A stretch of DNA of 64,000 nucleotides. Source: an uncultured Actinomycetota bacterium (GTDB lineage Bacteria; Actinomycetota; Actinomycetes; Actinomycetales; CAWJMD01). A program made the translations under genes and the position numbers. Location of the stretch: NCBI GenBank assembly GCA_963700925.1, contig OY969553.1, positions 3,417,631 to 3,481,630 on the forward strand, given 5' to 3'. Below the pieces are notes generated by a model. That model ran no database searches, had not been told where the DNA came from, and saw only the letters and a program-made list of their open reading frames with translations. This document shows, in pieces, positions 1 through 64,000 of this stretch. Numbering within the stretch: the stretch's first letter is position 1; every line of letters begins with the position of its first letter.

Positions 1-782
1 AGGCAGCGCAGGCAGCAGGTTCGGCCCGGCCGAACCAGCGGGCCGATCACCGCGTCGTCCTCCCGCAGCACGACGGGCAGGTGCGTGATGTCCTCGCGGA
101 GCAGGCCCTCGTAGCGGTGCGGGTCGAGGGCGTCGGTGCCGGTGACGACGGCGATGGTCGGACGGAACCTGCCCCGCATCGTGGTCACCACACCCGGTGC
201 GTGGGCGGCCAGGACCTCGACGGCGGCTGCTCCGCGTTCGCGTCCGACGTCGCCGGGCCGGTAGCCGCCCGGCCGCACGTCGTCGTCTCCGACGCGGGAC
301 CCGTCCACCACGAGGATGGTGCCGACCCCAGCGGTGGCCAGCCCGACGGCGACGGCCAGCCCGGTGCGGCACGCCCCGATCACCGCGGCGCTGCCGGCCT
401 GCCGGTCGAGCAGGACGTCCCAGCCGTCGCCGCCGGATGCGTCGTCGAGGGAGAGCACGCGGGCGGTGACCGCGAGCCTGGAGCGCATCGGCTCGGTCAG
501 CGCCCCGAGTCGTCCGTGAGGAGTCGGAGCTCGCACCAGGGCACCGGCCCCGACGAGCGCTGCGACCAGCTCGTGCACGCGGTGGCCGGTCGTGCCGAGC
601 GTGCCGGCCTCCGCTGCCAGCGAGGGCAGGTCGTGCGACCCGGCGAGCAGCAGGTCGACCACGTGCTCGTCGGCGGCGTCGAGTCCGTCCAGGATCACGC
701 CGTGACGCGGGCTCAGACCCACCTGGAGCCGCCCGGGACCGCGCCAGGCCAGCACGAGCCCCGGCCTGATCCGCAGTCGCAT
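1..782 (-). CDS. ThiF/MoeB-type E1-like adenylyltransferase family protein (N-terminal ~260 aa; C-terminus lies beyond window start)
   Basis: Not in the ORF track because it runs off the window. Minus-strand translation from ATG at 782 reads MRLRIRPGLVLAWRGPG...SAAVIGACRTGLAVAVGLATAGVGTILVVDGSRVGDDDVRPGGY. This is a Rossmann-type nucleotide-binding stretch as in ThiF/HesA/MoeB proteins. The listed + ORF 81..935 is its Arg/Gly-rich antisense. Confidence 0.55.
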   Translation of the reverse strand, partial: MRLRIRPGLVLAWRGPGRLQVGLSPRHGVILDGLDAADEHVVDLLLAGSHDLPSLAAEAGTLGTTGHRVHELVAALVGAGALVRAPTPHGRLGALTEPMRSRLAVTARVLSLDDASGGDGWDVLLDRQAGSAAVIGACRTGLAVAVGLATAGVGTILVVDGSRVGDDDVRPGGYRPGDVGRERGAAAVEVLAAHAPGVVTTMRGRFRPTIAVVTGTDALDPHRYEGLLREDITHLPVVLREDDAVIGPLVRPGRTCCLRC

Positions 783-949
783 GGCGGTGACAGTGCCACT
801 GTTCAGCGGGATGGACGCTGTTCTGTCCACACGTATGCGTTTGGTGCGCTTCCGTCACCCTGCGAGCAGTGCCTGAGACGCGGACGAGCGGCGCGGGATC
901 GCCCCGCGCCGCTCGTCGTGCCCCGCGTGCCGTAGCCGCGGGGGTTGTC

Positions 950-1108
950 TCAGGCCTTGCCCAGGATGCGGTTGAGGTTGGTGCCGCAGACAGGGCACTT
1001 GCCCTTGGCCATGCGGCGACCGTTGGTCTCGACCACGTTTCCCGTGGCGTTGCGCTTCTCCTTGCACTTCACGCAGTAGAAGTCGCCGGTGTAGGTCTCG
1101 TCGGCCAT
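950..1108 (-). CDS. small zinc-ribbon protein, DUF5679-like (52 aa)
   Basis: 159-nt ORF below the track cutoff: MADETYTGDFYCVKCKEKRNATGNVVETNGRRMAKGKCPVCGTNLNRILGKA. It has two CxxC pairs and non-biased composition, unlike the overlapping listed ORF 855..1127. Confidence 0.7.
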   Translation of the reverse strand: MADETYTGDFYCVKCKEKRNATGNVVETNGRRMAKGKCPVCGTNLNRILGKA

Positions 1109-1285
1109 TGGTGGCACTCCTTGTCACTTCTCTCGAGTCGTCCTGGTCCGACGGGTTCGGGTCCAGCCGCGGGTTGCGGACGGCCCGGGCCTGTCGGGGG
1201 CGTTCACCCCTGCGGCCAGGATCCCCGACACCCTAGCCGAGCACGGGCTGAGCACGAGCACGCCCCGCCGTAGCGCGCCGGTACG

Positions 1286-2104
1286 GTGCCTTTCGTGACG
1301 CATCCGGACGACCTCGAGCTCGAGCACCTGACGCTGCAGCGACGCGACGACGGAGTAGCCGTCCTCACCCTCGACCTGCCGGATCGGCGCAACATGATGA
1401 GCGCCCCGATGACCGCCTCGTGGGTGCGGGCGGTCGATGCGCTTCGCGGGGACGACGGGGTGCGCGCAGTGGTGGTCACCGGTGCGGGCCAGGCCTTCTG
1501 CTCCGGCGGCGACACGTCGTGGATCGGCGCGGGCGCCGACGCAGGAGTCGACGCGATGCGCACCCGGATGCTGGCGTTCTACGGCGACTGGCTGTCTATC
1601 CGGAGCCTGGACGTGCCGACCATCGCGGCGGTCAACGGTGCCGCGATCGGTGCTGGGCTGGCCCTTGCGCTGGCGTGCGACCTGCGTGTCGTGTCGTCGA
1701 CGGCGCGCCTCGGCGTGCCGTTCACCGCGCTCGGTATGCACGCCGGCATGGCCACCACCTGGTCACTGCCGGACGTCGCCGGCCTCCAGGTGGCGCGCGA
1801 TCTGCTGCTGACCGGGCGGATCGTGGACGGGGACGAAGGGGTGCGGCTGGGCCTCGCGCTGCGGGCCGTGCCGGCGGAGCAGGTGCTGCCCGACGCCCTC
1901 GAGCTCGCCGAGACGATCGCCTCGCGTGCACCTGTCGCCACGCGGCTCACCACCGCCGCGCTGCGCGGCGGCGGCCACGCCGACCACGCCACCGCCCTGC
2001 AGTGGGAGGCGCTCGCGCAGGCCGTCACTCTGGTCACCGATGACCTGCAGGAGGGCCTGGCCGCGCAGCGCGACCGGCGGGCGCCGCGGTTCAGCGGTCG
2101 CTGA
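1286..2104 (+). CDS. enoyl-CoA hydratase/isomerase (crotonase) family protein
   Basis: Track ORF of 272 aa. Crotonase signatures are VVVTGAGQAFCSGGD, AAVNGAAIGAGLALALACDLRV and a C-terminal ...EGLAAQRDRRAPRF. GTG start; an alternative GTG lies at 1295. Confidence 0.85.
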   Translation: MPFVTHPDDLELEHLTLQRRDDGVAVLTLDLPDRRNMMSAPMTASWVRAVDALRGDDGVRAVVVTGAGQAFCSGGDTSWIGAGADAGVDAMRTRMLAFYGDWLSIRSLDVPTIAAVNGAAIGAGLALALACDLRVVSSTARLGVPFTALGMHAGMATTWSLPDVAGLQVARDLLLTGRIVDGDEGVRLGLALRAVPAEQVLPDALELAETIASRAPVATRLTTAALRGGGHADHATALQWEALAQAVTLVTDDLQEGLAAQRDRRAPRFSGR

Positions 2105-2157
2105 GCACGCTGTGGGTTCGGCGGGGTACTGACGGCCCCGGCGTCTACCGTTGCCTC

Positions 2158-2766
2158 ATGGAGGACGGCGTGGAGGTTCGGCGCAGCCGGCGACGCCGCC
2201 GCAGCGTCACGGCATACCGCGACGGTGGGCGAGTGATCGTGCTGATCCCTGCGCGTTTCACCCGGGCCGAGGAGCGCGAGTGGGTCGCGAAGATGACCGA
2301 GCGGCTGGCTGCCCAGGAGAAGCGGCGTCGCCCGAGCGACGCGGTGCTCGCCCGGCGCGCCAGGGAGCTGAGCGACAAGTACCTCGCCGGCCTGGCACGC
2401 CCGACCTCGGTGCGGTGGGCGTCGAACCAGAACACACGGTGGGGCTCCTGCACGCCGTCCGACGGCACGATCCGCATCTCCACCCGCGTCAGGGGCACGC
2501 CGTCGTGGGTTCTGGACTACGTGCTCCTGCACGAGCTGGCCCACCTGCTCGAGGCGGGCCACGGCGCCCGGTTCTGGGCTCTGCTCGACGGGTTCCCGCG
2601 CACGGAGCGGGCGCGTGGCTACCTGGAGGGCCTGGCTGCTGCGCGCGACCTCGACGCCGTCGACGACCATGACGTGCTGGACGACGAGAGTGAGGCCGAC
2701 GAGAGCGGCCCCGACGAAGGCGAGCCCGACGAGCCCGCCGCCGGCGAGTCGGCTGCCTTGTTCTAA
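2158..2766 (+). CDS. YgjP/DUF45-like (M48/SprT-type) zinc metallopeptidase
   Basis: Track ORF of 202 aa. Signatures are NTRWGSCTP..GTIRIS followed by the HExxH motif LLHELAHLLEAGHGARFW, with an acidic C-terminal tail. Confidence 0.8.
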   Translation: MEDGVEVRRSRRRRRSVTAYRDGGRVIVLIPARFTRAEEREWVAKMTERLAAQEKRRRPSDAVLARRARELSDKYLAGLARPTSVRWASNQNTRWGSCTPSDGTIRISTRVRGTPSWVLDYVLLHELAHLLEAGHGARFWALLDGFPRTERARGYLEGLAAARDLDAVDDHDVLDDESEADESGPDEGEPDEPAAGESAALF

Positions 2767-3269
2767 AGCTTGATCGGGTCGGTCCGGCCTGGTATCTCGT
2801 CGAAGACCAGGTTCGTCTCGGTGTGGCTGACGGCCGGGTGCCCGGTCAGGTGCTCGACCACGAAGTCGCGCAGGGCGTCGGTGTCGGGCACGGCGACATG
2901 CACCAGCCAATCGTCCTTGCCGGAGACGTGGAACATCGCGATCACTCCGTCGATCGCCGGCAGCTCGGACCTGAACAGCTCGACCTGCTCGCGCACGTGA
3001 GCTCGCATCCGGACGGCGATGATCGCCTGCAGCGGGCGCCCGGTACGGGCCAGGTCGACGTCGGCGTGCACCCCGCGCAGGACACCGCGCCGGCGCAGCT
3101 CTCGTACTCGCAGCAGGCACGTCGAGGCGGCGATCCCGACCTGCTCGGCGAGGGCCGCGTTCGTGACCCGTCCCTCCTCTCGCAGTGCGCTGAGGATGGC
3201 CCGGTCGGTGTCGTCGAGGCGGGCGGGGCTGGGCGAGGCGCGTCGTGGGCGAACGTCCTTCGGTGACAC
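2763..3269 (-). CDS. Lrp/AsnC family transcriptional regulator
   Basis: Track ORF of 168 aa. N-terminal HTH is LDDTDRAILSALREEGRVTNAALAEQVGIAASTCLLRVRELRRRGVL, followed by a RAM-type domain. It is divergent from the PLP enzyme gene. Confidence 0.9.
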   Translation of the reverse strand: MSPKDVRPRRASPSPARLDDTDRAILSALREEGRVTNAALAEQVGIAASTCLLRVRELRRRGVLRGVHADVDLARTGRPLQAIIAVRMRAHVREQVELFRSELPAIDGVIAMFHVSGKDDWLVHVAVPDTDALRDFVVEHLTGHPAVSHTETNLVFDEIPGRTDPIKL

Positions 3270-3376
3270 TGCAGCTCCCGGTGGTCTGTTGGATGGAATC
3301 TGCAGTCTGTCACGCCAGTTCTGCAGATCCTTCGATCCCTGCTGTATTGCTCGATGAACCGGACGATGCTGCGGCC

Positions 3377-4648
3377 ATGACGGTCAACCCCTCTCTCCAG
3401 ACCCGGGCCGTGCACGCCGGACGAGCCGACCTCGGCGGTCTCGGGGTGCACGCTCTGCCCCTCGACCTGTCCACGACGTATCCGTTGCCGGACGGGGACG
3501 ACGGCGTCGCCGGTGGAGGCGACGCCTACGAGCACCTCGCCACGGGCGGACGCGCCCGTGCCGGTGACAGCCACGTGTACGCCCGGCTGTGGAACCCGAC
3601 CGTCGCGCGCTTCGAGGACGGCCTGGCCGACCTGGAGCAGGCGGACGGGGCAGTCGCGTTCGCTTCGGGGATGGCCGCCCTGACTGCTGTGCTGCTCGGG
3701 CTCGGGGAGGGGCTCGATGCGGACGGGCCACGTCCGCACGTCGTGGCCGTCCGGCCGCTGTACGGGGGCACGGACCACCTGCTGGCGGCCGGTTTGTGCG
3801 GGACCGCTGTCACCTTCACCGACCCCGGCCTGACCGCGACCGACGTCGCCGCTGCGGTCGCCGCCGCCGCCCGTCCGCAGACACGCCTCGTGCTGCTCGA
3901 GACCCCGGCCAACCCGACCCTCGAGCTGGTCGACATCGCAGGCGTCGTCGCAGCGGCTCGTCGGCACTGCCCAGGGGCCGTCGTGATGGTCGACAACACG
4001 TTCGCGACCCCGGTCCTGCAGCTGCCGCTCGTTCTGGGTGCCGACCTCGTGCTGCACTCGGCCACCAAGTTCATCGGCGGTCATGGCGACGCGATGGGCG
4101 GGGTGGTCGCGGTCGGTGGCGCCCACGCTGCCGGCTGGGTGGAGCGGCTGCGCCGGGTGCGCGCGATCACCGGTGCGCTGATGCACCCACTCGGCGCCTA
4201 CCTGCTGCATCGTGGGCTGGCGACCTTGCCGCTGCGCGTTGCCCAGCAGGGCGAGAACGCGCACAAGGTAGCGCTCGGCCTGGCGCAGCACGCGGCCGTC
4301 GAGGCCGTCTACTACCCGGGGCTGGACGGGCGCGACCCGGCCGGCCTGGTGGGCACGCAGATGTCCGGCCACGGCTCGGTGCTGGCTCTACGAGTGGTCG
4401 GCGGTTTCGAGTCTGCCTGTGCCGTAGCGGGTTCGGTGCGGCTCCTCACGCACGCGGTGTCTCTCGGCGGGGTCGACACGCTCGTGCAGCACCCGTCGGC
4501 GCTCACCCATCGTCCCGTAGCGGGTGACGCCAAGCCCGACGCCGGCCTGCTGCGCATCTCGGTCGGGCTCGAGGACCCGAACGACGTTCTGGCAGATCTG
4601 TACTCGGCGCTGGACGGTGCAGCCGCGCGGACGGGTCAGCGCGGGTAG
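3377..4648 (+). CDS. PLP-dependent Cys/Met-metabolism enzyme (methionine gamma-lyase / cystathionine gamma-synthase family)
   Basis: In-frame part of track ORF 3245..4648, with the start moved to ATG 3377 (MTVNPSLQTRAVHAG). Signatures are YARLWNPTV, AFASGMAA and the PLP-lysine motif HSATKFIGGHGD. Confidence 0.8.
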   Translation: MTVNPSLQTRAVHAGRADLGGLGVHALPLDLSTTYPLPDGDDGVAGGGDAYEHLATGGRARAGDSHVYARLWNPTVARFEDGLADLEQADGAVAFASGMAALTAVLLGLGEGLDADGPRPHVVAVRPLYGGTDHLLAAGLCGTAVTFTDPGLTATDVAAAVAAAARPQTRLVLLETPANPTLELVDIAGVVAAARRHCPGAVVMVDNTFATPVLQLPLVLGADLVLHSATKFIGGHGDAMGGVVAVGGAHAAGWVERLRRVRAITGALMHPLGAYLLHRGLATLPLRVAQQGENAHKVALGLAQHAAVEAVYYPGLDGRDPAGLVGTQMSGHGSVLALRVVGGFESACAVAGSVRLLTHAVSLGGVDTLVQHPSALTHRPVAGDAKPDAGLLRISVGLEDPNDVLADLYSALDGAAARTGQRG

Positions 4649-5712
4649 TGCCGCAACTCGGTCGCCTTGACCGAGACCCACACGTCGCCGCCGACGTCGA
4701 GACCGAGCTCGGCCACGGCCCCTGTCGTGACATCGGCGAGCACGGGCGGCGGGCCGGCGACACCGACCCGCACGACGTCGGCGTGCTGCTCGAGCGAGTC
4801 GATGCGACCCTGCCAGACGTTGCGCGCCGACCCTTCGGGGCGACGGCTGTGCAACGAGACGGCGGACGGTGAGAACGCCACGAACACAGCGCCTTTGACA
4901 GGGTGGGCCACCTGCAGCAGGCCTCCTCCGTCCAGCTTGACCGTGGTCGGGGAGGCGCCGGCAAAGCCTTCGTACAGGTTGAGGCCGACGAGACGGGCGA
5001 CGTAGTCGGTGCGTGGGGATCTCGCCACCTCTGCCGGAGTGCCGCTCTGCACGACGCGCCCGTCCTCGATGACGACCAGGTGGTCGGCCAGCACCATCGC
5101 GTCGAGCGCGTCGTGCGTGACCAGCACGGTGCAGCCCGGGTAGTCGCGCAGGTGTCGGCGCAGCCCTGTGCGCACCTCGAGCTTCGTGCTGGCGTCGAGG
5201 GCCGACAAGGGCTCGTCCAGGAGCAGCAGGTCGGGACCCGTGGCGAGGGCGCGAGCCAGCGCCACCCGCTGCGACTGACCGCCCGAAAGCGCCTGTGGCT
5301 TAACGCGTTCAAGACCGGCGAGGCCGACTCGATCGAGCCAGTCGACCGCTGCCCGGTGTGCCGCTCGCCGAGGTGTGCCGCGGCTGCGCAGTCCGAACGC
5401 GACGTTGTCGGCGGCGCTCAGGTGCGGAAAGAGCAGGTAGTCCTGGAACACCATCCCGACGCGGCGACGGTCGGTCGGCGTCGTGCGGCCGTCGGCGTCG
5501 AGCACCCTGTCACCGAGGCGCACGTGCCCGGCAGGCATCCGCAGCAGACCCGCCAGCGCGCGCAGTGCCGTCGACTTGCCGGCACCGTTGGGGCCGAGCA
5601 GCGCGACGACACTGCCGGGCGCGACCTGCAGGTCGAGGTCGAGGTCGAAGCGGTCGCGCCGCACGACGAGCCGGGCGTCGAGGCCGCTGTCTCGTTGGTG
5701 CGCCAGGCTCAT
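4636..5712 (-). CDS. modC: molybdate ABC transporter ATP-binding protein
   Basis: C-terminal 358 aa of track ORF 4636..6402. Start set at ATG 5712 (MSLAHQRD), a 4-nt overlap with the modB stop. Walker A is GPNGAGKST, signature is LSGGQSQRV, Walker B is LLLLDEP. There is a C-terminal TOBE-like domain. Confidence 0.85.
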   Translation of the reverse strand: MSLAHQRDSGLDARLVVRRDRFDLDLDLQVAPGSVVALLGPNGAGKSTALRALAGLLRMPAGHVRLGDRVLDADGRTTPTDRRRVGMVFQDYLLFPHLSAADNVAFGLRSRGTPRRAAHRAAVDWLDRVGLAGLERVKPQALSGGQSQRVALARALATGPDLLLLDEPLSALDASTKLEVRTGLRRHLRDYPGCTVLVTHDALDAMVLADHLVVIEDGRVVQSGTPAEVARSPRTDYVARLVGLNLYEGFAGASPTTVKLDGGGLLQVAHPVKGAVFVAFSPSAVSLHSRRPEGSARNVWQGRIDSLEQHADVVRVGVAGPPPVLADVTTGAVAELGLDVGGDVWVSVKATELRHYPR

Positions 5713-6569
5713 GTCGCGGTCCCTGTCACCCAGCGGTCCCGCAGACTCGTCAGCACCACGACCGACACCCCGAGCAGCACCAGTGACAGCACGATGGCTG
5801 CCTCCGGGTTGGTCTCGAGCGCCAGGTACACCGCGATCGGCATGGTGCGGGTCACGCCGGGGTAACTGCCCGCGAACGTGATGGTGGCGCCGAACTCGCC
5901 CAGTGCGCGGGCGAAGCAGAGCACTGCTCCGGCGGTCACGCCGGGGGCGACCAGGGGCAGAGTGACCCGGCTGAAGATCGTCCAGCGAGAGGCGCCCAGG
6001 GTGGCCGCGGCGTCCTCGTACCGCCGGTCGGCGCCGCGCAGCGCCCCCTCGACGGCGATCACCAGGAAGGGCATCGCGACGAAGGCCTCGGCCAGCACGA
6101 CGGCGGCGGTCGTGAACGGCAGGCTCAGCCCGAACCAGGCGTACAGGTGCTGACCGAGCAGGCCGCGACGTCCGAGCAGCAGGAGGAGTGCCACTCCGCC
6201 GACGACCGGCGGAAGGACGAGGGGGACGGTGACCAGCGCGCGAAGGAGACGGCGTCCGGGAAAGGTGGCGCGCGCCAGGACCCAGGCCAGAGGCACGCCC
6301 AGCACCAGACACACGAGCGTCGCGCAGGTCGCGCTCACGAGCGAGAGGCGCAGTGCCGTACCGACTTCCGCGCTGAACAGCTGGGCGGGGAGGGTGCTCC
6401 ACGGGGCTTTGACGAGCAGGCCGGCGAGAGGGAGCACGAGGAACGCGAGAGCCAGCACCGCCGGCACCACGAGCACGACGGGCAGTCCGACCCCGCGCTG
6501 GTCCTCCCGGCCGGCGCGTGGTCTCCCTGTGCGGGAGGCGTCAGGGACTGTCAAACCCGGCGTCGCCAA
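5709..6569 (-). CDS. modB: molybdate ABC transporter permease
   Basis: Track ORF of 286 aa. It is a multi-pass permease with the conserved cytoplasmic loop DAAATLGASRWTIFSRVTLPLVAPG and sits between modA and modC. The start is uncertain because it overlaps the modA end by 29 nt. Confidence 0.85.
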   Translation of the reverse strand: MATPGLTVPDASRTGRPRAGREDQRGVGLPVVLVVPAVLALAFLVLPLAGLLVKAPWSTLPAQLFSAEVGTALRLSLVSATCATLVCLVLGVPLAWVLARATFPGRRLLRALVTVPLVLPPVVGGVALLLLLGRRGLLGQHLYAWFGLSLPFTTAAVVLAEAFVAMPFLVIAVEGALRGADRRYEDAAATLGASRWTIFSRVTLPLVAPGVTAGAVLCFARALGEFGATITFAGSYPGVTRTMPIAVYLALETNPEAAIVLSLVLLGVSVVVLTSLRDRWVTGTAT

Positions 6570-7356
6570 GGATCGCCTGCCCCTCGGCCGCGAGCACGTA
6601 GTCGACGAAGGCCTGTGCCACAGCGCTGTTCGGCGCCTCGGTCAGCGTCGTGATCGGGTAGTCGTTGATGGCCTCGTCGGCTTCGGGGAACTCGATGCCC
6701 TCGACCGCGTCGCCGGCCGCCAGCACGTCGGTGCGGTAGACGAGCGCAGCGTCTACCTCGCCGAGCTCGACCTTCGTGAGGGTCGCTTTCACGTCCTGCT
6801 CGAGGGTGTCGGGCGCCGGGGTGAGACCCGCTGCGGCGAAAGCCTTCTCGGCTGCGGCGCCACACGGCACCTCCGGTGCGCAGAGCGCGATCGTGCGTGC
6901 CTCGTCGGCGAAGTCGGCCAGGTCTGTGATGCCCGCCGCGTTGCCGGCCGGCACGGCGATCTCCAGCCGGTTGCGGACGAACACCGTCGGCTCGCCCTCG
7001 GCGAGCTCAGGGTCGGTCACCGTCGCCATCGTCGCGGGGCTGGCGGCAGCGAACACGTCGGCCGGTGCACCGGAGACGATCTGCTGCGCGAGGGCAGAGC
7101 TCGCGCCGAAGTTGAAGATGACGGTCACGTCGGGGTTGGCGGTCATGAAGTCGTTTCCGATGGCGGTGAACGACTCGGTCAGCGACGCGGCCGCGAACAC
7201 GGTCAGGTCTCCGGACAGGGACGGTGCCGCGCCACTCGGGTCCTGCGCGCTGGTCGTTGCGTCGGGCTCGCCCGTCCCGCAGCCGGCGAGTGCCAGCACA
7301 GCAAGGGCGACGACTGCGACGCGGAACCTGCGGGGAGGCACACGGCGAAGCATCAT
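6541..7356 (-). CDS. modA: molybdate ABC transporter substrate-binding lipoprotein
   Basis: Track ORF 6541..7539 trimmed to MMLRRVPPRRFRVAVVALAVLALAGCGT (lipobox LAGC). ModA-type motifs are LTVFAAASL and NFGASS. Confidence 0.85.
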   Translation of the reverse strand: MMLRRVPPRRFRVAVVALAVLALAGCGTGEPDATTSAQDPSGAAPSLSGDLTVFAAASLTESFTAIGNDFMTANPDVTVIFNFGASSALAQQIVSGAPADVFAAASPATMATVTDPELAEGEPTVFVRNRLEIAVPAGNAAGITDLADFADEARTIALCAPEVPCGAAAEKAFAAAGLTPAPDTLEQDVKATLTKVELGEVDAALVYRTDVLAAGDAVEGIEFPEADEAINDYPITTLTEAPNSAVAQAFVDYVLAAEGQAILGDAGFDSP

Positions 7357-7406
7357 GACGGGCTCCTCGAGGTCAGCCTGTGGATCGAGCACGCAGGCAG
7401 TGGGTG

Positions 7407-7814
7407 TCAACGGTGGTCCGGAAGCTCGACGACGACGTTGGTGGCCTTGACGCTCGCCAGAGCGAGGGTGCCGACCTCGAGGTCGAGCTCGTCGGCGGCC
7501 TCGCGGCTCATCAGGGAGACGACCCGGAACGGGCCGCACTGCATCTCGACCTGCGCCATCACGGTGTCCTTGGTGACCTTGGTGACGATGCCGCGCAGGC
7601 GGTTGCGGGCCGATGCGGCGGAAGGCTGCGACGCGTCGGGGTGGGCGGCGACCTCCTGGGCCAGCGCGGCCAGAGCGGCGCCGTCGACGAGCGTGCGTCC
7701 CCCGTCCGCCCTGGTCAGGGGAATGCGGCCCTGGTCGGCCCAGCGCCGCAGCGTGTCGTCGCTGACGCCGAGCAGCATCGACGCCTCGCGGACGGTGAAC
7801 CGGGTCGCAGCCAC
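7407..7814 (-). CDS. MerR/excisionase-type HTH plus TOBE (Mop) domain molybdate-responsive regulator
   Basis: Track ORF of 135 aa. The N-terminus is FTVREASMLLGVSDDTLRRWADQGRIP. The C-terminal TOBE domain is NRLRGIVTKVTKDTVMAQVEMQCGPFRVVSLMSREAADEL. It is the first gene of the modABC string. Confidence 0.75.
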   Translation of the reverse strand: MAATRFTVREASMLLGVSDDTLRRWADQGRIPLTRADGGRTLVDGAALAALAQEVAAHPDASQPSAASARNRLRGIVTKVTKDTVMAQVEMQCGPFRVVSLMSREAADELDLEVGTLALASVKATNVVVELPDHR

Positions 7815-7977
7815 GCCCCTACCCTAGCGCGCACATGCGGTGCCAGCAGTCCAGTACAGCCGCATCTGCGTTACTCGCGTGGCACACAATGCTCAGGTCA
7901 CCCACGTGTCGCCACCCGATTTGTGTAGGCAGGACGAGCACGCCACAGGGGGAGTGTGGGTAGGGGGAGCAAGGGGG

Positions 7978-8556
7978 TCACGGGGCGCGGACGACGGCGG
8001 CCACGCGCCGCAGGCGGGCCGGCAGGTCGGGTGGCGCCGAGTCGGGGAGCGCGTCGACGTCGAACCACGCGACGTCGAGGCTCTCGTCGCTGACCTGCGC
8101 GACCGCGTCATCGGGCACGACGGCGAGGAACGCCACGTCGAGGTGTTCTCGGCACCGGCCGAACGCGGCCGACAAGGCGTGCCGGTCGAGGTCGACCGGG
8201 GCATCAGAGGCCAGCTCGAGCGTGGCGATGCCCGACTCCTCGCGCCCCTCGCGGCGGGCCACGGCTGCCAGGTCGGCGTCGCCAGCCTCGCAGTGCCCAC
8301 CGAACTGCACCCAGAAGCCGCCCTTGGCGTGGTGGGTCAGGAGCGTCCGCCACCCCGACGGGTCGAGCACGAAGCACGACGCGGTCAGGTGGGCGGGCGG
8401 GCCGTCCTTCCAGAGCCCGTCGGCATGTGCCGCAAGGTGGTCGAGGTACGCGCGCCGCAGCGCGTCCTGCGCGGGGGACGGAGCCGTCCAACCTGAAAGC
8501 AGCCGAACAGCCTTGGCGTGCAACGTTTCTCGACCCGTGGAGTGAGGCGGGGTCAC
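7978..8556 (-). CDS. NUDIX hydrolase
   Basis: Track ORF 7978..8736 trimmed. GTG at 8556 forms a GTGA overlap with the stop of the upstream DUF2342 gene. The Nudix box is GGHCEAGDADLAAVARREGREESGI. Confidence 0.75.
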   Translation of the reverse strand: MTPPHSTGRETLHAKAVRLLSGWTAPSPAQDALRRAYLDHLAAHADGLWKDGPPAHLTASCFVLDPSGWRTLLTHHAKGGFWVQFGGHCEAGDADLAAVARREGREESGIATLELASDAPVDLDRHALSAAFGRCREHLDVAFLAVVPDDAVAQVSDESLDVAWFDVDALPDSAPPDLPARLRRVAAVVRAP

Positions 8557-9872
8557 TCGCCGTCCAGCAGCTGGCGTAGGGCGTCGTCGACGTCGGAGTC
8601 GGTACGCGAGCGCTCGACCCACGACTCCGCGTAGCCGAGTGGGTCGTCGAGGTCGGCGGTCGAGGGCATCAGGTCGGGGTGCTGCCAGACCTCGTCGCGC
8701 GCCGCGGTGCCGTGCTGCGCGGCCATCGCCCCCCACAGGGCCGACGCGTCGCGCAGGCGGCGTGGGCGCAGCTCGAGACCGACCAGGGTCGCCAGCGTGT
8801 GCTCGGCAGGCCCGCCGGTGGCCCGGCGGCGGCGCACCGCCTCCCGCAGGCGGGCAGCCTGCGGCAGCTGCTCGCGGGCGGCCGCGTCGGTGACCTCGTC
8901 GACCCAGCCCTCCACCAGTGCCAGCGTCGTCTCCAGGCGGGTCAGCGTGGCCTGCTGCGCCGGGGTCCGCTGGGGCTCGAACACACCGCCGGCGATCGCC
9001 TGCTGCAGGGCGGCCGGATCGGTCGGGTCGACGGTGCGGACGGCCTCCTCGAGCGCCCCTGTGTCGATCGTGATGCCGCGCGCGAACTCCTCGACGGCGC
9101 TGAGCACGTGCGAGCGCAGCCAGCCTGCGTGCGCGAAGAGGCGCGCATGGGCGTTCTCGCGGAGGGCCAGGTACAGCCTCACCTCATCGGCCGGCACGTC
9201 GAGGCCCTCACCGAACGCGGCCACGTTGGCGGGCAGCAGCGCCGTGACGCCCGGGTCGATCAGGGGCAGCCCGATGTCGAACGCGCTGACCACCTCACCC
9301 GCGAGGGCGCCGACGGCCTGCCCGACCTGCAGCCCGAAGACCGAGCCGGAGAGGCGCCGCATCATGCTGCCGGCCTCGTCCAGCATCGAGCGCATCTCCT
9401 CGGGCACCTGCTCGGCCATCGCGGCCGCGAGCGCCGTCGCGACCGAGTCGGCCACCGGCTCGGCCAGGCGCTGCCAGGTCGGCAGGGTTGCTTCGACCCA
9501 CTCGGCGCGCGACCAGGCGTGCTCGTCCGCCCCCACGCCTGGCACCGAGGTGACCGAGTCGAGCCAGAGGGCGGCGACCCTGAGCGCGTCGAGAGTCGAC
9601 CGCCGCGCACTGTCGCCCACGGTGGCGTCGCCGGAGGTGGACGCGACCTTGCGGGCGGTGTCGCTGGCGAGGGTCCAGTTCACCGGGCCGTCGCCGCCGG
9701 TCGCCATCATCTGCTGCACCTGGGCCATCGCCTGGCGGACGACCGCGGGGTCGAGGCTCCCGATGTCCAGCCCCATGCTCTGCAGCTGGTCCCTCTCCTC
9801 CGGGGTCAGGTCGCCGGCACCCAGGCGGCGCAGCAGCTCCGAGATCGGGTCGTCGCCGGGCTGCTCACTCAT
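8553..9872 (-). CDS. DUF2342-family protein (annotated in databases as zinc-dependent metalloprotease)
   Basis: Track ORF 8553..9998 trimmed to ATG 9872 (MSEQPGDDPISELLRRLG). Long conserved actinobacterial pattern: ...LYLALRENAHARLFAHAGWLRSHV...LRPRRLRDASALW... The neighbourhood with NUDIX, SDR, PDZ-Lon and UPF0182 is typical. Confidence 0.7.
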   Translation of the reverse strand: MSEQPGDDPISELLRRLGAGDLTPEERDQLQSMGLDIGSLDPAVVRQAMAQVQQMMATGGDGPVNWTLASDTARKVASTSGDATVGDSARRSTLDALRVAALWLDSVTSVPGVGADEHAWSRAEWVEATLPTWQRLAEPVADSVATALAAAMAEQVPEEMRSMLDEAGSMMRRLSGSVFGLQVGQAVGALAGEVVSAFDIGLPLIDPGVTALLPANVAAFGEGLDVPADEVRLYLALRENAHARLFAHAGWLRSHVLSAVEEFARGITIDTGALEEAVRTVDPTDPAALQQAIAGGVFEPQRTPAQQATLTRLETTLALVEGWVDEVTDAAAREQLPQAARLREAVRRRRATGGPAEHTLATLVGLELRPRRLRDASALWGAMAAQHGTAARDEVWQHPDLMPSTADLDDPLGYAESWVERSRTDSDVDDALRQLLDGE

Positions 9873-10030
9873 GGTTCCGTCCTCGTTGGGCTGGGGCTGG
9901 GGCTGGTGCTCGACTGGTGCAGGACTGAAGGACTCTGCTGGACTCGCTGTGGCGTTGGCCGTGCCACATCGCGTCCCGACCACCATCCTGGCAAGCATCC
10001 GTACAACCGGGTCAACCGAGTGGAGGTGCA

Positions 10031-11146
10031 GTGGGTTCCCACACCGGTGTTCGCCCTCGGCGCACCTCGCGGCGCAGCGGCCCGACGGTCGCCGTCACCG
10101 CAGCCGCCGGTCCCACCGGCATCGCCGTGGTGCGAGCCCTCCGCGACGACTCGGGCGTGCGGTCCGTCGTAGCTGTCGACACCCGCCGTGCAGCGGTGGA
10201 CGGCGTGACCTGGCGGATCGGCAACCCGTCCTCGCCGACGGTCGGGCAGCGCCTCGAGGGCGTCGACGTGGTCGTCCACCTCGCCTGCGCCGACAACCTC
10301 GGCCTGTCTTTGCTGCAGGACGGACGCATTCGACGCGCAGCCGCCATCCGCGGTGCCCAGGCGGTGCTGACGGCAGCCGCCGCGGTCGGGGCCAAGCAGG
10401 TCGTGGTCGTCACCTCGGCGATGGTCTTCGGGGCGCCGCCTGACAACCCGGTGCCCATCCCCGAGAACGCGCCCCTGCGTGCGGTTCCCGACGACGGGCT
10501 GGTCGGCGACCTGATCGAGATCGAGCAGGTCGCGGCGGCAGCCGTCCGCTCGCACCCCGGTCTGAAGGTGACCATGGTGAGGCCCGCCGCACTGGTCGGG
10601 CCGGGCGTCGACACCGTCATCACGCGACACTTCGAGGCGCCACGGCTGCTGACCCTGCGCGACGACCGGATGGCCTGGCAGTTCTGCCACGTCGACGACC
10701 TCGCGAGCGCAGTCGCCTTCTGCGTCACGGCGGGTCTGGCCGGTCCGGTGACGGTCGGGTCGCCCGGCGCGCTCAACCAGACCGCCGTCGAGGCCGTCAC
10801 CGGGATGCGACGCATCGAGCTACCCGGCGCCCTGGCCTTCTCGACCGCAGAGCGGCTGCACCGCGTCGGGGTGCTGCCCACCCCGGCGAGCGACCTGGCG
10901 TACGTCGTCTACCCGTGGGTGGTGGGGTCGGCACGGCTCCGCGACGCGGGCTGGGTGGCCGGCTACGACAACGAGACCTGCCTGGGCGTCGTGATGACCG
11001 AGGTGCGCGGACGGAGCGCCCTCGCGGCACGGCGCGTCGGCGGCAAGGACGCGGCCCTCGGGGCGGCCGGCGCTGCCGTCGCCGTCGTGGGCACGGCAGC
11101 GATCTGGCGGCAGGCCCGCGCCCGCAGACGGCGCAGCGGGCGCTGA
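10031..11146 (+). CDS. NAD-dependent epimerase/dehydratase (SDR) family protein with C-terminal membrane anchor
   Basis: Track ORF of 371 aa. The Rossmann N-terminus is VAVTAAAGPTGIAVVRAL. The C-terminal hydrophobic helix is AALGAAGAAVAVVGTAAIW followed by RQARARRRR. Confidence 0.7.
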   Translation: MGSHTGVRPRRTSRRSGPTVAVTAAAGPTGIAVVRALRDDSGVRSVVAVDTRRAAVDGVTWRIGNPSSPTVGQRLEGVDVVVHLACADNLGLSLLQDGRIRRAAAIRGAQAVLTAAAAVGAKQVVVVTSAMVFGAPPDNPVPIPENAPLRAVPDDGLVGDLIEIEQVAAAAVRSHPGLKVTMVRPAALVGPGVDTVITRHFEAPRLLTLRDDRMAWQFCHVDDLASAVAFCVTAGLAGPVTVGSPGALNQTAVEAVTGMRRIELPGALAFSTAERLHRVGVLPTPASDLAYVVYPWVVGSARLRDAGWVAGYDNETCLGVVMTEVRGRSALAARRVGGKDAALGAAGAAVAVVGTAAIWRQARARRRRSGR

Positions 11147-11261
11147 CCTCCCAGCCTCGGCCCGTAGGGTGTCCGCACACGGTCGGGGAACCGGTGACCG
11201 CACGGGTGCGTTGCGCACTCGACGGGGATGGCCCCGTCCACGACCCGCCAAGGAGAGCTCG

Positions 11262-12383
11262 GTGACGTACCAGGACCTGCAGAAGGTCGAGCCCCCGCTG
11301 GTCGCCGTGCCCTCGCCGACCGGCCGGATGGACTCGCGGACCTGGACAATGCTCCTCAGCGGCGTGGTCTCGATCCTGCTGTTCGCGCTCGCCACGATGC
11401 TGCCGCTCCCATACGCGCTCATGAAGCCCGGCCCGGTCCGCGACGTCCTGAGCGAGGTCGACGGCACGCCGCTGATCGCGATCAAGGGACGCGAGACGTT
11501 CCCGACCGCCGGCACGCTCGACCTGCTGACGGTGAGGGTCACCGGCGGCCCCGGGTCGACCACGACCGTGTGGGACGTGCTCGAGGGCTGGGTCGACCCG
11601 ACGGTCGCCGTCCGTCCGGTTGACGAGGTCTTCCCTCCCGACGTGAGCGAGGAGGACATCGAGGCCGAGAACGCCGCCGAGATGGTCACGTCGCAGGAGA
11701 CCGCCACCGCGGCCGCGCTCGGCGAGCTGAACGTCCCGGTGCCCACGGTGCTCACCGTCGCCGGCTTCGCGGAGGACGCCCCGGCCGACGGCCAGCTCGC
11801 CGTGGACGACGTGGTGCAGTCGCTGAACGGGGAGCCGGTGGTCGACCTCCCCGAGCTGCGCGAGGGTCTGCAGGACGCCGAGCCGGGCGACACCGTTCAG
11901 GTGGGCATCACCAGGGGCGACGACGAGCAGACCATCGACGTGACGACCCTTGACGACGGGGAAGGGCGCACGATCCTGGGCGTCTTCATCGACCCCACGT
12001 ACACGTTCCCGTTCGAGGTGACCATCGCGATCGAGGACATCGGCGGCCCCAGCGCCGGGATGATGTTCGCCCTCGGCATCGTCGACAAGCTCACAGAGGG
12101 CGAGATGACCGGCGGCGAGAACATCGCCGGCACCGGCACGATCGACTCGGACGGTGCCGTCGGCGCGATCGGCGGCATCCAGCAGAAGCTGTTCGGCGCT
12201 TCCGACGCCGGGGCCGACTGGTTCCTGGCGCCGGCCGACAACTGCTCCGAGGTCGCCGGTCACGTGCCCGACGGCCTGCGTGTCGTCGAGGTCGCGACCC
12301 TGTCCGATGCCCGCGACGCGGTCGAGGCGATCGGTGAGGGCGACCAGGCAGCGATCGACGCGCTGCCCACCTGCCGGGGTTAG
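11262..12383 (+). CDS. PDZ domain / Lon-protease-C (S16) domain membrane protein, YlbL-like
   Basis: Track ORF 11169..12383 trimmed to GTG 11262, which follows AAGGAGAG. It has an N-terminal TM helix, a PDZ region (VDDVVQSLNGEPV) and a Lon_C motif (IGGPSAGMMFALGI...GTGTIDSDGAVGAIGGI). Confidence 0.8.
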   Translation: MTYQDLQKVEPPLVAVPSPTGRMDSRTWTMLLSGVVSILLFALATMLPLPYALMKPGPVRDVLSEVDGTPLIAIKGRETFPTAGTLDLLTVRVTGGPGSTTTVWDVLEGWVDPTVAVRPVDEVFPPDVSEEDIEAENAAEMVTSQETATAAALGELNVPVPTVLTVAGFAEDAPADGQLAVDDVVQSLNGEPVVDLPELREGLQDAEPGDTVQVGITRGDDEQTIDVTTLDDGEGRTILGVFIDPTYTFPFEVTIAIEDIGGPSAGMMFALGIVDKLTEGEMTGGENIAGTGTIDSDGAVGAIGGIQQKLFGASDAGADWFLAPADNCSEVAGHVPDGLRVVEVATLSDARDAVEAIGEGDQAAIDALPTCRG

Positions 12384-12958
12384 GTGAGCGTGTCGGCCAG
12401 CGCGTGCACGAGCCCCGGGGCCAGGTCGGGGCCGGTACCGACCGCGAAGTCGTGGTCGTTGCTGCGCGTGCGCATGGCGCACGACGAGGTGCCGTCGCGC
12501 AGCACGCCGACGGCCAGGCGGACGTCCTGCCGGTCGGGGTGCGCCAGGAGCGCGCCGAGCGCCTGCTGGGGGTCGTCGGGCAGGTCGCGCTCGGCCTCAG
12601 GCGGCACGACGAACCGCTCCACCACCACCGCCGCGCCGTCGACCGCTTCGGGCCACGTGATCCTGCCGAGCACCTCCTCGACGCTGTCACCCTCGGGCAG
12701 CCCTTCCTGCTCGACGGACGTGATGTGCTGGGGGTCCGCGTCGGCGCTGGCTACGAGGTCCGCCGGCAGCTGGTCGCGCAGCGACTCGTCCCGGCCGATG
12801 GCCTCGGCCGTTCTGATCAGGGCGAACACGCGCAGCGGCCCGTCCCACCCACCACGAGCGACGTGCCGTTCCAGTTCGCGCACGGCGCGATCGAGGGGAC
12901 CGTCCGCGCGCGACGGTTCGACCGTTGCTGAGTCGTTATCGTTCGGCTCCGCCTGCAC
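12380..12958 (-). CDS. conserved actinobacterial protein (PPA1309-like)
   Basis: This is the only sensible part of the 1204-aa antisense track ORF 12380..15994. From GTG 12958 it reads VQAEPNDNDSATVEPSRADGPLDRAVRELERHVARGGWDGPLRVFALIRT...GLVHALADTLT. It is divergent from the UPF0182 gene. The family name is from memory. Confidence 0.55.
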   Translation of the reverse strand: MQAEPNDNDSATVEPSRADGPLDRAVRELERHVARGGWDGPLRVFALIRTAEAIGRDESLRDQLPADLVASADADPQHITSVEQEGLPEGDSVEEVLGRITWPEAVDGAAVVVERFVVPPEAERDLPDDPQQALGALLAHPDRQDVRLAVGVLRDGTSSCAMRTRSNDHDFAVGTGPDLAPGLVHALADTLT

Positions 12959-13024
12959 GCCGCGATCCTGGCACGCCGTGCGAGGCTGTTGTGCACAGCC
13001 TCCCAACCCGAAGGTGTCCCTCCC

Positions 13025-15958
13025 GTGAGCTTCACCCCCGCATCGCAGGTCCGCCGACCGAGCCCGGCCGGGCGGCGTCGATCCCCCCTGGTGACGACCT
13101 TGGTGGTGCTCGGTGCACTGGCACTGCTGCTCGGGCTGGTCGCGGAGCTGTGGACGGAGGTGCTGTGGTTCCGTCAGCTCGACGTGGCGCGAGTGTGGAC
13201 GACGCGGCTGCTGTGGCAGACGATCCTGTTCGTGGTCGGTGGCGGCCTGATGGCGGCCGGCGTCGCGACGAGCCTCCTGGTCGCCTACCGGTCCCGTCCG
13301 GTGTACGCGCCTGTCGACGCCGAGCAGCAGAGCCTCGACCGCTATCGCGAGAGCCTGGAGCCGCTGCGCCGCCTGGTGCTGTTCGTGCTTCCGGCCGGTC
13401 TCGGGCTGTTCGCGGGTTCGGCGGCGTCGCAGCAGTGGGAGACCGTGCTGTTGTACCTGAACGGTGGCGAGTTCGGCATCGAGGACCCGCAGTTCGGCCT
13501 CGACATCGGCTTCTTCGTCTTCACCCTGCCGTTCCTGCGCTTCCTCCTCGGATTCCTGACCGCTGTACTGGTGCTGGCGCTCCTGGCTGGGGCCGCCACC
13601 CACTACCTCTACGGCGGACTTCGCTTGCAGGGCAAGGGACCTCGGACGACTCCGACGGCACGCCGGCACATGGCGGGCCTGCTGGCGGCGCTCGTGCTGG
13701 TGCAGGCCGGCTCGTACTGGCTGGACCGGTACTCGCTGCTCACCGCCGACGGCCCCCTGATCGACGGCGCCGCGTACACGGGCATCAACGCGGTGCTGCC
13801 GGCCAAGACCATCCTGACGATCATCGCCGTGATCGTGGCAGTCCTCTACGCCTACACCGCGTTCCGCGGCAGCTGGCGCCTGGCTGTCACGGGGCTCGTG
13901 CTGATGGTGGTGTCGGCCGTCGCGATCGGCGGCATCTACCCCGCCCTCGTCCAGCAGTTGCAGGTGAAGCCGAGCCAGCTGACGAAGGAGGAGCCGTACC
14001 TCGAGCGCAACATCCAGGCCACGCGGGCTGCCTACGGGCTCGAGGATGTCGAGATCCAGTCGTACACACCGGAAGTGACCGGTACAGCAGGCGCGCTGAC
14101 CGACGACGCGCAGACCGCCGCCAGCATCCGGCTGCTCGACCCCGCCCTGGTCAGCCCGGCGTTTCGTCAGCTGCAGCGCAACAAGCAGTACTACAACTTC
14201 CCCGACCCCCTCGACGTCGGTCGCTACGACATCGAGGGGCAGAGCCGCGACAGCGTGATCGCCGTCCGTGAGCTCGACCTCGGCGGTCTCTCGGACGGCC
14301 AGCGCACGTGGGTCAACGACCACACGGTCTACACCCACGGCTTCGGCGTCGTCGCCGCCTACGGAAACCAGCGCAGCAAGGACGGTCAGCCCGCCTTCTT
14401 CCAGCAGGGCATCCCGTCGGTGGGCGAGCTGGGGGACTACGAGCCGCGCATCTACTTCGGCGAGCGGTCGCCCCAGTTCTCGATCGTCGGTGGACCCGAG
14501 GGCTCGGACGTGCGCGAGCTCGACTTCCCGACGGACGAGGACGGCGGCAACGGCCAGGCCAACACCACGTTCAACGGCGACGGCGGACCGAGAATGGGCG
14601 ACCCGTTGACGCGCCTGCTGTACGCGATCAAGTTCCGCGACCAGAACATCCTGCTGTCCGACAGCGTGAACAGCGAGTCTCAGATCCTCTACGACCGCAC
14701 GCCGCGTGAGCGACTGGAGAAGGTCGCGCCGTTCCTGACGTTCGACGGCGACCCGTACCCCGCCGTGGTTGACGGTCAGGTCCTCTGGATCGTCGACGCC
14801 TACACCACCACCGACGCCTACCCCTACTCTGACCGGCAGCCCCTGGGCGAGACGACGACCGACTCCCTGAGCTCGCAGTCGGAGGCCATGGCGGCGCGGG
14901 GCGACGTGAACTACATCCGCAACTCGGTCAAGGCCACGGTGAACGCGTACGACGGCAGCGTGAACCTGTACCAGTGGGACGCTGACGACCCGCTGCTGGA
15001 CGCGTGGATGTCCGCGTTCCCCGGTGTCGTGAAGCCGATCTCGGAGATCGACGGTGAGCTGATGGCCCACCTGCGCTACCCCGAGGACCTGTTCAAGGTG
15101 CAGCGCGAGGTGCTCGGGCGCTACCACGTCACCGACCCTGGGGCGTTCTTCACCGGCGGTGACTACTGGCAGACACCGGTCGACCCGACCAGCGCGGCAG
15201 CCGAGGCCAAGAACCAGCCGCCGTACTACCTGACGCTCCAGATGCCCGGACAGGACTCGGCGTCCTTCTCGCTCACCTCCACGTACATCCCGAGATCGAC
15301 GAGCGAGAACGTGTCGAACGTGTTGACCGGCTTCGTCGCAGTGGACGCGGACGCGGGCGCCGAGGCGGGCCGCAAGGCCGACGGTTACGGCACGCTGCGC
15401 CTGTTGTCGCTCCCACGCAACGACGCTGTCGCCGGACCGGGGCAGGTGCAGAACGAGTTCAACTCCAGCGAGGCGCAGGAACAGCTGAACATTCTGAGAC
15501 AAGGCAACTCGCGCGTCACCAACGGCAACCTGCTGACCCTTCCGATCGGCGGTGGGCTGCTCTACGTGCAGCCCGTCTACATCCAGTCGCAGGGGGAGAC
15601 GTCGTACCCGCTGCTGCAACGCGTACTGGTCGCGTTCGGTGAGGAGATCGGGTTCGCCACCACCCTCGACGAGGCACTCGACCAGGTGTTCGGGGGCGAC
15701 TCCGGCGCGACGACCGGTGACGCCGGTGCAGGCGAAGGCGACGAGGGCGACGGGACGGAGCCGCCGACCCTGGACGCGCAGCAGCGGCTCGCGCAGGCCC
15801 TCGAGGTGGCGCGGCAGGCGATCCTGGACGGCGAGGCCGCGCTGGCGGAGCAGGACTTCTCCGCCTACGGCGAGGCCCAGCAGCAACTGAAGGACGCCAT
15901 CGAGGATGCTGCAGCTGCCGAGGCCGAGATCAGCGGGGCGCCTGCGACGACGCCGTAG
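13025..15958 (+). CDS. UPF0182 family large membrane protein
   Basis: Track ORF 12989..15958 with start at GTG 13025. It has several N-terminal TM helices (LWFRQLDVARVWTTRLLWQ...), a long extracytoplasmic body and an acidic tail. It matches the Rv3193c-type family. Confidence 0.85.
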   Translation: MSFTPASQVRRPSPAGRRRSPLVTTLVVLGALALLLGLVAELWTEVLWFRQLDVARVWTTRLLWQTILFVVGGGLMAAGVATSLLVAYRSRPVYAPVDAEQQSLDRYRESLEPLRRLVLFVLPAGLGLFAGSAASQQWETVLLYLNGGEFGIEDPQFGLDIGFFVFTLPFLRFLLGFLTAVLVLALLAGAATHYLYGGLRLQGKGPRTTPTARRHMAGLLAALVLVQAGSYWLDRYSLLTADGPLIDGAAYTGINAVLPAKTILTIIAVIVAVLYAYTAFRGSWRLAVTGLVLMVVSAVAIGGIYPALVQQLQVKPSQLTKEEPYLERNIQATRAAYGLEDVEIQSYTPEVTGTAGALTDDAQTAASIRLLDPALVSPAFRQLQRNKQYYNFPDPLDVGRYDIEGQSRDSVIAVRELDLGGLSDGQRTWVNDHTVYTHGFGVVAAYGNQRSKDGQPAFFQQGIPSVGELGDYEPRIYFGERSPQFSIVGGPEGSDVRELDFPTDEDGGNGQANTTFNGDGGPRMGDPLTRLLYAIKFRDQNILLSDSVNSESQILYDRTPRERLEKVAPFLTFDGDPYPAVVDGQVLWIVDAYTTTDAYPYSDRQPLGETTTDSLSSQSEAMAARGDVNYIRNSVKATVNAYDGSVNLYQWDADDPLLDAWMSAFPGVVKPISEIDGELMAHLRYPEDLFKVQREVLGRYHVTDPGAFFTGGDYWQTPVDPTSAAAEAKNQPPYYLTLQMPGQDSASFSLTSTYIPRSTSENVSNVLTGFVAVDADAGAEAGRKADGYGTLRLLSLPRNDAVAGPGQVQNEFNSSEAQEQLNILRQGNSRVTNGNLLTLPIGGGLLYVQPVYIQSQGETSYPLLQRVLVAFGEEIGFATTLDEALDQVFGGDSGATTGDAGAGEGDEGDGTEPPTLDAQQRLAQALEVARQAILDGEAALAEQDFSAYGEAQQQLKDAIEDAAAAEAEISGAPATTP

Positions 15959-16012
15959 GGCTGCGTCAGGATTTGCCCTGCGCGACACCGCCACGTAACG
16001 TAGGCGGTGCGA

Positions 16013-16089
16013 CGCGGGGTGGAGCAGCTCGGTAGCTCGCTGGGCTCATAACCCAGAGGTCGCAGGTTCAAATCCTGCCCCCGCTACCA
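16013..16089 (+). tRNA. initiator tRNA-Met (anticodon CAU)
   Basis: Cloverleaf folded by eye. Acceptor is CGCGGGG/CCCCGCU with a C1:U72 mismatch. D arm is GAGC-AGCUCGGUA-GCUC. Anticodon arm is CUGGG-CUCAUAA-CCCAG, with three consecutive G:C pairs next to the loop (initiator hallmark). T arm is GCAGG-UUCAAAU-CCUGC, with encoded ACCA. Confidence 0.95.
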
Positions 16090-16091
16090 AA
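16053..16091. repeat. attL-type direct repeat (39 nt, 3' part of tRNA-fMet)
   Basis: CCAGAGGTCGCAGGTTCAAATCCTGCCCCCGCTACCAAA is identical to 24466..24504. Confidence 0.9.
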
Positions 16092-16101
16092 GAAAGTGCA
16101 C

Positions 16102-16139
16102 GTCAGAGGCCCCCAGGCGAAAGCCAGGGGGCCTCTGAC
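16102..16139. terminator. long GC hairpin (13-bp outer stem plus 3-bp inner stem, GAAA loop)
   Basis: GTCAGAGGCCCCC-AGGC-GAAA-GCCA-GGGGGCCTCTGAC. It lies directly after the tRNA, has no U-tract, and is a member of a three-copy hairpin family. Confidence 0.55.
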
Positions 16140-16170
16140 ATGGACGATGCGTGCAGGAAATGCGAGCGTC

Positions 16171-16186
16171 GGACGTCGGGTGAAGG
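16171..16186. repeat. 16-bp direct repeat flanking IS (left)
   Basis: GGACGTCGGGTGAAGG is identical to 17972..17987 and directly abuts the TGT... end of the IS. Confidence 0.8.
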
Positions 16187-17971
16187 TGTGCAGTTCCGGT
16201 TCATCCTTGACCATCGGGTTCCGGTAGGTGGGTTCCAGTTCGCGGACGCGGGTTCGGTTCCTGCGCGACAGGTGTTCGGTAGGTGGGTGACAGTCGTTCC
16301 GGTTCCTGGGTGACACTCCGGCCTGTTGCGGCCGGTCCCGGTGGCTCGTTTCGTTGGCCGACAGGTCTGCGAAAGGAGCCGGGATGTTGCGGGAGTTGCT
16401 GGTGGCTGAGCAGCGGTATCGGGCGGTGCTGGAGGTCCTGGACGGGGCCACCGTGACCGAGGTCGCCCGCCTGTATGGGGTGCAGCGTCAGACCGTTCAT
16501 GACTGGCTGCGCCGGTATGCCGCTGACGGCGGCGCGGTGAACTTGGAGGACCGGTCCTCGCGTCCGCATTCGTGTCCGCACCAGATGCCGGCGGTGGTCG
16601 AGGCGCGGATCCTGGCGTTGCGTGATGAGCATCCGTTGTGGGGTCCGGACCGGATCCGCTACCAGCTGGGGCGGGAGGCGGTCTGGCCGGTGCCTAGCCG
16701 GTCCGGGGTGTACCGGGCCCTGGTCCGGGGCGGCCGGATCGACCCGGCGAAGCGGCGCCGGAAGCGGGCCGACTACCGGCGCTGGGAGCGGGGCCGGCCG
16801 ATGGAGCTGTGGCAGATGGATGTGGTCGGTGGGATCCATCTGGGTGACGGGTCCGAGGTCAAGTGCGTGACCGGGATCGATGACAACTCCCGGTTCGTGG
16901 TCTCGGCGATGCTGGTGGCCCGGGCGAGGGCGCGGCCGGTCTGTGAGGCGCTGCTGGCGGCGTTGAAGCGTCATGGCATCCCGGAGCAGATCCTCACCGA
17001 TAACGGGAAGGTGTTCACCGGCCGGTTCGGGCCGGGCGGGTCGAGCAGTGAGGTGTTGTTCGACCGGATCTGCGCCGAGAACGGGATCAGGCACCTGCTG
17101 ACCGCGCCCCGGTCGCCGACCACGACCGGGAAGGTGGAGCGGCTGCATAAGACGATGCGGCTGGAGTTCTTCGGCGCCGCCGACGGCCAGTACCAGGGCC
17201 TGGCCGAGCTGCAGGCCGCGCTGGATCAGTGGGTGGCGCACTACAACACTGAGCGGCCGCACCAGTCGCTGGGGATGCGGCCCCCGATTGACCGGTTCGT
17301 GCTGGCCGGGCCCGGCACCGCGCAGGGTGACCTGGCCGTGGTCGACCCGGTGCCGGTGTTCGTACCCCGGCCTCGCCTGGACCTGCACCAGCCCGCGGGT
17401 CCGCGGCTGCCCGGGGTGCAGCGCTGGGTCGACCAGCGTGGTGTGGTCCGGTTGGCCGGGTTCTCCTACCGGGTCCCGATCGTGCTGGCCGGGGAACCGG
17501 TCGAGGCGGTGGTGTCCGAGAACCTGGTCCAGATCTTCCACCGCGAGGTGCTGGTCGCCAGCCACGCCCAGCGCCGAAAGCCCGGTCAGGACACCCCGGC
17601 TCGGCCGCGGCAGGGCACCCGGACCGCCCGGACCGCGACCACCGGACCGACCGTGACCAGGATCGCCGACCACACCGGCTGCGTCTCCTTCGCCGGCACG
17701 ATGTACCGGGCCGGGAACGCCTGGCGGGGCAAGGCGCTGCAGGTCTCGATCGTCGCCGGGTCGGTCCAGTTGGCCTGCGAGGGAGTGATTGTGCGGGTCC
17801 ACCCGATCCGGCACGACCCCGCCAAAGAGCACGGCGCATTCGCTACCCCGAACGGCCGACCCCGCAAACCACGGAAGGACCCGACGGCCGCAGCCGGTCA
17901 GTCATCACTCACCGGATGAGTGTCTGGCGGGAACCGGAACTGTTCCGTCACCCGGGTGCCGAACCTTGACA
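16187..17971 (+). mobile_element. IS481-family insertion sequence (1785 bp)
   Basis: Ends are 5'-TGTGCAGTTCCGGTTC...GCCGAACCTTGACA-3', i.e. TGT/ACA termini and imperfect IRs (about 10/16 matches). There are subterminal TTCCGGTTC-like repeats at both ends, a single DDE transposase gene, and flanking 16-bp direct repeats. Confidence 0.8.
16384..17919 (+). CDS. IS481-family transposase (HTH plus rve/DDE integrase core)
   Basis: Track ORF 16354..17919, with ATG 16384 following GAAAGGAG. It has an N-terminal HTH (TVTEVARLYGVQRQTVHDWLRRY) and an rve core: WQMDV..., ILTDNGKVFTG, and TAPRSPTTTGKVERLHKTMRLEF. Confidence 0.9.
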   Translation: MLRELLVAEQRYRAVLEVLDGATVTEVARLYGVQRQTVHDWLRRYAADGGAVNLEDRSSRPHSCPHQMPAVVEARILALRDEHPLWGPDRIRYQLGREAVWPVPSRSGVYRALVRGGRIDPAKRRRKRADYRRWERGRPMELWQMDVVGGIHLGDGSEVKCVTGIDDNSRFVVSAMLVARARARPVCEALLAALKRHGIPEQILTDNGKVFTGRFGPGGSSSEVLFDRICAENGIRHLLTAPRSPTTTGKVERLHKTMRLEFFGAADGQYQGLAELQAALDQWVAHYNTERPHQSLGMRPPIDRFVLAGPGTAQGDLAVVDPVPVFVPRPRLDLHQPAGPRLPGVQRWVDQRGVVRLAGFSYRVPIVLAGEPVEAVVSENLVQIFHREVLVASHAQRRKPGQDTPARPRQGTRTARTATTGPTVTRIADHTGCVSFAGTMYRAGNAWRGKALQVSIVAGSVQLACEGVIVRVHPIRHDPAKEHGAFATPNGRPRKPRKDPTAAAGQSSLTG

Positions 17972-17987
17972 GGACGTCGGGTGAAGG
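17972..17987. repeat. 16-bp direct repeat flanking IS (right)
   Basis: GGACGTCGGGTGAAGG lies immediately after the ...TTGACA end of the IS. Confidence 0.8.
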
Positions 17988-18011
17988 CTGACGAAACGTG
18001 CGGCTGGGCTA

Positions 18012-18908
18012 CTACGTGGTGATCAGGGATCCTGCCTCGATCACGCCGCCGCTGAGGACGTCGGCTCGCAGGCCGCCGCAGTGGATGAGCGGCCGCAGCA
18101 GGCCCGGCCCTGCAATCCGCTCGAGATGGGCGCAGGGCTCGGCGAGCCGCAGTCCGAGGCAGCGGACATCCCCGATGCTGAACTCGCGACCGACGAGCGC
18201 GTTGACGTCGATGCCCCGGGTCAGGATGTTGCGTCGCGTGCTGCCGAAGTCCAGGTGTGCGTCTCGGGCTGTGAGGTCCTCGACGACCTCTGCGGCGATG
18301 AGCGTCAGTTCGTAGCCGGGGCGCCTGCCGGCGCGGGGGCTGAACGTGCCGGCGTTCGACGCGTAGCGGTCGCCTTCCAGGCCGCGGCCGGCGAGCGCAC
18401 GCGCGCTGGACACCAGCTGCATGGGCGCTGTGGCGGCCGGGGCGATTGCGACCTGCTCGACCCTGCCGGACAGTCCGGTGGGTGCCTCGACAGGGGGCAG
18501 CACGGGGTTCAGCGAGGCGACGGCGAAGGCGTCGTGGATAGGCAGGTCTGCGGTTGCCTGCCCCAGCAGGGCTGGGTCTTGCGGGCTCAGGACGACACCG
18601 GGCGGGGTGCCGAAGGCGAGGGCGGCGGTCTGCTGCTGCGGCCCGTCCGCCAGGGGGCTGTTGCTGCCGTCGACGATGGCGATCCACCAGCCGGCCCACT
18701 GGAACGAGTGGGGTGCGGCGATCGGCACGAGGCCGAAGCCGCGACCGGCCAGCCAGCCTTTCCAGGTGGCGAGTGCGTGGGGCAGCGGCGTTTCTTCGGT
18801 CAGCGGCGGCAGGTCGACCATGGGCACCTCGGTGACCGACGACAGGCACGCGGCGAAGCCGCGCACCAGCGCGCTACCCGGCCCATCTGGTAGACCGATC
18901 TCGATCAT
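18012..18908 (-). CDS. MOSC domain-containing protein with ~150-aa N-terminal extension
   Basis: Track ORF of 298 aa. The C-terminal half is GRGLEGDRYA...RRNILTRGIDVNALVGREFSIGDVRCLGLRLAEPCAHLE, a MOSC beta-barrel with the conserved Cys. I do not recognise the N-terminal ~150 aa. Confidence 0.8.
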   Translation of the reverse strand: MIEIGLPDGPGSALVRGFAACLSSVTEVPMVDLPPLTEETPLPHALATWKGWLAGRGFGLVPIAAPHSFQWAGWWIAIVDGSNSPLADGPQQQTAALAFGTPPGVVLSPQDPALLGQATADLPIHDAFAVASLNPVLPPVEAPTGLSGRVEQVAIAPAATAPMQLVSSARALAGRGLEGDRYASNAGTFSPRAGRRPGYELTLIAAEVVEDLTARDAHLDFGSTRRNILTRGIDVNALVGREFSIGDVRCLGLRLAEPCAHLERIAGPGLLRPLIHCGGLRADVLSGGVIEAGSLITT

Positions 18909-18997
18909 GTCGGCTCCAGTTTAGTCACGGGCATGGCAACGTCGGCTCGCTGAGTCGCGGCGTCGGGCGCGTCTCGGCATCGGCGAGGGTCTCGGGC

Positions 18998-19738
18998 TCA
19001 CGGCTGCCCGCCCGGGCATGCGGGCGGAGCCAGGAGGCGTCGGGCGACGCGGACGTCCGGTCCCAGCCGGGTGACCTGCTCGATCAGCTCGTCGGCCGCG
19101 GCGTTCAGCGCCTGGTCGGTCAGCGGGTGGAGGGCGTCGAGGATGAACAACGCCGAGCTAGTGCCGTCGTGCAGTTGTGTGCGGCGGGCCTGGCGCCAGT
19201 TCCAGCGTCGACAGGTCACGCCGGCGTCGTCGCACCAGACCACCTCGCCGGGGTCGGGGTGCTCGGTCACCGAAGTGCCGTCGGTGACGGTGTCGAAGGG
19301 CTCGGTGCCGGTGGCGCGCAGAAGCCGCGGCGCGCCGGTGTAACGGGTGAGGTCCTCGCCACCGAGGGGGAGCTGGTGCAGGACGGAGACCGCGTTGTAG
19401 ATGTCGGTGAGCCGGTTCACGCGAGGCAGCCCAGACGGGGCACGGCGTAGGAGTGCTTCCAGGCTGTTGCGGGTGCGTTGCGGCTTGGCCCCGAACGCGC
19501 GGTACGTCTCCCGCCACGCCGCCACGTGCGCGAGCTGCTCCACCGCGCGGTTGCCGAGCGCCTCGCCAGCCGCGGTCTCCGCCGCGTGCAGCAGCGCTTC
19601 ACTGTCCTGGTCGCTGGGGCCAGGGACGAGCCCGTCGACTGCCACCAGCATGGCGCGGTAGTCCGGTCGCAGCTCGAACACGGCGGCATCGACACGGCCA
19701 GCCGCCAGGAACTCCTCCAACGAGAACAGCTCAGGCAT
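18998..19738 (-). CDS. B3/B4 (PheT-related) domain-containing protein
   Basis: Track ORF of 246 aa. Signatures are WRETYRAFGAKPQRTRNSLEALLRR...LPRVNRLTDIYNAVSVLHQLPLGGEDL and GEVVWCDDAGVTCRRWNWRQ. Confidence 0.75.
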   Translation of the reverse strand: MPELFSLEEFLAAGRVDAAVFELRPDYRAMLVAVDGLVPGPSDQDSEALLHAAETAAGEALGNRAVEQLAHVAAWRETYRAFGAKPQRTRNSLEALLRRAPSGLPRVNRLTDIYNAVSVLHQLPLGGEDLTRYTGAPRLLRATGTEPFDTVTDGTSVTEHPDPGEVVWCDDAGVTCRRWNWRQARRTQLHDGTSSALFILDALHPLTDQALNAAADELIEQVTRLGPDVRVARRLLAPPACPGGQP

Positions 19739-20336
19739 CCGAGGCCTCCGCGAGGGGGGTCGGTCCGACTCCCGGCTCGAAGACGGCCAACGAGAAGCGG
19801 GCTGGCTGCTTGCCCGGGTTGGCGTAGGCGTGCGCCACGTCGCCCGGGAATGCGACCGCGTCGCCCACGTCGAGTGTGAGCGACTGGTCTGCGACGTCGA
19901 GCGTGATCGTTCCCTGCTGGACTTGTAGGAGCTCTTGCGTGCGCGCGGTGTGGGCCCCGCTCACGTGATGTTCACCAGGGGCCAGGGTCCAGTCCCACAG
20001 CTCCAGCACGTCCGGTGGGAGCGTGCCCGCTACCAGCACCCCCCGTCCACCTGAGTCGCCGGTCCATAGGGCGGCGCCCTCCCCGCGTCGGGTGACTTTG
20101 ACGGGCCTGGGCTCGGGCGGCTCGACCAAGGCCGGCAGCCCTACGCCGAGCGCGTCACTGATCCGAAGCAGCGTTCCTACGCTGGGGTTGGCAGCGCCCT
20201 GTTCGACGTTGACTACCAACCGCCGGCTCACGCCCGCGGCCTGCGCTAAGCGGTCGAGCGTCCAGTGGCGCGCCTGTCGTTCCTGCCTGACCCGGACGCC
20301 GATCGCCGACGCCAGCGCAGAAGTGCCCTCATCCAT
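19731..20336 (-). CDS. XRE-family HTH plus cupin domain transcriptional regulator
   Basis: Track ORF 19731..20354, with the start preferred at ATG 20336 (MDEGTSALASAIG). HTH is RHWTLDRLAQAAGVSRRLVVNVEQGAANPSVGTLLRISDALGV. The C-terminal cupin is GDAVAFPGDVAHAYAN. Confidence 0.85.
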   Translation of the reverse strand: MDEGTSALASAIGVRVRQERQARHWTLDRLAQAAGVSRRLVVNVEQGAANPSVGTLLRISDALGVGLPALVEPPEPRPVKVTRRGEGAALWTGDSGGRGVLVAGTLPPDVLELWDWTLAPGEHHVSGAHTARTQELLQVQQGTITLDVADQSLTLDVGDAVAFPGDVAHAYANPGKQPARFSLAVFEPGVGPTPLAEASDA

Positions 20337-20338
20337 GA

Positions 20339-20365
20339 GTGCAGCATACTGCACCTAGAGTGCAG
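20339..20365. promoter_or_regulatory. candidate operator: GTGCAG-CATA-CTGCAC palindrome plus third GTGCAG half-site
   Basis: A perfect 16-bp palindrome at 20339..20354 lies 3 nt upstream of the XRE-cupin start. A further GTGCAG is at 20360..20365. Confidence 0.4.
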
Positions 20366-20389
20366 CAGGGCCGTACCCGAGCGCGGACG

Positions 20390-21180
20390 TCGCTGCAGAC
20401 CTGGATGGCGCACCTCCTCGATACAGGCAGCGCACCCGGGACGGTGCGGACGCGACGCTTGGCGGTGAGACGGCTCGCAGCCTGGCTCATCGCCACGAGC
20501 AGGCTCCCTGGGGACCCGTTCGTCGGAGTCAAAGGACCCGTGCAGCGCCAAGCCGTGGTCACGCCGCTGACCGACGACGACCTCCGCGCCCTGATCGGGA
20601 CCTGCAGGAACCCCACTCGCCCCCGGTGGCTCGCGAGTCGATGCGTGAGCGTAGCTTCCGGATCGACGAGCCGTTCCATCACCGACGAGACGAAGCCATC
20701 ATCCGGCTGATGATGGAGGCCGGCATCCGCGCCGGCGAGCTCATCGCCCTGCGCACCGATGACCTCGACCTGACCCGCGACAGGATCACCGTCCTGCTTC
20801 GGCAAAGGCGGCCGAAACAGGACCATCCCCGTCGGCCTCGCCACGATCCGGGTGTCCGTGACTACCTCGACCTGCGACAGCAGCACCCAGCCGCCGACGA
20901 TCCAACCCTGTGACTGGGTACCCGGGGAACCCGGTTCGGGTACGACGGCCTCGGCAAGGCGCTGCGCCGCCGCGCCACGCTCGCGGGCATGCACGGCTTC
21001 CACCCGCACAAGCTCCGCCACACCGCAGCCCACCGCTGGCTCGCCGCCGGCGGATCCGAGTCCGGGCTCATGGCCATGGCCGGCTGGACCCGCACCGACA
21101 TGCTCATCCGCCACACCCGCGCCACCGCCGCTGAACGAGCAGCCGCAGAGGCGTTCAGGCTCGACCTGGGAAACCTCTGA
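20390..21180 (+). pseudogene. tyrosine recombinase/integrase pseudogene (5'-truncated, frameshifted, in-frame stop)
   Basis: The homology is spread over three track ORFs. ORF 20339.. gives WMAHLLDTGSAPGTVRTRRLAVRRLAAWL...LTDDDLRALIGTC. ORF 20626.. gives RRDEAIIRLMMEAGIRAGELIALRTDDLDL after a frame change. TGA at 20911 sits where ..LWLG.. is expected. ORF 20989.. gives GFHPHKLRHTAAHRWLAAGGSESGLMAMAGWTRTDMLIRHT, with His where the catalytic Tyr is expected. Confidence 0.8.
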
Positions 21181-21198
21181 CTGCGGACCTGCCGTGTT

Positions 21199-21425
21199 TC
21201 ACCCACCGAGCTGCCGCAGGCGCTCCTGGTCGAGCACGGTGATCCGGCCGCGGCCCAGGGGTGATGAGTCCCTGGTCGGCGAGCTCGCCGAGGATCTTGG
21301 TGGTCGTCTCCCGAGACGTTGCGGCCAGGGCGGCGAGCTGTTCGTGGGTGAGCTTGACCTGGACTCCGCGACCGATGGGCCTTCCGGAGGAGGCGGCGGC
21401 GAGGGTGACGAGGGCGCCGGCGACC
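21199..21425 (-). pseudogene. Crp/Fnr-family regulator C-terminal fragment (frameshifted)
   Basis: Minus-strand reading gives ..SGRPIGRGVQVKLTHEQLAALAATSRETTTKILGELADQGLIT. After a 1-nt frame change it continues LGRGRITVLDQERLRQLGG*. This is only the HTH end of a Crp-type protein, and no cNMP-binding domain lies upstream. Confidence 0.5.
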
Positions 21426-21426
21426 C

Positions 21427-21681
21427 AACGGCTCCAACCTCACAGCCTGGTGCCATCTGCGAGGAGACGACCGGGTCTTCCGCATGGACCGCATCACCCA
21501 CGCCGAGCCGACGCCCGCGCCGCCACACCCCGTCCGCGTCGTCCGGGAACCGGTCGTCGACGGCCACCGGACCAGGCTGCCGGCCTCGGCGTTGCGTCCC
21601 GAAGATCCGGTCGCAAACACCGACACAGGGTTGTCGCGTCCCCTCGAGACAGTCGAAGCAGCTCGCCGACCCGGCGGGTGA
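21427..21681 (+). pseudogene. YafY/WYL-domain regulator C-terminal fragment
   Basis: The frame of track ORF 21484..21681, extended upstream, reads ..LTAWCHLRGDDRVFRMDRITHAEPT... This is the end of a WYL domain. The N-terminal HTH and most of the WYL domain are missing, and the fragment abuts the Crp fragment. Confidence 0.5.
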
Positions 21682-21704
21682 CCCGACCGCAGAAGGAGAC
21701 CGAC

Positions 21705-22094
21705 ATGACCAACCCCGCTCCCGGCGCCCTGGCCTGGTTCGAGGTCGCCACCAGCGACCCCGACGCCGCCGAGAAGTTCTACGGCAGCCTGTTCGACTGG
21801 ACCTTCAACGCCGACGGCCCAGCCGCGTCCGGCGGCATGGACTACCGCAACATCACCGCCTGCGGCGCCGAGCAGCCGATGGGCGGCGTCTTCGGCACCG
21901 GCGGCCAGGTGCCCGACCACGCCGTGTTCTACATCCTGGTCGCCGACGTCGAGGCCACCTGCGCCGACGCCGAGCAGCTCGGCGGCACGGTGTTGAGTAG
22001 GCACCTCGACCCCGGTCCTGGCGCCCCCACGTTCGCCTATCTGCTCGACCCGGCCGGCAACCAGTTCGGCGTCATCACCCCGCCGGCGGCCTGA
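21705..22094 (+). CDS. VOC (glyoxalase/bleomycin-resistance) family protein
   Basis: ATG 21705 follows GAAGGAGA. The sequence MTNPAPGALAWFEVATSDPDAAEKFYGSLFDWTF...FAYLLDPAGNQFGV is in frame with track ORF 21261..22094. Confidence 0.85.
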   Translation: MTNPAPGALAWFEVATSDPDAAEKFYGSLFDWTFNADGPAASGGMDYRNITACGAEQPMGGVFGTGGQVPDHAVFYILVADVEATCADAEQLGGTVLSRHLDPGPGAPTFAYLLDPAGNQFGVITPPAA

Positions 22095-22463
22095 TGACGC
22101 GAGACGTGTCGAGCCCGTTCCCGCCGGAGTCCGGCGGGGACGACGCTCGGGACCTGTACGACGAGCTCACCGACGACCTGCTCTACGACCCTGCCATCGG
22201 CCGAGCCACGATGATGGGCGTACCCCTGCGTGCGACTGGCCGGGAAGTTCCTGGCGTCTTTCGACGACAAGGCCCGGCGCCTGGTCGTGAAGCTGCCGCG
22301 CGAGCGGGTCACCGAGCTTGTCGACAACGGCGACGGCGACCCATTCGCCCCGGCCGGGAAGGTCTTCCGCGAGTGGGTCTCGATCCCGACCGTGAACCGC
22401 GACCTGTGGGCGACCGTCCTCGCTGAGGCGGTTGAGTTCGCACGTCGAGGACTCACGACTTAG
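22094..22463 (+). pseudogene. TfoX-N-like small protein, apparently frameshifted near 22220
   Basis: Frame 1 (22094..) gives MTRDVSS...DDLLYDPAIGRATMMG. The next frame continues YPCVRLAGKFLASFDDKARRLVVKLPRERVTELVDNGDGDPFAPAGKVFREWVSIP... (track ORF 22230..22463). Alternatively only the 77-aa GTG-started ORF is real. Confidence 0.4.
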
Positions 22464-22502
22464 CGCCTCATCCGTCTCCCTCACGGGGCCTCGCGTTCGC
22501 GA

Positions 22503-22949
22503 TCAGAGCGTGATGTCCGCGTTCGGGTCGGAGCCGGGGTCCCCTCCGGTCGCGGCGATCGCGAGCCTGGGGAGGTAGTTCTCCCAGCCCTGGCGGTGGT
22601 GAACCACGGACTCGGGGTCGGGCAGCCCGCGGTGGGTAAGCCGTACGAGGGTGCCATCGTCGGTGGCTTCGAGGGCAACTTCGACGGTGGTGGAGCCGGG
22701 TGGGACCACGGGGTGGTCCTGCCATCCCCAGGTGAACACCAGGCGGCGTGGCGGGTCGAGCTCGACGAACTCGCCCAGTGCCTCGATCCCTTCACGCATG
22801 TGCACCCTGTAGAGGCCGCCCGGGGTGGGGGAGAGGGTGACCTCGGTGCCCATCCACAGCGCGTAGCGGGCGGGGTCGGTGAGGTAGCGCCACACCACCT
22901 CGGGGGGCGCTGCGATGTGCGTGGTCACCTCTAGTGGGGCTGTGCTCAC
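22503..22949 (-). CDS. SRPBCC (AHSA1/START-like) family protein
   Basis: Track ORF 22503..23507 trimmed to GTG 22949, a GTGA overlap with the arsR stop. The sequence reads VSTAPLEVTTHIAAPPEVVWRYLTDPARYALWMG...LVFTWGW. Confidence 0.8.
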   Translation of the reverse strand: MSTAPLEVTTHIAAPPEVVWRYLTDPARYALWMGTEVTLSPTPGGLYRVHMREGIEALGEFVELDPPRRLVFTWGWQDHPVVPPGSTTVEVALEATDDGTLVRLTHRGLPDPESVVHHRQGWENYLPRLAIAATGGDPGSDPNADITL

Positions 22950-23257
22950 TGGTCCTCCTGATTGCCCGGCTCTGCCTCGACCACGGCCTTCAGGTCGTCG
23001 AGCCGGCTCTGCCACATGGATTCGATGACGACACGCAGGTGACCCATCGCCTCCGGGTTGGCACGGTACAGACGCGATCGTCCCTCGCGCCGTTCTGTCA
23101 CGAACCCGGCCGCCTTGAGTACCCCGAGGTGCTGGGAGATCGCCGGCCACGACACGTCGAAGCGGGCCGCGATGTCGCCTGCGGACAGCTCGTCGCGCCA
23201 GATCATCTCGAGGATCTGGCGGCGCCGTTCCACGGCGATGACCTTGAGCGGGTCCAT
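22946..23257 (-). CDS. ArsR/SmtB family transcriptional regulator
   Basis: Track ORF of 103 aa with a winged HTH: RRRQILEMIWRDELSAGDIAARFDVSWPAISQHLGVLKAAGFV. Confidence 0.9.
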   Translation of the reverse strand: MDPLKVIAVERRRQILEMIWRDELSAGDIAARFDVSWPAISQHLGVLKAAGFVTERREGRSRLYRANPEAMGHLRVVIESMWQSRLDDLKAVVEAEPGNQEDQ

Positions 23258-23304
23258 TGCTGCCTTCGTCGATGGGTTGCGTCGTGGTCGGGCGCAAGTC
23301 TATA

Positions 23305-23322
23305 TTTAAGTCACCACTTAAA
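23305..23322. promoter_or_regulatory. candidate ArsR operator TTTAAGT-CACC-ACTTAAA
   Basis: A perfect 7-4-7 inverted repeat sits in the only AT-rich patch of the divergent arsR/SRPBCC intergenic region. Confidence 0.5.
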
Positions 23323-23365
23323 CAATGACCTGCAGCGGCGGGTCGCACAAGAAGAGGAGACACCC

Positions 23366-23791
23366 ATGGACACCACGATCCTGGCGCTGGACGTCGAGGC
23401 CGAGGCCGACAAGCTCGTCGAGATCCTGAGCACGGCCGAGGGCATGCGCTCGGTCTGGACGTCGAACTGCGACGTCGCCGACGGCAGGGCGCGGTTCGGG
23501 TTCGCAATGGCCCCGGTTGACCTGGACTGCACCGTGGAGGTCGTCGATGGCAAGAGCGTCCGCTACACCGTCGAGTCCGGCTTCCCGTTCTGGAACGGTT
23601 CGGTCTTCGAGTGGGACCTCGGTCCCGCGCTGCGTGCCGAGAGCGGCACCAACTTGCTCTTCCGTCACCGTAACTTCGAGGACGGCTACCCAGAGACTGA
23701 CCTGGCCTTCACCAGCCAGACCTGGGCGCTGATCCAGCAGACCATCAAGGCCCACGCCGAGGGCGGCGCCCCGGGCCCGGCCCTCGGCTGA
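23366..23791 (+). CDS. SRPBCC family protein
   Basis: ATG 23366 follows GAAGAGGAGA, in frame with track ORF 22934..23791. The sequence reads MDTTILALDVEAEADKLVEILSTAEGMRSVWTS...FTSQTWALIQQTIKAHAEG. Confidence 0.7.
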   Translation: MDTTILALDVEAEADKLVEILSTAEGMRSVWTSNCDVADGRARFGFAMAPVDLDCTVEVVDGKSVRYTVESGFPFWNGSVFEWDLGPALRAESGTNLLFRHRNFEDGYPETDLAFTSQTWALIQQTIKAHAEGGAPGPALG

Positions 23792-23816
23792 CGGTCACCG
23801 AGGAAGGAGCAGCATC

Positions 23817-24263
23817 GTGAAGATCGACGTGACCACCGAGATCGTCATCGACCGGCCAGTCAGCGAGGTGTCGGCCTACGCGGCCGACCCGGACAACGCG
23901 CCCAGGTGGTACGCCAACATCAAGTCTGTCGAGTGGAAGACCGCACCGCCGATCCAGCAGGGGAGCCTGGTCGCGTTCGTCGCCCAGTTCCTCGGCAAGC
24001 GGCTCGCCTACACCTACGAGATCGCCGAACACAGTCCTGGCCAGCGGCTGGTGATGCGCACCCAGGAGGGCCCGTTCCCGATGGAGACGACGTATACCTG
24101 GGCCGAGGAGTCTCCGAACAGCACCCGGATGAGGCTGCGCAACGCCGGCGAACCTGCCGGGTTCTCCACCGTTGCCGCGCCCGTCATGTCGATGGCGATG
24201 CGGCGTGCGAACCACAAGGACCTGGCCAACCTGAAGGCAATCCTCGAGCTGGCAGCCTCCTAG
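23817..24263 (+). CDS. SRPBCC (polyketide cyclase/dehydrase-like) family protein
   Basis: Track ORF of 148 aa: MKIDVTTEIVIDRPVSEVSAYAADPDNAPRWYANIKSVEW... Confidence 0.8.
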   Translation: MKIDVTTEIVIDRPVSEVSAYAADPDNAPRWYANIKSVEWKTAPPIQQGSLVAFVAQFLGKRLAYTYEIAEHSPGQRLVMRTQEGPFPMETTYTWAEESPNSTRMRLRNAGEPAGFSTVAAPVMSMAMRRANHKDLANLKAILELAAS

Positions 24264-24285
24264 CTGCCACGATGGCGTGGCGGGA

Positions 24286-24306
24286 CCCCCGCTGACGCGC
24301 AGCGGG
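24286..24306 (+). terminator. short GC hairpin after SRPBCC gene
   Basis: CCCCGCTG-ACGCG-CAGCGGGG, an 8-bp stem. Confidence 0.4.
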
Positions 24307-24465
24307 GATTCGAACGGTGTCCATTTAGTGTCCAGATTGGGCCAGTCTTACTCGGTACCGGACGGGTATCCTGAGGCTGGAGGCGAGGGCGAATCCCTCA
24401 TCACACTAAGCGAATCGGTAGTTTCCGGCCCGAGACCGTAGTAGTCGCGATGCCCCTGATGGCTT

Positions 24466-24504
24466 CCAGAGGTCGCAGGTTCAAATCCTGCCCCCGCTAC
24501 CAAA
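24466..24504. repeat. attR-type direct repeat (39 nt copy of tRNA-fMet 3' part)
   Basis: Identical to 16053..16091. No 5' half of a tRNA precedes it. Confidence 0.9.
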
Positions 24505-24506
24505 TG

Positions 24507-24540
24507 TCAGAGGCCCCCAGGCGAATGCCTGGGGCCCCTG
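24507..24540. terminator. GC hairpin, degenerate copy of 16102..16139
   Basis: GTCAGAGGCCCCCAGGC-GAAT-GCCTGGGGCCCCTG. It lies between the tRNA-derived repeat and the convergent E1 gene stop at 24597. Confidence 0.5.
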
Positions 24541-24596
24541 TCGTGTGCATGGCGCAGCCTGCAGAAAACGACCCGGCATCGTCTTGGCAGTGGCGG

Positions 24597-26849
24597 TCAT
24601 TGTTTCCGGTCGTGGGCGGCCCGTGTGTGCCGTGTGGAAGGCGGGTCGTGCGTCGGGACACCAAGAAGGTCGTGGACTGCATTCACGATGTCGCTCTCGC
24701 CGAGGAGCACGGTCTCAGCGGACGGTCCGAGTGGGATGAAGCTGTCCGCGCTGGTGACTCGCGCCAGTCGCCCCTCGTAGCCGTTGTCGACCAGCGCAGC
24801 GATGACGCCCTCGGATACGCCGCCGCTCTGCCGGGTCTCATCCACGACAAGAACCGCGGCGAACTCTTCAGCGACGCCTGTGACCGCCTCGACCGGAAGC
24901 GGCGCCAGCCAGCGCAGGTCGAGCACCGTACTTGCCACACCGCGAGAGGCCAGGGTTGCTGAAGCCCGACGGCTCAGGTGCACACCGTTGCCGAAGGTCA
25001 CGAGCAAGACGTCGCGGCCCTCGCCGTGCAACCCGACCTCGCCCAGCGGCGTGCATGCCTGGGCCGCGGTTGGAGGCATGTAGGGCGCGGTCCACTCGCC
25101 ATCGCCGTCCGCGAGAAGATCGCGGCTGTGGTAGCGCGCGATGGGCTCGAGAAAGACGCACACGCGGCCATCCTGTTGGGCCAGGGAGAAGCAGGTGCGC
25201 AGCAGGCCCGGAGCCTCAGCCGGATGGCTCGGGACGGCGACGACGAGCCCGGGGATGTCCCGCAGGACCGCGACCGAGTTGTCGTTGTGGAAGTGACCGC
25301 CGAAGCCACGCTGGTACGCGAGTCCGGCGACCCGGACGACCATTCCGTTGCCGTACTGACCGTTGGAGAAGAAGCGCAGGGTGGCGGCCTCGCCGCGAAG
25401 CTGGTCCTCGGCGTTGTGCAGGTACGCGAGGTACTGGATCTCGGGCATGGGCACGTACCCCGCCAGCGCCGTCCCGAGCGCGACCCCGAGGATGGTCTGC
25501 TCATCGAGCAAGGTGTCGAAGACTCTGTGGCCGCCGAAGCGCTTCCGCAGTGCGCGGGTGACTCCGTACACCCCGCCCTTGATCGCAACGTCCTGGCCGA
25601 AGACCAGGGACTCGGGGTGGGCGGCCATCAGGTCCACGAGGGTGGCGTTGATGGCTTGGGCGAGGGTCATCCGTGGCCCGGACTCGGGCAGGCGGCCGTC
25701 CCATGCCTTGGTGCGGTCCTCGGCGGCCAGGACGGGCTGTGCGAGTGCTCCCTGGCTCGGGAGGGCGAGCGGGGCCATGACAGCGTCCCTGCTGTGGAGC
25801 CGTTCCTCGTCGAGGACGTGCTTGGCCTCGTCCATGACCTCTTGCCGGACGGCCTCGTAGCGGTCCAGGATCTCGATCGGCGACATGACGCCCCGATCGA
25901 CCAACGCACAGGCCGACGCGAGCAGGGGATCTCGCGTGTACTCAGCGAGGATCTCGCTGCGGGAGCGGTACGCACTTTCTGTGTCCGAGCCGGCGTGGCC
26001 CATGAACCGAACTGTGCGCAGGTGGAGCACTGCGGGGCGTCTGCTGCGACGAACGGTGGCCAACGACGTCGACACAACCGTCAACAGCGACTCAGGGTCG
26101 GCGCCGTCCACGTGCCAGTAGCGAAGCCCCGGAAGGCGCTGGAGTGCCGCCGCCGGCCAGCCGTTCGGGGACCTGGTGCTGATGCCGATGCCGTTGTCCT
26201 CGCACACGAACAGGACAGGGCAGCCCACGTTGCGGTGGGCCAGATATGCGGCTGAGTTGAGGGCTCCCGTGGCCGTCGAGTGGTTCGCGGACGCATCACC
26301 GAAGCTGCAGATGACGACCGAGTCTCCGGGCCAAGGAGACTCGACACCCGTGTTGCGGCCGAGTTCGAGGGCGTAGGCGAGCCCGACCGCCCTGGGCAGA
26401 TGCGAGCTGATGGTCGACGTCTGGGGGATGATGCTCAGTCCTGGGTGGCCGAAGACCTTGTGGCGTCCGCCTGACATCGGGTCGCTCTTGGCCGAGGTGA
26501 GGCTGAGCAGGATGTTGCGGATCCCGTGGCTGCTCCCGGCCACGCGGGCTCGCGCAGCGTAGAAGCCACCGGATCGGTAGTGGAGCAGCGCAGGGTCATC
26601 GACACGCGACAGGAGGCCCAGCGCGGCATTGCTCTCGTGACCGGCCGAGCCGATGGTGTAGTAGCCCTTGCCCTGTGACTGGAGCCAACGAGCGGCGAAG
26701 TCAAGATGTCGGCTCTCCACCTGGGCTTCGAACAGACATCGGAGCGAGGCAGGATCTGCAACCGCTTCGTGCGTGCTCGGCTCCGGGTGGCCGCCGCCAT
26801 GCTCGCGCGCACGGAGGAGACGGACGAAGTGTTCGTCGATCGTCTCCAA
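24597..26849 (-). CDS. fused alpha/beta E1-component thiamine-diphosphate-dependent 2-oxoacid dehydrogenase
   Basis: Track ORF of 750 aa with a TTG start. The N-terminal half is E1-alpha-like (GDASANHSTATGALNSAAYL..PVLFVCEDNGIGIST). The C-terminal half is E1-beta/transketolase-like (VFDTLLDEQTILGVALGTALAG...EPIARY). Confidence 0.85.
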   Translation of the reverse strand: METIDEHFVRLLRAREHGGGHPEPSTHEAVADPASLRCLFEAQVESRHLDFAARWLQSQGKGYYTIGSAGHESNAALGLLSRVDDPALLHYRSGGFYAARARVAGSSHGIRNILLSLTSAKSDPMSGGRHKVFGHPGLSIIPQTSTISSHLPRAVGLAYALELGRNTGVESPWPGDSVVICSFGDASANHSTATGALNSAAYLAHRNVGCPVLFVCEDNGIGISTRSPNGWPAAALQRLPGLRYWHVDGADPESLLTVVSTSLATVRRSRRPAVLHLRTVRFMGHAGSDTESAYRSRSEILAEYTRDPLLASACALVDRGVMSPIEILDRYEAVRQEVMDEAKHVLDEERLHSRDAVMAPLALPSQGALAQPVLAAEDRTKAWDGRLPESGPRMTLAQAINATLVDLMAAHPESLVFGQDVAIKGGVYGVTRALRKRFGGHRVFDTLLDEQTILGVALGTALAGYVPMPEIQYLAYLHNAEDQLRGEAATLRFFSNGQYGNGMVVRVAGLAYQRGFGGHFHNDNSVAVLRDIPGLVVAVPSHPAEAPGLLRTCFSLAQQDGRVCVFLEPIARYHSRDLLADGDGEWTAPYMPPTAAQACTPLGEVGLHGEGRDVLLVTFGNGVHLSRRASATLASRGVASTVLDLRWLAPLPVEAVTGVAEEFAAVLVVDETRQSGGVSEGVIAALVDNGYEGRLARVTSADSFIPLGPSAETVLLGESDIVNAVHDLLGVPTHDPPSTRHTRAAHDRKQ

Positions 26850-27125
26850 CTCGGCACTCCCTCACGTCCTGGCACGCCGCGCTCGAGAACGCGGCGCGGT
26901 CTGGCATCCCTGCTCAGACAATCTTCCCGATTGTGGCCCTCGGCGGGTACTCGTGATCGTCAGGGGCTGCTCAGACGCAGGCCTGGATCGAAACGTCGGG
27001 GCCAGGGTGGATCTGCAGGTGGACGTGACTCGGCCAGTTCGTCAGCGGGCTGCTGGTTCTGGCCGCGACTGCCCCTGTTCGCAGGTCCACCTCCGTGACC
27101 CTCGATACTTGGGTACGTTCCCCGC

Positions 27126-27551
27126 ATGACCAACGATGCGACGGCCGATGAGCACCCCGCGGACCACGAGGCACACCTCCATCCGACCGTGTCGTGGGAT
27201 ACCGACTGGCTTCTCGACCAGTTCGTCACGATGGCGAACACGTCCGAGGAGTTTCGGATCACGATCACCGTCAATCACAGTGGCCTCCTGATCGTCGGCG
27301 ACCTCGTGGGTGGCGCTGCGTGGTCGCGGGCTGTCGAGGATCGACTTCGGGGGGCGAGCGGGGTCGAGGGCATGGCGGTGTTCCGCGAGGAGCTGTCGAA
27401 GGCTGAGGACGACCCGCAACTCGGCCCGCTGCGCTTCCTGCACCTTCTGGACGCCCGGGTCATCCAGGGAGGTGGCTACAGCTACAAGGCTGGGCCGTGG
27501 CGTGGCCGGCTCACCGAAGTCTCGGGATGGGCATTCGGCAAACCGAGCTGA
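27126..27551 (+). CDS. GvpU-like protein (gas-vesicle-accessory GvpU family resemblance)
   Basis: Track ORF of 141 aa. The pattern DWLLDQFVTMANTSEEFRITITVNHSGLLIVGDLV...FLHLLDARV...PWRGRLTEVSGWAFGK resembles the GvpU family as I remember it. No other gvp genes are present. Confidence 0.45.
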   Translation: MTNDATADEHPADHEAHLHPTVSWDTDWLLDQFVTMANTSEEFRITITVNHSGLLIVGDLVGGAAWSRAVEDRLRGASGVEGMAVFREELSKAEDDPQLGPLRFLHLLDARVIQGGGYSYKAGPWRGRLTEVSGWAFGKPS

Positions 27552-27792
27552 GCCTGAGCGCCGTATGGTTTGCTCCGTGATTCACGGTCTGCGACAACGA
27601 TGAACAATAGTCTCGATCCCGTTGCTCGAGCTCAGGCGGCGAATAGGGTTTTCAGGCCAATGTGCCACGGCTCGACGACGTCGCCTTTGCGTTGCATTGG
27701 TTCGCGCCGCTTCGCCACGAATTGACGTGATGGCGTGTTGCCGGCGTGCTAGCGTCCAGGCGATCGTGATCCATCGGCAGGAGGTGAGTCCC

Positions 27793-27852
27793 ATGAACGC
27801 GGAATCCGCAGTGGGTGCTCCGCTGCCGTCCACGATCGCGCGACTCAGGTAG
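27793..27852 (+). CDS. possible 19-codon upstream ORF
   Basis: GGCAGGAGGTGAGTCCC-ATG encodes MNAESAVGAPLPSTIARLR*. It ends 46 nt before the patatin start. The only support is the strong SD and its position. Confidence 0.2.
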   Translation: MNAESAVGAPLPSTIARLR

Positions 27853-27898
27853 TCGCCACCGGGAGCGCCCGCCAGGCAACTCGCGAAAGGCGACTCCC

Positions 27899-28897
27899 AT
27901 GAACACAACACCCTTTTCAACCCTGCACTTCACCTCGGCGACGGCCTCCGACCGGCCGAGGTCCGACCAGGATCAGCCTCACGTCGATGCCACGCATCAG
28001 GTGCGCGCCGCGGGTGAGCGAGCGTTGGTCCTCGGTGGTGGCGGAGCGGCAGGCAACGCGTGGCTGATCGGTGTGATCGCCGGCCTGTTTGATGCCGGAC
28101 TGGATGTGACCGAGGCCGATCTGATCATCGGGACGTCGGCCGGATCGACGGCCGCGGCCCAGATCGCGAGCGCGAGCCCGACCCAACTGCTGGCCGACAT
28201 CCTTTCCGCTGCGCCGCAACACCGGACTGGTCCGGTCGGTTCCGACGGTGGACGCGGTCCGAGCAGGCCGGTGACGGACCACTTGGAGAAGATCACCAAG
28301 GTCATGGCCGCCGCTGAGGATGCGGCTGACATGCGCCGCACCATGGGCGCGGCGGCACTCGAGATGGATGCGGCGTCGGACGGCTCCTGGCAAGCACGGT
28401 GGCGCGCCACTGTCGCCGCTCGGCTGCCCAGTGAGCGCTGGCCGGAAGGACGGGTACTCCTCACAGCGGTCGATGCCCGTACCGGCGAACCGGTCGTGTT
28501 CGACCGCGACAGCGGAGTCGACCTGGTGGACGCCGTCGCCGCCAGCTGTGCCGGGGGTGGCCTGCCTTACCGGATCGGGGATGGCCGATTCATCGACGGC
28601 GGCTACCGACGAGCCAGCGAGAATGCCGATCTGGCAGCCGGCTACGGGCGGGTGCTGGTGCTGTCACCACTTGGCGGCAGGTCACTGGCGCCGCTCGACT
28701 GGGGCATGCATCTTGCAGCGCAGGTCGACGAGTTACGCATCGGCGGCAGCAGCGTCGAGACCATCCTGCCGGATAGCCACTCCCGCAACGCATTCGGCGG
28801 CAACATGATGGATCTGTCGACGCGGCCGCCCGCCGCCCGAGCCGGTTACGACCAAGGCAGAGCCACTGCCGAGCAACTCACCGAATTCTGGCGCTGA
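27899..28897 (+). CDS. patatin-like phospholipase
   Basis: Track ORF 27815..28897 trimmed to ATG 27899. It has the oxyanion GGGGAAG, the nucleophile elbow GTSAGS, and the catalytic Asp motif FIDGGY. Confidence 0.85.
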   Translation: MNTTPFSTLHFTSATASDRPRSDQDQPHVDATHQVRAAGERALVLGGGGAAGNAWLIGVIAGLFDAGLDVTEADLIIGTSAGSTAAAQIASASPTQLLADILSAAPQHRTGPVGSDGGRGPSRPVTDHLEKITKVMAAAEDAADMRRTMGAAALEMDAASDGSWQARWRATVAARLPSERWPEGRVLLTAVDARTGEPVVFDRDSGVDLVDAVAASCAGGGLPYRIGDGRFIDGGYRRASENADLAAGYGRVLVLSPLGGRSLAPLDWGMHLAAQVDELRIGGSSVETILPDSHSRNAFGGNMMDLSTRPPAARAGYDQGRATAEQLTEFWR

Positions 28898-28929
28898 CGT
28901 CCTGCGACGAACTGCCCGACAGCGCACGA

Positions 28930-28963
28930 CAGAGGCCCCCAGGCGTCGAGCCAGGGGCCTCTG
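28930..28963. terminator. GC hairpin, third member of the CAGAGGCCCC family (bidirectional position)
   Basis: CAGAGGCCCC-CAGGC-GTCGA-GCCA-GGGGCCTCTG. It lies between the convergent patatin gene and the small membrane protein gene. Confidence 0.55.
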
Positions 28964-29023
28964 ACGTGCGGCCAGGGCGTGATGTGTTGCCACTCCAGCG
29001 CAGCGGGCGCAAGGCGTCCGCCG

Positions 29024-29311
29024 TCAGAGCGGAGCGTCGGCGCCGCCGGCGGGTGCCTTGTCCATGTAGCGTTCAACCCAGTACGGCGTGGGTACCTCCG
29101 CGGGTGCCTCGTGCTCCATGTAGCGCTGAACCCAGTGGGGCGTGGGCACCTCGGCCGCGGGCGCCGGCACCTCTTGCGAGAAGCCGGTTTTGGTCGCATC
29201 GGCGACCGCCACGACGGCCAGCGCGGCCAGCACGAACGCGGTCGCGATCGCGACGACGATGGCAACCGGCGGCAGGTGGTAACGGCCGGCGGAGATGGTG
29301 TTGACGGACAT
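29024..29311 (-). CDS. small N-terminally anchored membrane protein with two tandem W/Y-rich repeats
   Basis: Track ORF of 95 aa. A strong SD (GGAAGGAG) lies 8 nt upstream. The TM helix is PPVAIVVAIATAFVLAALAVVAV. The repeats are AEVPTPHWVQRYMEHEAP and AEVPTPYWVERYMDKAP. Confidence 0.6.
   Translation of the reverse strand: MSVNTISAGRYHLPPVAIVVAIATAFVLAALAVVAVADATKTGFSQEVPAPAAEVPTPHWVQRYMEHEAPAEVPTPYWVERYMDKAPAGGADAPL
29052..29158. repeat. two tandem ~51/54-bp coding repeats
   Basis: GGTGCCTTGTCCATGTAGCGTTCAACCCAGTACGGCGTGGGTACCTC... versus GGTGCCTCGTGCTCCATGTAGCGCTGAACCCAGTGGGGCGTGGGCACCTC... Confidence 0.8.
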
Positions 29312-29333
29312 GATGGTTCTCCTTCCCTGTGTT

Positions 29334-29385
29334 GGTGAAGCGGTGTGGTGAATCTCTGTGTTGAATCTCTGTGGTGAAGCGGTGT
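29334..29385 (-). promoter_or_regulatory. A-B-B-A direct-repeat block in the leader of the small membrane protein gene
   Basis: Plus-strand units are GGTGAAGCGGTGT (29334 and 29373) and TGAATCTCTGTG (29349 and 29362). Confidence 0.35.
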
Positions 29386-29396
29386 TGTGGGGCCGC

Positions 29397-30218
29397 TCAG
29401 GCCTTGCGGGCCACGGCGATGAGGTACTCCCAGTCGAGGGCGAGCGTGCCGTCGGTCGCGTAGTTCGCGGCCGCTGCCAGGGCGGCGACGTCTGCGCGGA
29501 ACGCGAGACGACCCTCCGGGGTCAGCCGTTCGGCGGCCTTCCTCGTGGGCCCGTAGTGGGTGATGAAGAAGTCGGCGAAGAAGTCGGCCGACGGGAACCG
29601 CTGCGTCACCGTCGCCGTGCTGAAGGTCAGCACGGCAACTCGGTCTCCGAGGAGCTCACTGATGCCCTCCTCGGTGCCCCAGCGCGTGGGCGGCAGTGCC
29701 CCGGGCGGGGGCGCGGCGTGCGTGCCCACGGTCTTCAGGAGCCGACCGATGAAGCCGGTCGGTGTCCAGCTCGCGATGCCGACGTGCCCACCGCGCTTGG
29801 CCACCCGGACGAGCTCGTCGGCCGCCCGCGCGTGATCGGCCGTGAACATGACGCCGATGGACGACAGGACCGAGTCGAACGAGCCGTCCTCGAACGGCAG
29901 GCGCTCGGCGTCGGCCTCGCGGAAGTCAACAGTCAGTCCCTCGGCCAGCGCCCGCTGCTCGGCAGTGGCGAGAAGCGCGGGCACGTAGTCGATGCCGGTG
30001 ACTTCGGTGAAGTTGCGGGCTGCCGCGATCGCGACGTGTCCCGTGCCGGTGGCCACGTCGAGGACGCGTGATCCCGGTCGCAGGCCGACCGTTTCGACCA
30101 GGTGCTCGGCGACGGGAACGGTCAGCCACGCGACCTTGCCGTAGTCGCCGCTGCTCCATGTCTGCTGCTGCTTGACCTTGATCTCTTCGAACGTTGTCGT
30201 GCTGGTCATGCGGATCAT
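29397..30218 (-). CDS. class I SAM-dependent methyltransferase
   Basis: Track ORF of 273 aa. Motif I is RVLDVATGTGHVAIAAA, with a later GGHVGIASW. Confidence 0.85.
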   Translation of the reverse strand: MIRMTSTTTFEEIKVKQQQTWSSGDYGKVAWLTVPVAEHLVETVGLRPGSRVLDVATGTGHVAIAAARNFTEVTGIDYVPALLATAEQRALAEGLTVDFREADAERLPFEDGSFDSVLSSIGVMFTADHARAADELVRVAKRGGHVGIASWTPTGFIGRLLKTVGTHAAPPPGALPPTRWGTEEGISELLGDRVAVLTFSTATVTQRFPSADFFADFFITHYGPTRKAAERLTPEGRLAFRADVAALAAAANYATDGTLALDWEYLIAVARKA

Positions 30219-30258
30219 CCCTTCGGGTCAGCGCCAGATCGCGCACGCGACTGGCACA

Positions 30259-30281
30259 CACGGCCGCATCTGACGGCCGTG
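30259..30281 (-). terminator. 8-bp GC hairpin between FAD/DinB gene and methyltransferase gene
   Basis: CACGGCCG-CATCTGA-CGGCCGTG. This could be an attenuator or processing site within a co-directional cluster. Confidence 0.35.
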
Positions 30282-30311
30282 CGATGTGGGTGTTGTGTGG
30301 TTTGCCGGCGC

Positions 30312-32186
30312 TCAGTCCGGTGGAAGTGGGTACGGCGCAAGCGCTTTGAGATACGGCTCCGGGTCGCCGCGCCAGTCGTACGAGCGGATCTCCCGGGCGC
30401 TCCGTCGTCCGGAGATCGCACGGAACAACGCATGTCGCTCCGCAGTCACGGTTGCGGCCGGCTCCCCGTGGCCGAGGACCCACTCCCGCTGACCGTCGCT
30501 CAGCCGCAGCGCCGGGAGCGCGCGTCCGACGAGCCGTGCGTGCAGCCAGTGCCGGTATCCCCTGAAGCCCAGGCGTGTCACCGCCGCGCCGGCCTCGGCA
30601 TCGACCTGGAGCGCCTCACGGATGTCGTCGACGTGCACCGCCAGGTCGGCGACTGGTGCGGTGAGTGACCACGCAGGCCCCGCGAGGGGTTCACCCGCGC
30701 GCACTGCGGCTGCGTAGCGCCCGACGTGCTCCTCGAGCGAGCGAAGCACCTTCTCGAGATCCCAGCCAGCACGGTCGGCGACGTGCCCCGCGGTCCACTG
30801 CTCCCGGGCGTTGGCGAGGGACGGGTCGCGCCACGCGTCGAGGGCGCCGCTGAAGTACGCCCCACCGACCGTGTCCTCGGCCACGCCGGCGAGATGCCCC
30901 AGCAGATCCCTGACAGTCCAGTCGGGGCAGGCCGGTACGACCGTGCCGAGCTGCGCAGGTTCGAGATCGGCGACCAGGGTGCGTATCGTCCGCAGTCCGT
31001 CCTCGTAGGCCCACGCAGCGTCCCACCGCGTCATGCGCTCGGGCGTCACGAGCTCTGACGGCCGGACTCTCTTCGTGAACAGGTCCAGGAACAGCTGGCC
31101 CGCCACCGGGTCGGCGGCAAGGCCTGCGTAGTGCGCGGCGCGTCCGTCGCCGAACCGGGACAGCTCGAAGGACCAGTCGTAGTGCTCCTCCGCGCGGCCG
31201 TCCCGCCAGGCCTCGTACTCGCTCAGATCCCCTGTGCCGACCAGTGTTTCGGCGACCCAGAAGGCCTGCTGCACGGCGTCGCCGATGCCTTGCGCGGTCG
31301 CTGGGTGCTTGAAGTGGCCTGCGTCGCCCACCAGGGCCCAGCCTGGTCCGGACGCAGGACGGTAGAAGCCGCGCATCATCGTCTCGGGCGCCACGACCAG
31401 CGGCGACACGCGCTCGGCGCTGTCGAGGAGGCGGGCATTGAGCGTCGCCGGGAACTGTCGCAGACCCTCGTCGTAGCGGCGCTCCCGCTCCCGGGTGGAG
31501 CCACGCGTGATCTCCGGGTGCCCTCCCAGTGCCAGGAGGTGCAGGCCGTCCTCGCATGGCGAGGACATCAGCGCCGACTGCTCGCGAACGTCGATCCGAC
31601 ACTCGTCGGACGTCGGCAGTCCCCGCCAGTACGACAGGAGGAACGCCATCTCGCCCCTGAGCTCCAGGCGATTTCGCAGGCCCACGCTGCGGGCGACGAT
31701 GGACCGGCGACCATCGGCGCCGATCACCCAACGCGACGAGATCCGTTCTCCTGTCTCGAGCTCGACGCCACTCACCGGCGAGGTACCGCCGCCGAGCAGT
31801 CCGGTGACGACGGTCCCGAGGCGCAGCTCCGCACCGGCGTCCACCGCAGCGTGAACCAGAGCCTCGTCCAGGACGATCCGCCGCACGCATGCCGCGCGCC
31901 GGTACTTCCCGACCGGGGTGAACTCTCCGGCAACTTCGTGCCCGAGAACGCGCCAGCTGTACCGCAGCAGCGGGATGTCGTGCGCGGCGTTCAGTCTGTC
32001 CATGACGCCGATCTCGTCCAGACGCTGCAGCGTGTCCGGGAACATCACGTGGGTGGACACGGTGTCGCTCGGGATCCCGTCCCGGTCCACGAGCAGCACT
32101 CGCCAGCCGCTCCGGGCGAGCAGCGTCGCCAGCGTGGCGCCGGCGCATCGCGCCCCCACCACGATCGCGTCGTACTGCGTGTCCAT
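30312..32186 (-). CDS. FAD-dependent monooxygenase fused to a DinB/mycothiol-dependent maleylpyruvate-isomerase-N-like domain
   Basis: Track ORF 30312..32333 trimmed to ATG 32186. The N-terminus is MDTQYDAIVVGARCAGATLATLLARSGWRVLLVDRD, with a later GWALVGDAGHFKHPATAQG. The C-terminal ~220 aa read LVADLEPAQLGTVVPACPDWTVRDLLGHLAGV..., a DinB_2/TIGR03083-like pattern. Confidence 0.8.
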   Translation of the reverse strand: MDTQYDAIVVGARCAGATLATLLARSGWRVLLVDRDGIPSDTVSTHVMFPDTLQRLDEIGVMDRLNAAHDIPLLRYSWRVLGHEVAGEFTPVGKYRRAACVRRIVLDEALVHAAVDAGAELRLGTVVTGLLGGGTSPVSGVELETGERISSRWVIGADGRRSIVARSVGLRNRLELRGEMAFLLSYWRGLPTSDECRIDVREQSALMSSPCEDGLHLLALGGHPEITRGSTRERERRYDEGLRQFPATLNARLLDSAERVSPLVVAPETMMRGFYRPASGPGWALVGDAGHFKHPATAQGIGDAVQQAFWVAETLVGTGDLSEYEAWRDGRAEEHYDWSFELSRFGDGRAAHYAGLAADPVAGQLFLDLFTKRVRPSELVTPERMTRWDAAWAYEDGLRTIRTLVADLEPAQLGTVVPACPDWTVRDLLGHLAGVAEDTVGGAYFSGALDAWRDPSLANAREQWTAGHVADRAGWDLEKVLRSLEEHVGRYAAAVRAGEPLAGPAWSLTAPVADLAVHVDDIREALQVDAEAGAAVTRLGFRGYRHWLHARLVGRALPALRLSDGQREWVLGHGEPAATVTAERHALFRAISGRRSAREIRSYDWRGDPEPYLKALAPYPLPPD

Positions 32187-32272
32187 CGGAGCTCCAGCCG
32201 TGTCGAGAAACCTTGTGCCGACCACCTTGCCGATCGCCTGTTGCAGTTGTGTTGAGGCGGCGTGGAGCCGCG

Positions 32273-35200
32273 TCAGTCGGCCAGTGGTCGCCGCCACCGG
32301 GGCGCGGCCCCGAGCTCGTCGTAGGCCGCCCATGAAGCACGATGCCGGTCGGCGGCTTCGTCGGCGTCACCGGCAGCCAGCAACGACTGGGCCCAGGTGT
32401 GGAGCGCGTCCGCACGAAGCCAGGGCTGCCGGAAGGTTCTGAACGCCTCGAGCGCCCTGGCGTAGGCCCCGTCCGACTGACGACGGTGTCCTCGGACGGA
32501 TGCCACTGCGGCTCTTGCCAGTTCGACGACGCCCACGACTCCGCGCCAGTCTTCGCCGGCGCCGACGATCTCGTCGCAGCGGCCCAGGTGAGCAGCCGCA
32601 CCTGCCCGGTCACCATGGACGGCGAGCACCCGCGCAAGCTCTGCGCGAATCAGCAGCTCGCTCGGCACCTGTGGCCCGTGGACGGCCCGGGCCAACGCTC
32701 GTTCGAGAGCGGCGACGGCGCCCTCGTGCTGGCCGAGGAGCAGGCGGGCCTGGGCCTGCCGGCGTGCGTGGAACGCGGCATCCTGCAGGTCGCCGGCCTG
32801 CTCGTCGCGGTCGACTGCCGTGGCCAAGGCTTGCTCGGCCCCTTCCCAGTCACCGTCCAGCAGGAGGAGCAGTCGCTTGGCAATGGCATCGTCGGGAAGC
32901 CGCACGGCGGCATGCCGCGCGGCGCTGAGCTCGCCGACCGTCGCGAGGCTCAGCGCGAGCTGGTCGACGACGGTGTCGTGCGGGTGGGCGAAGCTCTCGA
33001 ACCGGGCCTGGGCGAGCCCGCGCCGACACCACGCTCGGCCGCTCACAGGGTCGAGCAGGTACTCCGTCGCGCACAGCGACGCGCCGCTCACCGCCACCCA
33101 GCCCAGATACGGATCGCCCTGCTGGTGCGCGGTCGCCCACATCGTCTCGCGGATGTCCGCCGCTGCGCTGAGCCGGCCGCGGTTGAAGGCGAACCAGGCG
33201 CGGCCGTAGTCGGCGACCACGCCGAGGTCCTTGCGGCCGAGATCGGCCGCGAGCTCGTGCGCCTGCTCGGACGCAGCGCCCAGCAGCTCGGTGCGCAGCC
33301 CGTACATCGCTGCCTGCGCCAGGCCTCGGTGACGATGGAAGGTGGCGCCGGGAGCCGCGCCGAGCCGTTCGGCCGCGGCGAAGTGGTCGATCGCTCTCGG
33401 GATGTCCATCACGGAGTGGTGCAGCGAGAGCGCACCGCCGAGTCGGCTGTGGACGGACGCGAGAGCGGCGTCGTCGCCGATGGCGCGGTAGAGCGCGAGC
33501 GCTGCCTCGAGGTGCTCAACGGCCCGCGCGTAGCCGATGCCCGACTTGAGCCGGAGCAGCGCCGCACGAACCGCGGCGTCGGCACGGATCCGCGCGGGGG
33601 CGCCGACGTGATCCAGGATCTCGCCAGCCGCCTCGGCATGGATCACGGCCTCGTCCCACGCATAGATCTGCCCAGCATCGGCAGCTGCCTGGAGGCTCAG
33701 CTCTGCGGCGCGCATCGGGTCGGCTGCGGGCCCAGCCGCGCGCATGTGCGTCGCCGCCGCCGCGACGACCGCGCGTCCGGCAGCGTCCGTGGAGAGCAGC
33801 GCTTGCGCGGCTCGACCGTGCAGGCGCTGCCTGCGTGGTGCCGGAATGTCGGTGTAGACCGCGTTGCGGGTCAGCGCGTGCGCAAAGGCGTAGCTCCCCT
33901 TCCACGAGCTGCCCGACTCGACGAGGAAGCCGGCTTGCACGGCCTGCTCCACGGCGTCGATGACGAGGTCCTCCGGTTGGTCGACCAGCACCGGAAGCAA
34001 GGTGAACTCCACCTCGTGACCGAGCACCGCGGCTGCGGAAACGACCTGCTGGCTGAGCTGAGGCAGTGCCTGGAGCCGGTGCCTGAGGACGTCCCTGACG
34101 CCGGTGGGCACCTGCCACGTGCGGTCCCCGTCCGCCCCTTCTCGGGTGTCGAGGTGACGAACGACTTCGGTGGCGTAGAAGGGATTTCCACCGGTGGCTC
34201 GCCACACCTGCTGGACGAGCGGTGCGCCGACGTCGTCCCCGGTCATGTTGGCCATGAGCTCCGCAACGTCCGGTTCGGAGAGCGACCGCAGGACCGGCCG
34301 CTCGGACACGCCATGCCGCTCCAGGTCGTTGACCAGCTCCAGCAGGGGACCGTGTCGGGTGCCGGGTGGATCCCGGAACGACACCACGAGCAGCACGCGC
34401 TGCGGCAGGTGGCCACCCAGGTATCGCAGCAGCAGCGAGCTCGCACGATCGAGGCGCTCTGCCTCTTCCACCACGAAGAGCACCGGCACGCGTGCAGAAA
34501 TCCGGGTGAGGAGCCATTCACTCGCTTCGAAGAGCCCGCGTCGCGCGTCCGACATCTCGTCGACTGGGGAATCGTCGCTGGCACTTCGCGCTGTCGTGTC
34601 GTCAAGGCAGGGAGCAAGTCGCGCACGGACGACATCTGGGGCATCGGCGAGTGCGCGGGCCACCTCCGCGCTGCCACGAAGCGAATCGATGATCACGTGG
34701 TAGGGCGTCACTGTGACCGGGTCGGAACGACCGACGAGGAGAGCGCCTTCCTCGTTCGCCCGGTGCGCGACCTCGGCGACGAGCCTGGTCTTGCCGACCC
34801 CTGCCTCGCCGGAGACGAGAACGACGTGGCGGCCGCCCTCGCGCACGTCCGCCCAGAGTGCAAGCAGCCGCTGCAGATCGGCGGAGCGGCCCACCATGGG
34901 GGTGCGTCGAGCGGCCGCGAAGAGTGCGTCCGGCGGAGGCTTCGATGGCGGACGGACGGGCGCGTCGCCGTCGTTGGGCTGACGGGACCACCCGTCCGGC
35001 AGCAGCAACGAGGGGTCGTGGCGCAGGATCGCCGTCTCCAGGTCTGCGAGTGCGGGGCCGGGGTCCAGGCCCAGCTCGTCGCCGAGCCGCTGCCGGGCCG
35101 ACGAGAACGTGGCGAGCGCGTCGACTTGGCGGCCGCACCGGTACAGCGCCACCATCAGCTGACCGCACAAGCGCTCGCGGTACGGGTGGGCCGTCACGAG

Positions 35201-35812
35201 CTGGTCGAGCTCGGCGACCACGCTGCTGTGCCGGCCGAGCCGCAGGTCAGCCTCGATGCGGGACTCGATCGTCACCATCCGCAGCTCGTCCAGCCGGGTG
35301 GCCTCCGACTGGGCGTACCCCGGGCTTCCGAGATCCTCGAGCACCTCGCCACGCCACAGGTCCAGGGCGGTGCGGAGCAGCTGCGCCGCCCGCTCCGGCT
35401 CCCCCAGGCCGAGGGCTTCCTGGCCCAGCCCGGCGAGCTGCTTGAACTGGTAGGAGTCGACGCGCTCCGAATCCAGGACGAGCCCGTAGCCGGACGGACG
35501 CGTGACCAGCGCCTTCTCGGAGCCGACCGCCGCGAGACGCTGTCGAAGGCGGGAGACGTGAGTGCGCAGGGTGACGTCGGCGCTCGCCGGAGGTGCCCCG
35601 TTCCACAGCTCGTCGATGAGGCGACTCGCTGGTACGAACTGGTTCAGGTGCATCAGCAGCATCGCGAGAAGATCGCGCTGTCTCGGGCCACCGATGTCGA
35701 CTGGAACGCCCTCGGCGTCGACGACGAGCAGCGGACCGAGGATGCCGAACTGCGGCCTCGTGTTCGAGTGGTGTTCGGCGCCGGCCGGTGACCGCTCTGT
35801 CGGAGAACTCAT
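32273..35812 (-). CDS. AfsR/SARP-family regulator (OmpR-type wHTH + BTAD + NB-ARC-like ATPase + TPR)
   Basis: Track ORF 32273..35908 trimmed to ATG 35812. The start is FGILGPLLVVDAEGVPVDIGGPRQRDLLAMLL. The BTAD region is LDLWRGEVLEDL...LMVALYRCGRQVDAL. The P-loop is VLVSGEAGVGKTRL. The C-terminal half is a long TPR-like helical repeat region. Confidence 0.9.
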   Translation of the reverse strand: MSSPTERSPAGAEHHSNTRPQFGILGPLLVVDAEGVPVDIGGPRQRDLLAMLLMHLNQFVPASRLIDELWNGAPPASADVTLRTHVSRLRQRLAAVGSEKALVTRPSGYGLVLDSERVDSYQFKQLAGLGQEALGLGEPERAAQLLRTALDLWRGEVLEDLGSPGYAQSEATRLDELRMVTIESRIEADLRLGRHSSVVAELDQLVTAHPYRERLCGQLMVALYRCGRQVDALATFSSARQRLGDELGLDPGPALADLETAILRHDPSLLLPDGWSRQPNDGDAPVRPPSKPPPDALFAAARRTPMVGRSADLQRLLALWADVREGGRHVVLVSGEAGVGKTRLVAEVAHRANEEGALLVGRSDPVTVTPYHVIIDSLRGSAEVARALADAPDVVRARLAPCLDDTTARSASDDSPVDEMSDARRGLFEASEWLLTRISARVPVLFVVEEAERLDRASSLLLRYLGGHLPQRVLLVVSFRDPPGTRHGPLLELVNDLERHGVSERPVLRSLSEPDVAELMANMTGDDVGAPLVQQVWRATGGNPFYATEVVRHLDTREGADGDRTWQVPTGVRDVLRHRLQALPQLSQQVVSAAAVLGHEVEFTLLPVLVDQPEDLVIDAVEQAVQAGFLVESGSSWKGSYAFAHALTRNAVYTDIPAPRRQRLHGRAAQALLSTDAAGRAVVAAAATHMRAAGPAADPMRAAELSLQAAADAGQIYAWDEAVIHAEAAGEILDHVGAPARIRADAAVRAALLRLKSGIGYARAVEHLEAALALYRAIGDDAALASVHSRLGGALSLHHSVMDIPRAIDHFAAAERLGAAPGATFHRHRGLAQAAMYGLRTELLGAASEQAHELAADLGRKDLGVVADYGRAWFAFNRGRLSAAADIRETMWATAHQQGDPYLGWVAVSGASLCATEYLLDPVSGRAWCRRGLAQARFESFAHPHDTVVDQLALSLATVGELSAARHAAVRLPDDAIAKRLLLLLDGDWEGAEQALATAVDRDEQAGDLQDAAFHARRQAQARLLLGQHEGAVAALERALARAVHGPQVPSELLIRAELARVLAVHGDRAGAAAHLGRCDEIVGAGEDWRGVVGVVELARAAVASVRGHRRQSDGAYARALEAFRTFRQPWLRADALHTWAQSLLAAGDADEAADRHRASWAAYDELGAAPRWRRPLAD

Positions 35813-35973
35813 GTCGTCCCCACGCACGGAAGTTACACCGGCCCACGTGGAGTGCACCGGACCTCGGGCAAACCGTGAACAAGCACGCAGGAGCGCCGCG
35901 TTGGCCACTTGGGCGGCTCTGTCGCGGACCGTCCCATCTGTCCAGTGTCGGTGCGCCGCTCTAGCCTGCGAAC

Positions 35974-36375
35974 GTGACGGACACCTGGACGGACGCCGAC
36001 CGCGAGCGCCTGCGTGGGCGCCTGGTCGGGCTCGCCGCGCGACTCCCCGGCGTGGTGGTCGAGGACTCGTTCGGGCACACGGGGTTCATGCTGAAGCGCA
36101 AGCGGCTCGCGTGGCTGCTCGTCGACCACCACGGCGACGGCAGGCTCGCCCTGTGCGTTAAGGCGCCGCGCGGAGAGCTGGACGCGCTGATGGCGGCCGA
36201 TCCTCGTCGGTACTTCCGCCCGGCGTACGTCACCGGGTGGGTCGGTGTCGAGCTGTACGCCGTCCCGCCCGACTGGGACGAGATCGGCGAGCTGTTGGAG
36301 CAGGCGTGGCGGATGCTTTCGGGCAAGCGCGCGATCGCGGCCTACGACGCCGAGCACGCGGGTGAGTCAGGCTGA
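35974..36375 (+). CDS. MmcQ/YjbR family protein
   Basis: Track ORF of 133 aa: ...VVVEDSFGHTGFMLKRKRLAWLLVDHHGDGRLALCVKAP... Confidence 0.7.
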   Translation: MTDTWTDADRERLRGRLVGLAARLPGVVVEDSFGHTGFMLKRKRLAWLLVDHHGDGRLALCVKAPRGELDALMAADPRRYFRPAYVTGWVGVELYAVPPDWDEIGELLEQAWRMLSGKRAIAAYDAEHAGESG

Positions 36376-37506
36376 GGGCACGCTGACGAGCCGTGCCGCG
36401 TCGCTGGGGACGATCCCCGCGTCGTAGCCGCCCGTGACGAGCACGGCATCCTCACCCACAGTCGTTGCGGTGACGAACGACCGGCGCGGCACCGGGTCAC
36501 CGGCCACGACCGAGATCTCACCCGTCTCTGGGGCGTACACGTTCAGGCGAGTTCCTCCCGCAATCGCGACTCGGCCGTCGGGTAGCGACACCACGGCGCC
36601 GTCGAGCTTGTACTGCCCCTCGCTGAGGTCGGGGCCGGCGATCGCCGTGCCAGCTGCGACATCGACGATCTCGGTGCTCCGCAACAGGTCTCGTCCCTCG
36701 TCCGAGCTCGAGCCACCGACCACCAGCACGCGGCCATCGGGCAGGGCAGCCGCGCCGTGCTTCACGCGCGGCACCGCGAGGTCAGGACCTTCGCGCCAGG
36801 CGCCGTTCTCCAGAACCTCGATGGAAGCGATGGCCGTCTCTCCGTCCGAGCCACCGACCAGCACGACCTTGTCACCGACTGCGACTGCGGCGTGGCCGGC
36901 GCGGGCGCGAGGCAGGTCGGGGCCGCGAGTGACCGCGCCGGTCGCTGGGTCGAAGAACTCTGTGCTGCTCAGGGCTGCGCCGTGGGCGTCGTACCCGCCG
37001 GCGAGCAGAACGCGGCCGTCCGGCAGGGGAGTGGCTGTGTGGACAGCCCGTGGCGTCGTCATGTCACCGACGGACGAAAAGCGTTCTGCCGCAGGCTCGA
37101 ACGCCTCCATGCCCGATGCCGGGTCTCGCCCCTCACCCGGGTAACCGCCGGTGAGCAGCACGCGACCGTCCCGCAAGAGGGTGGCCGTCCCGCTGGCGCG
37201 TGGCTCCAAGGCCTCGGGACCGGCTGCGAGCCGTCCCGACGCAGGGTCAAAGAGCTCGCTCACCCGTCCGGAGTCGAAGTCTTCGCAGAACCGCGCCGTG
37301 CAGCCGCCGGTGATCAGCACGCGGCCGTCGTGCAGCGTCGTCGCCCGGTGCACGGCACGAGGCTGCGCCATTGCCAGGACGCCGTCTGTCGTCGCCGGCT
37401 GGGAAGCGCCGGGTGCGTCCGCCGGCTCGGACGGCGATGCAGTGCAGGAAGCGAGCACGAGGGCCGCGGCGACTGCGATGACGACATCGGTGCGACGACG
37501 TGCCAC
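36367..37506 (-). CDS. Kelch-repeat (beta-propeller) lipoprotein
   Basis: Track ORF of 379 aa. The lipobox is LVLASCTAS. It has six or more repeats of the ..DGRVLLTGGY.. / ..PR..H.A..L.DGRVLV.GG.. type. Confidence 0.75.
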   Translation of the reverse strand: MARRRTDVVIAVAAALVLASCTASPSEPADAPGASQPATTDGVLAMAQPRAVHRATTLHDGRVLITGGCTARFCEDFDSGRVSELFDPASGRLAAGPEALEPRASGTATLLRDGRVLLTGGYPGEGRDPASGMEAFEPAAERFSSVGDMTTPRAVHTATPLPDGRVLLAGGYDAHGAALSSTEFFDPATGAVTRGPDLPRARAGHAAVAVGDKVVLVGGSDGETAIASIEVLENGAWREGPDLAVPRVKHGAAALPDGRVLVVGGSSSDEGRDLLRSTEIVDVAAGTAIAGPDLSEGQYKLDGAVVSLPDGRVAIAGGTRLNVYAPETGEISVVAGDPVPRRSFVTATTVGEDAVLVTGGYDAGIVPSDAARLVSVPSA

Positions 37507-37606
37507 GGCGGCCTCCTGCCGAGGAGCCTAGACCGCTTCGGCGACACGACCCGATGCTCGAAGGGCTGTCGCACGGGCGACGTATGCTCGCAAGCGTGAG
37601 TCGACG

Positions 37607-37897
37607 ATGAGCAAGGTGGACGCGCAACGCGCGATGCGAGAGGCCAAGTACGCCCGGATCCAGGAGAACTCCGTGGCCCGACGGCAGGAGGCGGCGTCAG
37701 CAGGCCCGCGAACCGCTGTCGTCACGGCACCCCTGGTGACGTCGCCGCCCCGGCAGGAGCCGACCGAGGCACCGGTCGCCCCAGAGGAGACGCCTTTCGA
37801 GGAGCGGTCGCAGGACGTGTGCGGTCACCGGTCGATGAACGGCCGCACGTGCACCCGCGAGTCAGGCCACCCGCAGAAGAACCACCGCTACTCCTGA
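37607..37897 (+). CDS. hypothetical protein with C-terminal CGH..GR.C.R..GH..K.HRY motif
   Basis: Track ORF of 96 aa. It has non-biased N-terminal composition (MSKVDAQRAMREAKYARIQENS) and a Cys/His-rich C-terminus. Confidence 0.45.
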   Translation: MSKVDAQRAMREAKYARIQENSVARRQEAASAGPRTAVVTAPLVTSPPRQEPTEAPVAPEETPFEERSQDVCGHRSMNGRTCTRESGHPQKNHRYS

Positions 37898-37922
37898 GCG
37901 CGCCGCCCGGAGGGAAATCGGC

Positions 37923-38459
37923 TCAGGCCTGAAAGTCCGAGGGCCGAAGCCGGTGCACGGCAAGGTTCAGGCCGTAGTACTTCTCGGTCTCGCCGACCCA
38001 CTCCATCCCCAAGCGGTCGATCACCCCGCGTGCTGCGTGGTTGCCGGGCCGTGAGACGGCGAACACCTCGGGCAGGTGCTGCTCGAACGCCCACGTGAGC
38101 AGGGTGCGCGCTGCCTCGGTGGCGTAGCCGCGTCTCTGGTGCGCGGGGCTGACCTGCCAGGCGATCTCGACGTCCTCCCCACCGGGCGGCAGCGGTAGCA
38201 GGGCGGCCCCGCCGACGACGACCTGCTCGTCCGTGTTCTCGACGGCCCAGCGGCCCAGCGGCTCCACCATGCGCACGCTCTCCGCGGCCCACGCGTCCAG
38301 AACGCAGGCCATGGCGGCGACGTCCGGCACCTGCCGCATCGCCGGTGACAGCCAGCGCGCGACTTCGTCCCTGCCGTAGATCTCGAAGGCCGCAGGGGCG
38401 TCGTCGCCAGTCCACGGTCGAAGCGTGAGCCGGGGTGATGTCAGCACGTTGTCGGACAT
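37923..38459 (-). CDS. GNAT family N-acetyltransferase (RimJ/RimL-like)
   Basis: Track ORF 37923..38714 trimmed to ATG 38459. The sequence reads MSDNVLTSPRLTLRPWTGDDAPAAFEIY...IAWQVSPAHQRRGYATEAARTLLTWAF. Confidence 0.85.
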   Translation of the reverse strand: MSDNVLTSPRLTLRPWTGDDAPAAFEIYGRDEVARWLSPAMRQVPDVAAMACVLDAWAAESVRMVEPLGRWAVENTDEQVVVGGAALLPLPPGGEDVEIAWQVSPAHQRRGYATEAARTLLTWAFEQHLPEVFAVSRPGNHAARGVIDRLGMEWVGETEKYYGLNLAVHRLRPSDFQA

Positions 38460-38623
38460 GCTGCAGAACTTACCTCCGGTGCGTGGCTGCGCGACCGGTG
38501 ACTTCCGACCCTTCCGCCGCCAGACACCCGCCTGGCCCCATCGAGATCGCCCAAACGGCACCGTCGAGGCGAGCGATGATGCGATGCGTGAGATCTCGCG
38601 AGGGACTCGAACCAAACGCGGGA

Positions 38624-38683
38624 GGATGTCCGGAGCGGCCTGACGGCTCCGACGTCTCCGGTGAGCGGCACCCGCGGGGTGCC
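38624..38683 (+). promoter_or_regulatory. candidate ECF-type promoter plus leader hairpin (copy 1)
   Basis: GGATGTCCGGA-N12-CTCCGACGTCTC-CGGTGAGC-GGCACC-cgcgg-GGTGCC. It ends 21 nt before the yciI-like start, and its counterpart is at 40414..40474. Confidence 0.5.
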
Positions 38684-38703
38684 CCGTCCGAGGGGAGAAG
38701 ACA

Positions 38704-39120
38704 GTGAAGTACATGATCCTGACCTACGCGTCCCAGCAGGACTACGACGCCATGGCTGGCAAGCCGGGGGAGGACGAGGCCTGGTCCGGCGATGACTTCG
38801 CCGCCATGGGCGCCTTCATGGAGGCGTTCAACGCGGAGCTGGTCGAGTCCGGCGAGCTGGTGGAGACCCGCGGGCTCAGTGCGCCCGTCCACACCCGGCG
38901 GCTGCACCTGCAGGCGGGGGTGCCCGTCGTGACGGATGGCCCGTACCCCGAGGCTCAGGAGGTGCTGGCCGGCTACTGGATCGTCGAGTGCGAGAGCTTC
39001 GACCGGGCCACAGAGATCGCCGTCAGGATGTCCGACTGTCCGGGACCGGACTACGTCCGCGAGAGGGCCATTGCCGACATCCGTCCGATCGACGAGTACC
39101 GGCCCGACCGGGAGACCTGA
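38704..39120 (+). CDS. YciI/DGPF-domain family protein
   Basis: Track ORF of 138 aa: MKYMILTYASQQDYDAM...VVTDGPYPEAQEVLAGYWIVECESFDRATEIA. Confidence 0.85.
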   Translation: MKYMILTYASQQDYDAMAGKPGEDEAWSGDDFAAMGAFMEAFNAELVESGELVETRGLSAPVHTRRLHLQAGVPVVTDGPYPEAQEVLAGYWIVECESFDRATEIAVRMSDCPGPDYVRERAIADIRPIDEYRPDRET

Positions 39121-39126
39121 CCCGCC

Positions 39127-40386
39127 GTGCCGGGTGCCGACGTGCCTGGCACCACGGTCGAGGGCCTGCTGCGCCCCCTGGTGCCGCAGGTCCTCGGCGC
39201 CGTGGTGCGCCGCTACGGCAACTTCGACCATGCAGAGGACGCCGTCCAGGAAGCGCTTTTCGCAGCGACCAAGCAGTGGCCGGTCGAGGGCGTCCCCGAC
39301 AACCCGCGCGGCTGGCTGATCCGGGTCGCCTCGCGGCGGCTGACCGACCTTCTCCGCAGCGAGCAGGCTCGGCGCCGCCGGGAGGACACCGCGGCGGTTC
39401 TCTCCGTCGCCGAATACCGGCCCGAGACAACCGATGTCGGACGGACGCACGCCTCCGACGACAGCCTCATCCTCCTGTTCATGTGCTGCCATGGCGCGCT
39501 GACCCCGGCGTCGCAGATCGCGTTGACCCTGCGCGCGGTCGGCGGCCTGACCACCACAGAGATCGCCCGCGCCTTCCTCGTACCCGAGGCGACCATGACC
39601 CGGCGGATCACCCGAGCCAAGCAGGGCATCGTGGCCAGCGGAGTGCCCTTCCGGATGCCCTCGGGTCCCGAGCGCACCGAACGCCTCGCCGCCGTCCTGC
39701 ACGTGCTGTACCTGATCTTCAACGAGGGCTACGCCGCCACGTCCGGCGCGAGCCTGCACCGCGGAGACGTGTCAGCCGAGGCGATCCGGCTGGTTCGCAT
39801 GGTCCACCGCCTGCTGCCCGGCGACGCTGAGGTTGCTGGGTTGCTGGCCCTGATGCTGCTGACGGACGCCCGGCGGCCGGCGCGCATGGGCCCGGACGGC
39901 GTCGTGGTGCCGATGGCCGACCAGGACCGCAGTCTCTGGGACGGTGACGCCATCGCCGAGGGCACCGCCCTGATCACTGAGACCCTGCCGAAGGGACCGG
40001 TCGGGCCCTACCAGCTGCAGGCCGCGATCAGTGCGCTCCACGACGAGGCGCCGGGCGCCGACTCCACGGACTGGCCGCAGATCGTCGCCCTGTACGAGCT
40101 GCTGCTGCGGCTGGACGACAGTCCCGTCGTGCGGCTCAACCACGCCGTGGCGGTGGCCATGGTGCAGGGCCCGGACGCGGGGCTCGCGCTGATCGAGGAC
40201 TTCAGGGCCGATCAGCGCATCGCCGGCGACCACCGGCTCCACGCCGTCCGAGCCCATCTGCTGGAGCAGTCCGGCGACCTCGCCGCCGCCCGCGCGACCT
40301 ACCTGGAGGCGGCGGGCCGCGCCACGAGCCTTCCCCAGCAGCGCTACCTGAACGCCCAGGCCGCGCGCCTCGCCGAACGCGCCTGA
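39127..40386 (+). CDS. ECF sigma factor with long C-terminal TPR-like extension (ECF42-type)
   Basis: Track ORF of 419 aa. Sigma-2 is AEDAVQEALFAATKQWP..GVPDNPRGWLIRVASRRLTDLLR. Sigma-4 is LTTTEIARAFLVPEATMTRRITRAKQ. There is then a ~230-aa helical extension. It lies immediately downstream of a DGPF/YciI gene. Confidence 0.85.
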   Translation: MPGADVPGTTVEGLLRPLVPQVLGAVVRRYGNFDHAEDAVQEALFAATKQWPVEGVPDNPRGWLIRVASRRLTDLLRSEQARRRREDTAAVLSVAEYRPETTDVGRTHASDDSLILLFMCCHGALTPASQIALTLRAVGGLTTTEIARAFLVPEATMTRRITRAKQGIVASGVPFRMPSGPERTERLAAVLHVLYLIFNEGYAATSGASLHRGDVSAEAIRLVRMVHRLLPGDAEVAGLLALMLLTDARRPARMGPDGVVVPMADQDRSLWDGDAIAEGTALITETLPKGPVGPYQLQAAISALHDEAPGADSTDWPQIVALYELLLRLDDSPVVRLNHAVAVAMVQGPDAGLALIEDFRADQRIAGDHRLHAVRAHLLEQSGDLAAARATYLEAAGRATSLPQQRYLNAQAARLAERA

Positions 40387-40413
40387 GCCCACCCGCGCGG
40401 ACCCGAAGAGCAC

Positions 40414-40474
40414 GGATGTCCGGACCAGCCCGGTCGCTCCGACGTCTCTGGTGAACGGCACCGAAACCGGTGCC
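40414..40474 (+). promoter_or_regulatory. candidate ECF-type promoter plus leader hairpin (copy 2)
   Basis: GGATGTCCGGA-N12-CTCCGACGTCTC-TGGTGAAC-GGCACC-gaaacc-GGTGCC. It ends 21 nt before the DUF998 start. Confidence 0.5.
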
Positions 40475-40494
40475 ACCCCACGAGAGGACAGGCC

Positions 40495-41175
40495 ATGTCA
40501 CACCACACCGTCACCCCACGAGCAGGGCAGTCGTCCCCGACGCCCAGCGACGACCCACAGACCACCCGCCTGCTCACCTGCGGCATCGTCGCGGGCCCGC
40601 TGCTTCTGGTCGTCTGGGCGCTGCAGGCCTTCAGCCGCAACGGTTTCGACCCGACCCGCCACCCGATGAGCCTGCTCAGCCTCGGCAACCTCGGCTGGAT
40701 CCAGATCGCCAACTTCGTCGTGACCGGTGCGCTGGTGATGGCCCTCGCGGTCGGAGTCAGGCGCGTCCTGCACCCCGGTCGGGGCGGCACGTGGGGGCCG
40801 AGGTTGGTCGGGGCGATGGGGGCAGGGCTGGTCACGGCCGGAGTGTTCGTCACAGACGCGGGGGCCGGCTTCCCCGCCGGCGCCCCGGCAGGGGCGCCGG
40901 AGATGACCTGGCACGGCGCCCTGCACGAGGTGGGCTACGTCGTCGTCATGCTGTCGTGGACGGCCTCGTGCCTCGTGCTCCGCCGCCGGTTCCGCGCCGC
41001 CGCTGAACCAGGGCTGGCCCGGCTCTGCATGGCGAGCGTCATCGCAGTCGTCGCCATCAGCGCCGTCCCTCACCTCGACAGCTTCACGATCCGCATCGCG
41101 GTGGCGACGGCAGTCCAGTTCGCGTTCCTGGGCGTCGTGGCAGCGCGACTGCGCCGTGGCGTGCCGCAGCACTGA
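40495..41175 (+). CDS. DUF998-like integral membrane protein
   Basis: Track ORF of 226 aa with about 6 TM segments: ...HPMSLLSLGNLGWIQIANFVVTGAL... The family name is from memory. Confidence 0.65.
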   Translation: MSHHTVTPRAGQSSPTPSDDPQTTRLLTCGIVAGPLLLVVWALQAFSRNGFDPTRHPMSLLSLGNLGWIQIANFVVTGALVMALAVGVRRVLHPGRGGTWGPRLVGAMGAGLVTAGVFVTDAGAGFPAGAPAGAPEMTWHGALHEVGYVVVMLSWTASCLVLRRRFRAAAEPGLARLCMASVIAVVAISAVPHLDSFTIRIAVATAVQFAFLGVVAARLRRGVPQH

Positions 41176-41303
41176 CACCAAGCCATGGCCGGTGGATCGG
41201 GCGAACCGCCATGCCGGTGCGCCGCTATCGTCGGTGGGCGCTGCCAGACTCCAAGGGACGGCCCGACGGAGGGGCAGCGAGTTCGACCGGGAGGGCGTGG
41301 CGC

Positions 41304-44300
41304 GTGCTGGAGGTGCACCGGTCGGAGTCCGGGCTCTCGCTCGTCTCAGCCCTGGCCGACCTGCTGGCGGTCCCGCCGGCCGACCCCTTCACGCCGGACG
41401 TCGTGGCGGTACCCGCACAGGGCATCGAGAGGTGGCTGGCGCAGCGGCTGTCCCACCGGCTCGGTGTCGGCTCGGACCTCGGTGTTGACTCGGTCCCAGG
41501 TGCCGAGTCGGAGGCGGACGGCGTGTGCGCGCACGTGCTGTTCCCCCGTCCGCAGGCCCTGCTCGACGACGCCGTGTCGGCGGTGAGCGACGAGCACGCG
41601 GCGTCCGTCCAGGCCTGGGAGCCGGCGCGCACCGTCTGGGTCCTGGTCGACCTGCTCGAGCAGGTCGCTTCGGGCGCGCTCGCGGCGTCCGACACCTCGT
41701 TCGACCTGCTGCGGCACCACCTGAAACAGGGTCATGCGGTCCCCACCGGCCGTCGCTACTCGCTCGCCCGGAGAGTGGCCGGCCTCCTCCACGCCTACGC
41801 TGCGTCCCGGCCACAGGTGCTGCGCGACTGGCAGGCCGGTGACGTCAGCGGCGTCCCGGGCGACCTGCGCTGGCAGCCCGAGCTGTGGCGACTGCTGAGG
41901 GCCGAGCTCGGTCCCAGCCCGGCCGAGCTGCTCGACGACGCCTGCACCTTGCTGCGGACCCGTCCCGACGCCGTCAGGCTCCCTGAGCGCTTCAGCCTCT
42001 ACGGTCCGAGCCGCATCGACGCCGCGCGGCTCGACGTGCTCGTCGCTCTCGCCCAGCACCGCAACGTGCACCTGTGGCTGAACCACGCGAGTCCTGCTCT
42101 GTGGCAACAGGTTTCCGCCCTGGCGCCCCGTTCAGACCTTCGGCGGCGCCCCGCTGAGCGTGTCCCGGGAAACGCTCTGCTCGCGTCCCTGAGCCGTGAC
42201 GTCCAGGAGCTGCAGGAGCGCCTGGCCGCTGTCGCTCCCGACCTGACGTCGACCCACCACCCGCCGCCGCCCGTCCCGAGCACGAGCCTCCTCGGGCGGC
42301 TGCTGGTCGACCTGCGTGACGCGTCCCCACCCGGTGCGCCCCTGGTCATGGACACGGGTGACCGCTCCGTGCAGGTCCACGCCTGCCACGGCCGGGCCCG
42401 CCAGGTCGAGGTGCTGCGCGACGTCGTACTGGGCCTGCTCGCCGACGACCCCACGCTCGAACCGCGCGACGTGCTCGTGATGTGCCCCGACGTCGAGACG
42501 TTCGCGCCCCTCGTGACGGCCGCCTTCGGCACCGAGCCCGCTGCGCGGCTGCGCGTGCGGCTCGCTGACCGGTCCCCACGCCAGGTCAACCCCGTTCTCG
42601 CAGTCGTCGGCACCCTTCTCGAGCTGGTGGCCGGACGGGTGACCGCCAGCGCCCTCCTCGCCCTCGCCGGTGCACCCCCGGTGCGCCGGCGGTTCCGGCT
42701 CGACGAGGAGGACCTGGAGCAGCTGCGGGCGTGGACCGTCGACTCCGGTGCGCACTGGGGCCTCGACGGGCCGCACCGCAACGCCTGGAAGATGGGCGCG
42801 ATCGGCTCGGGCACGTGGCGCGTCGCGATGGACCGCGTTCTCAGCGGCGTGGCCCTCGGTGGTTCCGACCAGCCCGTCGGAGGCGTCCTGCCCCTGGATG
42901 GGATCGACTCCGGCGCAGTCGATCTCGCCGGGAGGTTCGCCGAGCTGGTCGACCGCGTCCACGCCGGCGTCGAGGCACTCGGCCGCGACCAGGGGCTGGC
43001 CGACTGGCTCGCCGCGGTCGAGCACGTCACCCTCTCGCTCGTCGACGTGGGCTTCGACGACGCCTGGCAGCTGGTGCAGCTGCGCAGCGAGCTCGGTGAG
43101 ATCCGTGACGCCGCAGAGGCTTCCGCGTCGCCCCTCTCCCTTGCCGACGTTCGGACCATGCTCGACCTACAGCTGCAGGGGCGCCCGACGCGCAGCAGCT
43201 TCAGGTCGGGAGGGCTCACCGTCTGCACGCTCGTCCCCATGCGCTCCGTACCTCACCGGGTCGTCTGCCTGCTGGGCATGGACGACCTCAGCTTCCCGCG
43301 CCGCAGCCGGCCCGACGGCGACGACCTGCTGGCCCGGGAGCCGCACCTCGGCGAGCGTGACCCTCGTAGCGAGGACCGGCAGCTCTTCCTCGACGCCATC
43401 ACGGCAGTGACCGAGAGGCTGGTCGTCGTGTACCAGGGCGCGCACGAGCGCACCGGAGCGCCGCTCCCTCCCGCTGTTCCGGTCGGTGAGCTCCTCGATG
43501 CGATCGACGCCTGCGCCACCACGGCCGACGGCCGTCCGGCGCGCCAGCAGGTCGTGGTGCGTCACCCGCTGCAGCCCTTCGACCCCCGCAACTTCACGCC
43601 CGGCGAGCTCGGACGACCCTCGCCGCTGGCCTTCGACCGTGCGGCCCTGGACGGGGCGCGGTCGAGCCGTGGGCCGCGTGAGTCCCGTCCGCCATTCATC
43701 GCCGGAACGCTCCCGGCGATCCCGCTCGAGGACGTCGTCGAGCTATCGCTCCTCCGATCCTTCCTGAAGAACCCGGCCAACGGTTTCCTGAGGCAACGGC
43801 TGGAGGTTGCCGACCCCTGGGAGGTCGAGCAGCTGGCCGACTCACTGCCGGTCGAGCTCGACGGCCTGGGCAAGTGGAAGATCGGAGAGAGCGTCCTCGC
43901 CGCCCGAATGCGTGGACTCGACGCCGCCACCGTCAGGGCGGCCGAGCTCGCCCGTGGAGCCCTGCCGCCGGATCCGCTCGGCGACCCCGTGCTTCAGGAG
44001 GTGGGGCCGGTCGCCGAGGACCTGCTGCACCGCGCCCTACGGTGGCGAGAGGACGGCTCGGGCAACCCCCTGCCCGTCGAGGCGGTGGACGTCGACGTTC
44101 GCCTCGCCGGCGACCGTCACGTGGTCGGGTCGATCAGCGGTCTGCGAGCCCAGACGCTCCTGCGCGTCTCGTACTCGCGGCTGGCCGCCAACCACCGACT
44201 CGAGGCGTGGATCGACCTGGTCGTGCTGGCGGCGCAGAAGCCCGAGACGGCTTGGGAGGCAGCGGTAGTCGGTCGTGGTACCGGGAAGGCGATCGCGGTG

Positions 44301-44681
44301 TCGCGGCTGCGTGGGCCGACGGCCGAGCGGGCCAACGAGATCCTGCTGGACATGGTGCGCATCCGTGACCTCGGCCTACGGGTGCCGCTGCCGCTGCCCG
44401 TCAAGACGACCGAGGCCTACGCCTTCCAGCGGTGGAAGCAGCGCCCTCCGGCGAGCGCGCTCTACAAGGCAGGCAGCGAGTGGGCGAGCACGTTCGGCTT
44501 TGACAAGGAGGATCGTGCCGCCGAGCACGTGAGGGTGTGGGGTGGCGTGCTGCCACTCGCCGAGCTCGTGAAATGGCAAGCGCCCGAACGCATTCCCGCC
44601 TACGCCGACGAGGGTGACGACTTCGGCCGCCTCGCGTGCCGGCTGTGGTGGGACCTGTTCGAGCACGAGGAGCTGCTGTGA
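41304..44681 (+). CDS. recC: exodeoxyribonuclease V gamma subunit
   Basis: Track ORF 41211..44681, with the start preferred at GTG 41304 (VLEVHRSESGLSLVSALADLL). It is ~1125 aa and is followed by recB with a GTGA overlap. Confidence 0.9.
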   Translation: MLEVHRSESGLSLVSALADLLAVPPADPFTPDVVAVPAQGIERWLAQRLSHRLGVGSDLGVDSVPGAESEADGVCAHVLFPRPQALLDDAVSAVSDEHAASVQAWEPARTVWVLVDLLEQVASGALAASDTSFDLLRHHLKQGHAVPTGRRYSLARRVAGLLHAYAASRPQVLRDWQAGDVSGVPGDLRWQPELWRLLRAELGPSPAELLDDACTLLRTRPDAVRLPERFSLYGPSRIDAARLDVLVALAQHRNVHLWLNHASPALWQQVSALAPRSDLRRRPAERVPGNALLASLSRDVQELQERLAAVAPDLTSTHHPPPPVPSTSLLGRLLVDLRDASPPGAPLVMDTGDRSVQVHACHGRARQVEVLRDVVLGLLADDPTLEPRDVLVMCPDVETFAPLVTAAFGTEPAARLRVRLADRSPRQVNPVLAVVGTLLELVAGRVTASALLALAGAPPVRRRFRLDEEDLEQLRAWTVDSGAHWGLDGPHRNAWKMGAIGSGTWRVAMDRVLSGVALGGSDQPVGGVLPLDGIDSGAVDLAGRFAELVDRVHAGVEALGRDQGLADWLAAVEHVTLSLVDVGFDDAWQLVQLRSELGEIRDAAEASASPLSLADVRTMLDLQLQGRPTRSSFRSGGLTVCTLVPMRSVPHRVVCLLGMDDLSFPRRSRPDGDDLLAREPHLGERDPRSEDRQLFLDAITAVTERLVVVYQGAHERTGAPLPPAVPVGELLDAIDACATTADGRPARQQVVVRHPLQPFDPRNFTPGELGRPSPLAFDRAALDGARSSRGPRESRPPFIAGTLPAIPLEDVVELSLLRSFLKNPANGFLRQRLEVADPWEVEQLADSLPVELDGLGKWKIGESVLAARMRGLDAATVRAAELARGALPPDPLGDPVLQEVGPVAEDLLHRALRWREDGSGNPLPVEAVDVDVRLAGDRHVVGSISGLRAQTLLRVSYSRLAANHRLEAWIDLVVLAAQKPETAWEAAVVGRGTGKAIAVSRLRGPTAERANEILLDMVRIRDLGLRVPLPLPVKTTEAYAFQRWKQRPPASALYKAGSEWASTFGFDKEDRAAEHVRVWGGVLPLAELVKWQAPERIPAYADEGDDFGRLACRLWWDLFEHEELL

Positions 44682-47600
44682 GCGGGGCAGTGCGCGTCGA
44701 CGCGCCCATGGACCTGACCGCCGCCCTTCCGTCCGGCACCAGCGTGCTGGAGGCCAGCGCCGGCACGGGCAAGACGTTCACCATCGCCGGTCTCGTGACG
44801 CGTTACGTCGCCGAGGGGCACGCCCGCATCGACCAGGTGCTCGCGGTGACGTTCGGTGTCGCTGCCACCAGCGAGCTGCGCACGAGGGTCCGCGAGCGGC
44901 TCGTGCTGGTGCGCGACGCACTCGGTGACCCTGAGGCCGCGCGAGCCCATCACGACCCCGTCGTCGTCCATCTGGCCGGCGCCGACGACGCGGAGGTCGC
45001 GCTCCGGCGCGGGCGGCTCGTCACGGCCCTCGCCGACTTCGACTCCGCCACGGTGGCGACCGTGCACGAGTTCTGCCAGCAGGTGCTGAGTGGCCTAGGC
45101 ATCGCTGCCGACACCGACCCGCACGTGCAGCTGGTCGAGAGCCTCTCCGACGTGGTCGACGACGTCGTCGAGGACCTCTACCTGCGACACGCCACGCGTC
45201 CGGGCACCGACCGAAGCGCGCTGACGGCCAAGCAGGCCTTCTCGCTCGCCCGCGTCGCCGTCGACGACCGCCACGCCACTCTGCTGCCGGAACCCACTGC
45301 GGTGGAACGAGACTCGGCTCCCGACCTGCGACGGCGCTACGCCCAGGCCGTCCGCGACGAGCTCGAGCGCCGCACCCGGGCGGCCCGCGTGCTGGGCTTC
45401 GACGACCTGCTGGTCCGCGTTCGTGACGCGCTCGCTGACCCGGTCTCCGGCCCGGTCGCGTGCGAGCGCCTGCGCTCCAGGTTCCGGGTGGTCCTCGTCG
45501 ACGAGTTCCAGGACACCGACCCCGTGCAGTGGGACGTTCTCCGGCTGGCCTTCCACGGTCACTGCACGCTCGTCGTCATCGGCGACCCGAAGCAGGCCAT
45601 CTACGCCTTCCGGGGTGCGGACGTCCGCGCGTACCTGCAGGCCGCCGACGCAGCCGACCACCGGGCCACGCTCGCAACGAACTGGCGCAGCGACCCGCGC
45701 CTCCTGCTGGGGCTCGGCGCGATGTTCCGCCGGGCGGCGCTGGGCGACCCACGCATCGTGGTCCGCCCGGTGAGCGCCGGGTACACGACGCCCCTGCTGG
45801 GACCCCGCGTAGACCGGTCGCCTGTGCGGATCCGTCAGCTGCGCCGTGACGGGCACGAGGTCACCAAGTCGGGCGGACTACCTGTCGAGACCGCCAGGAG
45901 GCTGGTCGCCACCGACGCTGCAACCCAGGTGGCCCGGTTCCTGGCGGAGGGCCTCGAGGTCACCCCTCGGGGCACGACCACCCCGCGTCCCCTGGTCGCC
46001 CGTGACGTCGCCGTCCTCGTCCGCACCCAGAAGCAGGCCGACGCGGTCCGCGAAGAGCTGCTCGCCGTCGGGGTTCCGTGCGTGTTCACCGGCACCAAGA
46101 GCGTCTTCGGGACGGAGGCGGCAAGCGACTGGGTCGTGCTCCTGGAGGGGCTGGAACAGCCGCACCGCAGCGGGCCGGTGCGGCGCGCGGCGCTCACCTC
46201 GCTGATGGGGTGGACGGCGAGCCGCGTCGACGAGCGCGGAGCGGAAGGCAACGACGAGCTCGGCATGATGCTGCGCGACTGGGCAGACGTCCTGGCCGAA
46301 GACGGTGTGGCGGCCCTGTTCTCGCGGATCAGCCATGACCAGGGGCTTGCCGAGCGACTGCTGCACCGAACGGACGGCGAGCGCGTGCTCACCGACCTGC
46401 GGCACGTGGCCGAGGCCCTGCACGAGGTCGCCCTCCGCGAGCAGCTGACGCTCCCCGGGCTGCTGACGTGGCTGCGCGAGCAGGTCGCGCAGGCCGCGGT
46501 CGACCAGGACCAGGAACGCTCCCGGCGCCTCGACACCGACGCCGCGGCGGTCCAGGTGGGCACGGTCCACACCAGCAAGGGGCTCGAGTTCCCTGTCGTT
46601 CTGGTGCCTTTCGGCTGGGACGTCTCCTTCGGCGGTCGCAACACCGAGCGCTTCCCGCGCGCCCACGACGAAACCGGTCACCGCACCGTCCACGTCGGCG
46701 GCCCCGGTTCGCCCGGGTACGACGCCGCGCTCGCGGTCGAGGCGGAGGACGATGCGGGCGAGGAGCTTCGACTGCTCTACGTTGCATCCACACGCGCTAT
46801 CTCGCGCCTGGTGCTCTGGTGGGCGCCGACCTTCAACACCGAGCGCTCGCCTCTGCACCGACTGCTGTGGGCCGAAGACCCCTCTCAGGCGCTGCCGCTG
46901 CAGGTGGCCGTGCCCCCTGACGACGAGGTGCATGACCGACTGCAGCGGCTGGGCGCAGCCGGCGAGGGCCTCGCGGTCGAGGTGGTGAGTGGTGACCCCG
47001 CTCCGAAGGACGGTGGCGCCAAAGGCGTTGAGCCGGAGGCCGACCTAGCCATGTCCGTGCTCGACCGGACGCTCGACGAGGCATGGAGCCGCACGTCGTA
47101 CTCGGGGCTGACCCGAGCTGCCCATGAGGTCGTCGCGCCAGTTCAGTCCGAGCCCGACGTTCGCCTGACCGACGACGAGGGCCAGGAGGCTGTCGCTGAC
47201 CCCGACCTGGAGGGACTGGTGCGGGTGGCTCCGGCGCCGCCACCCAGCACCGACCCGGACGCCCAGTTGCTGGACGTCCCCTCACCGATGGCGGACCTGC
47301 CCGGGGGAGCGGCCTTCGGCACGCTCGTGCACGGCGTGCTGGAGCGGGCCGACCTCTCCACCGGTGACACGCTGAGCGCACTCGTGCAGGCAGCCGAAGT
47401 TGAGATGCGGTGGCGCGCAGAGGGTTTGACACCTCAGGTCCTGGCCGAAGCACTGCTGCCCGCCGTGACGACGCCATGGGGGGCGGTCGCTGACGGCAGG
47501 TCGCTCGCCGACTTCCGTTCGGGCGACCTGCTCCCCGAGCTGGAGTTCGAGCTGCCGCTCGCCGGTGGCGACCTGCCGAGGGCGACGCGCCCGACACGCC

Positions 47601-48112
47601 TCGGCCAGCTGGCCGGTCTCCTGCGTGACCACCTGCCGGAGAGCGACCCGGTGCACCGCTACGCCGACATGCTCGCCGGCCCGGTGCTCGCGTCGCAGCC
47701 TCTGCGCGGCTACCTCACCGGCTCACTCGACCTCGTCGCTCGGGTGGGCGGTCCCGCGTCCCCGCGCTACCTGGTCGTCGACCACAAGACGAACCGTCTC
47801 TCCGAACCCGATCAGCCGCTCACCGCCTGGCACTACCGCCGCTCCGCGCTCGACGACGCCGTGCTGCACGCGCACTACCCGCTGCAGGCGATGCTGTACT
47901 GCGTTGCGCTGCACCGCTTCCTGAGATGGCGGCAGCCGGGATACGACCCGGACGTGCACCTCGGTGGCGTCGTGTACCTCTTCCTTCGCGGGATGTGTGG
48001 CGACGCCGTGGAGCCCCGGTCCGACGGCTTCGTGCCGGGCGTCTGGATCTGGCAGCCGCCGTCCCCCCTCGTGCTGGCTCTGTCGCGCCTGCTGGCGGGT
48101 GATGGCCGATGA
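44678..48112 (+). CDS. recB: exodeoxyribonuclease V beta subunit (UvrD-type helicase plus PD-(D/E)xK nuclease)
   Basis: Track ORF 44636..48112, with GTG 44678. Walker A is EASAGTGKTFT. Other motifs are VDEFQDTDPVQW and the C-terminal nuclease motif LVVDHKTN. Confidence 0.9.
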   Translation: MSGAVRVDAPMDLTAALPSGTSVLEASAGTGKTFTIAGLVTRYVAEGHARIDQVLAVTFGVAATSELRTRVRERLVLVRDALGDPEAARAHHDPVVVHLAGADDAEVALRRGRLVTALADFDSATVATVHEFCQQVLSGLGIAADTDPHVQLVESLSDVVDDVVEDLYLRHATRPGTDRSALTAKQAFSLARVAVDDRHATLLPEPTAVERDSAPDLRRRYAQAVRDELERRTRAARVLGFDDLLVRVRDALADPVSGPVACERLRSRFRVVLVDEFQDTDPVQWDVLRLAFHGHCTLVVIGDPKQAIYAFRGADVRAYLQAADAADHRATLATNWRSDPRLLLGLGAMFRRAALGDPRIVVRPVSAGYTTPLLGPRVDRSPVRIRQLRRDGHEVTKSGGLPVETARRLVATDAATQVARFLAEGLEVTPRGTTTPRPLVARDVAVLVRTQKQADAVREELLAVGVPCVFTGTKSVFGTEAASDWVVLLEGLEQPHRSGPVRRAALTSLMGWTASRVDERGAEGNDELGMMLRDWADVLAEDGVAALFSRISHDQGLAERLLHRTDGERVLTDLRHVAEALHEVALREQLTLPGLLTWLREQVAQAAVDQDQERSRRLDTDAAAVQVGTVHTSKGLEFPVVLVPFGWDVSFGGRNTERFPRAHDETGHRTVHVGGPGSPGYDAALAVEAEDDAGEELRLLYVASTRAISRLVLWWAPTFNTERSPLHRLLWAEDPSQALPLQVAVPPDDEVHDRLQRLGAAGEGLAVEVVSGDPAPKDGGAKGVEPEADLAMSVLDRTLDEAWSRTSYSGLTRAAHEVVAPVQSEPDVRLTDDEGQEAVADPDLEGLVRVAPAPPPSTDPDAQLLDVPSPMADLPGGAAFGTLVHGVLERADLSTGDTLSALVQAAEVEMRWRAEGLTPQVLAEALLPAVTTPWGAVADGRSLADFRSGDLLPELEFELPLAGGDLPRATRPTRLGQLAGLLRDHLPESDPVHRYADMLAGPVLASQPLRGYLTGSLDLVARVGGPASPRYLVVDHKTNRLSEPDQPLTAWHYRRSALDDAVLHAHYPLQAMLYCVALHRFLRWRQPGYDPDVHLGGVVYLFLRGMCGDAVEPRSDGFVPGVWIWQPPSPLVLALSRLLAGDGR

Positions 48113-49992
48113 CCACCACGGCAGGGGCGTCGGGCATCGGTCAGATCGACCTGTCGGCGCGGGTCGCGCTGCGGGCCACCGGTCTGCTGCGCACCTTCAC
48201 CGATGCCGGCGTGCTGCACGCCGCCGACGTGCACGTCGCCGCGCGCCTCGCGCACCTGTGCGGGGAGAGTGACGAGACAGCGGTGCTGGCCGCCGCGCTC
48301 GCCGTGCGAGGCGTTCGGCACGGCTCCGTCATGCTGCGTCTCGCCGACGTCGCCACGACCGTGGTGGCAGACGATGCCGACCCCGAGCGGGCCATCGAGG
48401 GCGAGCTGCCGTGGCCGCCCGCCGACCAGTGGCTGGCCGCCGTCCGCTCGAGTCGGCTCGTGCTCGTGGACGGGGAACCAGAGACACCTGGCGACGAGGC
48501 GCGGCCGCTGCGGATGTGGGGCGACGACCTCTGGCTAGATCGCTACTGGCACATGGAGTCCCGCGTCGCCGACGACCTCCTGATGCGCGCCGCGAACCCC
48601 CCTGTCGTCGATGAGTCGCGCCTTGACAGGGTGCTGTCGCGGCTCTGGCCTGTCCCCGCAGTTGGGGTGGACATCGACCTCGACCAGCGCGAGGCCGCTC
48701 GTATCTGCCTGCACTCCGGCGTCGCCGTGCTCGGAGGCGGTCCGGGAACGGGCAAGACGACCACGGTGGCCCGCGTGCTCGCGGCTCTGCGTGAGCTGGC
48801 GGAGCCGGGGCCTCCACCGCGCATCGCGCTCGCGGCCCCGTCGGCCAAGGCGCGCAACCGCATCCAGGAGTCGCTCGGGCTGGCAGCGCACGACCCGACG
48901 CTCACGCCGGAGGACCGGCAGCTGCTCGCCGCCGTCCCGGCGTCCACGCTGCACAAGCTGATCGGCGCCTACCCCTCGGGCACGCGCTCGCGGTATCGCG
49001 CCGCTAACCCGCTGCCCTACGACGTGGTCGTGCTCGACGAGACCTCGATGGTGTCGCTGTCGATGTTCCACCGGCTGCTCGACGCGCTGCGGCCGCACGC
49101 GCGGCTTGTGCTGGTGGGCGACCCCGACCAGCTGGCCTCGGTGGAGGCCGGTGCGGTGCTGTCGGACCTCGACGCGATCGCCGGCCTAGGGTCGGTCGGC
49201 AGAGGCGTCGCGCGGCTGGTCACCAACCGACGCTCCGGCGACCAGCCTGCGCTCACGGCGCTGGCCGCTGCCGTCCGCGAGGGTGATGCCGATGCCGTCG
49301 TCGAGGTGCTCGGTCAGGGCGTGCCCGGCGTCGTGTGGCACGAGGTGGCCGACGACCAGCCCCTGCCCGCAAGCGTTTTGGGGGAGGTGCGTCACCGGAT
49401 GCTCGCCGTCACGCGGGTGACCGGTCCGGCGGCACGGTCCGGCGACGCCGCCAGCGCGGTGGCGGCGCTCGATCGGCATCGGCTGCTGTGCGCGCACCGG
49501 CGAGGTCCGCGCGGGGTGGCGTACTGGAACGCGCTGGTGCAGCGGTGGGTGGTCGACGACGACCCCGAAGCACTGGTGCGGCGCGACGGCCGCTACCCGG
49601 GACTCCCGCTGCTCGTCACGGAGAACGACTACGAGAACCAGCTGTGGAACGGGGACACCGGGGTCGTCGTGGCCGGTTCGGCCGCCGGGACCCTGGAGGT
49701 CGTCATCGGCCGAGGCACGGTGCTGACCGCTCCGATCCCCCTCGGGCGGCTGTCAGCGGCGTCGGCCATGCACGCGATGACCGTCTACAAGAGCCAAGGT
49801 TCGGAGTTCGACGCCGTGACACTGCTTCTGCCGCTGGCCGACTCGCCACTCGCCACGCGAGAGACCCTCTACACCGCAGTCACGCGTGCGCGGTCCGAGG
49901 TCTTCGTCGTCGGGTCTGAGGCGGCGGTGCGGGCCTGCGTCAGTCGGCGGGCCTTGCGGGCAACAGGGCTCGGACGGCGACTGGCGCCCTAG
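48109..49992 (+). CDS. recD: exodeoxyribonuclease V alpha subunit
   Basis: Track ORF of 627 aa with an ATGA overlap with recB. Motifs are GGGPGTGKTT, VVLDETSMV and TVYKSQGSEFD. Confidence 0.9.
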   Translation: MTTTAGASGIGQIDLSARVALRATGLLRTFTDAGVLHAADVHVAARLAHLCGESDETAVLAAALAVRGVRHGSVMLRLADVATTVVADDADPERAIEGELPWPPADQWLAAVRSSRLVLVDGEPETPGDEARPLRMWGDDLWLDRYWHMESRVADDLLMRAANPPVVDESRLDRVLSRLWPVPAVGVDIDLDQREAARICLHSGVAVLGGGPGTGKTTTVARVLAALRELAEPGPPPRIALAAPSAKARNRIQESLGLAAHDPTLTPEDRQLLAAVPASTLHKLIGAYPSGTRSRYRAANPLPYDVVVLDETSMVSLSMFHRLLDALRPHARLVLVGDPDQLASVEAGAVLSDLDAIAGLGSVGRGVARLVTNRRSGDQPALTALAAAVREGDADAVVEVLGQGVPGVVWHEVADDQPLPASVLGEVRHRMLAVTRVTGPAARSGDAASAVAALDRHRLLCAHRRGPRGVAYWNALVQRWVVDDDPEALVRRDGRYPGLPLLVTENDYENQLWNGDTGVVVAGSAAGTLEVVIGRGTVLTAPIPLGRLSAASAMHAMTVYKSQGSEFDAVTLLLPLADSPLATRETLYTAVTRARSEVFVVGSEAAVRACVSRRALRATGLGRRLAP

Positions 49993-49997
49993 ATCTG
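49939..49997. repeat. left copy of ~55-bp imperfect direct repeat (last 51 nt of recD plus AGATCTG)
   Basis: GTCAGTCGGCGGGCCTTGCGGGCAACAGGGCTCGGACGGCGACTGGCGCCCTAGATCTG. The 25-nt perfect core TGCGGGCAACAGGGCTCGGACGGCG is at 49955..49979. Confidence 0.85.
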
Positions 49998-50009
49998 CAG
50001 ACCCCTCTT

Positions 50010-50146
50010 GCCCATCGCTGGCTGACCGCTCTCGCCCCAATCGTTGGCTGACCGCTTTCGCCCCCATCGTTGGCCTCGTTAACGAGGCGAACGCACCGTT
50101 AACGAGGCTCGCAAGCCTCGTGAAGGTGCACGGAGCCTCGTGAAGT
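50010..50146. repeat. nested short repeats and palindromes
   Basis: There are 2.5 tandem ~25-bp units GCCC(C)ATCG(C/T)TGGCTGACCGCT(C/T)TC. There is a perfect 16-bp palindrome GCCTCGTTAACGAGGC, GTTAACGAGGC twice, the hairpin GAGGC-TCGCAA-GCCTC, and GCCTCGTGAAG twice. Confidence 0.8.
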
Positions 50147-50260
50147 AGTCCCGGTGCGCGACCCGGGTCCCGTTGTTGTGACCGAAACTCGGTGTCCAAC
50201 ATTTGGATTCACAGGTCGACCCGACCCGGGGCTGTCGGTGCTGGTCTCTAGGGTCGGGGT

Positions 50261-51769
50261 ATGTCGATCACCGAAGAGCGCGGGCGGCACGATGTGCTGG
50301 CCGGGATCGGCATGGTCCGTCAGGGCCTGGACCTGCTGCTCGGCGCGGACGGACGGGCGTGGTCACTGACCGACGCCCAGGTCCATGACGCGATCGTTGA
50401 CCTGAGCGTGCAGGCCAACCGGCTGGAGGCCGCCCGCCTGTCTTTGGTGCGGGCTTCGGTGGCGCGTGAGGACGACCCGAACGCGCCGCGGGCGACGGTG
50501 CAGGTGCTCAAGCGTCGGTGCCGGCAGACCGGCGGGCGATCCCGTGCCGACATCGACAACGCCGCCCTGACCTGCCCCACCTCCGGGACGCTGCGATCCC
50601 TGGGTGCGGCGCTGGCCCAGGGAGCGGTGACTCCCGCGCATGTCGATGTGGCCCGTCGGTGCCTGACCCGGATCCCCACCAGGCTGGTGACGGCACACCG
50701 CGAGCTGGTCGACGCCGAGCTGACCCGCCGCGCCCGCGACTGGGACAGCGGCACCGCCGAACACCTCGCAGCCCACCTGCTGTCGCGGATCGCCCCACAC
50801 GCCTCCGACCGGTACGACCCCGAGGCCCTGCACCGCCGCCAGCTCGCCACCGCCACCGACTCCACCGGGATGCTGCTGATCCGCGGCCAGCTCGACCCAG
50901 CCGGCGGCGCCAAGGTCCGCTCCGTGCTGGACCACCTGTCCAACCTCAACCGGCACCTCCCCACCCCCGACCACACCGCAACCGACCCCACCGACCAGAC
51001 CGACCAGACCGAGCTGGTCGTGCCGGACCTGCGCACCCTGGGCCAACGACGCGCCGACGCCCTGGTCACGATGGCCGCGCTCGCCGCAGAGCAGCTGAAC
51101 CTGACCACCGACCCCGAAACCGGCCACCACACCCATGGCCTGCGCCCGGCTAGGGCGGTCCCGCGGATCGTCGTCCAGACCACCCCGGACCAGCTGGCCT
51201 CAAGCCCAGCCAACGCTGCGGGTGACGACGCGGGCCCCGGTGGCTGCACGTACTCAGACGGTGGTCTTCTCGACCCAGGCACCCTGCAGCGACTGGCCTG
51301 CGACGCCGTCATCGACCGGGTGCTCCTGTCCCCGACCGGACGCGTCCTGCGGATGGACACCCTGGGCCGGCTCGCCACCGAGGCCCAGCTCACCGCGCTG
51401 GCCACCCGAGACGGCGGCTGCGTCTGGCCCGGCTGCGCTGCGCCGGCGTCGATCTGCGAAGCGCACCACATCACCTGGTGGTCACGCGGCGGCAAAACCG
51501 TGATCGAGAACCTCGCCCTGCTCTGTCCCGTCCACCACACCCGCATCCACGCCGAACCCGACGACCGAACCGGCTGGCACATCACCATCCAAGACGGCAT
51601 CCCCTGGTTCATCCCACCCGACCACGCCGACCCCCACCGAACACCCGTCCGCAACACCCTGCGCGACGCCGTCCACGACACCAGACGCGTCGGCGACCAA
51701 CTCCGCCTCACCCTCAACGACACCTGGGCATGGACCACGGCCCTCGATCCGCCGCAGCCCAACAGCTGA
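50261..51769 (+). CDS. HNH endonuclease with N-terminal DUF222 domain (13E12-repeat family)
   Basis: Track ORF of 502 aa. The HNH motif is DGGCVWPGCAAPASICEAHHITWWSRGGKTVIENLALLCPVHHTRIH. Confidence 0.9.
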   Translation: MSITEERGRHDVLAGIGMVRQGLDLLLGADGRAWSLTDAQVHDAIVDLSVQANRLEAARLSLVRASVAREDDPNAPRATVQVLKRRCRQTGGRSRADIDNAALTCPTSGTLRSLGAALAQGAVTPAHVDVARRCLTRIPTRLVTAHRELVDAELTRRARDWDSGTAEHLAAHLLSRIAPHASDRYDPEALHRRQLATATDSTGMLLIRGQLDPAGGAKVRSVLDHLSNLNRHLPTPDHTATDPTDQTDQTELVVPDLRTLGQRRADALVTMAALAAEQLNLTTDPETGHHTHGLRPARAVPRIVVQTTPDQLASSPANAAGDDAGPGGCTYSDGGLLDPGTLQRLACDAVIDRVLLSPTGRVLRMDTLGRLATEAQLTALATRDGGCVWPGCAAPASICEAHHITWWSRGGKTVIENLALLCPVHHTRIHAEPDDRTGWHITIQDGIPWFIPPDHADPHRTPVRNTLRDAVHDTRRVGDQLRLTLNDTWAWTTALDPPQPNS

Positions 51770-51771
51770 TC

Positions 51772-51839
51772 GTCAAGCGGCGGGCCTGCGGGCAACAGGG
51801 CTCGGACGGCGCCTCGCGCCCAAGGGGCTCAGATCTGAC
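51772..51839. repeat. right copy of the recD-end repeat
   Basis: GTCAAGCGGCGGGCC-TGCGGGCAACAGGGCTCGGACGGCGCCTCGCGCCC-aaggggc-TCAGATCTG. The perfect 25-nt core is at 51787..51811. It starts 3 nt after the HNH stop. Confidence 0.85.
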
Positions 51840-52346
51840 TCGTCCAGGCCACGAAGAAGAGAGTCGCTGCGGCACAGACGATTCCAGCGGGCATCCACAC
51901 CCTGCGCCGGATGGGTTCCCCCACCGCCCAGGCAGTGAGGGCGCGATGCAGCCTGGAGAGGCCGATCATCGCCAGCAGGGCCAGCACGAGAAGGGACGCT
52001 GATCAGTGCGTGCGCCGCCCACGCTCCGGCCAGGGTCGGCCCACCCCACGACGTGTCGTAGGGGCCGTCGTCGATGAGACCGTAGAACAGCCCGCGGGCG
52101 ACGAGCAGCGTCACCAGACCCCAGAGCATCCATCCCGACCAGGCCCAGGACAGTCCCCACGCCAACGACCAGAACGGTCCGTCGATCCGACCTCTTCAGC
52201 CCGTTTCCCAGCAGCACCAGGCTGGTTGGAGTCATCACCAGACAACGGAGCCCGGCGCGCCAAGCCTGCTCGACTCGAGGGAAACGTAGCTCCAGGCCAG
52301 CCCTCTCGGTCACGTCGAGAACGTTAGCCGCGCGCTTGCGGATCAC
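51830..52346 (-). pseudogene. possible membrane protein gene broken into three frames
   Basis: Frame 1 reads MIRKRAANVLDVTERAGLELRF...LLGNGLKRS. Frame 2 reads IDGPFWSLAWGLSWAWSGWMLWGLVTLLVARGLFYGLIDDGPYDTSWGGPTLAGAWAAHAL. Frame 3 reads LLVLALLAMIGLSRLHRALTAWAVGEPIRRRVWMPAGIVCAAATLFFVAWTSQI*. No single frame is open. Confidence 0.35.
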
Positions 52347-52512
52347 GCGTCACCCCCGCGAGCCAACCTGCCCCTGCTACCTGCGAGTCAGCCGCTCGTC
52401 CCCAGCTGAACGTCGCTGCCCCAAATCGCCGACTTCTCGTGGGTCTCGTCGGCGGTGGGACCACGAGAACGCGGCGAATCACGGACAGGGGAGGGCGGAG
52501 AGGGAGGGCAGG

Positions 52513-53289
52513 TCAGTCCGACATCCGGCGCCTGAACAGCACGACGGCCGCCACGAACGCCAGCGTCACGAGGCCGACCGTCCAGGCCAGCGCCAGCCAG
52601 CCGCTGTTCCCGATCGGCGTGCCGAGCAGCATCGCTCGGACGGTCTCGGTCACCGGTGTCACGGGCTGGTGCTCGGCGAGGGGTCGCAGCCACGACGGCA
52701 TCGAGTCGACGGGCACGAAGGCGCTCGAGACGTAGGGCAGGAACATCACCATGAAGGTGAACCCGTTGGCCGCCTCGGCGCTGCCGGCCACCACGCCGAA
52801 GCACACCGACACCCAGGTGATGGCCAGCACCCAGAGCAGCAGGATGCCGATCGCCCCGAGCCAGCCGAGCAGGTCGGCCTGCGGTCGGAACCCCAGCGCC
52901 AATGCGACCGACACGACGACGGCCGTGGAGAAGGCATTGCGGGCGACGCTGGCGACGACATGCCCTGTCAGCACTGCGGAGCGGCTGATCGGCATCGACC
53001 TGAACCGGTCGACGATGCCGTCTTCGAGGTCCTGAGCCACGCTCACCGCGGTGGACGCCGAGCCGAAACCGGTGCACAGCAGCACGATTCCCGGCACGAC
53101 GTAGTTGACGTACTGGGTGCCCGTGTTGATGGCCCCGCCGAAGACGTAGACGAACAGCAGCATCAGCATCACCGGCAGCACGATCGCTGTCAGCAGCGCG
53201 TCGAGGTTGCGGATGCTGAGCCGCACGCTGCGGCCGATCATCACGGCCGTGTCGTCGGCGACGGCGAAAGCCGTTGTGGCGAGGGCCAT
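52513..53289 (-). CDS. ABC-2 type transporter permease (DrrB-like)
   Basis: Track ORF of 258 aa with six TM segments. It has a TGATG junction with the upstream ATPase gene. Confidence 0.85.
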   Translation of the reverse strand: MALATTAFAVADDTAVMIGRSVRLSIRNLDALLTAIVLPVMLMLLFVYVFGGAINTGTQYVNYVVPGIVLLCTGFGSASTAVSVAQDLEDGIVDRFRSMPISRSAVLTGHVVASVARNAFSTAVVVSVALALGFRPQADLLGWLGAIGILLLWVLAITWVSVCFGVVAGSAEAANGFTFMVMFLPYVSSAFVPVDSMPSWLRPLAEHQPVTPVTETVRAMLLGTPIGNSGWLALAWTVGLVTLAFVAAVVLFRRRMSD

Positions 53290-54320
53290 CAGGCCACCTC
53301 TTCCTTGATGTCTGTGCTGTTGATGTCTGTGCTGTTGATGTCTGTGCCGGTGGCGGCTGTCGGCGCGACGGTGCGAGCCGGCTCGCCCGTGAGCGTGAGG
53401 AACACGTCGTCGAGGCTCGGCCGGTGCACCGAGACCGACGCGATGGCGACGCCGTGCTGCTCGAGGTGGTTGAGCAGGTGACGCAGGTGCGCGGCCGTCC
53501 CGTCCGTTGGCAGTCGCAGCCGGTCGCCCTCACTTCCGACGACGGATGGGGTGTCGAGCAGGAGGGACGCCTTGGCGACGAGGGACCGGTCGGCGAGAAC
53601 CAGCTCGACCTGCTCGGCACCGACCTGTCGCTTGAGGTCGTCAGCGGAGCCTTCGCCGACCAGCTTGCCTCCGTCGATCACCGCGACGCGGTCCGCCAGG
53701 CGGTCGGCCTCCTCGAGGTACTGCGTGGTCAGGAACACCGTGACCTCGTCCGCCACCAGCTCGGAGACGGCGTCCCAGACCGCCTGCCGGCTGCGCAGGT
53801 CGAGGCCCGTCGTGGGCTCGTCGAGGAAGAGCACTTGCGGGCGCGCCACCAGGCTCATGGCCAGGTCGATCCGCCGCCGCATGCCGCCGGAGTAGTTCTT
53901 CACACGCCGATCGCGGGCACCGACGAGGTCGAACCGCTCGAGCAGCTCATCGGCGCGGCGTCGCGCGCCGGAACGGCCGAGGCGCGCGAGCCGGCCCATC
54001 ATCCGGAGGTTCTCCTCCCCGGTGAGCAGCATGTCGACCGCGGAGTCCTGGCTGGTCAGGCTGATGGCCCGGCGTACGTCAGCAGGGGCAGCCACGACGT
54101 CGTGACCGGCGACCGTCGCGCGCCCGGAGTCGGGCCGGGTCAGGGTCGTGAGAATGCGGACGGTGGTCGTCTTGCCCGCCCCGTTGGGACCGAGGAGGGC
54201 GAGCACCGTGCCGCGCTGGACGCTCAGGTCGAGGCCGTCGAGGACCATCGTCGCGCCGTAGGACTTGCGGAGGCCGACAGCCTCGAGGACCGTGTCCTTC
54301 GTTAGGTGTGTATCGCGCAT
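53289..54320 (-). CDS. ABC transporter ATP-binding protein (DrrA/daunorubicin-resistance family)
   Basis: Track ORF of 343 aa. Walker A is GPNGAGKTTT, signature is YSGGMRRRIDLA, Walker B is VLFLDEPTTGLD. It has the DrrA-type C-terminal domain. Confidence 0.9.
   Translation of the reverse strand: MRDTHLTKDTVLEAVGLRKSYGATMVLDGLDLSVQRGTVLALLGPNGAGKTTTVRILTTLTRPDSGRATVAGHDVVAAPADVRRAISLTSQDSAVDMLLTGEENLRMMGRLARLGRSGARRRADELLERFDLVGARDRRVKNYSGGMRRRIDLAMSLVARPQVLFLDEPTTGLDLRSRQAVWDAVSELVADEVTVFLTTQYLEEADRLADRVAVIDGGKLVGEGSADDLKRQVGAEQVELVLADRSLVAKASLLLDTPSVVGSEGDRLRLPTDGTAAHLRHLLNHLEQHGVAIASVSVHRPSLDDVFLTLTGEPARTVAPTAATGTDINSTDINSTDIKEEVA
53306..53348. repeat. 15-bp tandem repeat x2.9 inside the 3' end of the ABC ATPase gene
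   Basis: TGATGTCTGTGCTGT TGATGTCTGTGCTGT TGATGTCTGTGCC. It encodes ..TDINSTDINSTDI.. on the minus strand. Confidence 0.9.
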
Positions 54321-54326
54321 ACCGAT

Positions 54327-54343
54327 TGTGTATCACATACACA
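54327..54343. promoter_or_regulatory. candidate TetR operator TGTGTAT-CAC-ATACACA
   Basis: A perfect 7-3-7 palindrome lies in the 83-nt divergent tetR/drrA spacer. An extra TGTGTATC direct copy is at 54307..54314. Confidence 0.5.
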
Positions 54344-54403
54344 CACCGGAGGACAGCCCTAGGATCACTGGGTTGGGAACGGGTCGGGACGAGGAGGTGG
54401 ACG

Positions 54404-55177
54404 GTGGCGGACCAGGACCCGCAGCAGGCCGACAGGCACGCGTCAGGTGCCCTGCCGTCGTCGCTGGATGTGCTCTGGGGGCGGCGGGGGACCGGGGCGC
54501 GCGGGGGGAAGCCTGGGCTCAGCGTCGACCGCATCGTGGCAGCCGCGATCGAGGTGGCGGACGCCGATGGCCTCGCGGGCGTGTCGATGAGCAAGGTCGC
54601 GAATCGGCTCGGGTACACCACGATGTCGCTCTACCGGCACGTCGCGAACAAGGACGAGCTCCTTCTGCTGATGTGGGACTCAGCCTTCGGTCCACCTCCC
54701 GAGCTGCCGGCCTCCGGGGGGTGGCGCGCCCGCCTCGAGCACTGGGCGCGGGAGCACCGGGACGGCTGCCTCCGCCATCCCTGGGTGCTCCTCATGACCG
54801 TCAACGGCCCGCCCATGGGCCCGGGCCAGCTGGGCTGGCTCGACCGCGGCCTGCAGGCCCTCGAGGACACCCCGCTCAGCGAGGGCGACAAGGCCAACGT
54901 GGTGCTGCTGGTCAGCGTCTACGTCCTCGGTCAGACCCGTGTCACCGTGGACGTGACAGCCGCCTACGAGGCCGGCGCCGAACGCGACGGCACCGACCTC
55001 GACGAGAGCTTCGCGCTCACCCTGGCCGAGCTGGTCGACCCAGAGCGCTTCCCCGCCCTGGCGCGCGCGTACGCAGAGGGCGCCTTCTCCGACCCTGACG
55101 AGGGGCTGGACGAAGACTTTGCGTTCGGTCTGGAGCGCATCCTCGACGGTGTGCAGGCCCGGATCGCCGCCTCCTGA
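54404..55177 (+). CDS. TetR/AcrR family transcriptional regulator
   Basis: Track ORF 54308..55177, with GTG 54404 after GAGGAGG. HTH is LSVDRIVAAAIEVADADGLAGVSMSKVANRLGYTTMSLYRHVANKDELL. Confidence 0.85.
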   Translation: MADQDPQQADRHASGALPSSLDVLWGRRGTGARGGKPGLSVDRIVAAAIEVADADGLAGVSMSKVANRLGYTTMSLYRHVANKDELLLLMWDSAFGPPPELPASGGWRARLEHWAREHRDGCLRHPWVLLMTVNGPPMGPGQLGWLDRGLQALEDTPLSEGDKANVVLLVSVYVLGQTRVTVDVTAAYEAGAERDGTDLDESFALTLAELVDPERFPALARAYAEGAFSDPDEGLDEDFAFGLERILDGVQARIAAS

Positions 55178-55190
55178 CGGTTTGCGGAAC

Positions 55191-55207
55191 ATACCCCGCA
55201 GGGGTTA
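55191..55207. promoter_or_regulatory. candidate CsoR operator ATACCCC-GCA-GGGGTTA
   Basis: A GC-rich ACCCC/GGGGT inverted repeat flanked by AT lies about 50 nt upstream of csoR. A second weaker site, ATACCCCCCACCCGTAT, is at 55227..55243. Confidence 0.45.
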
Positions 55208-55254
55208 GCGTTCCCGCAGAGACAAAATACCCCCCACCCGTATGAGGCCGAGCG

Positions 55255-55548
55255 ATGGACACGACAGCACCGGGCTACTCCCACAACAAGGACGCCCACC
55301 TCAAGCGCCTCCGCCGCGTGGAGGGCCAGGTCCGCGGTCTGCAGCGCCAGGTCGAGAACGACACGTACTGCATCGACGTGCTGACCCAGGTCTCCGCAGC
55401 GACGAAGGCGCTCGAGGCCTTCGCCCTCTCACTGCTCGAGGAGCATCTGAGGCACTGCGTCGCGGACGCGATCCACACCGGCGGCGCCGAGGCCGAAGCG
55501 AAGGTCACGGAAGCATCCGCCGCGATCGCGCGCCTCGTCCGGTCCTGA
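55255..55548 (+). CDS. csoR: CsoR-family metal-sensing (copper) repressor
   Basis: Track ORF of 97 aa. It reads LKRLRRVEGQVRGLQRQVENDTYCIDVLTQVSA...HLRHC, which carries the C-H-C ligand pattern. Confidence 0.9.
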   Translation: MDTTAPGYSHNKDAHLKRLRRVEGQVRGLQRQVENDTYCIDVLTQVSAATKALEAFALSLLEEHLRHCVADAIHTGGAEAEAKVTEASAAIARLVRS

Positions 55549-55582
55549 AATCCCCTCGAAACCAACGACTCTGGAGCCAGCG

Positions 55583-55801
55583 ATGACCACGACCACCTAC
55601 AACGTCGCAGGAATGACCTGCGGTCACTGCGTGGCCGCTGTCACCGAGGAGATCTCCAAGCTGCCGGGCGTGACGGACGTCAGCATCGACCTGGTCGCCG
55701 GCGGTTCCACACCGGTCACCGTCACGTCGGCTGACCTGCTCGACGATGTCGCCGTCAGCGAGGCGGTCGACGAGGCAGGCTACGAGGTCGTCGCGCAGTG
55801 A
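55583..55801 (+). CDS. copZ: heavy-metal-associated (HMA) copper chaperone
   Basis: Track ORF of 72 aa with the MTCGHC motif. Confidence 0.9.
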   Translation: MTTTTYNVAGMTCGHCVAAVTEEISKLPGVTDVSIDLVAGGSTPVTVTSADLLDDVAVSEAVDEAGYEVVAQ

Positions 55802-56253
55802 CTGTGACGGCCGGCCGCGAGCTGACCCGTATCGCGATCTCCGCGACGCTGCACTGCCTGACAGGGTGCGCCATCGGTGAGGTCCTGGGCATGGTGATCG
55901 GCACGGCTCTCGGCTGGGGTGACGTCGCCACCATCGCGCTCGCCGTCGTGCTGGCCTTCTTCTTCGGGTACGCGCTCACGATGCGCCCTGTGCTGCGCTC
56001 GGGACTGTCTCTGCGACAGGCGGTTCGGGTGGCTCTCGCGGCTGACACGGTCTCGATCCTCGTGATGGAGATCGTGGACAACGCCGTCCTCTTGGCTGTC
56101 CCAGGAGCGATGGAGGCGGGTCTGACCACCTGGCTGTTCTGGGGCAGCCTGGCGTTCTCGCTCGGCGTCGCCTTCGTGGTGACGGTTCCGGTGAACCGCT
56201 GGATGATCGGGCGCGGACGAGGGCACGCCGTCGTGCACGCCCACCACCACTGA
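55798..56253 (+). CDS. DUF4396-like membrane protein
   Basis: Track ORF of 151 aa with a GTGA overlap with copZ. It has LHCLTGCAIGEVLG and a C-terminal HAVVHAHHH. Confidence 0.7.
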   Translation: MTVTAGRELTRIAISATLHCLTGCAIGEVLGMVIGTALGWGDVATIALAVVLAFFFGYALTMRPVLRSGLSLRQAVRVALAADTVSILVMEIVDNAVLLAVPGAMEAGLTTWLFWGSLAFSLGVAFVVTVPVNRWMIGRGRGHAVVHAHHH

Positions 56254-56334
56254 GCGGCAGGCTGGCCTCCGCGCTCCCAGCGTCCGCGCGCAATCGATTC
56301 GGCCCCAGCGACCTCCGTCCGCGAGGATGCGCCT

Positions 56335-57756
56335 GTGATCCTCACCGTGAGCACCACCCGTCGGCCGGCCACCGACCTGGGCTACCTGCTGCACAAGCAC
56401 CCCGGTCGGCCGCAGTCGTTCGAGGTCGCGATGGGTACGGCTCACGTGTTCTACCCGCAGGCGGACGACGACGTCTGCACCGCCGCGCTGATGCTCGAGG
56501 TTGACCCGGTAGGTCTAGTGCGCGGGCGCAAAGGGACTGCCGCCGAGGGGTTCTCGCTCGGGCAGTACGTGAACGACCGTCCGTACGCAGCGTCCAGCTT
56601 GCTCTCTGTCGCCCTGGGTCGGGTCTTCCGCACCGCCCTCGCCGGCCGCTGCGACGCCCGTCCCGGTCTGGCCGACGAGTCCATTCCGCTGCGCATCCAC
56701 GTGCCCGTGCTGCCGGCTCGTCCCGGTGGTCCGGACCTGGTGAGGCGGCTCTTCGAACCGCTGGGGTGGCAGGTCGACGCCCGGCCGGTGGCGCTGGACC
56801 CGACGCGCCCCGACTGGGGCGACTCCCGCTACGTGGACCTGCGTCTCGAGGGCACGATGCAGCTCTCGCAGGCGCTGCGGCACCTGTACGTCCTGCTGCC
56901 AGTGCTCGACGACGCCAAGCACTACTGGGTCAGCCCCGACGAGGTCGACAAGCTGATCCGGGCAGGAACGGGCTGGCTCGCCGAACACCCCGACGCCGAG
57001 CTGATCGCGCGGCGCTACCTCGCCCACCGCACGAGCCTGACGCGGTCGTTCCTCGACCGGCTCGCCGAGGTCGACGACACCGAGCCCGGGCGTATCGACA
57101 ACGCCGACGAGGCGCCTCTGGTCGGCGACGAGCCGGACCGACCGGTACCGCTCGCAGTCCAGCGCCGCGGGGCCGTCCTCGCCGCCTTGCACGCCGCGCA
57201 CGCCGGCACGGTCGCCGACCTGGGCTGCGGCGAGGGTGCCCTGCTGGAGCCGATGCTGGGCGACCCGACATTCACCAGGATTGTCGGCACCGACGTCTCG
57301 GCGCGGACCCTCCAGTCCGCGACCAGGCGCCTTCGTCTGGATCGCATGCCCGAGCCGAAGAGGGCGCGGCTCGAGCTGTTCCAGAGCTCGCTGACCTACA
57401 CCGACGCGCGGCTGACCGGTCTCGACGCGGCCGTGCTGATGGAGGTCGTCGAGCACGTCGACGAGCACCGGCTTCCGGCTCTCGAGCGGAGCGTCTTCGG
57501 AGCCGCGCGACCCGGAACGGTCGTCGTGACCACGCCGAACGCCGAGTACAACGTGCGGTTCGAGAGTCTGCCCGAGGGCACGATGAGGCACCGTGACCAC
57601 CGGTTCGAGTGGACGCGGTCGCAGTTCGCCGAGTGGGCCTGGCGCGTGGCAGAGGCGCACCGCTACTCCGTGCGGTTCCTGCCCGTCGGCGACGACGACC
57701 CTGAGCTGGGCCCGCCCACTCAGATGGCCGTCTTCACCAGGGAGGGGGCGCGATGA
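56335..57756 (+). CDS. hen1: 3'-terminal RNA ribose 2'-O-methyltransferase Hen1
   Basis: Track ORF of 473 aa. The N-terminus MILTVSTTRRPATDLGYLLHKHPGRPQSF is the bacterial Hen1 signature. The C-terminal MTase is VADLGCGEGALL...VLMEVVEHVDEHRL. Confidence 0.85.
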   Translation: MILTVSTTRRPATDLGYLLHKHPGRPQSFEVAMGTAHVFYPQADDDVCTAALMLEVDPVGLVRGRKGTAAEGFSLGQYVNDRPYAASSLLSVALGRVFRTALAGRCDARPGLADESIPLRIHVPVLPARPGGPDLVRRLFEPLGWQVDARPVALDPTRPDWGDSRYVDLRLEGTMQLSQALRHLYVLLPVLDDAKHYWVSPDEVDKLIRAGTGWLAEHPDAELIARRYLAHRTSLTRSFLDRLAEVDDTEPGRIDNADEAPLVGDEPDRPVPLAVQRRGAVLAALHAAHAGTVADLGCGEGALLEPMLGDPTFTRIVGTDVSARTLQSATRRLRLDRMPEPKRARLELFQSSLTYTDARLTGLDAAVLMEVVEHVDEHRLPALERSVFGAARPGTVVVTTPNAEYNVRFESLPEGTMRHRDHRFEWTRSQFAEWAWRVAEAHRYSVRFLPVGDDDPELGPPTQMAVFTREGAR

Positions 57757-60350
57757 CGGAGCTCTCGGTCCCGGATCTCAGCCTGGTCGTGCTGGTGGGA
57801 GTCAGCGGCTCGGGCAAGTCGACGTTCGCGCGCACCCACTTCTCGTCCACCGAGGTGCTGTCGAGCGACACGTTCCGCGGAATGGTCGCGGACGACGAGA
57901 ACGACCAGGCCGCAACGACTGACGCGTTCGACGTGCTGCACTACGTGGCGGGCAAGCGCCTGGCCGCGGGGCGGCTCACGGTCGTGGACGCGACCAACGT
58001 GCAGCAGTCCGCCCGCAAGTCGCTCGTCGACGTGGCGCGCGAGCATGACGTGCTGCCGGTGGCGATCGTGATCGACCTGCCCGAAAAGGTCTGTGCTGCA
58101 CGCAATGCGAGCCGGCCCGACCGTGACTTCGGCCCGCACGTGATCCGCCGCCAACGCGACCAGCTGCGACGTGGGCTGCGCGGCCTGCAGCGCGAGGGCT
58201 TCCGCACCGTCCACGTGCTGCGCTCGGAGGAGGAGGTCGCCGCGGCGACGGTCGTACGAGCGCGGCTCTACAACGACCTGCGTCACGTGAGCGGCCCCTT
58301 CGACGTGATCGGCGACGTGCACGGCTGCCGGGGCGAGCTGGTGACGCTGTTGCAGAAGCTCGGGTACGCCGTGCGGTTCGACGAGCAGGACCACGCGGTC
58401 GGGGCGCACCACCCTGCCGGGCGGACAGCTGTGTTCGTCGGCGACCTGGTCGACCGCGGGCCCGACACGCCGGGGGTGCTCCGTCTGGTGAAGAACATGG
58501 TCGAGAGCTCGGATGCGCTCTGCGTGATGGGAAACCACGAGAACAAGCTGTTGCGCGCGCTGCGAGGCCGCAACGTGCAGGTGACGCACGGCCTGGCGGA
58601 GTCGCTCGCCCAGCTGGGCGAGCAGCCGGACGGGTTCCGGGAAGAGGTCGAGGGTTTCGTCGACGGTCTGCTCTCGCACTACGTGCTCGACGAGGGGCGG
58701 CTGGTGGTGTGCCACGCCGGCCTCCCCGAGCGGTACCACGGGCGGGCGTCCGGACGGGTGCGCCAGTTTGCGATGTACGGCCAGACGACGGGGGAGACGG
58801 ACGAGTTCGGGCTGCCCGTCCGCTACCCGTGGGCCGAGGACTACCGGGGTCAGGCGACTGTGCTGTACGGGCACACCCCAGTGCCTCGCGCGGAGTGGGT
58901 GAACAACACGATGTGCCTCGACACCGGGGCCGTGTTCGGTGGGCACCTGACCGCGTTGCGCTACCCCGAGCGTGAGCTGGTCACCGTCCCCGCCGAGCGG
59001 GTGCACTACGAACCAACAAAGCCGTTCCCGGCGAACCCGACTGCAGAACAAGATGTTTCGACGGCGAGCCACCGCGAGCCCGACCTTCTCGACATCACCG
59101 ATGTGACGGGGAAGCGGGTGATCGAGACACGACACCACGGTCGGGTCGGCGTGCGAGAGGAGAACGGGGCCGCTGCGCTGGAGGTGATGAGCAGGTTCGC
59201 CGTCGACCCGCGCTGGCTGCTCTACCTGCCGCCGACGATGAGCCCTGTCGCCACCTCGTCCGCCGAGGGCCTGCTCGAGCACCCCGCGCAGGCGTTCGAG
59301 GCCTACCGCGCCGACGGTGTCGACCGCGTCGTGTGCGAGGAGAAGCACATGGGCTCGCGGGCCGTGGCGCTCGTCTGCCGTGACCGCCGTACCGCGCTGG
59401 AGCGGTTCGGAGCACCCGGCGACGCCCACGGGGCGGTGTGGACGCGGACAGGTCGCCCCTTCTTCGACAGGCCGACCACGATGCTGCTGCTCGACCGGCT
59501 TCGCACGGCTGCCGAGCGGGCCGGACTCTTCGACGAGCTCGGGTCGGGCTGGCTGCTGTTCGACGCGGAGATCATGCCGTGGAGCGCCAAGGCTGAGGAA
59601 CTGCTCCGTCACCAGTACGCCGCGGTCGGTGCGGCGGCCAGAACGGCTCTGCCGGTGGCGGTCTCGCTGCTCGACCAGGCAGTCTCCGCCACGCCCGACG
59701 TGACCGGGCCCGACGTCGCCGGTCTCGATCTGAGTGCTCTGGCTGAACGAACCCGGTCGAGGCACGCCAACGCCCTCGCGTTCGACGACGCCTACCGACG
59801 CTACTGCTGGCCGGTCGACGGGCTGGACGGGGTGCAGATGGCCGTGTTCAACGTGCTGGCGGCGGAGGGAGCCACGTTCCACGACCGTCCGCACGACTGG
59901 CACCTGTCCGTCGCCGATCGCCTGGTCGAGGCCGACCCTGCCTTGATGCGCCGTACCGACCGACTGGTGGTCGACACCACCGACGTCGCGTCGACCGACG
60001 AGGCCACGCGGTGGTGGGAGCGGCTCACGGCCGGCGGCGGGGAGGGCATGGTGGTCAAGCCGCTCGCCAACCTGGTGCGAGGCCCGCGAGGCCTGGTGCA
60101 GCCTGGCCTCAAGGTCCGCGGACGCGAGTACCTGCGGATCATCTACGGTCCCGACTACACCGAGCCCGAGCACTTCGTGCGGCTGCGGCAGCGAGGTCTT
60201 GGTCACAAGCGGTCGATGGCCGCTCGTGAGTACGCCTTGGGGCTGGAGGCGCTCGACCGCGCCGCGCGTGGTGAACCACTCTGGCGGGTGCACGAGTGCG
60301 TGTTCGCCGTCCTCGCCTGCGAGTCGGAGCCGGTCGACCCTCGGCTCTAG
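57753..60350 (+). CDS. pnkp: polynucleotide kinase-phosphatase (kinase + calcineurin-type phosphatase + ligase-like adenylyltransferase)
   Basis: Track ORF of 865 aa with an ATGA overlap with hen1. The P-loop is GVSGSGKST. The phosphatase motifs are GDVHGC, GDLVDRGP and GNHE. The ligase-type lysine motif is CEEKHMGSRAV. Confidence 0.9.
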   Translation: MTELSVPDLSLVVLVGVSGSGKSTFARTHFSSTEVLSSDTFRGMVADDENDQAATTDAFDVLHYVAGKRLAAGRLTVVDATNVQQSARKSLVDVAREHDVLPVAIVIDLPEKVCAARNASRPDRDFGPHVIRRQRDQLRRGLRGLQREGFRTVHVLRSEEEVAAATVVRARLYNDLRHVSGPFDVIGDVHGCRGELVTLLQKLGYAVRFDEQDHAVGAHHPAGRTAVFVGDLVDRGPDTPGVLRLVKNMVESSDALCVMGNHENKLLRALRGRNVQVTHGLAESLAQLGEQPDGFREEVEGFVDGLLSHYVLDEGRLVVCHAGLPERYHGRASGRVRQFAMYGQTTGETDEFGLPVRYPWAEDYRGQATVLYGHTPVPRAEWVNNTMCLDTGAVFGGHLTALRYPERELVTVPAERVHYEPTKPFPANPTAEQDVSTASHREPDLLDITDVTGKRVIETRHHGRVGVREENGAAALEVMSRFAVDPRWLLYLPPTMSPVATSSAEGLLEHPAQAFEAYRADGVDRVVCEEKHMGSRAVALVCRDRRTALERFGAPGDAHGAVWTRTGRPFFDRPTTMLLLDRLRTAAERAGLFDELGSGWLLFDAEIMPWSAKAEELLRHQYAAVGAAARTALPVAVSLLDQAVSATPDVTGPDVAGLDLSALAERTRSRHANALAFDDAYRRYCWPVDGLDGVQMAVFNVLAAEGATFHDRPHDWHLSVADRLVEADPALMRRTDRLVVDTTDVASTDEATRWWERLTAGGGEGMVVKPLANLVRGPRGLVQPGLKVRGREYLRIIYGPDYTEPEHFVRLRQRGLGHKRSMAAREYALGLEALDRAARGEPLWRVHECVFAVLACESEPVDPRL

Positions 60351-60557
60351 GGGACGGGGGTGGAATCGGGGGGGCTCGTGCGCTGTTACCCTTGACCAGC
60401 GACGGCGTTCCTGCCGTCCAACTCCCGCGGGCGAGCTGCCCGCGAGGTCGCTCCTCTGAAACACACCTCGAGCGCAACAGCGCTCCACGGTGGCCTGCCG
60501 CCCCAGGTAGGCCCCGTCCAGGTTGCGGCCGTTCTACCGCAACGGAGTCGTTGTCGA

Positions 60558-62078
60558 ATGCCTCAGCACGCCCAGTACCAGCACGCCCAACGCCCGCAGT
60601 CAGGGTCCCGTCGCCAGCCACGCCGCAGCACGGGCCGTCCGCAGGGTCGCCCACAGGGCCGCTCGCAGCGCCGTCCCTCCGTCGACCCGGCGACCGCCGC
60701 ACTCGACGCAGCGCTGAACGCCGCCGTCGAGAGCCCCGTGATGGGGGACCTCACATTCGCCGAGCTCGGCCTCCCCGACCGGCTCGTCGACGCGCTCGCC
60801 CACGCGGGTATCGAGCGCCCGTTCGCGATCCAAACCCGCACTCTTCCGGACGGTCTCGCCGGACGTGACGTCCTCGGCCGCGCGCAGACCGGGTCAGGCA
60901 AGACGCTCGGTTTCGGCCTGCCGATGCTGGCTCGCCTCGCCGGCGGTCGCCGCACCACCAAGCAGCCCCGTGGCCTCGTGCTGGTTCCTACCCGCGAGCT
61001 CGCCCAGCAGGTCGCCACCGCCCTCGTGCCCCTGGCGCGGAGCCTGTCGCTCAAGGTCAGCACGGTTTACGGCGGTGCCCCCATCGGCCGTCAGATCGCC
61101 GAGCTGGAGCGCGGTGTCGACATCGTCGTCGCCACGCCCGGGCGACTGATCGACCTGATGGAGCGGCGCAGCGCCGACCTCGGACGGGTCGAGATCACCG
61201 TCCTGGACGAGGCTGACTACATGGCCGACCTCGGCTTCATGCCGGCCGTGACGCAGATCCTCGACACCACACCCGAGGGCGGGCAGCGGATGCTGTTCTC
61301 CGCCACGCTCGACCGCGGTGTCGGCCAGCTGGTCACCCGCTACCTCACCGACCCCGCGATCCACGCCGTTGCGGCCGCTGCGTCGCAGATCGACACCATG
61401 GACCATGTGGTGTTCACGGTGAGCGCCCAGGACAAGATCGCCGTGGCCACCGAGGTCGCGCAGCGTCCGGGACGCACCCTGTTCTTCGTCCGCACCAAGT
61501 TCGGCGCCGATCGCCTCGCCCAGCAGATGGGCCGAGATGGCGTGCCCGCCAGCGCGATCCACGGCAACCTGACCCAGGGAGCGCGTCAGCGCGCGCTCGC
61601 CGCGTTCACTGCGGGACACCCCCGGGTCTTGGTCGCCACCGACGTGGCTGCCCGCGGCATCCACGTCGACGACGTCGACCTCGTCGTGCACTTCGACCCC
61701 CCGAACGACCACAAGGACTACCTGCACCGCTCGGGTCGCACCGCCCGTGCCGGCAGCTCCGGCACCGTGGTGTCGCTCGTCCAGCCCGCGCAGCTGCGCG
61801 AGGTCGCCCGGCTGCACCAGGGCGCCAAGGTCAGCGCTCGCACCACGTCGGTGGTGCCTGGTCACGCGGACGTTCGCGAGATCGCCACGTCGGGAACGCC
61901 TGTCGTCGTCCAGCCGATGCCGAAGGAGACTGCGGAGTCACGCCGAGGGCGCTACCCGAGTCGCCAGGGCCGTGGCCAGGGTTCGCGTGGCCAGGGTGGG
62001 CGCCGTCAGGGTGGCTACCAGGGCAGCACCGGGCGCCGGGCCCAGGGCGGTCCGAGCCGCGGAGCGCGCTCGGCCTGA
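60558..62078 (+). CDS. DEAD-box ATP-dependent RNA helicase with basic N- and C-terminal tails
   Basis: Track ORF of 506 aa. Motifs are the Q motif TFAELGL...PFAIQ, AQTGSGKT, VLDEADYM, SAT and HRSGRTARAG. The C-terminal tail is RGG-rich. Confidence 0.9.
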   Translation: MPQHAQYQHAQRPQSGSRRQPRRSTGRPQGRPQGRSQRRPSVDPATAALDAALNAAVESPVMGDLTFAELGLPDRLVDALAHAGIERPFAIQTRTLPDGLAGRDVLGRAQTGSGKTLGFGLPMLARLAGGRRTTKQPRGLVLVPTRELAQQVATALVPLARSLSLKVSTVYGGAPIGRQIAELERGVDIVVATPGRLIDLMERRSADLGRVEITVLDEADYMADLGFMPAVTQILDTTPEGGQRMLFSATLDRGVGQLVTRYLTDPAIHAVAAAASQIDTMDHVVFTVSAQDKIAVATEVAQRPGRTLFFVRTKFGADRLAQQMGRDGVPASAIHGNLTQGARQRALAAFTAGHPRVLVATDVAARGIHVDDVDLVVHFDPPNDHKDYLHRSGRTARAGSSGTVVSLVQPAQLREVARLHQGAKVSARTTSVVPGHADVREIATSGTPVVVQPMPKETAESRRGRYPSRQGRGQGSRGQGGRRQGGYQGSTGRRAQGGPSRGARSA

Positions 62079-62090
62079 CACGCCTCACAG

Positions 62091-62136
62091 AACGACGGAG
62101 GGGCGCGGACCACTCGGTCCGGGCCCCTCTGTCGTT
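62091..62136. terminator. long hairpin between convergent helicase and small membrane protein genes
   Basis: AACGACGGAGGGGC-GCGGACC-ACTC-GGTCCG-GGCCCCTCTGTCGTT, followed by CTTTGG. Confidence 0.6.
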
Positions 62137-62175
62137 CTTTGGCGCGTGGCCGGTCAGGCCAGCGTCACGCCGCCG

Positions 62176-62334
62176 TCAGAACCAGTGCTTGCGGCCACCG
62201 ATGGCGCGCCCGGTCGAGCCGAGCAGGAACAGCACAGCGCCGATCACGACCAGCACGATGCCGATCGTTAACAGGATGCTGAGGCTGTCGACCAGCAGGC
62301 CGATGATGATCAGGATGATGCCCAGGACGATCAT
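62176..62334 (-). CDS. 52-aa two-TM hydrophobic protein
   Basis: Below the track cutoff. AAGGAG lies 6 nt upstream. The sequence is MIVLGIILIIIGLLVDSLSILLTIGIVLVVIGAVLFLLGSTGRAIGGRKHWF*. Confidence 0.65.
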   Translation of the reverse strand: MIVLGIILIIIGLLVDSLSILLTIGIVLVVIGAVLFLLGSTGRAIGGRKHWF

Positions 62335-62450
62335 GAAGACTCCTTGGGATAGGCGGGCGGTACTGCACAGTCCTCCCCGAAGGACGGTCCTGATTGTCGC
62401 GCGGGACAGGGGATAGCGCGCGGCGAAAGACCGTCCGGCATGATCAGCGC

Positions 62451-63105
62451 ATGGCCGACCGCAGCACGACCCGAGACGTGCCCCTGCACGTGAGAGTCGG
62501 CAACCGGCTGCTCGAGGGCGCAGAGACCGTCGTGTACGTGGGAATCGCCGCGCTGTTGCTCCTGACGGCGGGCGGGCTGCTCGTGGGATCGGCCAGGCGA
62601 CTACCCGGCGTCATCGGCGACGGGAAGGGCGAGAGCGAAGCCGTGGCTCTGGAGCTGCTCGACTCGCTCCTGTTGGTGTTCATCGTGGTCGAGCTGCTCT
62701 ACGCGGTCCGCATGACCATCGCGAAGCGCGAGCTGGTGGCGGAGCCGTTCCTCCTGGTCGGCATCATCGCCTCGATCAAGGAGATCGTGGTGCTCTCGGT
62801 CAAGGCCGCCGAGGAGGTCGGCAAGGGCAACGTTTTCGACGACTCGCTGGCCGAGATCGGAGTTCTGGGCGTGCTCGTGCTGCTGCTCGGCGCCACGGCA
62901 TTCATGCTGCGGCGCAAGGAACGTGAACCCGGTGAGGGTGACGACAGCGGCAATCCCTACACCAGTGACAGGGACGCCGTGGCAGACACGTCAGCAGACA
63001 AGTCAGCAGACAAGTCAGAGACCAGACAAGTCATCAGACAAGTCATCAGACAAGTCATCAGACAAGTCAGCAGAGGACGCCGAGACCGAGGACGACCGCG
63101 TGTGA
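62451..63105 (+). pseudogene. PsiE-like (phosphate-starvation-inducible family) membrane protein, frame broken inside a 12-bp tandem repeat
   Basis: From ATG 62451 the frame reads MADRSTT...LDSLLLVFIVVELLYAVRMTIAKRELVAEPFLLVGIIASIKEIVVL... The natural-looking end (...[27 protein letters not shown] with TGA 63103..63105) is in the +1 frame, reached only after the irregular repeat unit at 63014..63029. Confidence 0.55.
62990..63075. repeat. 12-bp tandem repeat GTCA(G/T)CAGACAA, about 7 units, one irregular 16-nt unit
   Basis: The units start at 62990, 63002, 63014 (16 nt, GTCAGAGACCAGACAA), 63030, 63042, 63054 and 63066 (partial). Confidence 0.9.
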
Positions 63106-63989
63106 CAGGGACGCTGAGAGCCTCGCGCGCCGACCTCGGCCTGGCCGGCGCCGTGATGGCGTGGATCGCGATGGTGCTGTGGGTCGACCGCAGCGGGCCG
63201 ATGGCAGAGCAGGTGGCCATGGGCGCACTGACGTGGGGCGTGCTGGCACTGGCGCTGCGCCGGGAGAGCCCGCTCGTGAGGGCCCAGACCCTGGTCGTGG
63301 TGGTGCTGGCGACGGCCGTCGAGTACACGTTCTCCCCTCTGCTGGAGGCGTACACCTACCGGCTCGACACGGTGCCGGCGTACGTGCCGCCCGGTCACGG
63401 CCTCGTGTACCTCGCGGCGATGTCGCTCGGCCGGTCTGACCTCTTCGAGGCTCACCGCAGACGGCTGGTGGCCGCGGCGCTCGTGCTCGGTGGGGGTTGG
63501 GCGCTGTACGGCGTCACACTGGCCGAACGGCCGGATGTGCTCGGAGCGTTCTGGTTCCTGTGCCTGGTCGGGTTCCTGTTCTGGGGACGCTCGCAGCTGC
63601 TGTACGTGGGCGCGTTCGTGGTGGTGAGCTGGCTCGAGCTGCTCGGAACCGCCTGGGGCACATGGTCGTGGGCGCCCTACGACCCGGTCGCCGGCATCGT
63701 GAGTCAGGGCAACCCCCCGTCAGGCGCCGCCGGCGGGTACGGATGGTTCGACCTCTACGCCTTGCTGCTGGCGCCTTTGCTGCTGTCGCGGCTGAGCAGG
63801 CTCAAGGTGGCGGCGTGCAGATGGCCGTTGGTAGCCAAGGCGTTTCCGCCGAAGGGTCCGTCGACGCCGTCCAGCGACGTGAACCTGCCGCCCGCCTCGG
63901 TGACGATCGGCACCAGCGCCGCCATGTCGTGCACAGCCAGCTCTGGCTCGGCGGCGATGTCCACGGCTCCCTCGGCGACGAGCACGTAG
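63102..63989 (+). CDS. hypothetical integral membrane protein
   Basis: GTG 63102 overlaps the +1-frame TGA at 63103..63105 (GTGA). The protein has multiple TM segments ([47 protein letters not shown]...). Its last ~235 nt run antisense through the next gene, so the 3' end is doubtful. Confidence 0.45.
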
Positions 63990-64000
63990 GACCAGAAGTC
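63755..64000 (-). CDS. inositol monophosphatase family protein (HisN-like), C-terminal part
   Basis: Track ORF 63755..63985. The gene continues past the window end. The sequence reads [40 protein letters not shown]... Confidence 0.7.

Follow-up and report, generated by a model that had tools for sequence, protein, structure and literature searches.

ECF42 sigma factors form a widespread ECF group. Their C-terminal extension, about 200 aa long, contains tetratricopeptide-like repeats, and no anti-sigma gene lies nearby. The group has reportedly been studied in Streptomyces venezuelae by Liu, Pinto and Mascher (in 2018), and the ECF42 logo attributed to this study and to Wu et al. 2019 is said to read TGTCGA / CGA/TC. 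In S. meliloti a YCII/DGPF-type gene lies directly upstream of the sigma gene (SMc01151-rpoE10), and the mapped RpoE10 (ECF42) promoters have the layout TGTCGG-N17-CGTC-N8-TSS, the TSS being the 9th nt after CGTC (PMC6180224). The mapped ECF42 targets in this organism are proteins of unknown function, and SMb20475 is described as glyoxalase-like (PMC6180224). Overexpression of RpoE10 left the yciI-like gene upstream of rpoE10 uninduced (PMC6180224); therefore autoregulation is not universal in the ECF42 group. The ECF42 literature covered here, PMC6180224 and reviews among it, names no physiological signal for the group, its reviews give no definition of the signal and output logic, and it mentions neither DUF998 as a target nor a conserved leader hairpin.

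The neighboring group ECF41 is represented in S. meliloti by RpoE9, whose promoter CCATGTCACACC...CTCGTC precedes a carboxymuconolactone decarboxylase gene and rpoE9 (PMC6180224). ECF41 is similar to the system described here in its TGTC-type -35 and CGTC-type -10 boxes, in a sigma factor that has a regulatory domain fused to its C-terminus and lacks an anti-sigma factor, and in a target gene directly upstream of the sigma gene. It differs in the -35 sequence (TGTCACA), in an extension that is SnoaL-like and not DUF6596/TPR-like, and in a partner gene that is not YCII. At the RNA level, stabilizing stem-loops at the 5' end of bacterial mRNAs are found in the E. coli ompA 5' UTR and in the B. 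subtilis aprE and ermC leaders.

Here we analyze a pair of promoter/leader modules next to an ECF sigma gene in a 64 kb window, meaning the whole stretch of DNA under analysis (64,000 nt). In our preferred reading, to which we assign a probability of roughly 80%, the modules are ECF42-class promoters that are read by the sigma factor encoded at 39127-40386, drive the yciI-sigma operon and the DUF998 gene, and give rise to transcripts with a likely stabilizing 5' stem-loop.

Paired Modules in the Window

Direct reading, a repeat finder and pairwise alignment agree on two promoter/leader modules, at 38624-38703 and 40414-40494, in which the boxes match exactly and are in register; the two-copy pattern that the first-pass annotation had reported upstream of the yciI-like and DUF998 genes was thus confirmed. 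Both follow the order GGATGTCCGGA, a divergent spacer of 12 nt, CTCCGACGTCTC[C/T]GGTGA[G/A]CGGCACC, a loop of 5/6 nt, GGTGCC and the start codon, which is GTG in copy 1 and ATG in copy 2. The repeat finder placed them in its family D2 (38624-38672 vs 40414-40462, 49 nt, 84% identity). Table 1 lists the features of the locus.

Table 1. Coordinates of promoter, leader and coding features at the yciI-sigma-DUF998 locus (positions of the window)
Feature	Position (strand)	Remarks
-35 box, promoter 1: GGATGTCCGGA	38624..38634 (+), core TGTCCGGA 38627-38634	Identical in both copies
-10 box, promoter 1: CTCCGAC	38647..38653 (+), CGAC 38650-38653	17 nt after TGTCCG
Predicted TSS, yciI-sigma operon	38661..38663 (+)	By S. 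meliloti analogy; conserved TGA here in related modules
Leader hairpin 1: GGCACCC-GCG-GGGTGCC, 7 bp, loop 3	38667..38683 (+)	Position and pairing kept in relatives
Shine-Dalgarno region GAGGGGAG	38690..38697 (+), before GTG 38704	Read from sequence
YCII/DGPF-like gene, 138 aa, N-terminus VKYMIL, with TDGPYPE	38704..39120 (+)	PF03795, E 2.8e-10
ECF sigma gene, C-terminal extension ~250 aa	39127..40386 (+)	Sigma70_r2, Sigma70_r4_2, DUF6596
-35 box, promoter 2: GGATGTCCGGA	40414..40424 (+), core 40417-40424	27 nt past sigma stop codon
-10 box, promoter 2: CTCCGAC	40437..40443 (+), CGAC 40440-40443	Same as copy 1
Predicted TSS, DUF998 gene	40451..40453 (+)	By S. meliloti analogy, as for copy 1
Leader hairpin 2: GGCACCG-AAAC-CGGTGCC, 7 bp, loop 4	40457..40474 (+)	Folding z -2.35; shared with DUF998 orthologues
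Shine-Dalgarno region GAGAGGA	40482..40488 (+), before ATG 40495	Read from sequence
DUF998 gene, 226 aa	40495..41175 (+)	PF06197, E 6.4e-34; putative ECF42 regulon member

When the 49-nt pattern was searched with up to 3 mismatches, the window contained 2 sites vs 0.00 expected from dinucleotide-shuffled versions of it. A covariance model for the module likewise recovered only the two known copies in the window at E<=1, with scores of 44.5 bits (E 5e-12) and 26.9 bits (E 2.6e-6). The bare core TGTCSR-N17-CGAC is not enriched on its own (2 found vs 2.25 expected), and significance in the window attaches only to the whole module. A third site at 39435 inside the sigma ORF (TGTCGG-N18-CGAC), which the covariance model missed at E<=1, was set aside as a chance match. 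An interspersed repeat of the REP/MITE type was also considered and rejected: there are only two copies in 64 kb, and their similarity is limited to the boxes, with divergent spacer and loop. A sigma-70 promoter scan gave no match.

A Sigma Factor with Probable ECF42 Architecture

The protein encoded at 39127-40386 contains a sigma core (PF04542 at residues 16-80 and PF08281 at residues 117-166) followed by an extension of about 250 aa, in which DUF6596 (PF20239) covers residues 186-285 with an E value of 2.5e-36. TPR models matched the extension at sub-threshold level only (TPR_8, E 0.07; TPR_14, E 0.17), and TIGR02937 (sigma70-ECF) scored 41.7 bits, slightly below its cut-off of 42.9. The closest solved structures are SigK and SigJ, the match being limited to the core. 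The YCII gene lies directly upstream, its stop codon 6 nt from the sigma start; the same yciI-sigma order is found in relatives, and the YCII N-terminus agrees with the MKYM(I/L)L of homologues. No anti-sigma-like gene was found among the Pfam-annotated genes of the locus, which also contains one small unannotated ORF (37607-37897). The gene upstream of copy 1 is a divergent GNAT gene. The domain content and gene order support an ECF sigma factor with ECF42 architecture, in agreement with the original call of an ECF42-type sigma linked to a DGPF/YciI gene. The arrangement also resembles the S. meliloti RpoE10 system, in which a YCII-type gene, preceded by a promoter, lies upstream of a sigma gene carrying a long C-terminal extension; further promoter copies precede neighboring genes of unknown function, and the leader is short.

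Promoter Boxes and Register

A homologue search with the sigma factor returned 600 related stretches in genomes, and 80 related sigma loci were used for comparison. The module precedes the yciI gene in most of these 80 loci, with TGTC[G/C][A/G]-N17-CGAC about 50 nt upstream of the MKY... start of yciI, and the covariance model gave 56 matches at E<1e-3 over the window and the 80 loci. The invariant boxes of the family are (GGA)TGTC[G/C][A/G] at -35 and CTCCGAC at -10, i.e., TGTCSR-N17-CGAC, and both window copies read TGTCCG-N17-CGAC. In an alignment of 47 modules from 42 related loci, the -35 box of promoter 1 lines up with both the (GGA)TGTCGAGAA box and the invariant TGTC; within CGAC, alignment A2 shows C, G and the final C as invariant and A as nearly invariant. 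The 17-nt box spacing equals that of the mapped S. meliloti RpoE10 promoters, and the boxes match those in front of the RpoE10 targets SMb20475 and SMc01149, with TGTC(G/C)G at -35 and CG(A/T)C 17 nt further on (PMC6180224). There are two differences: the window -35 box is TGTCCGGA, compared with TGTCGG(A/C) in S. meliloti and TGTCGAGAA in most relatives, and the window -10 box is CGAC, compared with CGTC in the RpoE10 promoters. The TGTCCGGA variant is common to the closest relatives (loci L001, L002, L003, L028, and L040) and, as a clade-specific -35 variant, could be used for studying region-4 specificity; cultured relatives with this variant include Streptosporangium vulgare and strains of Amycolatopsis and Actinophytocola. 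The promoter type is already known and the window modules join the known ECF42 class; in other respects, a specialist would anticipate the basic finding beside an ECF42 gene.

The register of the boxes needs a correction. The first-pass annotation had proposed TCCGGA-N18-CGTCTC as the -35/-10 pair. Its -35 hexamer lies inside the true box; its -10 call is misplaced 3 nt downstream because the family-invariant CGAC fits the register of the mapped RpoE10 promoters. We consider it unlikely that TCCGGA, an 18-nt spacer and CGTCTC form the functional register, with a TSS about 7 nt downstream. It is true that the mapped S. meliloti RpoE10 and RpoE9 promoters have CGTC as their -10 core, and that the GTC after CGAC is kept in most actinomycete modules. 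Across phyla, however, CGAC is invariant or nearly so at N17 from TGTCSR, whereas the GTC that follows is conserved chiefly in Actinomycetota loci, those of Acidobacteriota, Gemmatimonadota, and Vicinamibacterales having T(A/C)(A/C) or C(T/A)(A/C) instead. In addition, the mapped S. meliloti CGTC sits at the CGAC position, N17 after TGTCGG, and a TSS 7 nt after CGTCTC would land at the base of the leader stem. The S. meliloti analogy puts the TSS about 3-4 nt farther upstream than that, and initiation would be expected 8-10 nt after CGAC at both promoters (Table 1).

A Conserved Leader Hairpin

The stem GGCACC/GGTGCC that had been noticed after the promoter boxes is present and conserved, although its length was understated: both stems extend to 7 bp, with loops of 3 and 4 nt. 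The distance from the 3' arm to the start codon, first given as 21 nt, is 20 nt in both copies (38684-38703 and 40475-40494). Across the family the hairpin starts about 12-13 nt after CGAC (mode of the stem offset, 13), and an uninterrupted stem of at least 6 bp beginning 10-17 nt after CGAC occurs in 45% of the modules vs 16% of background windows (p ~1e-6). The conserved sequence TGA(G/A)A precedes the hairpin in related modules, and purine-rich boxes are seen in these modules at the position equivalent to the Shine-Dalgarno region at 38690..38697. A small upstream ORF starting from the conserved (A/G)TGA, which in L009 would end in ATGA at the main start, was rejected because loop lengths differ by non-multiples of three between relatives; its frame, read by eye, is not kept in L012 or in the window.

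Base pairing was examined with a covariance model seeded on 10 Streptomyces and Kribbella modules of identical geometry. In the resulting alignment, which is fitted to the structure by a structure-containing model, 95.5% of the cells are paired vs 67.7% in shuffles and 31-56% with slid partners. Both-sided changes occur in all seven stem pairs (7/7), compensatory cells number 60 vs 16 in shuffles, and the covariation score is 0.362 vs 0.091, a value that none of 500 shuffles reached. RNAalifold found the same helix on this alignment, and the shared leader hairpin claimed at the outset is borne out in that its pairing is kept with compensatory changes in relatives. RNAalifold on a MAFFT whole-module alignment recovered no hairpin because unequal loop lengths shift the arms out of register. 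In single-sequence folding the energy of copy 1 does not stand out from shuffles (z -0.49), that of copy 2 does so moderately (z -2.35), and the leaders, whose DNA is GC-rich, average a z of only -1.0 relative to dinucleotide shuffles. It is the between-genome comparison, and not folding energy, that supports the hairpin. A convincing hairpin is absent from some modules (L002, L009 at 636, L014, L031, and L042).

The inverted repeat could in principle function as DNA: an operator just downstream of both TSS, bound by a dimeric repressor or activator, would add a second control layer over the ECF42 regulon. It is a perfect palindrome that overlaps predicted positions +5 to +22, a classic roadblock position, and GGCACC/GGTGCC is kept within the clade, in both window promoters and in related genomes (L003, L023 minus strand, L083, and L086). 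Four observations make such an operator decidedly unlikely. The arms are unrelated in sequence between clades (GCCGCCC, GGGGGTC, CGCAC, GCGCGCC, CCGGCCG, and others) while the pairing persists. The loop varies from 3 to 9 nt among modules, and even the two window copies are 1 nt apart in loop length, which suits an RNA stem rather than a dimer site. G-U cells outnumber A-C cells by 25 to 4 (15 vs 3 in non-seed rows), an asymmetry that a double-stranded DNA site would not show. Finally, no conserved regulator gene adjoins the modules. Two other strand tests were set aside: stem lengthening favored A-C (21 modules vs 11), a spurious effect of a conserved A that precedes the stem and a C-rich flank that follows it, and the numbers of internal mismatches were too small for use.

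Rfam release 15 gave no match in 38300-40800 at E<=10 and, in 20 related loci, none at the gathering score except two tRNAs; the element is a single hairpin of 5-9 bp, too small to be detected without the adjoining promoter boxes. The comparison supports a leader stem-loop conserved with compensatory changes in several phyla, apparently new relative to Rfam and the literature found.

DUF998 as a Candidate Regulon Member

In the 80 GTDB loci no DUF998 homologue was found within 2.5 kb of the sigma gene, and the linkage was detected only when the search began from DUF998 homologues. Immediately upstream of orthologues with 63-73% identity the module recurs, in genomic contexts of three kinds (L083-L088), and the hairpin of copy 2 is present there as well. 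The yciI-sigma-DUF998 synteny is kept in L083-85 and L088; in L086 and L087 the module stands before DUF998 with no sigma gene in the 2.5 kb flanks. Absence of the motif before orthologous genes had been named at the outset as the finding that would speak against the promoter reading, and the module is present before DUF998 orthologues whether the sigma gene is adjacent or not. We infer that DUF998 is a new member of the ECF42 regulon. The locus would thus add to this sigma group a conserved target whose promoter is kept even when it is unlinked from the sigma gene.

Copy 2 begins just 27 nt past the sigma stop codon, and GC-rich hairpins lacking a U-tract have been proposed as terminators in Actinobacteria. 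Copy 2 might on these grounds be an intrinsic terminator or attenuator of the yciI-sigma operon, its similarity to copy 1 reflecting a recent local duplication and not two promoters. We regard this as very improbable. A terminator scan of 38300-41400 gave no match, and neither hairpin is followed by a T-run (the tails are CCGTCC and ACCCCA). Copy 1 bears this hairpin as well, and the GNAT gene upstream of it is divergent, not co-directional. The exact boxes with diverged spacer and loop are also seen in genomes with only ~70% protein identity, so that the duplication must be old and maintained by selection. Even at a distance from any sigma gene, DUF998 genes retain the full module, including the -35 and -10 boxes, which again fits two promoters better than a terminator.

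Proposed Mechanism and Role of the Hairpin

The core of the first-pass annotation (a sigma of the ECF42 type, promoters in front of both yciI-sigma and DUF998, and a hairpin common to the two leaders) came through every non-experimental test. In the mechanism that we propose, each module would consist of an ECF42-class promoter and the first ~22 nt of its own transcript. RNA polymerase carrying the 39127-40386 sigma would read a -35 box (GGA)TGTCCGGA and a -10 box CTCCGAC (TGTCCG and CGAC being 17 nt apart), and would initiate about 8-10 nt after CGAC. Promoter 1 would transcribe the yciI-sigma operon, which implies positive autoregulation, and promoter 2 would transcribe the DUF998 membrane-protein gene, placing DUF998 within the sigma regulon. 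Recognition by this sigma, the TSS and autoregulation in the window organism are proposed by analogy. Each transcript would begin with about 4-6 unpaired nt, (G)UGAGC or (G)UGAAC, followed by the 7-bp GC-rich stem-loop and by 20 nt that contain the Shine-Dalgarno box and lead to the start codon. The stem-loop is taken as general to ECF42-dependent transcripts.

Several roles of the hairpin are compatible with the data, and stabilization is probably the most likely among them: a 5'-terminal stem-loop may shield the short leader from 5'-end-dependent decay, and the hairpin together with a ribosome at the start site would leave nearly no naked RNA. The ompA, aprE, and ermC stem-loops have a stable stem a few nt from the 5' end, a short leader and then the ribosome-binding site, a layout predicted for the ECF42 leaders as well, and they likewise conserve structure but not sequence. 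They are gene-specific, whereas the ECF42 stem-loop goes with a promoter class in at least four or five phyla. The 5'-terminal position agrees with S. meliloti SMb20475, where an 8-bp hairpin with one G-U pair follows the mapped TSS immediately, starting at +2; in the window the stem would lie 4-6 unpaired nt from the predicted TSS.

Rather than acting as a passive stabilizer, the hairpin might be active in ECF42-specific transcription or in regulon-wide post-transcriptional control; the nascent stem near the RNA exit channel could aid promoter escape or sigma release, or the hairpin could be bound by the YCII/DGPF protein or by the sigma C-terminal domain. Such an active role appears rather unlikely. 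The hairpin is also present after modules that drive MFS transporter genes and therefore goes with the promoter class and not with a single gene; it tracks this class whatever gene follows (yciI, DUF998, MFS transporters, or SMb20475). It is spaced very regularly from the -10 box (sd 1.1 nt, vs 2.7 nt for the interval between hairpin and start codon), its stem keeps the same sequence within the clade, and TGA(G/A)A is conserved before it. A fixed promoter distance is equally expected of a 5'-terminal stabilizer, however, and several bona fide modules lack the hairpin, so that it is not obligatory for promoter function. We are similarly doubtful that the stem-loop is an integral, regulon-wide RNA component of ECF42 signaling from Actinomycetota to Acidobacteriota, Chloroflexota, and Alphaproteobacteria. 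If it were, the hairpin might be needed for promoter clearance by the extended sigma, or it might be the site where a regulon protein, e.g., the YCII/DGPF protein, feeds back on all ECF42 transcripts, and the signal/output logic of ECF42 would include an RNA element.

The comparison of about 90 loci shows that ECF42 promoters usually carry a covarying stem-loop within a few nt of the predicted transcript start. The combination of promoter and hairpin gives a sharper search model for ECF42 regulons, and the stem-loop offers a simple testable handle on the control of ECF42 transcripts. As a separate observation, the clade-wide conservation of the stem sequence GGCACC/GGTGCC is more than a purely structural role requires.

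The Repeated Module and Its Genes

Two ECF42-dependent promoters with stem-loop leaders are the best-supported reading of the repeated module that precedes the YCII/DGPF-like gene (yciI) and the DUF998 gene. The two copies form a 49-nt direct repeat with 84% identity (repeat finder, D2). Pairwise alignment gives the common exact blocks GGATGTCCGGA, CTCCGACGTCTC(C/T)GGTGA(G/A)CGGCACC and GGTGCC, between which the 12-nt spacer and the loop are divergent. When up to 3 mismatches are allowed, the 49-nt pattern is found at these two sites only in the window (0.00 expected from shuffles). The two-copy layout described in the first-pass annotation was borne out by direct reading, repeat finder and pairwise alignment; 20 nt, not the proposed 21 nt, separate the 3' arm from the start codon, and the hairpin stem is present as described, with pairing that can continue to 7 bp.

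The yciI and sigma genes are separated by 6 nt and flanked by a divergent GNAT acetyltransferase gene upstream and a RecC-like gene downstream. ECF42 factors have been described as carrying sigma2 and sigma4 domains and a TPR-containing extension of ~200 aa, with no anti-sigma factor and with a YCII-type gene immediately upstream. The locus fits this group as first proposed, but the TPR character of its C-terminal extension (~250 aa, DUF6596 inside) is not evident from the sequence, where TPR models match below threshold only. The public YCII gene call (ENA ERZ25039530 contig_14452) starts at ATG 38752 and encodes 122 aa. All YCII homologues start with MKYM(I/L)L, and a promoter-to-start distance of ~50 nt agrees with GTG 38704 (138 aa); by this comparison the deposited ORF probably lacks the first 16 codons.

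Features of the sigma locus and of related loci (window coordinates unless a locus is named)
Feature	Position	Strand	Remarks
379-aa ORF	36367-37506	-	Lipoprotein-like N-terminus, repeated DGRVL motifs; Kelch/beta-propeller-like by eye
96-aa ORF	37607-37897		No Pfam match; between GNAT gene and 379-aa ORF
Module copy 1	38624-38703		Abuts GTG start of 138-aa ORF
YCII-domain protein gene	38704-39120		PF03795; TDGPYPE motif
ECF sigma gene	39127-40386		Sigma70_r2, Sigma70_r4_2, DUF6596 (PF20239, E 2.5e-36)
Motif-like site	39435-39462		TGTCGGACGGACGCACGCCTCCGACGAC within sigma ORF; spacer 18 nt; no hairpin downstream
Module copy 2	40414-40494		Abuts ATG start of 226-aa ORF
DUF998 gene	40495-41175
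RecC-like gene	41211-44681		1156 aa (RecC_N, RecC_4th, RecC_C); starts 36 nt past DUF998 stop
Modules back-to-back with yciI promoter, facing MFS_1 gene	L015:1964-2037, L019:1982-2053, L020:1969-2042, L023:1926-1996, L074:1939-1997	-
Third -35 variant, actinomycete loci	L067:2055-2125, L072:2042-2113, L074:2043-2113, L063:2051-2123		TGTCAAGAC or TGTCAACGA
Leaders without hairpin	L014:2017-2049, L031:2023-2060		22-25 nt to start
Promoter directly 5' of sigma gene	L056:2449-2475	+	No intervening yciI
S. meliloti SMb20475 leader (pSymB)	L081:1240-1262

Promoter Boxes

A scan with the sigma protein, limited to one genome per species, gave 80 loci at 58-71% identity among at least 600 matching stretches, spanning Actinomycetota, Acidobacteriota, Chloroflexota, Gemmatimonadota, Dormibacterota and others. 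Most of them carry (GGA)TGTCGAGAA-N11-GCTCCGAC about 50 nt upstream of a gene starting with MKY(M/I/L)L, the yciI homologue. In a 47-sequence alignment TGTC and the C, G and final C of CGAC are invariant and the A nearly so; GTC directly 3' of CGAC is kept mainly in actinomycete modules. The window boxes, TGTCCGGA and CTCCGAC, are the same elements (TGTCCG-N17-CGAC). This puts the -10 box at CGAC; the first reading had called CGTCTC instead. In S. meliloti the ECF42 sigma RpoE10 induces SMb20475 and SMc01149, with the mapped promoters ACGATGTCGGATCGGTTGCGGCTGGTGCGTCATCGTATCA and CCCTGTCGGCAGGCGGCATCCTCCTTCGTCCTTGGAATg (PMC6180224). Both conform to TGTCGG-N17-CGTC, and transcription starts nine nucleotides downstream of CGTC. 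Because the window boxes match both the relatives' modules and the RpoE10 promoters, the ECF42-type identity proposed at the outset holds. By analogy with S. meliloti, the predicted TSSs should be at 38661-38663 and 40451-40453.

The CCGG -35 variant is common to the window and its closest relatives (L001 Streptosporangium, L002 Amycolatopsis, L003, L028 Micromonospora and L040). With TGTCGAGAA in the majority, TGTCCGGA in the window clade and TGTCAAGAC/TGTCAACGA in some actinomycete loci, the -35 box seems to vary clade by clade around a constant CGAC, a variation that could be compared with the region-4 residues of the sigma factors. Earlier work already covers the ECF42 promoter class, including its link to YCII genes and the presence of multiple local targets; the window promoters add a new member, distinguished by its variant -35 box.

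The Leader Hairpin

Side-by-side reading places a stem-loop at a nearly constant position in most modules, after a conserved TGA(G/A)A, with arms that differ by clade (GGCACC/GGTGCC, GCCGCCC/GGGCGGC, GGGGGTC/GGCCTCC, CGCAC/GTGCG, GCGCGCC/GGCGCGC, CCGGCCG/CGGCCGG). Of 49 modules, selected by promoter motif and downstream ORF only, 45% have an unbroken stem (6 bp or longer) whose first base lies 10-17 nt past CGAC, vs. 16% of random windows from the same loci (p ~1e-6; modal offset 13). A covariance model of boxes and hairpin, seeded with 10 modules that share one geometry, gave 56 hits (E<1e-3). In its alignment, which favors the helix since it was fitted by a helix-containing model, standard pairs fill 95.5% of cells (67.7% in column shuffles, 31-56% with slid partners), 7 of 7 pairs are changed on both sides, compensatory cells number 60 vs. 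16 in shuffles, and the covariation score was reached by no shuffle; RNAalifold returns the same helix. The hairpins that precede DUF998 orthologues, like that of S. meliloti, are out-of-sample and independent of that alignment. The shared leader hairpin noted earlier is kept in relatives with compensatory changes. The motif-like site inside the sigma ORF was not reported by the model at E<=1 and is probably a chance occurrence.

G-U cells exceed A-C cells by 25 to 4, which points to sense-strand RNA; this bias, the covarying arms and the variable loop length disfavor the hairpin repeat as a DNA operator. The reading of copy 2 as a terminator of the sigma operon is also disfavored: the T-run is absent, copy 1 has no co-directional gene upstream, and unlinked DUF998 genes retain the whole module. 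A 5'-terminal protective stem-loop is favored because the hairpin keeps its position relative to the promoter, and thereby to the 5' end (CGAC-to-stem mean 12.3, sd 1.1; stem-to-start-codon mean 21.0, sd 2.7), and because the stem begins at +2 in the sole mapped case. A third reason is the 20-nt gap to the start codon: a bound ribosome would probably reach about that far upstream and leave little RNA exposed. The mapped case is SMb20475, whose RpoE10-dependent transcript reads A-UCAGGUCG-GGCUCU-CGAUCUGA past the published TSS, with an 8-bp UCAGGUCG/CGAUCUGA stem including one G-U pair; the accessible text of PMC6180224 contains no mention of it. The hairpin may alternatively act in promoter escape or be bound by a regulon protein. 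Conservation of the stem sequence within the window clade hints at more than structure. Rfam holds no family matching the hairpin, and the accessible literature has no mention of a conserved covarying ECF42 leader stem-loop, although an earlier report is possible. Hairpin and yciI-first operon are frequent but not obligatory, since L014 and L031 lack the former and L056 an intervening yciI.

Under the two-promoter reading, promoter 1 would drive positive autoregulation of yciI-sigma and promoter 2 transcription of DUF998, both giving ~42-nt leaders headed by a stable stem-loop, the putative protective element. In S. meliloti no autoregulation was seen (PMC6180224).

DUF998 and Other Targets

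No DUF998 gene lies within 2.5 kb in any of the 80 sigma loci; the search was therefore restarted from DUF998 homologues and their contigs were fetched (L083-L088). The yciI-sigma-DUF998 order is kept in an Actinophytocola MAG (L083-85; DUF998 73% identical), where the model also places a module 5' of yciI, and in L088. In L086 and L087 the neighbors of DUF998 are unrelated (DUF3048, GAP1-N2), and the 2.5-kb flanks contain no sigma gene. The model finds the module directly 5' of DUF998 in every case (E 8e-6 to 1.3e-4); its absence before orthologous genes had been named in advance as a refutation, and the outcome favors the proposal. Judged by these sequences, DUF998 retains the promoter even when the sigma gene is not adjacent. 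DUF998 as a conserved ECF42 target is not mentioned in the accessible literature; an earlier report is possible. The gap between DUF998 and the RecC-like gene contains no module and no terminator, so transcription from the DUF998 promoter could conceivably continue into the RecC-like gene.

Additional modules precede an alpha/beta hydrolase gene (L010), RibD_C protein genes (L036, L047), a DUF4287/AHSA1 protein gene (L056) and, divergent from yciI, MFS transporter genes in five Kribbella, Streptomyces lactacystinicus and Nonomuraea loci, 4 of the 5 with their own hairpin. Such varied genes indicate a small local regulon of variable membership, typical of the ECF42 group. In L066, L072 and L073, weaker minus-strand matches precede ORFs with homology to the L074 transporter. 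This distribution suggests that efflux/transport is a recurrent ECF42 output.

Follow-up and report, generated by a model that had tools for sequence, protein, structure and literature searches.

A 16-nt unit in the 12-nt coding repeat of an actinobacterial PsiE-family gene, probably an assembly artefact at a copy-number-variable array

The window analysed here (a 64,000-nt stretch of contig OY969553.1 from an uncultured Actinomycetota bacterium) ends in a PsiE-family membrane protein gene, a second membrane protein gene and the 3' end of a convergent inositol-monophosphatase (IMPase) gene. As assembled, the two membrane protein genes share one open reading frame, which results from an odd unit in a tandem repeat near the end of the first gene. 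The features of the locus are the following:

62451..63018, + strand: 5' part of the PsiE-family membrane protein gene, in frame 0, with an ATG start, a match to Pfam PF06146, four hydrophobic helices and, after them, an acidic tail of low complexity
62990..63077, + strand: 12-nt tandem array GTCA(G/T)CAGACAA (Tandem Repeats Finder), in the proper frame encoding (SADK)n(SSDK)n in the PsiE tail
63019..63022, + strand: extra AGAC in the third unit of the array (63014-63029), absent from an otherwise identical second assembly (L085)
63023..63105, + strand: true 3' end of the PsiE-family gene, read in the +1 frame, with stop TGA 63103-63105, recognized by a C-terminus like that of relatives and by codon log-odds
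63088..63092, + strand: Shine-Dalgarno-like GAGGA, from reading of the sequence, 9 nt upstream of the downstream GTG and within the last PsiE codons
63102..63989, + strand: gene for a conserved multi-helix membrane protein of 295 aa, whose GTG start overlaps the PsiE stop as GTGA; homologues cover this part only
63755..64000, - strand: 3' end of a convergent inositol-monophosphatase-family gene that runs off the window (Pfam PF00459, Inositol_P, E=1.6e-9 on an 81-aa fragment)

Judged by its domain match, the upstream gene product can be assigned to the PsiE family. The PF06146 profile is matched at aa 29-157 with 44 bits against a cutoff of 23.9 (E=2.9e-11), the alignment spans profile positions 7-121 of 122, and the homologues of the protein carry a precomputed PF06146 domain. 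The protein is 87% identical to homologue P0121 and 81% identical to P0122. Four transmembrane segments (aa 27-45, 65-83, 99-117 and 135-153) are predicted by a hydropathy scan, which is a crude method. E. coli psiE is listed as phosphate-starvation-inducible, as a member of the Pho regulon (PMC2648988). The N-terminal 180 aa of the window's PsiE are undamaged (87% identity to P0121), and secondary lesions were not seen anywhere across the gene.

The tail of this gene holds the tandem array, which has a 12-nt consensus unit, GTCA(G/T)CAGACAA, and whose first unit begins at 62990. Tandem Repeats Finder reports the array at 62982-63074 with a period of 12, 7.4 copies and a score of 122, the top score among the short-period arrays (period of at most 27 nt) of the 64-kb window; it is surpassed only by a 54-nt repeat of 2.2 copies at 29034-29152 (score 150). 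By direct reading, the first two units (62990-63001 and 63002-63013) are GTCAGCAGACAA, the third (63014-63029) is GTCAGAGACCAGACAA and has 16 nt, three consecutive GTCATCAGACAA units follow at 63030-63065, and from 63066 on the array continues with a partial unit. It is the extra AGAC at 63019-63022 that lengthens unit 3 to 16 nt and marks the frameshift point, since this is the sole 4-nt removal that gives back a canonical unit. AGAC corresponds to four contiguous letters of the repeat unit (positions 7-10) and duplicates neither of its flanks (TCAG and CAGA). Not being a tandem duplication, it is not a product of simple slippage or duplication, and a true small insertion does not usually look like this. 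The coordinates that a preliminary description of this DNA gave for the array, its units and the stops proved exact on re-reading, and parsing of the units reproduces its 16-nt third unit and the +1 shift within the array.

Frame 0 is open from 62394 to 63989 and, from the ATG at 62451, yields an ORF of 531 aa. Across the array it reads SADK SADK SE-TRQ(VIRQ)3 and then continues into the downstream gene. The +1 frame reads DK(SSDK)3 and stops at TGA 63103-63105; this stop lies in the +1 frame only and overlaps the GTG at 63102-63104 as GTGA. GC3 is uninformative within the array because of its local AT-richness, and codon log-odds were used instead. Downstream of the odd unit they amount to +7.3 bits for the +1 frame, -13.6 for frame 0 and -16.1 for the +2 frame. 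The frame-0 linker uses codons that are very rare in the codon usage of the window (AGA 1.9 and CAA 2.1 per 1000), four rare AGA codons fall in frame 0, and the linker is basic (19 K+R versus 13 D+E). Deleting AGAC in silico restores an intact PsiE of 216 aa that ends in ...DDRV*. Plots of GC3 phase and codon usage by frame proved too noisy for counting further frameshifts in the window, and a direct comparison of two assemblies was used in their place.

Taken at face value, the assembled sequence would represent a recent 4-nt insertion in the genome itself, a reading we regard as possible but doubtful. PsiE would then lose its native C-terminus and its stop and be read through into the downstream gene, resulting either in a PsiE-linker-membrane protein fusion or in a damaged PsiE with loss of termination-reinitiation coupling, and GAGGA/GTG would still allow separate synthesis of the downstream protein. 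The even number of predicted PsiE helices (four) and the basic character of the new linker would suit such a fusion. The very rare codons of the frame-0 linker, the lack of secondary lesions across the PsiE gene and the fact that AGAC is no tandem duplication of its flanks all speak against a genuine insertion.

Comparison with orthologous loci points to the +1 frame. The C-termini of related PsiE proteins read ...DEDAEREDERV* (L004), ...EGEREDERV* (P0121), ...KSADTEDDRV* (P0123) and ...AAETEDERV* (P0241), and the +1-frame C-terminus of the window's protein matches these ...EDERV*/TEDDRV* endings. Nine distinct close loci with both genes present were compared (L002-L006, L011, L026, L029 and L034). 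All nine show the GTGA junction between the PsiE stop and the downstream GTG, and in all nine the downstream gene lies one frame behind PsiE; in the window both genes are in the same frame, which equals a net +1 shift. A fused PsiE-plus-downstream gene was found in none of the nine close orthologous loci. In more distant relatives the two genes are 150-800 nt apart.

Protein searches gave the same picture. With the fused ORF as query against 5.8 billion proteins, the best 120 matches are all at most 372 aa long and cover at most 61% of the query; with PsiE as query against the same number of proteins, the best 120 matches all have at most 291 aa. Neither search holds a fused PsiE-plus-downstream homologue among its top matches, which also counts against a real insertion. 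A natural fusion of PsiE with the membrane protein was rejected, since no fused homologue with a conserved linker occurs among the top matches. The preliminary description had raised the question of a fused protein with a conserved VIRQ reading; no such homologue appears among the top matches.

Since the relatives' C-termini, the GTGA junctions, the unfused orthologues and codon usage all agree, the +1 frame is the ancestral coding frame. Its original sense and its stop at TGA 63103-63105, as already described from the letters of the window, are thus in line with both the relatives' C-termini and the codon log-odds. Our data also support two separate genes coupled via a GTGA overlap as the natural state, with the coupling read from the arrangement. 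The preliminary description had proposed just such a coupled pair, and as an arrangement the junction recurs in nine of nine close loci. GAGGA at 63088..63092 may help to start the downstream gene; similar purine-rich stretches are found at the same place in L004 and L005. With the downstream gene trailing by one frame, every +1-class indel in the tail automatically joins the two genes into one ORF. The fused ORF is therefore unremarkable in itself, a point that leaves room for a real insertion.

The array itself has a narrower distribution than the gene pair. The S(A/S)DK array is missing in all relatives that were compared by their PsiE tail (L004, P0121, P0123 and P0241), including L004 and P0241, whose downstream proteins are 93-95% identical to that of the window. 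The comparison of orthologues suggested in the preliminary description thus finds nine of nine loci unfused and no array in L004 or P0241. Because these relatives are without it, the S(A/S)DK array is a very recent expansion. An exact scan of JGI metagenomes for CAGACAAGTCAKCAGACAAGTCA gave nine matches, all of them unrelated (GC 0.35-0.63, no similarity to the locus), and thus no further copies of the array. A search with the repaired tail alone returned only P0241, with the tail of an array-less relative, and missed even the ORF of contig_14452, the second assembly treated below, so that its silence is not evidence of absence.

In one related lineage PsiE itself is degraded. L001/L002, an 85%-identical relative, has at 3687-4004 a PsiE-family gene with an in-frame deletion of about 79 aa by which helices 2-4 are lost. 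Two assemblies made from separate samples show the same deletion, and the shortened PsiE has kept both its frame and its GTGA overlap with the gene downstream. In L001/L002, translation up to the junction may matter more than PsiE itself, and PsiE may be dispensable in this clade. A real lesion in the window's PsiE would consequently not surprise, and the possibly weak selection on PsiE lends some plausibility to a true insertion. Another irregularity is seen in L005 (3552-5417; MAG MFD01275.bin.2.116), where the downstream ORF extends as far as 5417 and the alignment to IMPase breaks off at residue 224; a further frameshift, or loss of the stop, in this Nanopore MAG is the probable cause.

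The downstream protein belongs, by its homologues, to a well conserved actinobacterial membrane-protein family. The homologues have 283-372 aa, hundreds of them about 290-310 aa, and P0001 and P0002 are 95% and 93% identical to the window's protein. Invariant motifs such as VPPGHGLVY are seen in this large family (window 63102-63821, + strand). Searches with the protein gave no match in Pfam (up to E=10), in NCBIfam or among PDB sequences. An AlphaFold2 model is confident (pLDDT 85, pTM 0.85) and all-helical, and a Foldseek search with it gave no fold match (best E=0.26, TM 0.17). One homologue is labelled 'FtsH-binding integral membrane protein' (BI-1/YccA-like), which is not supported, the TM-score to YetJ being only 0.21. 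Exact-protein look-ups found neither the 295-aa protein nor the fused ORFs of 531 and 512 aa on record.

At its 3' end the downstream ORF overlaps the IMPase gene, of which full ORFs are present in relatives. The ORF's final ~78 aa lie antisense to the 3' end of IMPase (63755-63989) with shared wobble positions, and the overlap measures 235 nt in the window and 235-253 nt in the close clade. In more distant relatives the downstream gene and IMPase are convergent with a spacing of -115 to +11 nt, and the C-terminus of the membrane protein lies near aa 235-245. For L001-L003 the overlap with the downstream ORF led the gene caller to discard IMPase.

ENA ERZ25039530 contig_14452 (L085, L097), a second assembly of what is essentially the same strain, was found by exact look-up of a neighbouring helicase protein. 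Both assemblies were compared over about 26 kb (window 38109-64000), of which about 22 kb are near-identical when a divergent Hen1/Pnkp block is left aside. Outside this block there are about 16 substitutions over the ~22 kb, and all indels are located in Tandem Repeats Finder arrays, except for a +1/-1 pair at 60316/60320 at the edge of the block. The array indels comprise 1 nt at 50061, 34 nt at 50975-51004 and those of the PsiE array, and none of them is a whole number of units. Around the locus itself (window 60250-64000) the two sequences differ by two substitutions, two array indels and the compensating pair at 60316/60320, and from 60500 to 64000 indels occur inside the PsiE array only.

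In contig_14452 the AGAC is lacking and unit 3 is the canonical GTCAGCAGACAA. Its array consists of three G-type and two T-type units, a stray GA and the terminal partial unit, which makes it one unit shorter than that of the window. PsiE is out of frame here as well, at another place and into the third frame, with a 324-aa read-through from the ATG. Deletion of the GA restores an intact PsiE of 212 aa, and the two repaired alleles (216 vs 212 aa) differ by exactly one SSDK unit. A whole-unit difference is what a real variable repeat should show. A true insertion in the window, by comparison, has to face a near-identical assembly that is without AGAC and has a different out-of-frame residue, so that two non-unit indels, independent of each other, would have to be assumed at a divergence of about 0.07%. 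In favour of a true insertion, the window assembly is clean against contig_14452 outside the tandem repeats, and the neighbouring ORFs are intact.

As an arbiter, contig_14452 has its weaknesses. Hen1, Pnkp and a 502-aa repeat-bearing ORF are intact in the window and broken in contig_14452; of the two assemblies that of the window seems superior, and L085, as the less clean one, is a weak arbiter. The 9-nt repeat of the 502-aa ORF (50967-51012, TDQ-like units) is 34 nt longer in contig_14452, where the extra TDQ units are diverged and the 34-nt difference causes a frameshift. An intergenic 26-nt repeat (50000-50074) differs by one C in a C-run. In the Hen1/Pnkp block (56250-60300) the assemblies are about 10% divergent with 111 indel runs, 105 of them single-base, between identical flanks. 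The Hen1/Pnkp RNA-repair operon is intact in the window (Hen1 56335-57756, 473 aa; Pnkp 57753-60350, 865 aa). Its ORFs are fragmented in contig_14452, whose consensus is visibly rich in errors here, with Pnkp in four ORFs; this block of contig_14452 could be a different allele with a poor consensus, or a strain mix. Another sequence, L087 (Logan ERR11593888), is 100% identical to window 61715-62703 and ends 290 nt before the array.

The closest relatives come from the Microflora Danica series (ERZ25039xxx; MFD MAG titles), to which contig_14452 belongs by its accession series. Microflora Danica assemblies are Nanopore-only and were made with Flye and one round of Medaka (PMC12313526). Its near-identity to contig_14452 and the project of its relatives suggest that the window likewise derives from a Nanopore assembly. 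A passage of the Trycycler paper states that different long-read assemblies of one genome often hold different errors.

On this basis, the 16-nt unit probably, though by no means certainly, arose as an artefact of consensus building or polishing, at a coding repeat that is itself real, in frame and variable in copy number. Several observations favour this: the second assembly lacks AGAC and yet carries a different stray piece; indel differences concentrate in tandem repeats and none is a whole unit; and the PsiE gene is otherwise undecayed, with a +1 tail that ends exactly at the conserved junction. The same-strain assembly (L085) does not reproduce the 16-nt unit, and the disagreements are concentrated in tandem repeats, an error-prone class. 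Against an artefact counts that a 4-nt insertion outside a homopolymer is atypical of a random Nanopore error. The wrong version would be that of the window, and its AGAC residue would have arisen during polishing. Of the three explanations that the preliminary description had left open, a sequencing or assembly error is thus favoured by the second assembly, and a switchable site finds no support with a 12-nt unit.

Such an artefact could have arisen as follows. The reads may have contained alleles one 12-nt unit apart, or the draft may have missed a unit. A 12-nt gap can be placed at several positions in a tandem array, and with so ambiguous a position a polisher could retain only part of an extra unit; keeping 4 of its 12 columns would leave AGAC. 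The true locus would then encode a four-helix PsiE-family protein of about 216 aa with the tail (SADK)3(SSDK)3, and a separate multi-helix membrane protein from the GTG that overlaps the PsiE stop. Ribosomes finishing PsiE could re-initiate at this GTG, aided by GAGGA 9 nt upstream.

Known long-read consensus errors (Nanopore; Flye and Medaka) resemble this locus in that assemblies disagree in tandem repeats, each with a different partial-unit residue, and that removal of the residues leaves clean alleles one whole unit apart. The difference is that the window's error and its sequencing technology are known here by inference. In-frame VNTR-like coding repeats are also similar, with a 12-nt unit that encodes S(A/S)DK in a variable acidic tail and a copy number that varies by plus or minus one unit; such arrays do not normally produce a 16-nt unit like the one in the window. 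Coupled ATGA/GTGA overlap pairs share with the locus the +1-frame TGA that overlaps the GTG, as in nine of nine close loci, and the GAGGA 9 nt upstream; in the assembled frame, by contrast, the upstream ORF never reaches TGA 63103-63105.

Contingency loci, e.g. of Neisseria and Haemophilus, have repeat units not divisible by 3, and a change in copy number toggles the reading frame. The window resembles such phase variation by simple sequence repeats in that a coding repeat coincides with a change of frame and that the array varies between strains. With a 12-nt unit it lacks the defining property, and a phase-variable locus was rejected because 12 is divisible by 3. Programmed +1 frameshifting of the prfB type offers a parallel insofar as a +1 shift is needed to reach the window's conserved C-terminus; it differs by an in-frame stop and a Shine-Dalgarno stimulator, neither of which is present at the site in the window. 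A programmed +1 frameshift was rejected as well, the orthologues being single-frame and L004 and P0241 having neither array nor shift site.

A hypermutable contingency-type array, alternating between coupled, fused and truncated PsiE, or alternatively a +1 shift of the ribosome at rare AGA codons, is accordingly a highly improbable explanation. Two assemblies of one strain do show two different frames at the array, and loss of the 16-nt unit between flanking ACAAGTCA direct repeats would restore the frame. A unit of 12 nt, however, is divisible by 3, so that ordinary slippage leaves the frame unchanged, the forward +4 change is not a duplication and has no repeat-based mechanism, and the other repeat discordances (1 nt and 34 nt) resemble consensus noise. 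The four rare AGA codons in frame 0 would agree with a programmed shift, against which stand the missing slippery site and the single frame of all nine orthologous loci and all homologues examined. Were both out-of-frame versions real, a fusion/fission switch would exist in a soil actinobacterial population, a scenario that we consider barely credible. Its three states, just as hard to believe, would be (a) two coupled proteins, (b) a fused PsiE-partner protein and (c) a truncated PsiE with its partner uncoupled.

In summary of the locus proper, the frameshift itself is probably not a real feature, and what is present are three ordinary elements: a PsiE-family gene, a GTGA-coupled pair, and an in-frame coding repeat in a low-complexity tail. 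If the 16-nt unit is an artefact, in-frame coding tandem repeats in Nanopore-only metagenome assemblies can hold partial-unit residues, which create false pseudogenes and false fusions such as the 531-aa fusion here, and annotation pipelines should flag such repeat sites. If it is real, we are dealing with a recent frameshift of the ordinary kind, in a gene family whose function is unknown and which already shows decay in a related species. What remains as real biology is modest, namely the S(A/S)DK tail of a PsiE-family protein, which expanded recently and varies in copy number, and the conserved pairing, coupled via GTGA, with a membrane protein family that is uncharacterised.

Some minor observations were made at the locus and elsewhere in the window. 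Divergent from PsiE lies a hydrophobic ORF of 52 aa (window 62176-62334, - strand), whose position is kept in L001-L003 and whose counterpart in L003 has weak matches to DUF6131 and NfeD_membrane; short repeats of 12 nt and 21 nt occur within this ORF at 62302-62331 and 62218-62266, respectively. Rfam gave no RNA family at the locus, and its sole match in the window is a tRNA at 16013-16086 (+ strand, 63.6 bits). A RecC-RecB-RecD-type operon is located at window 41211-49992 (+ strand) with ORFs of 1156, 1158 and 627 aa, the Pfam assignments of which were taken from identical gene calls on L097.
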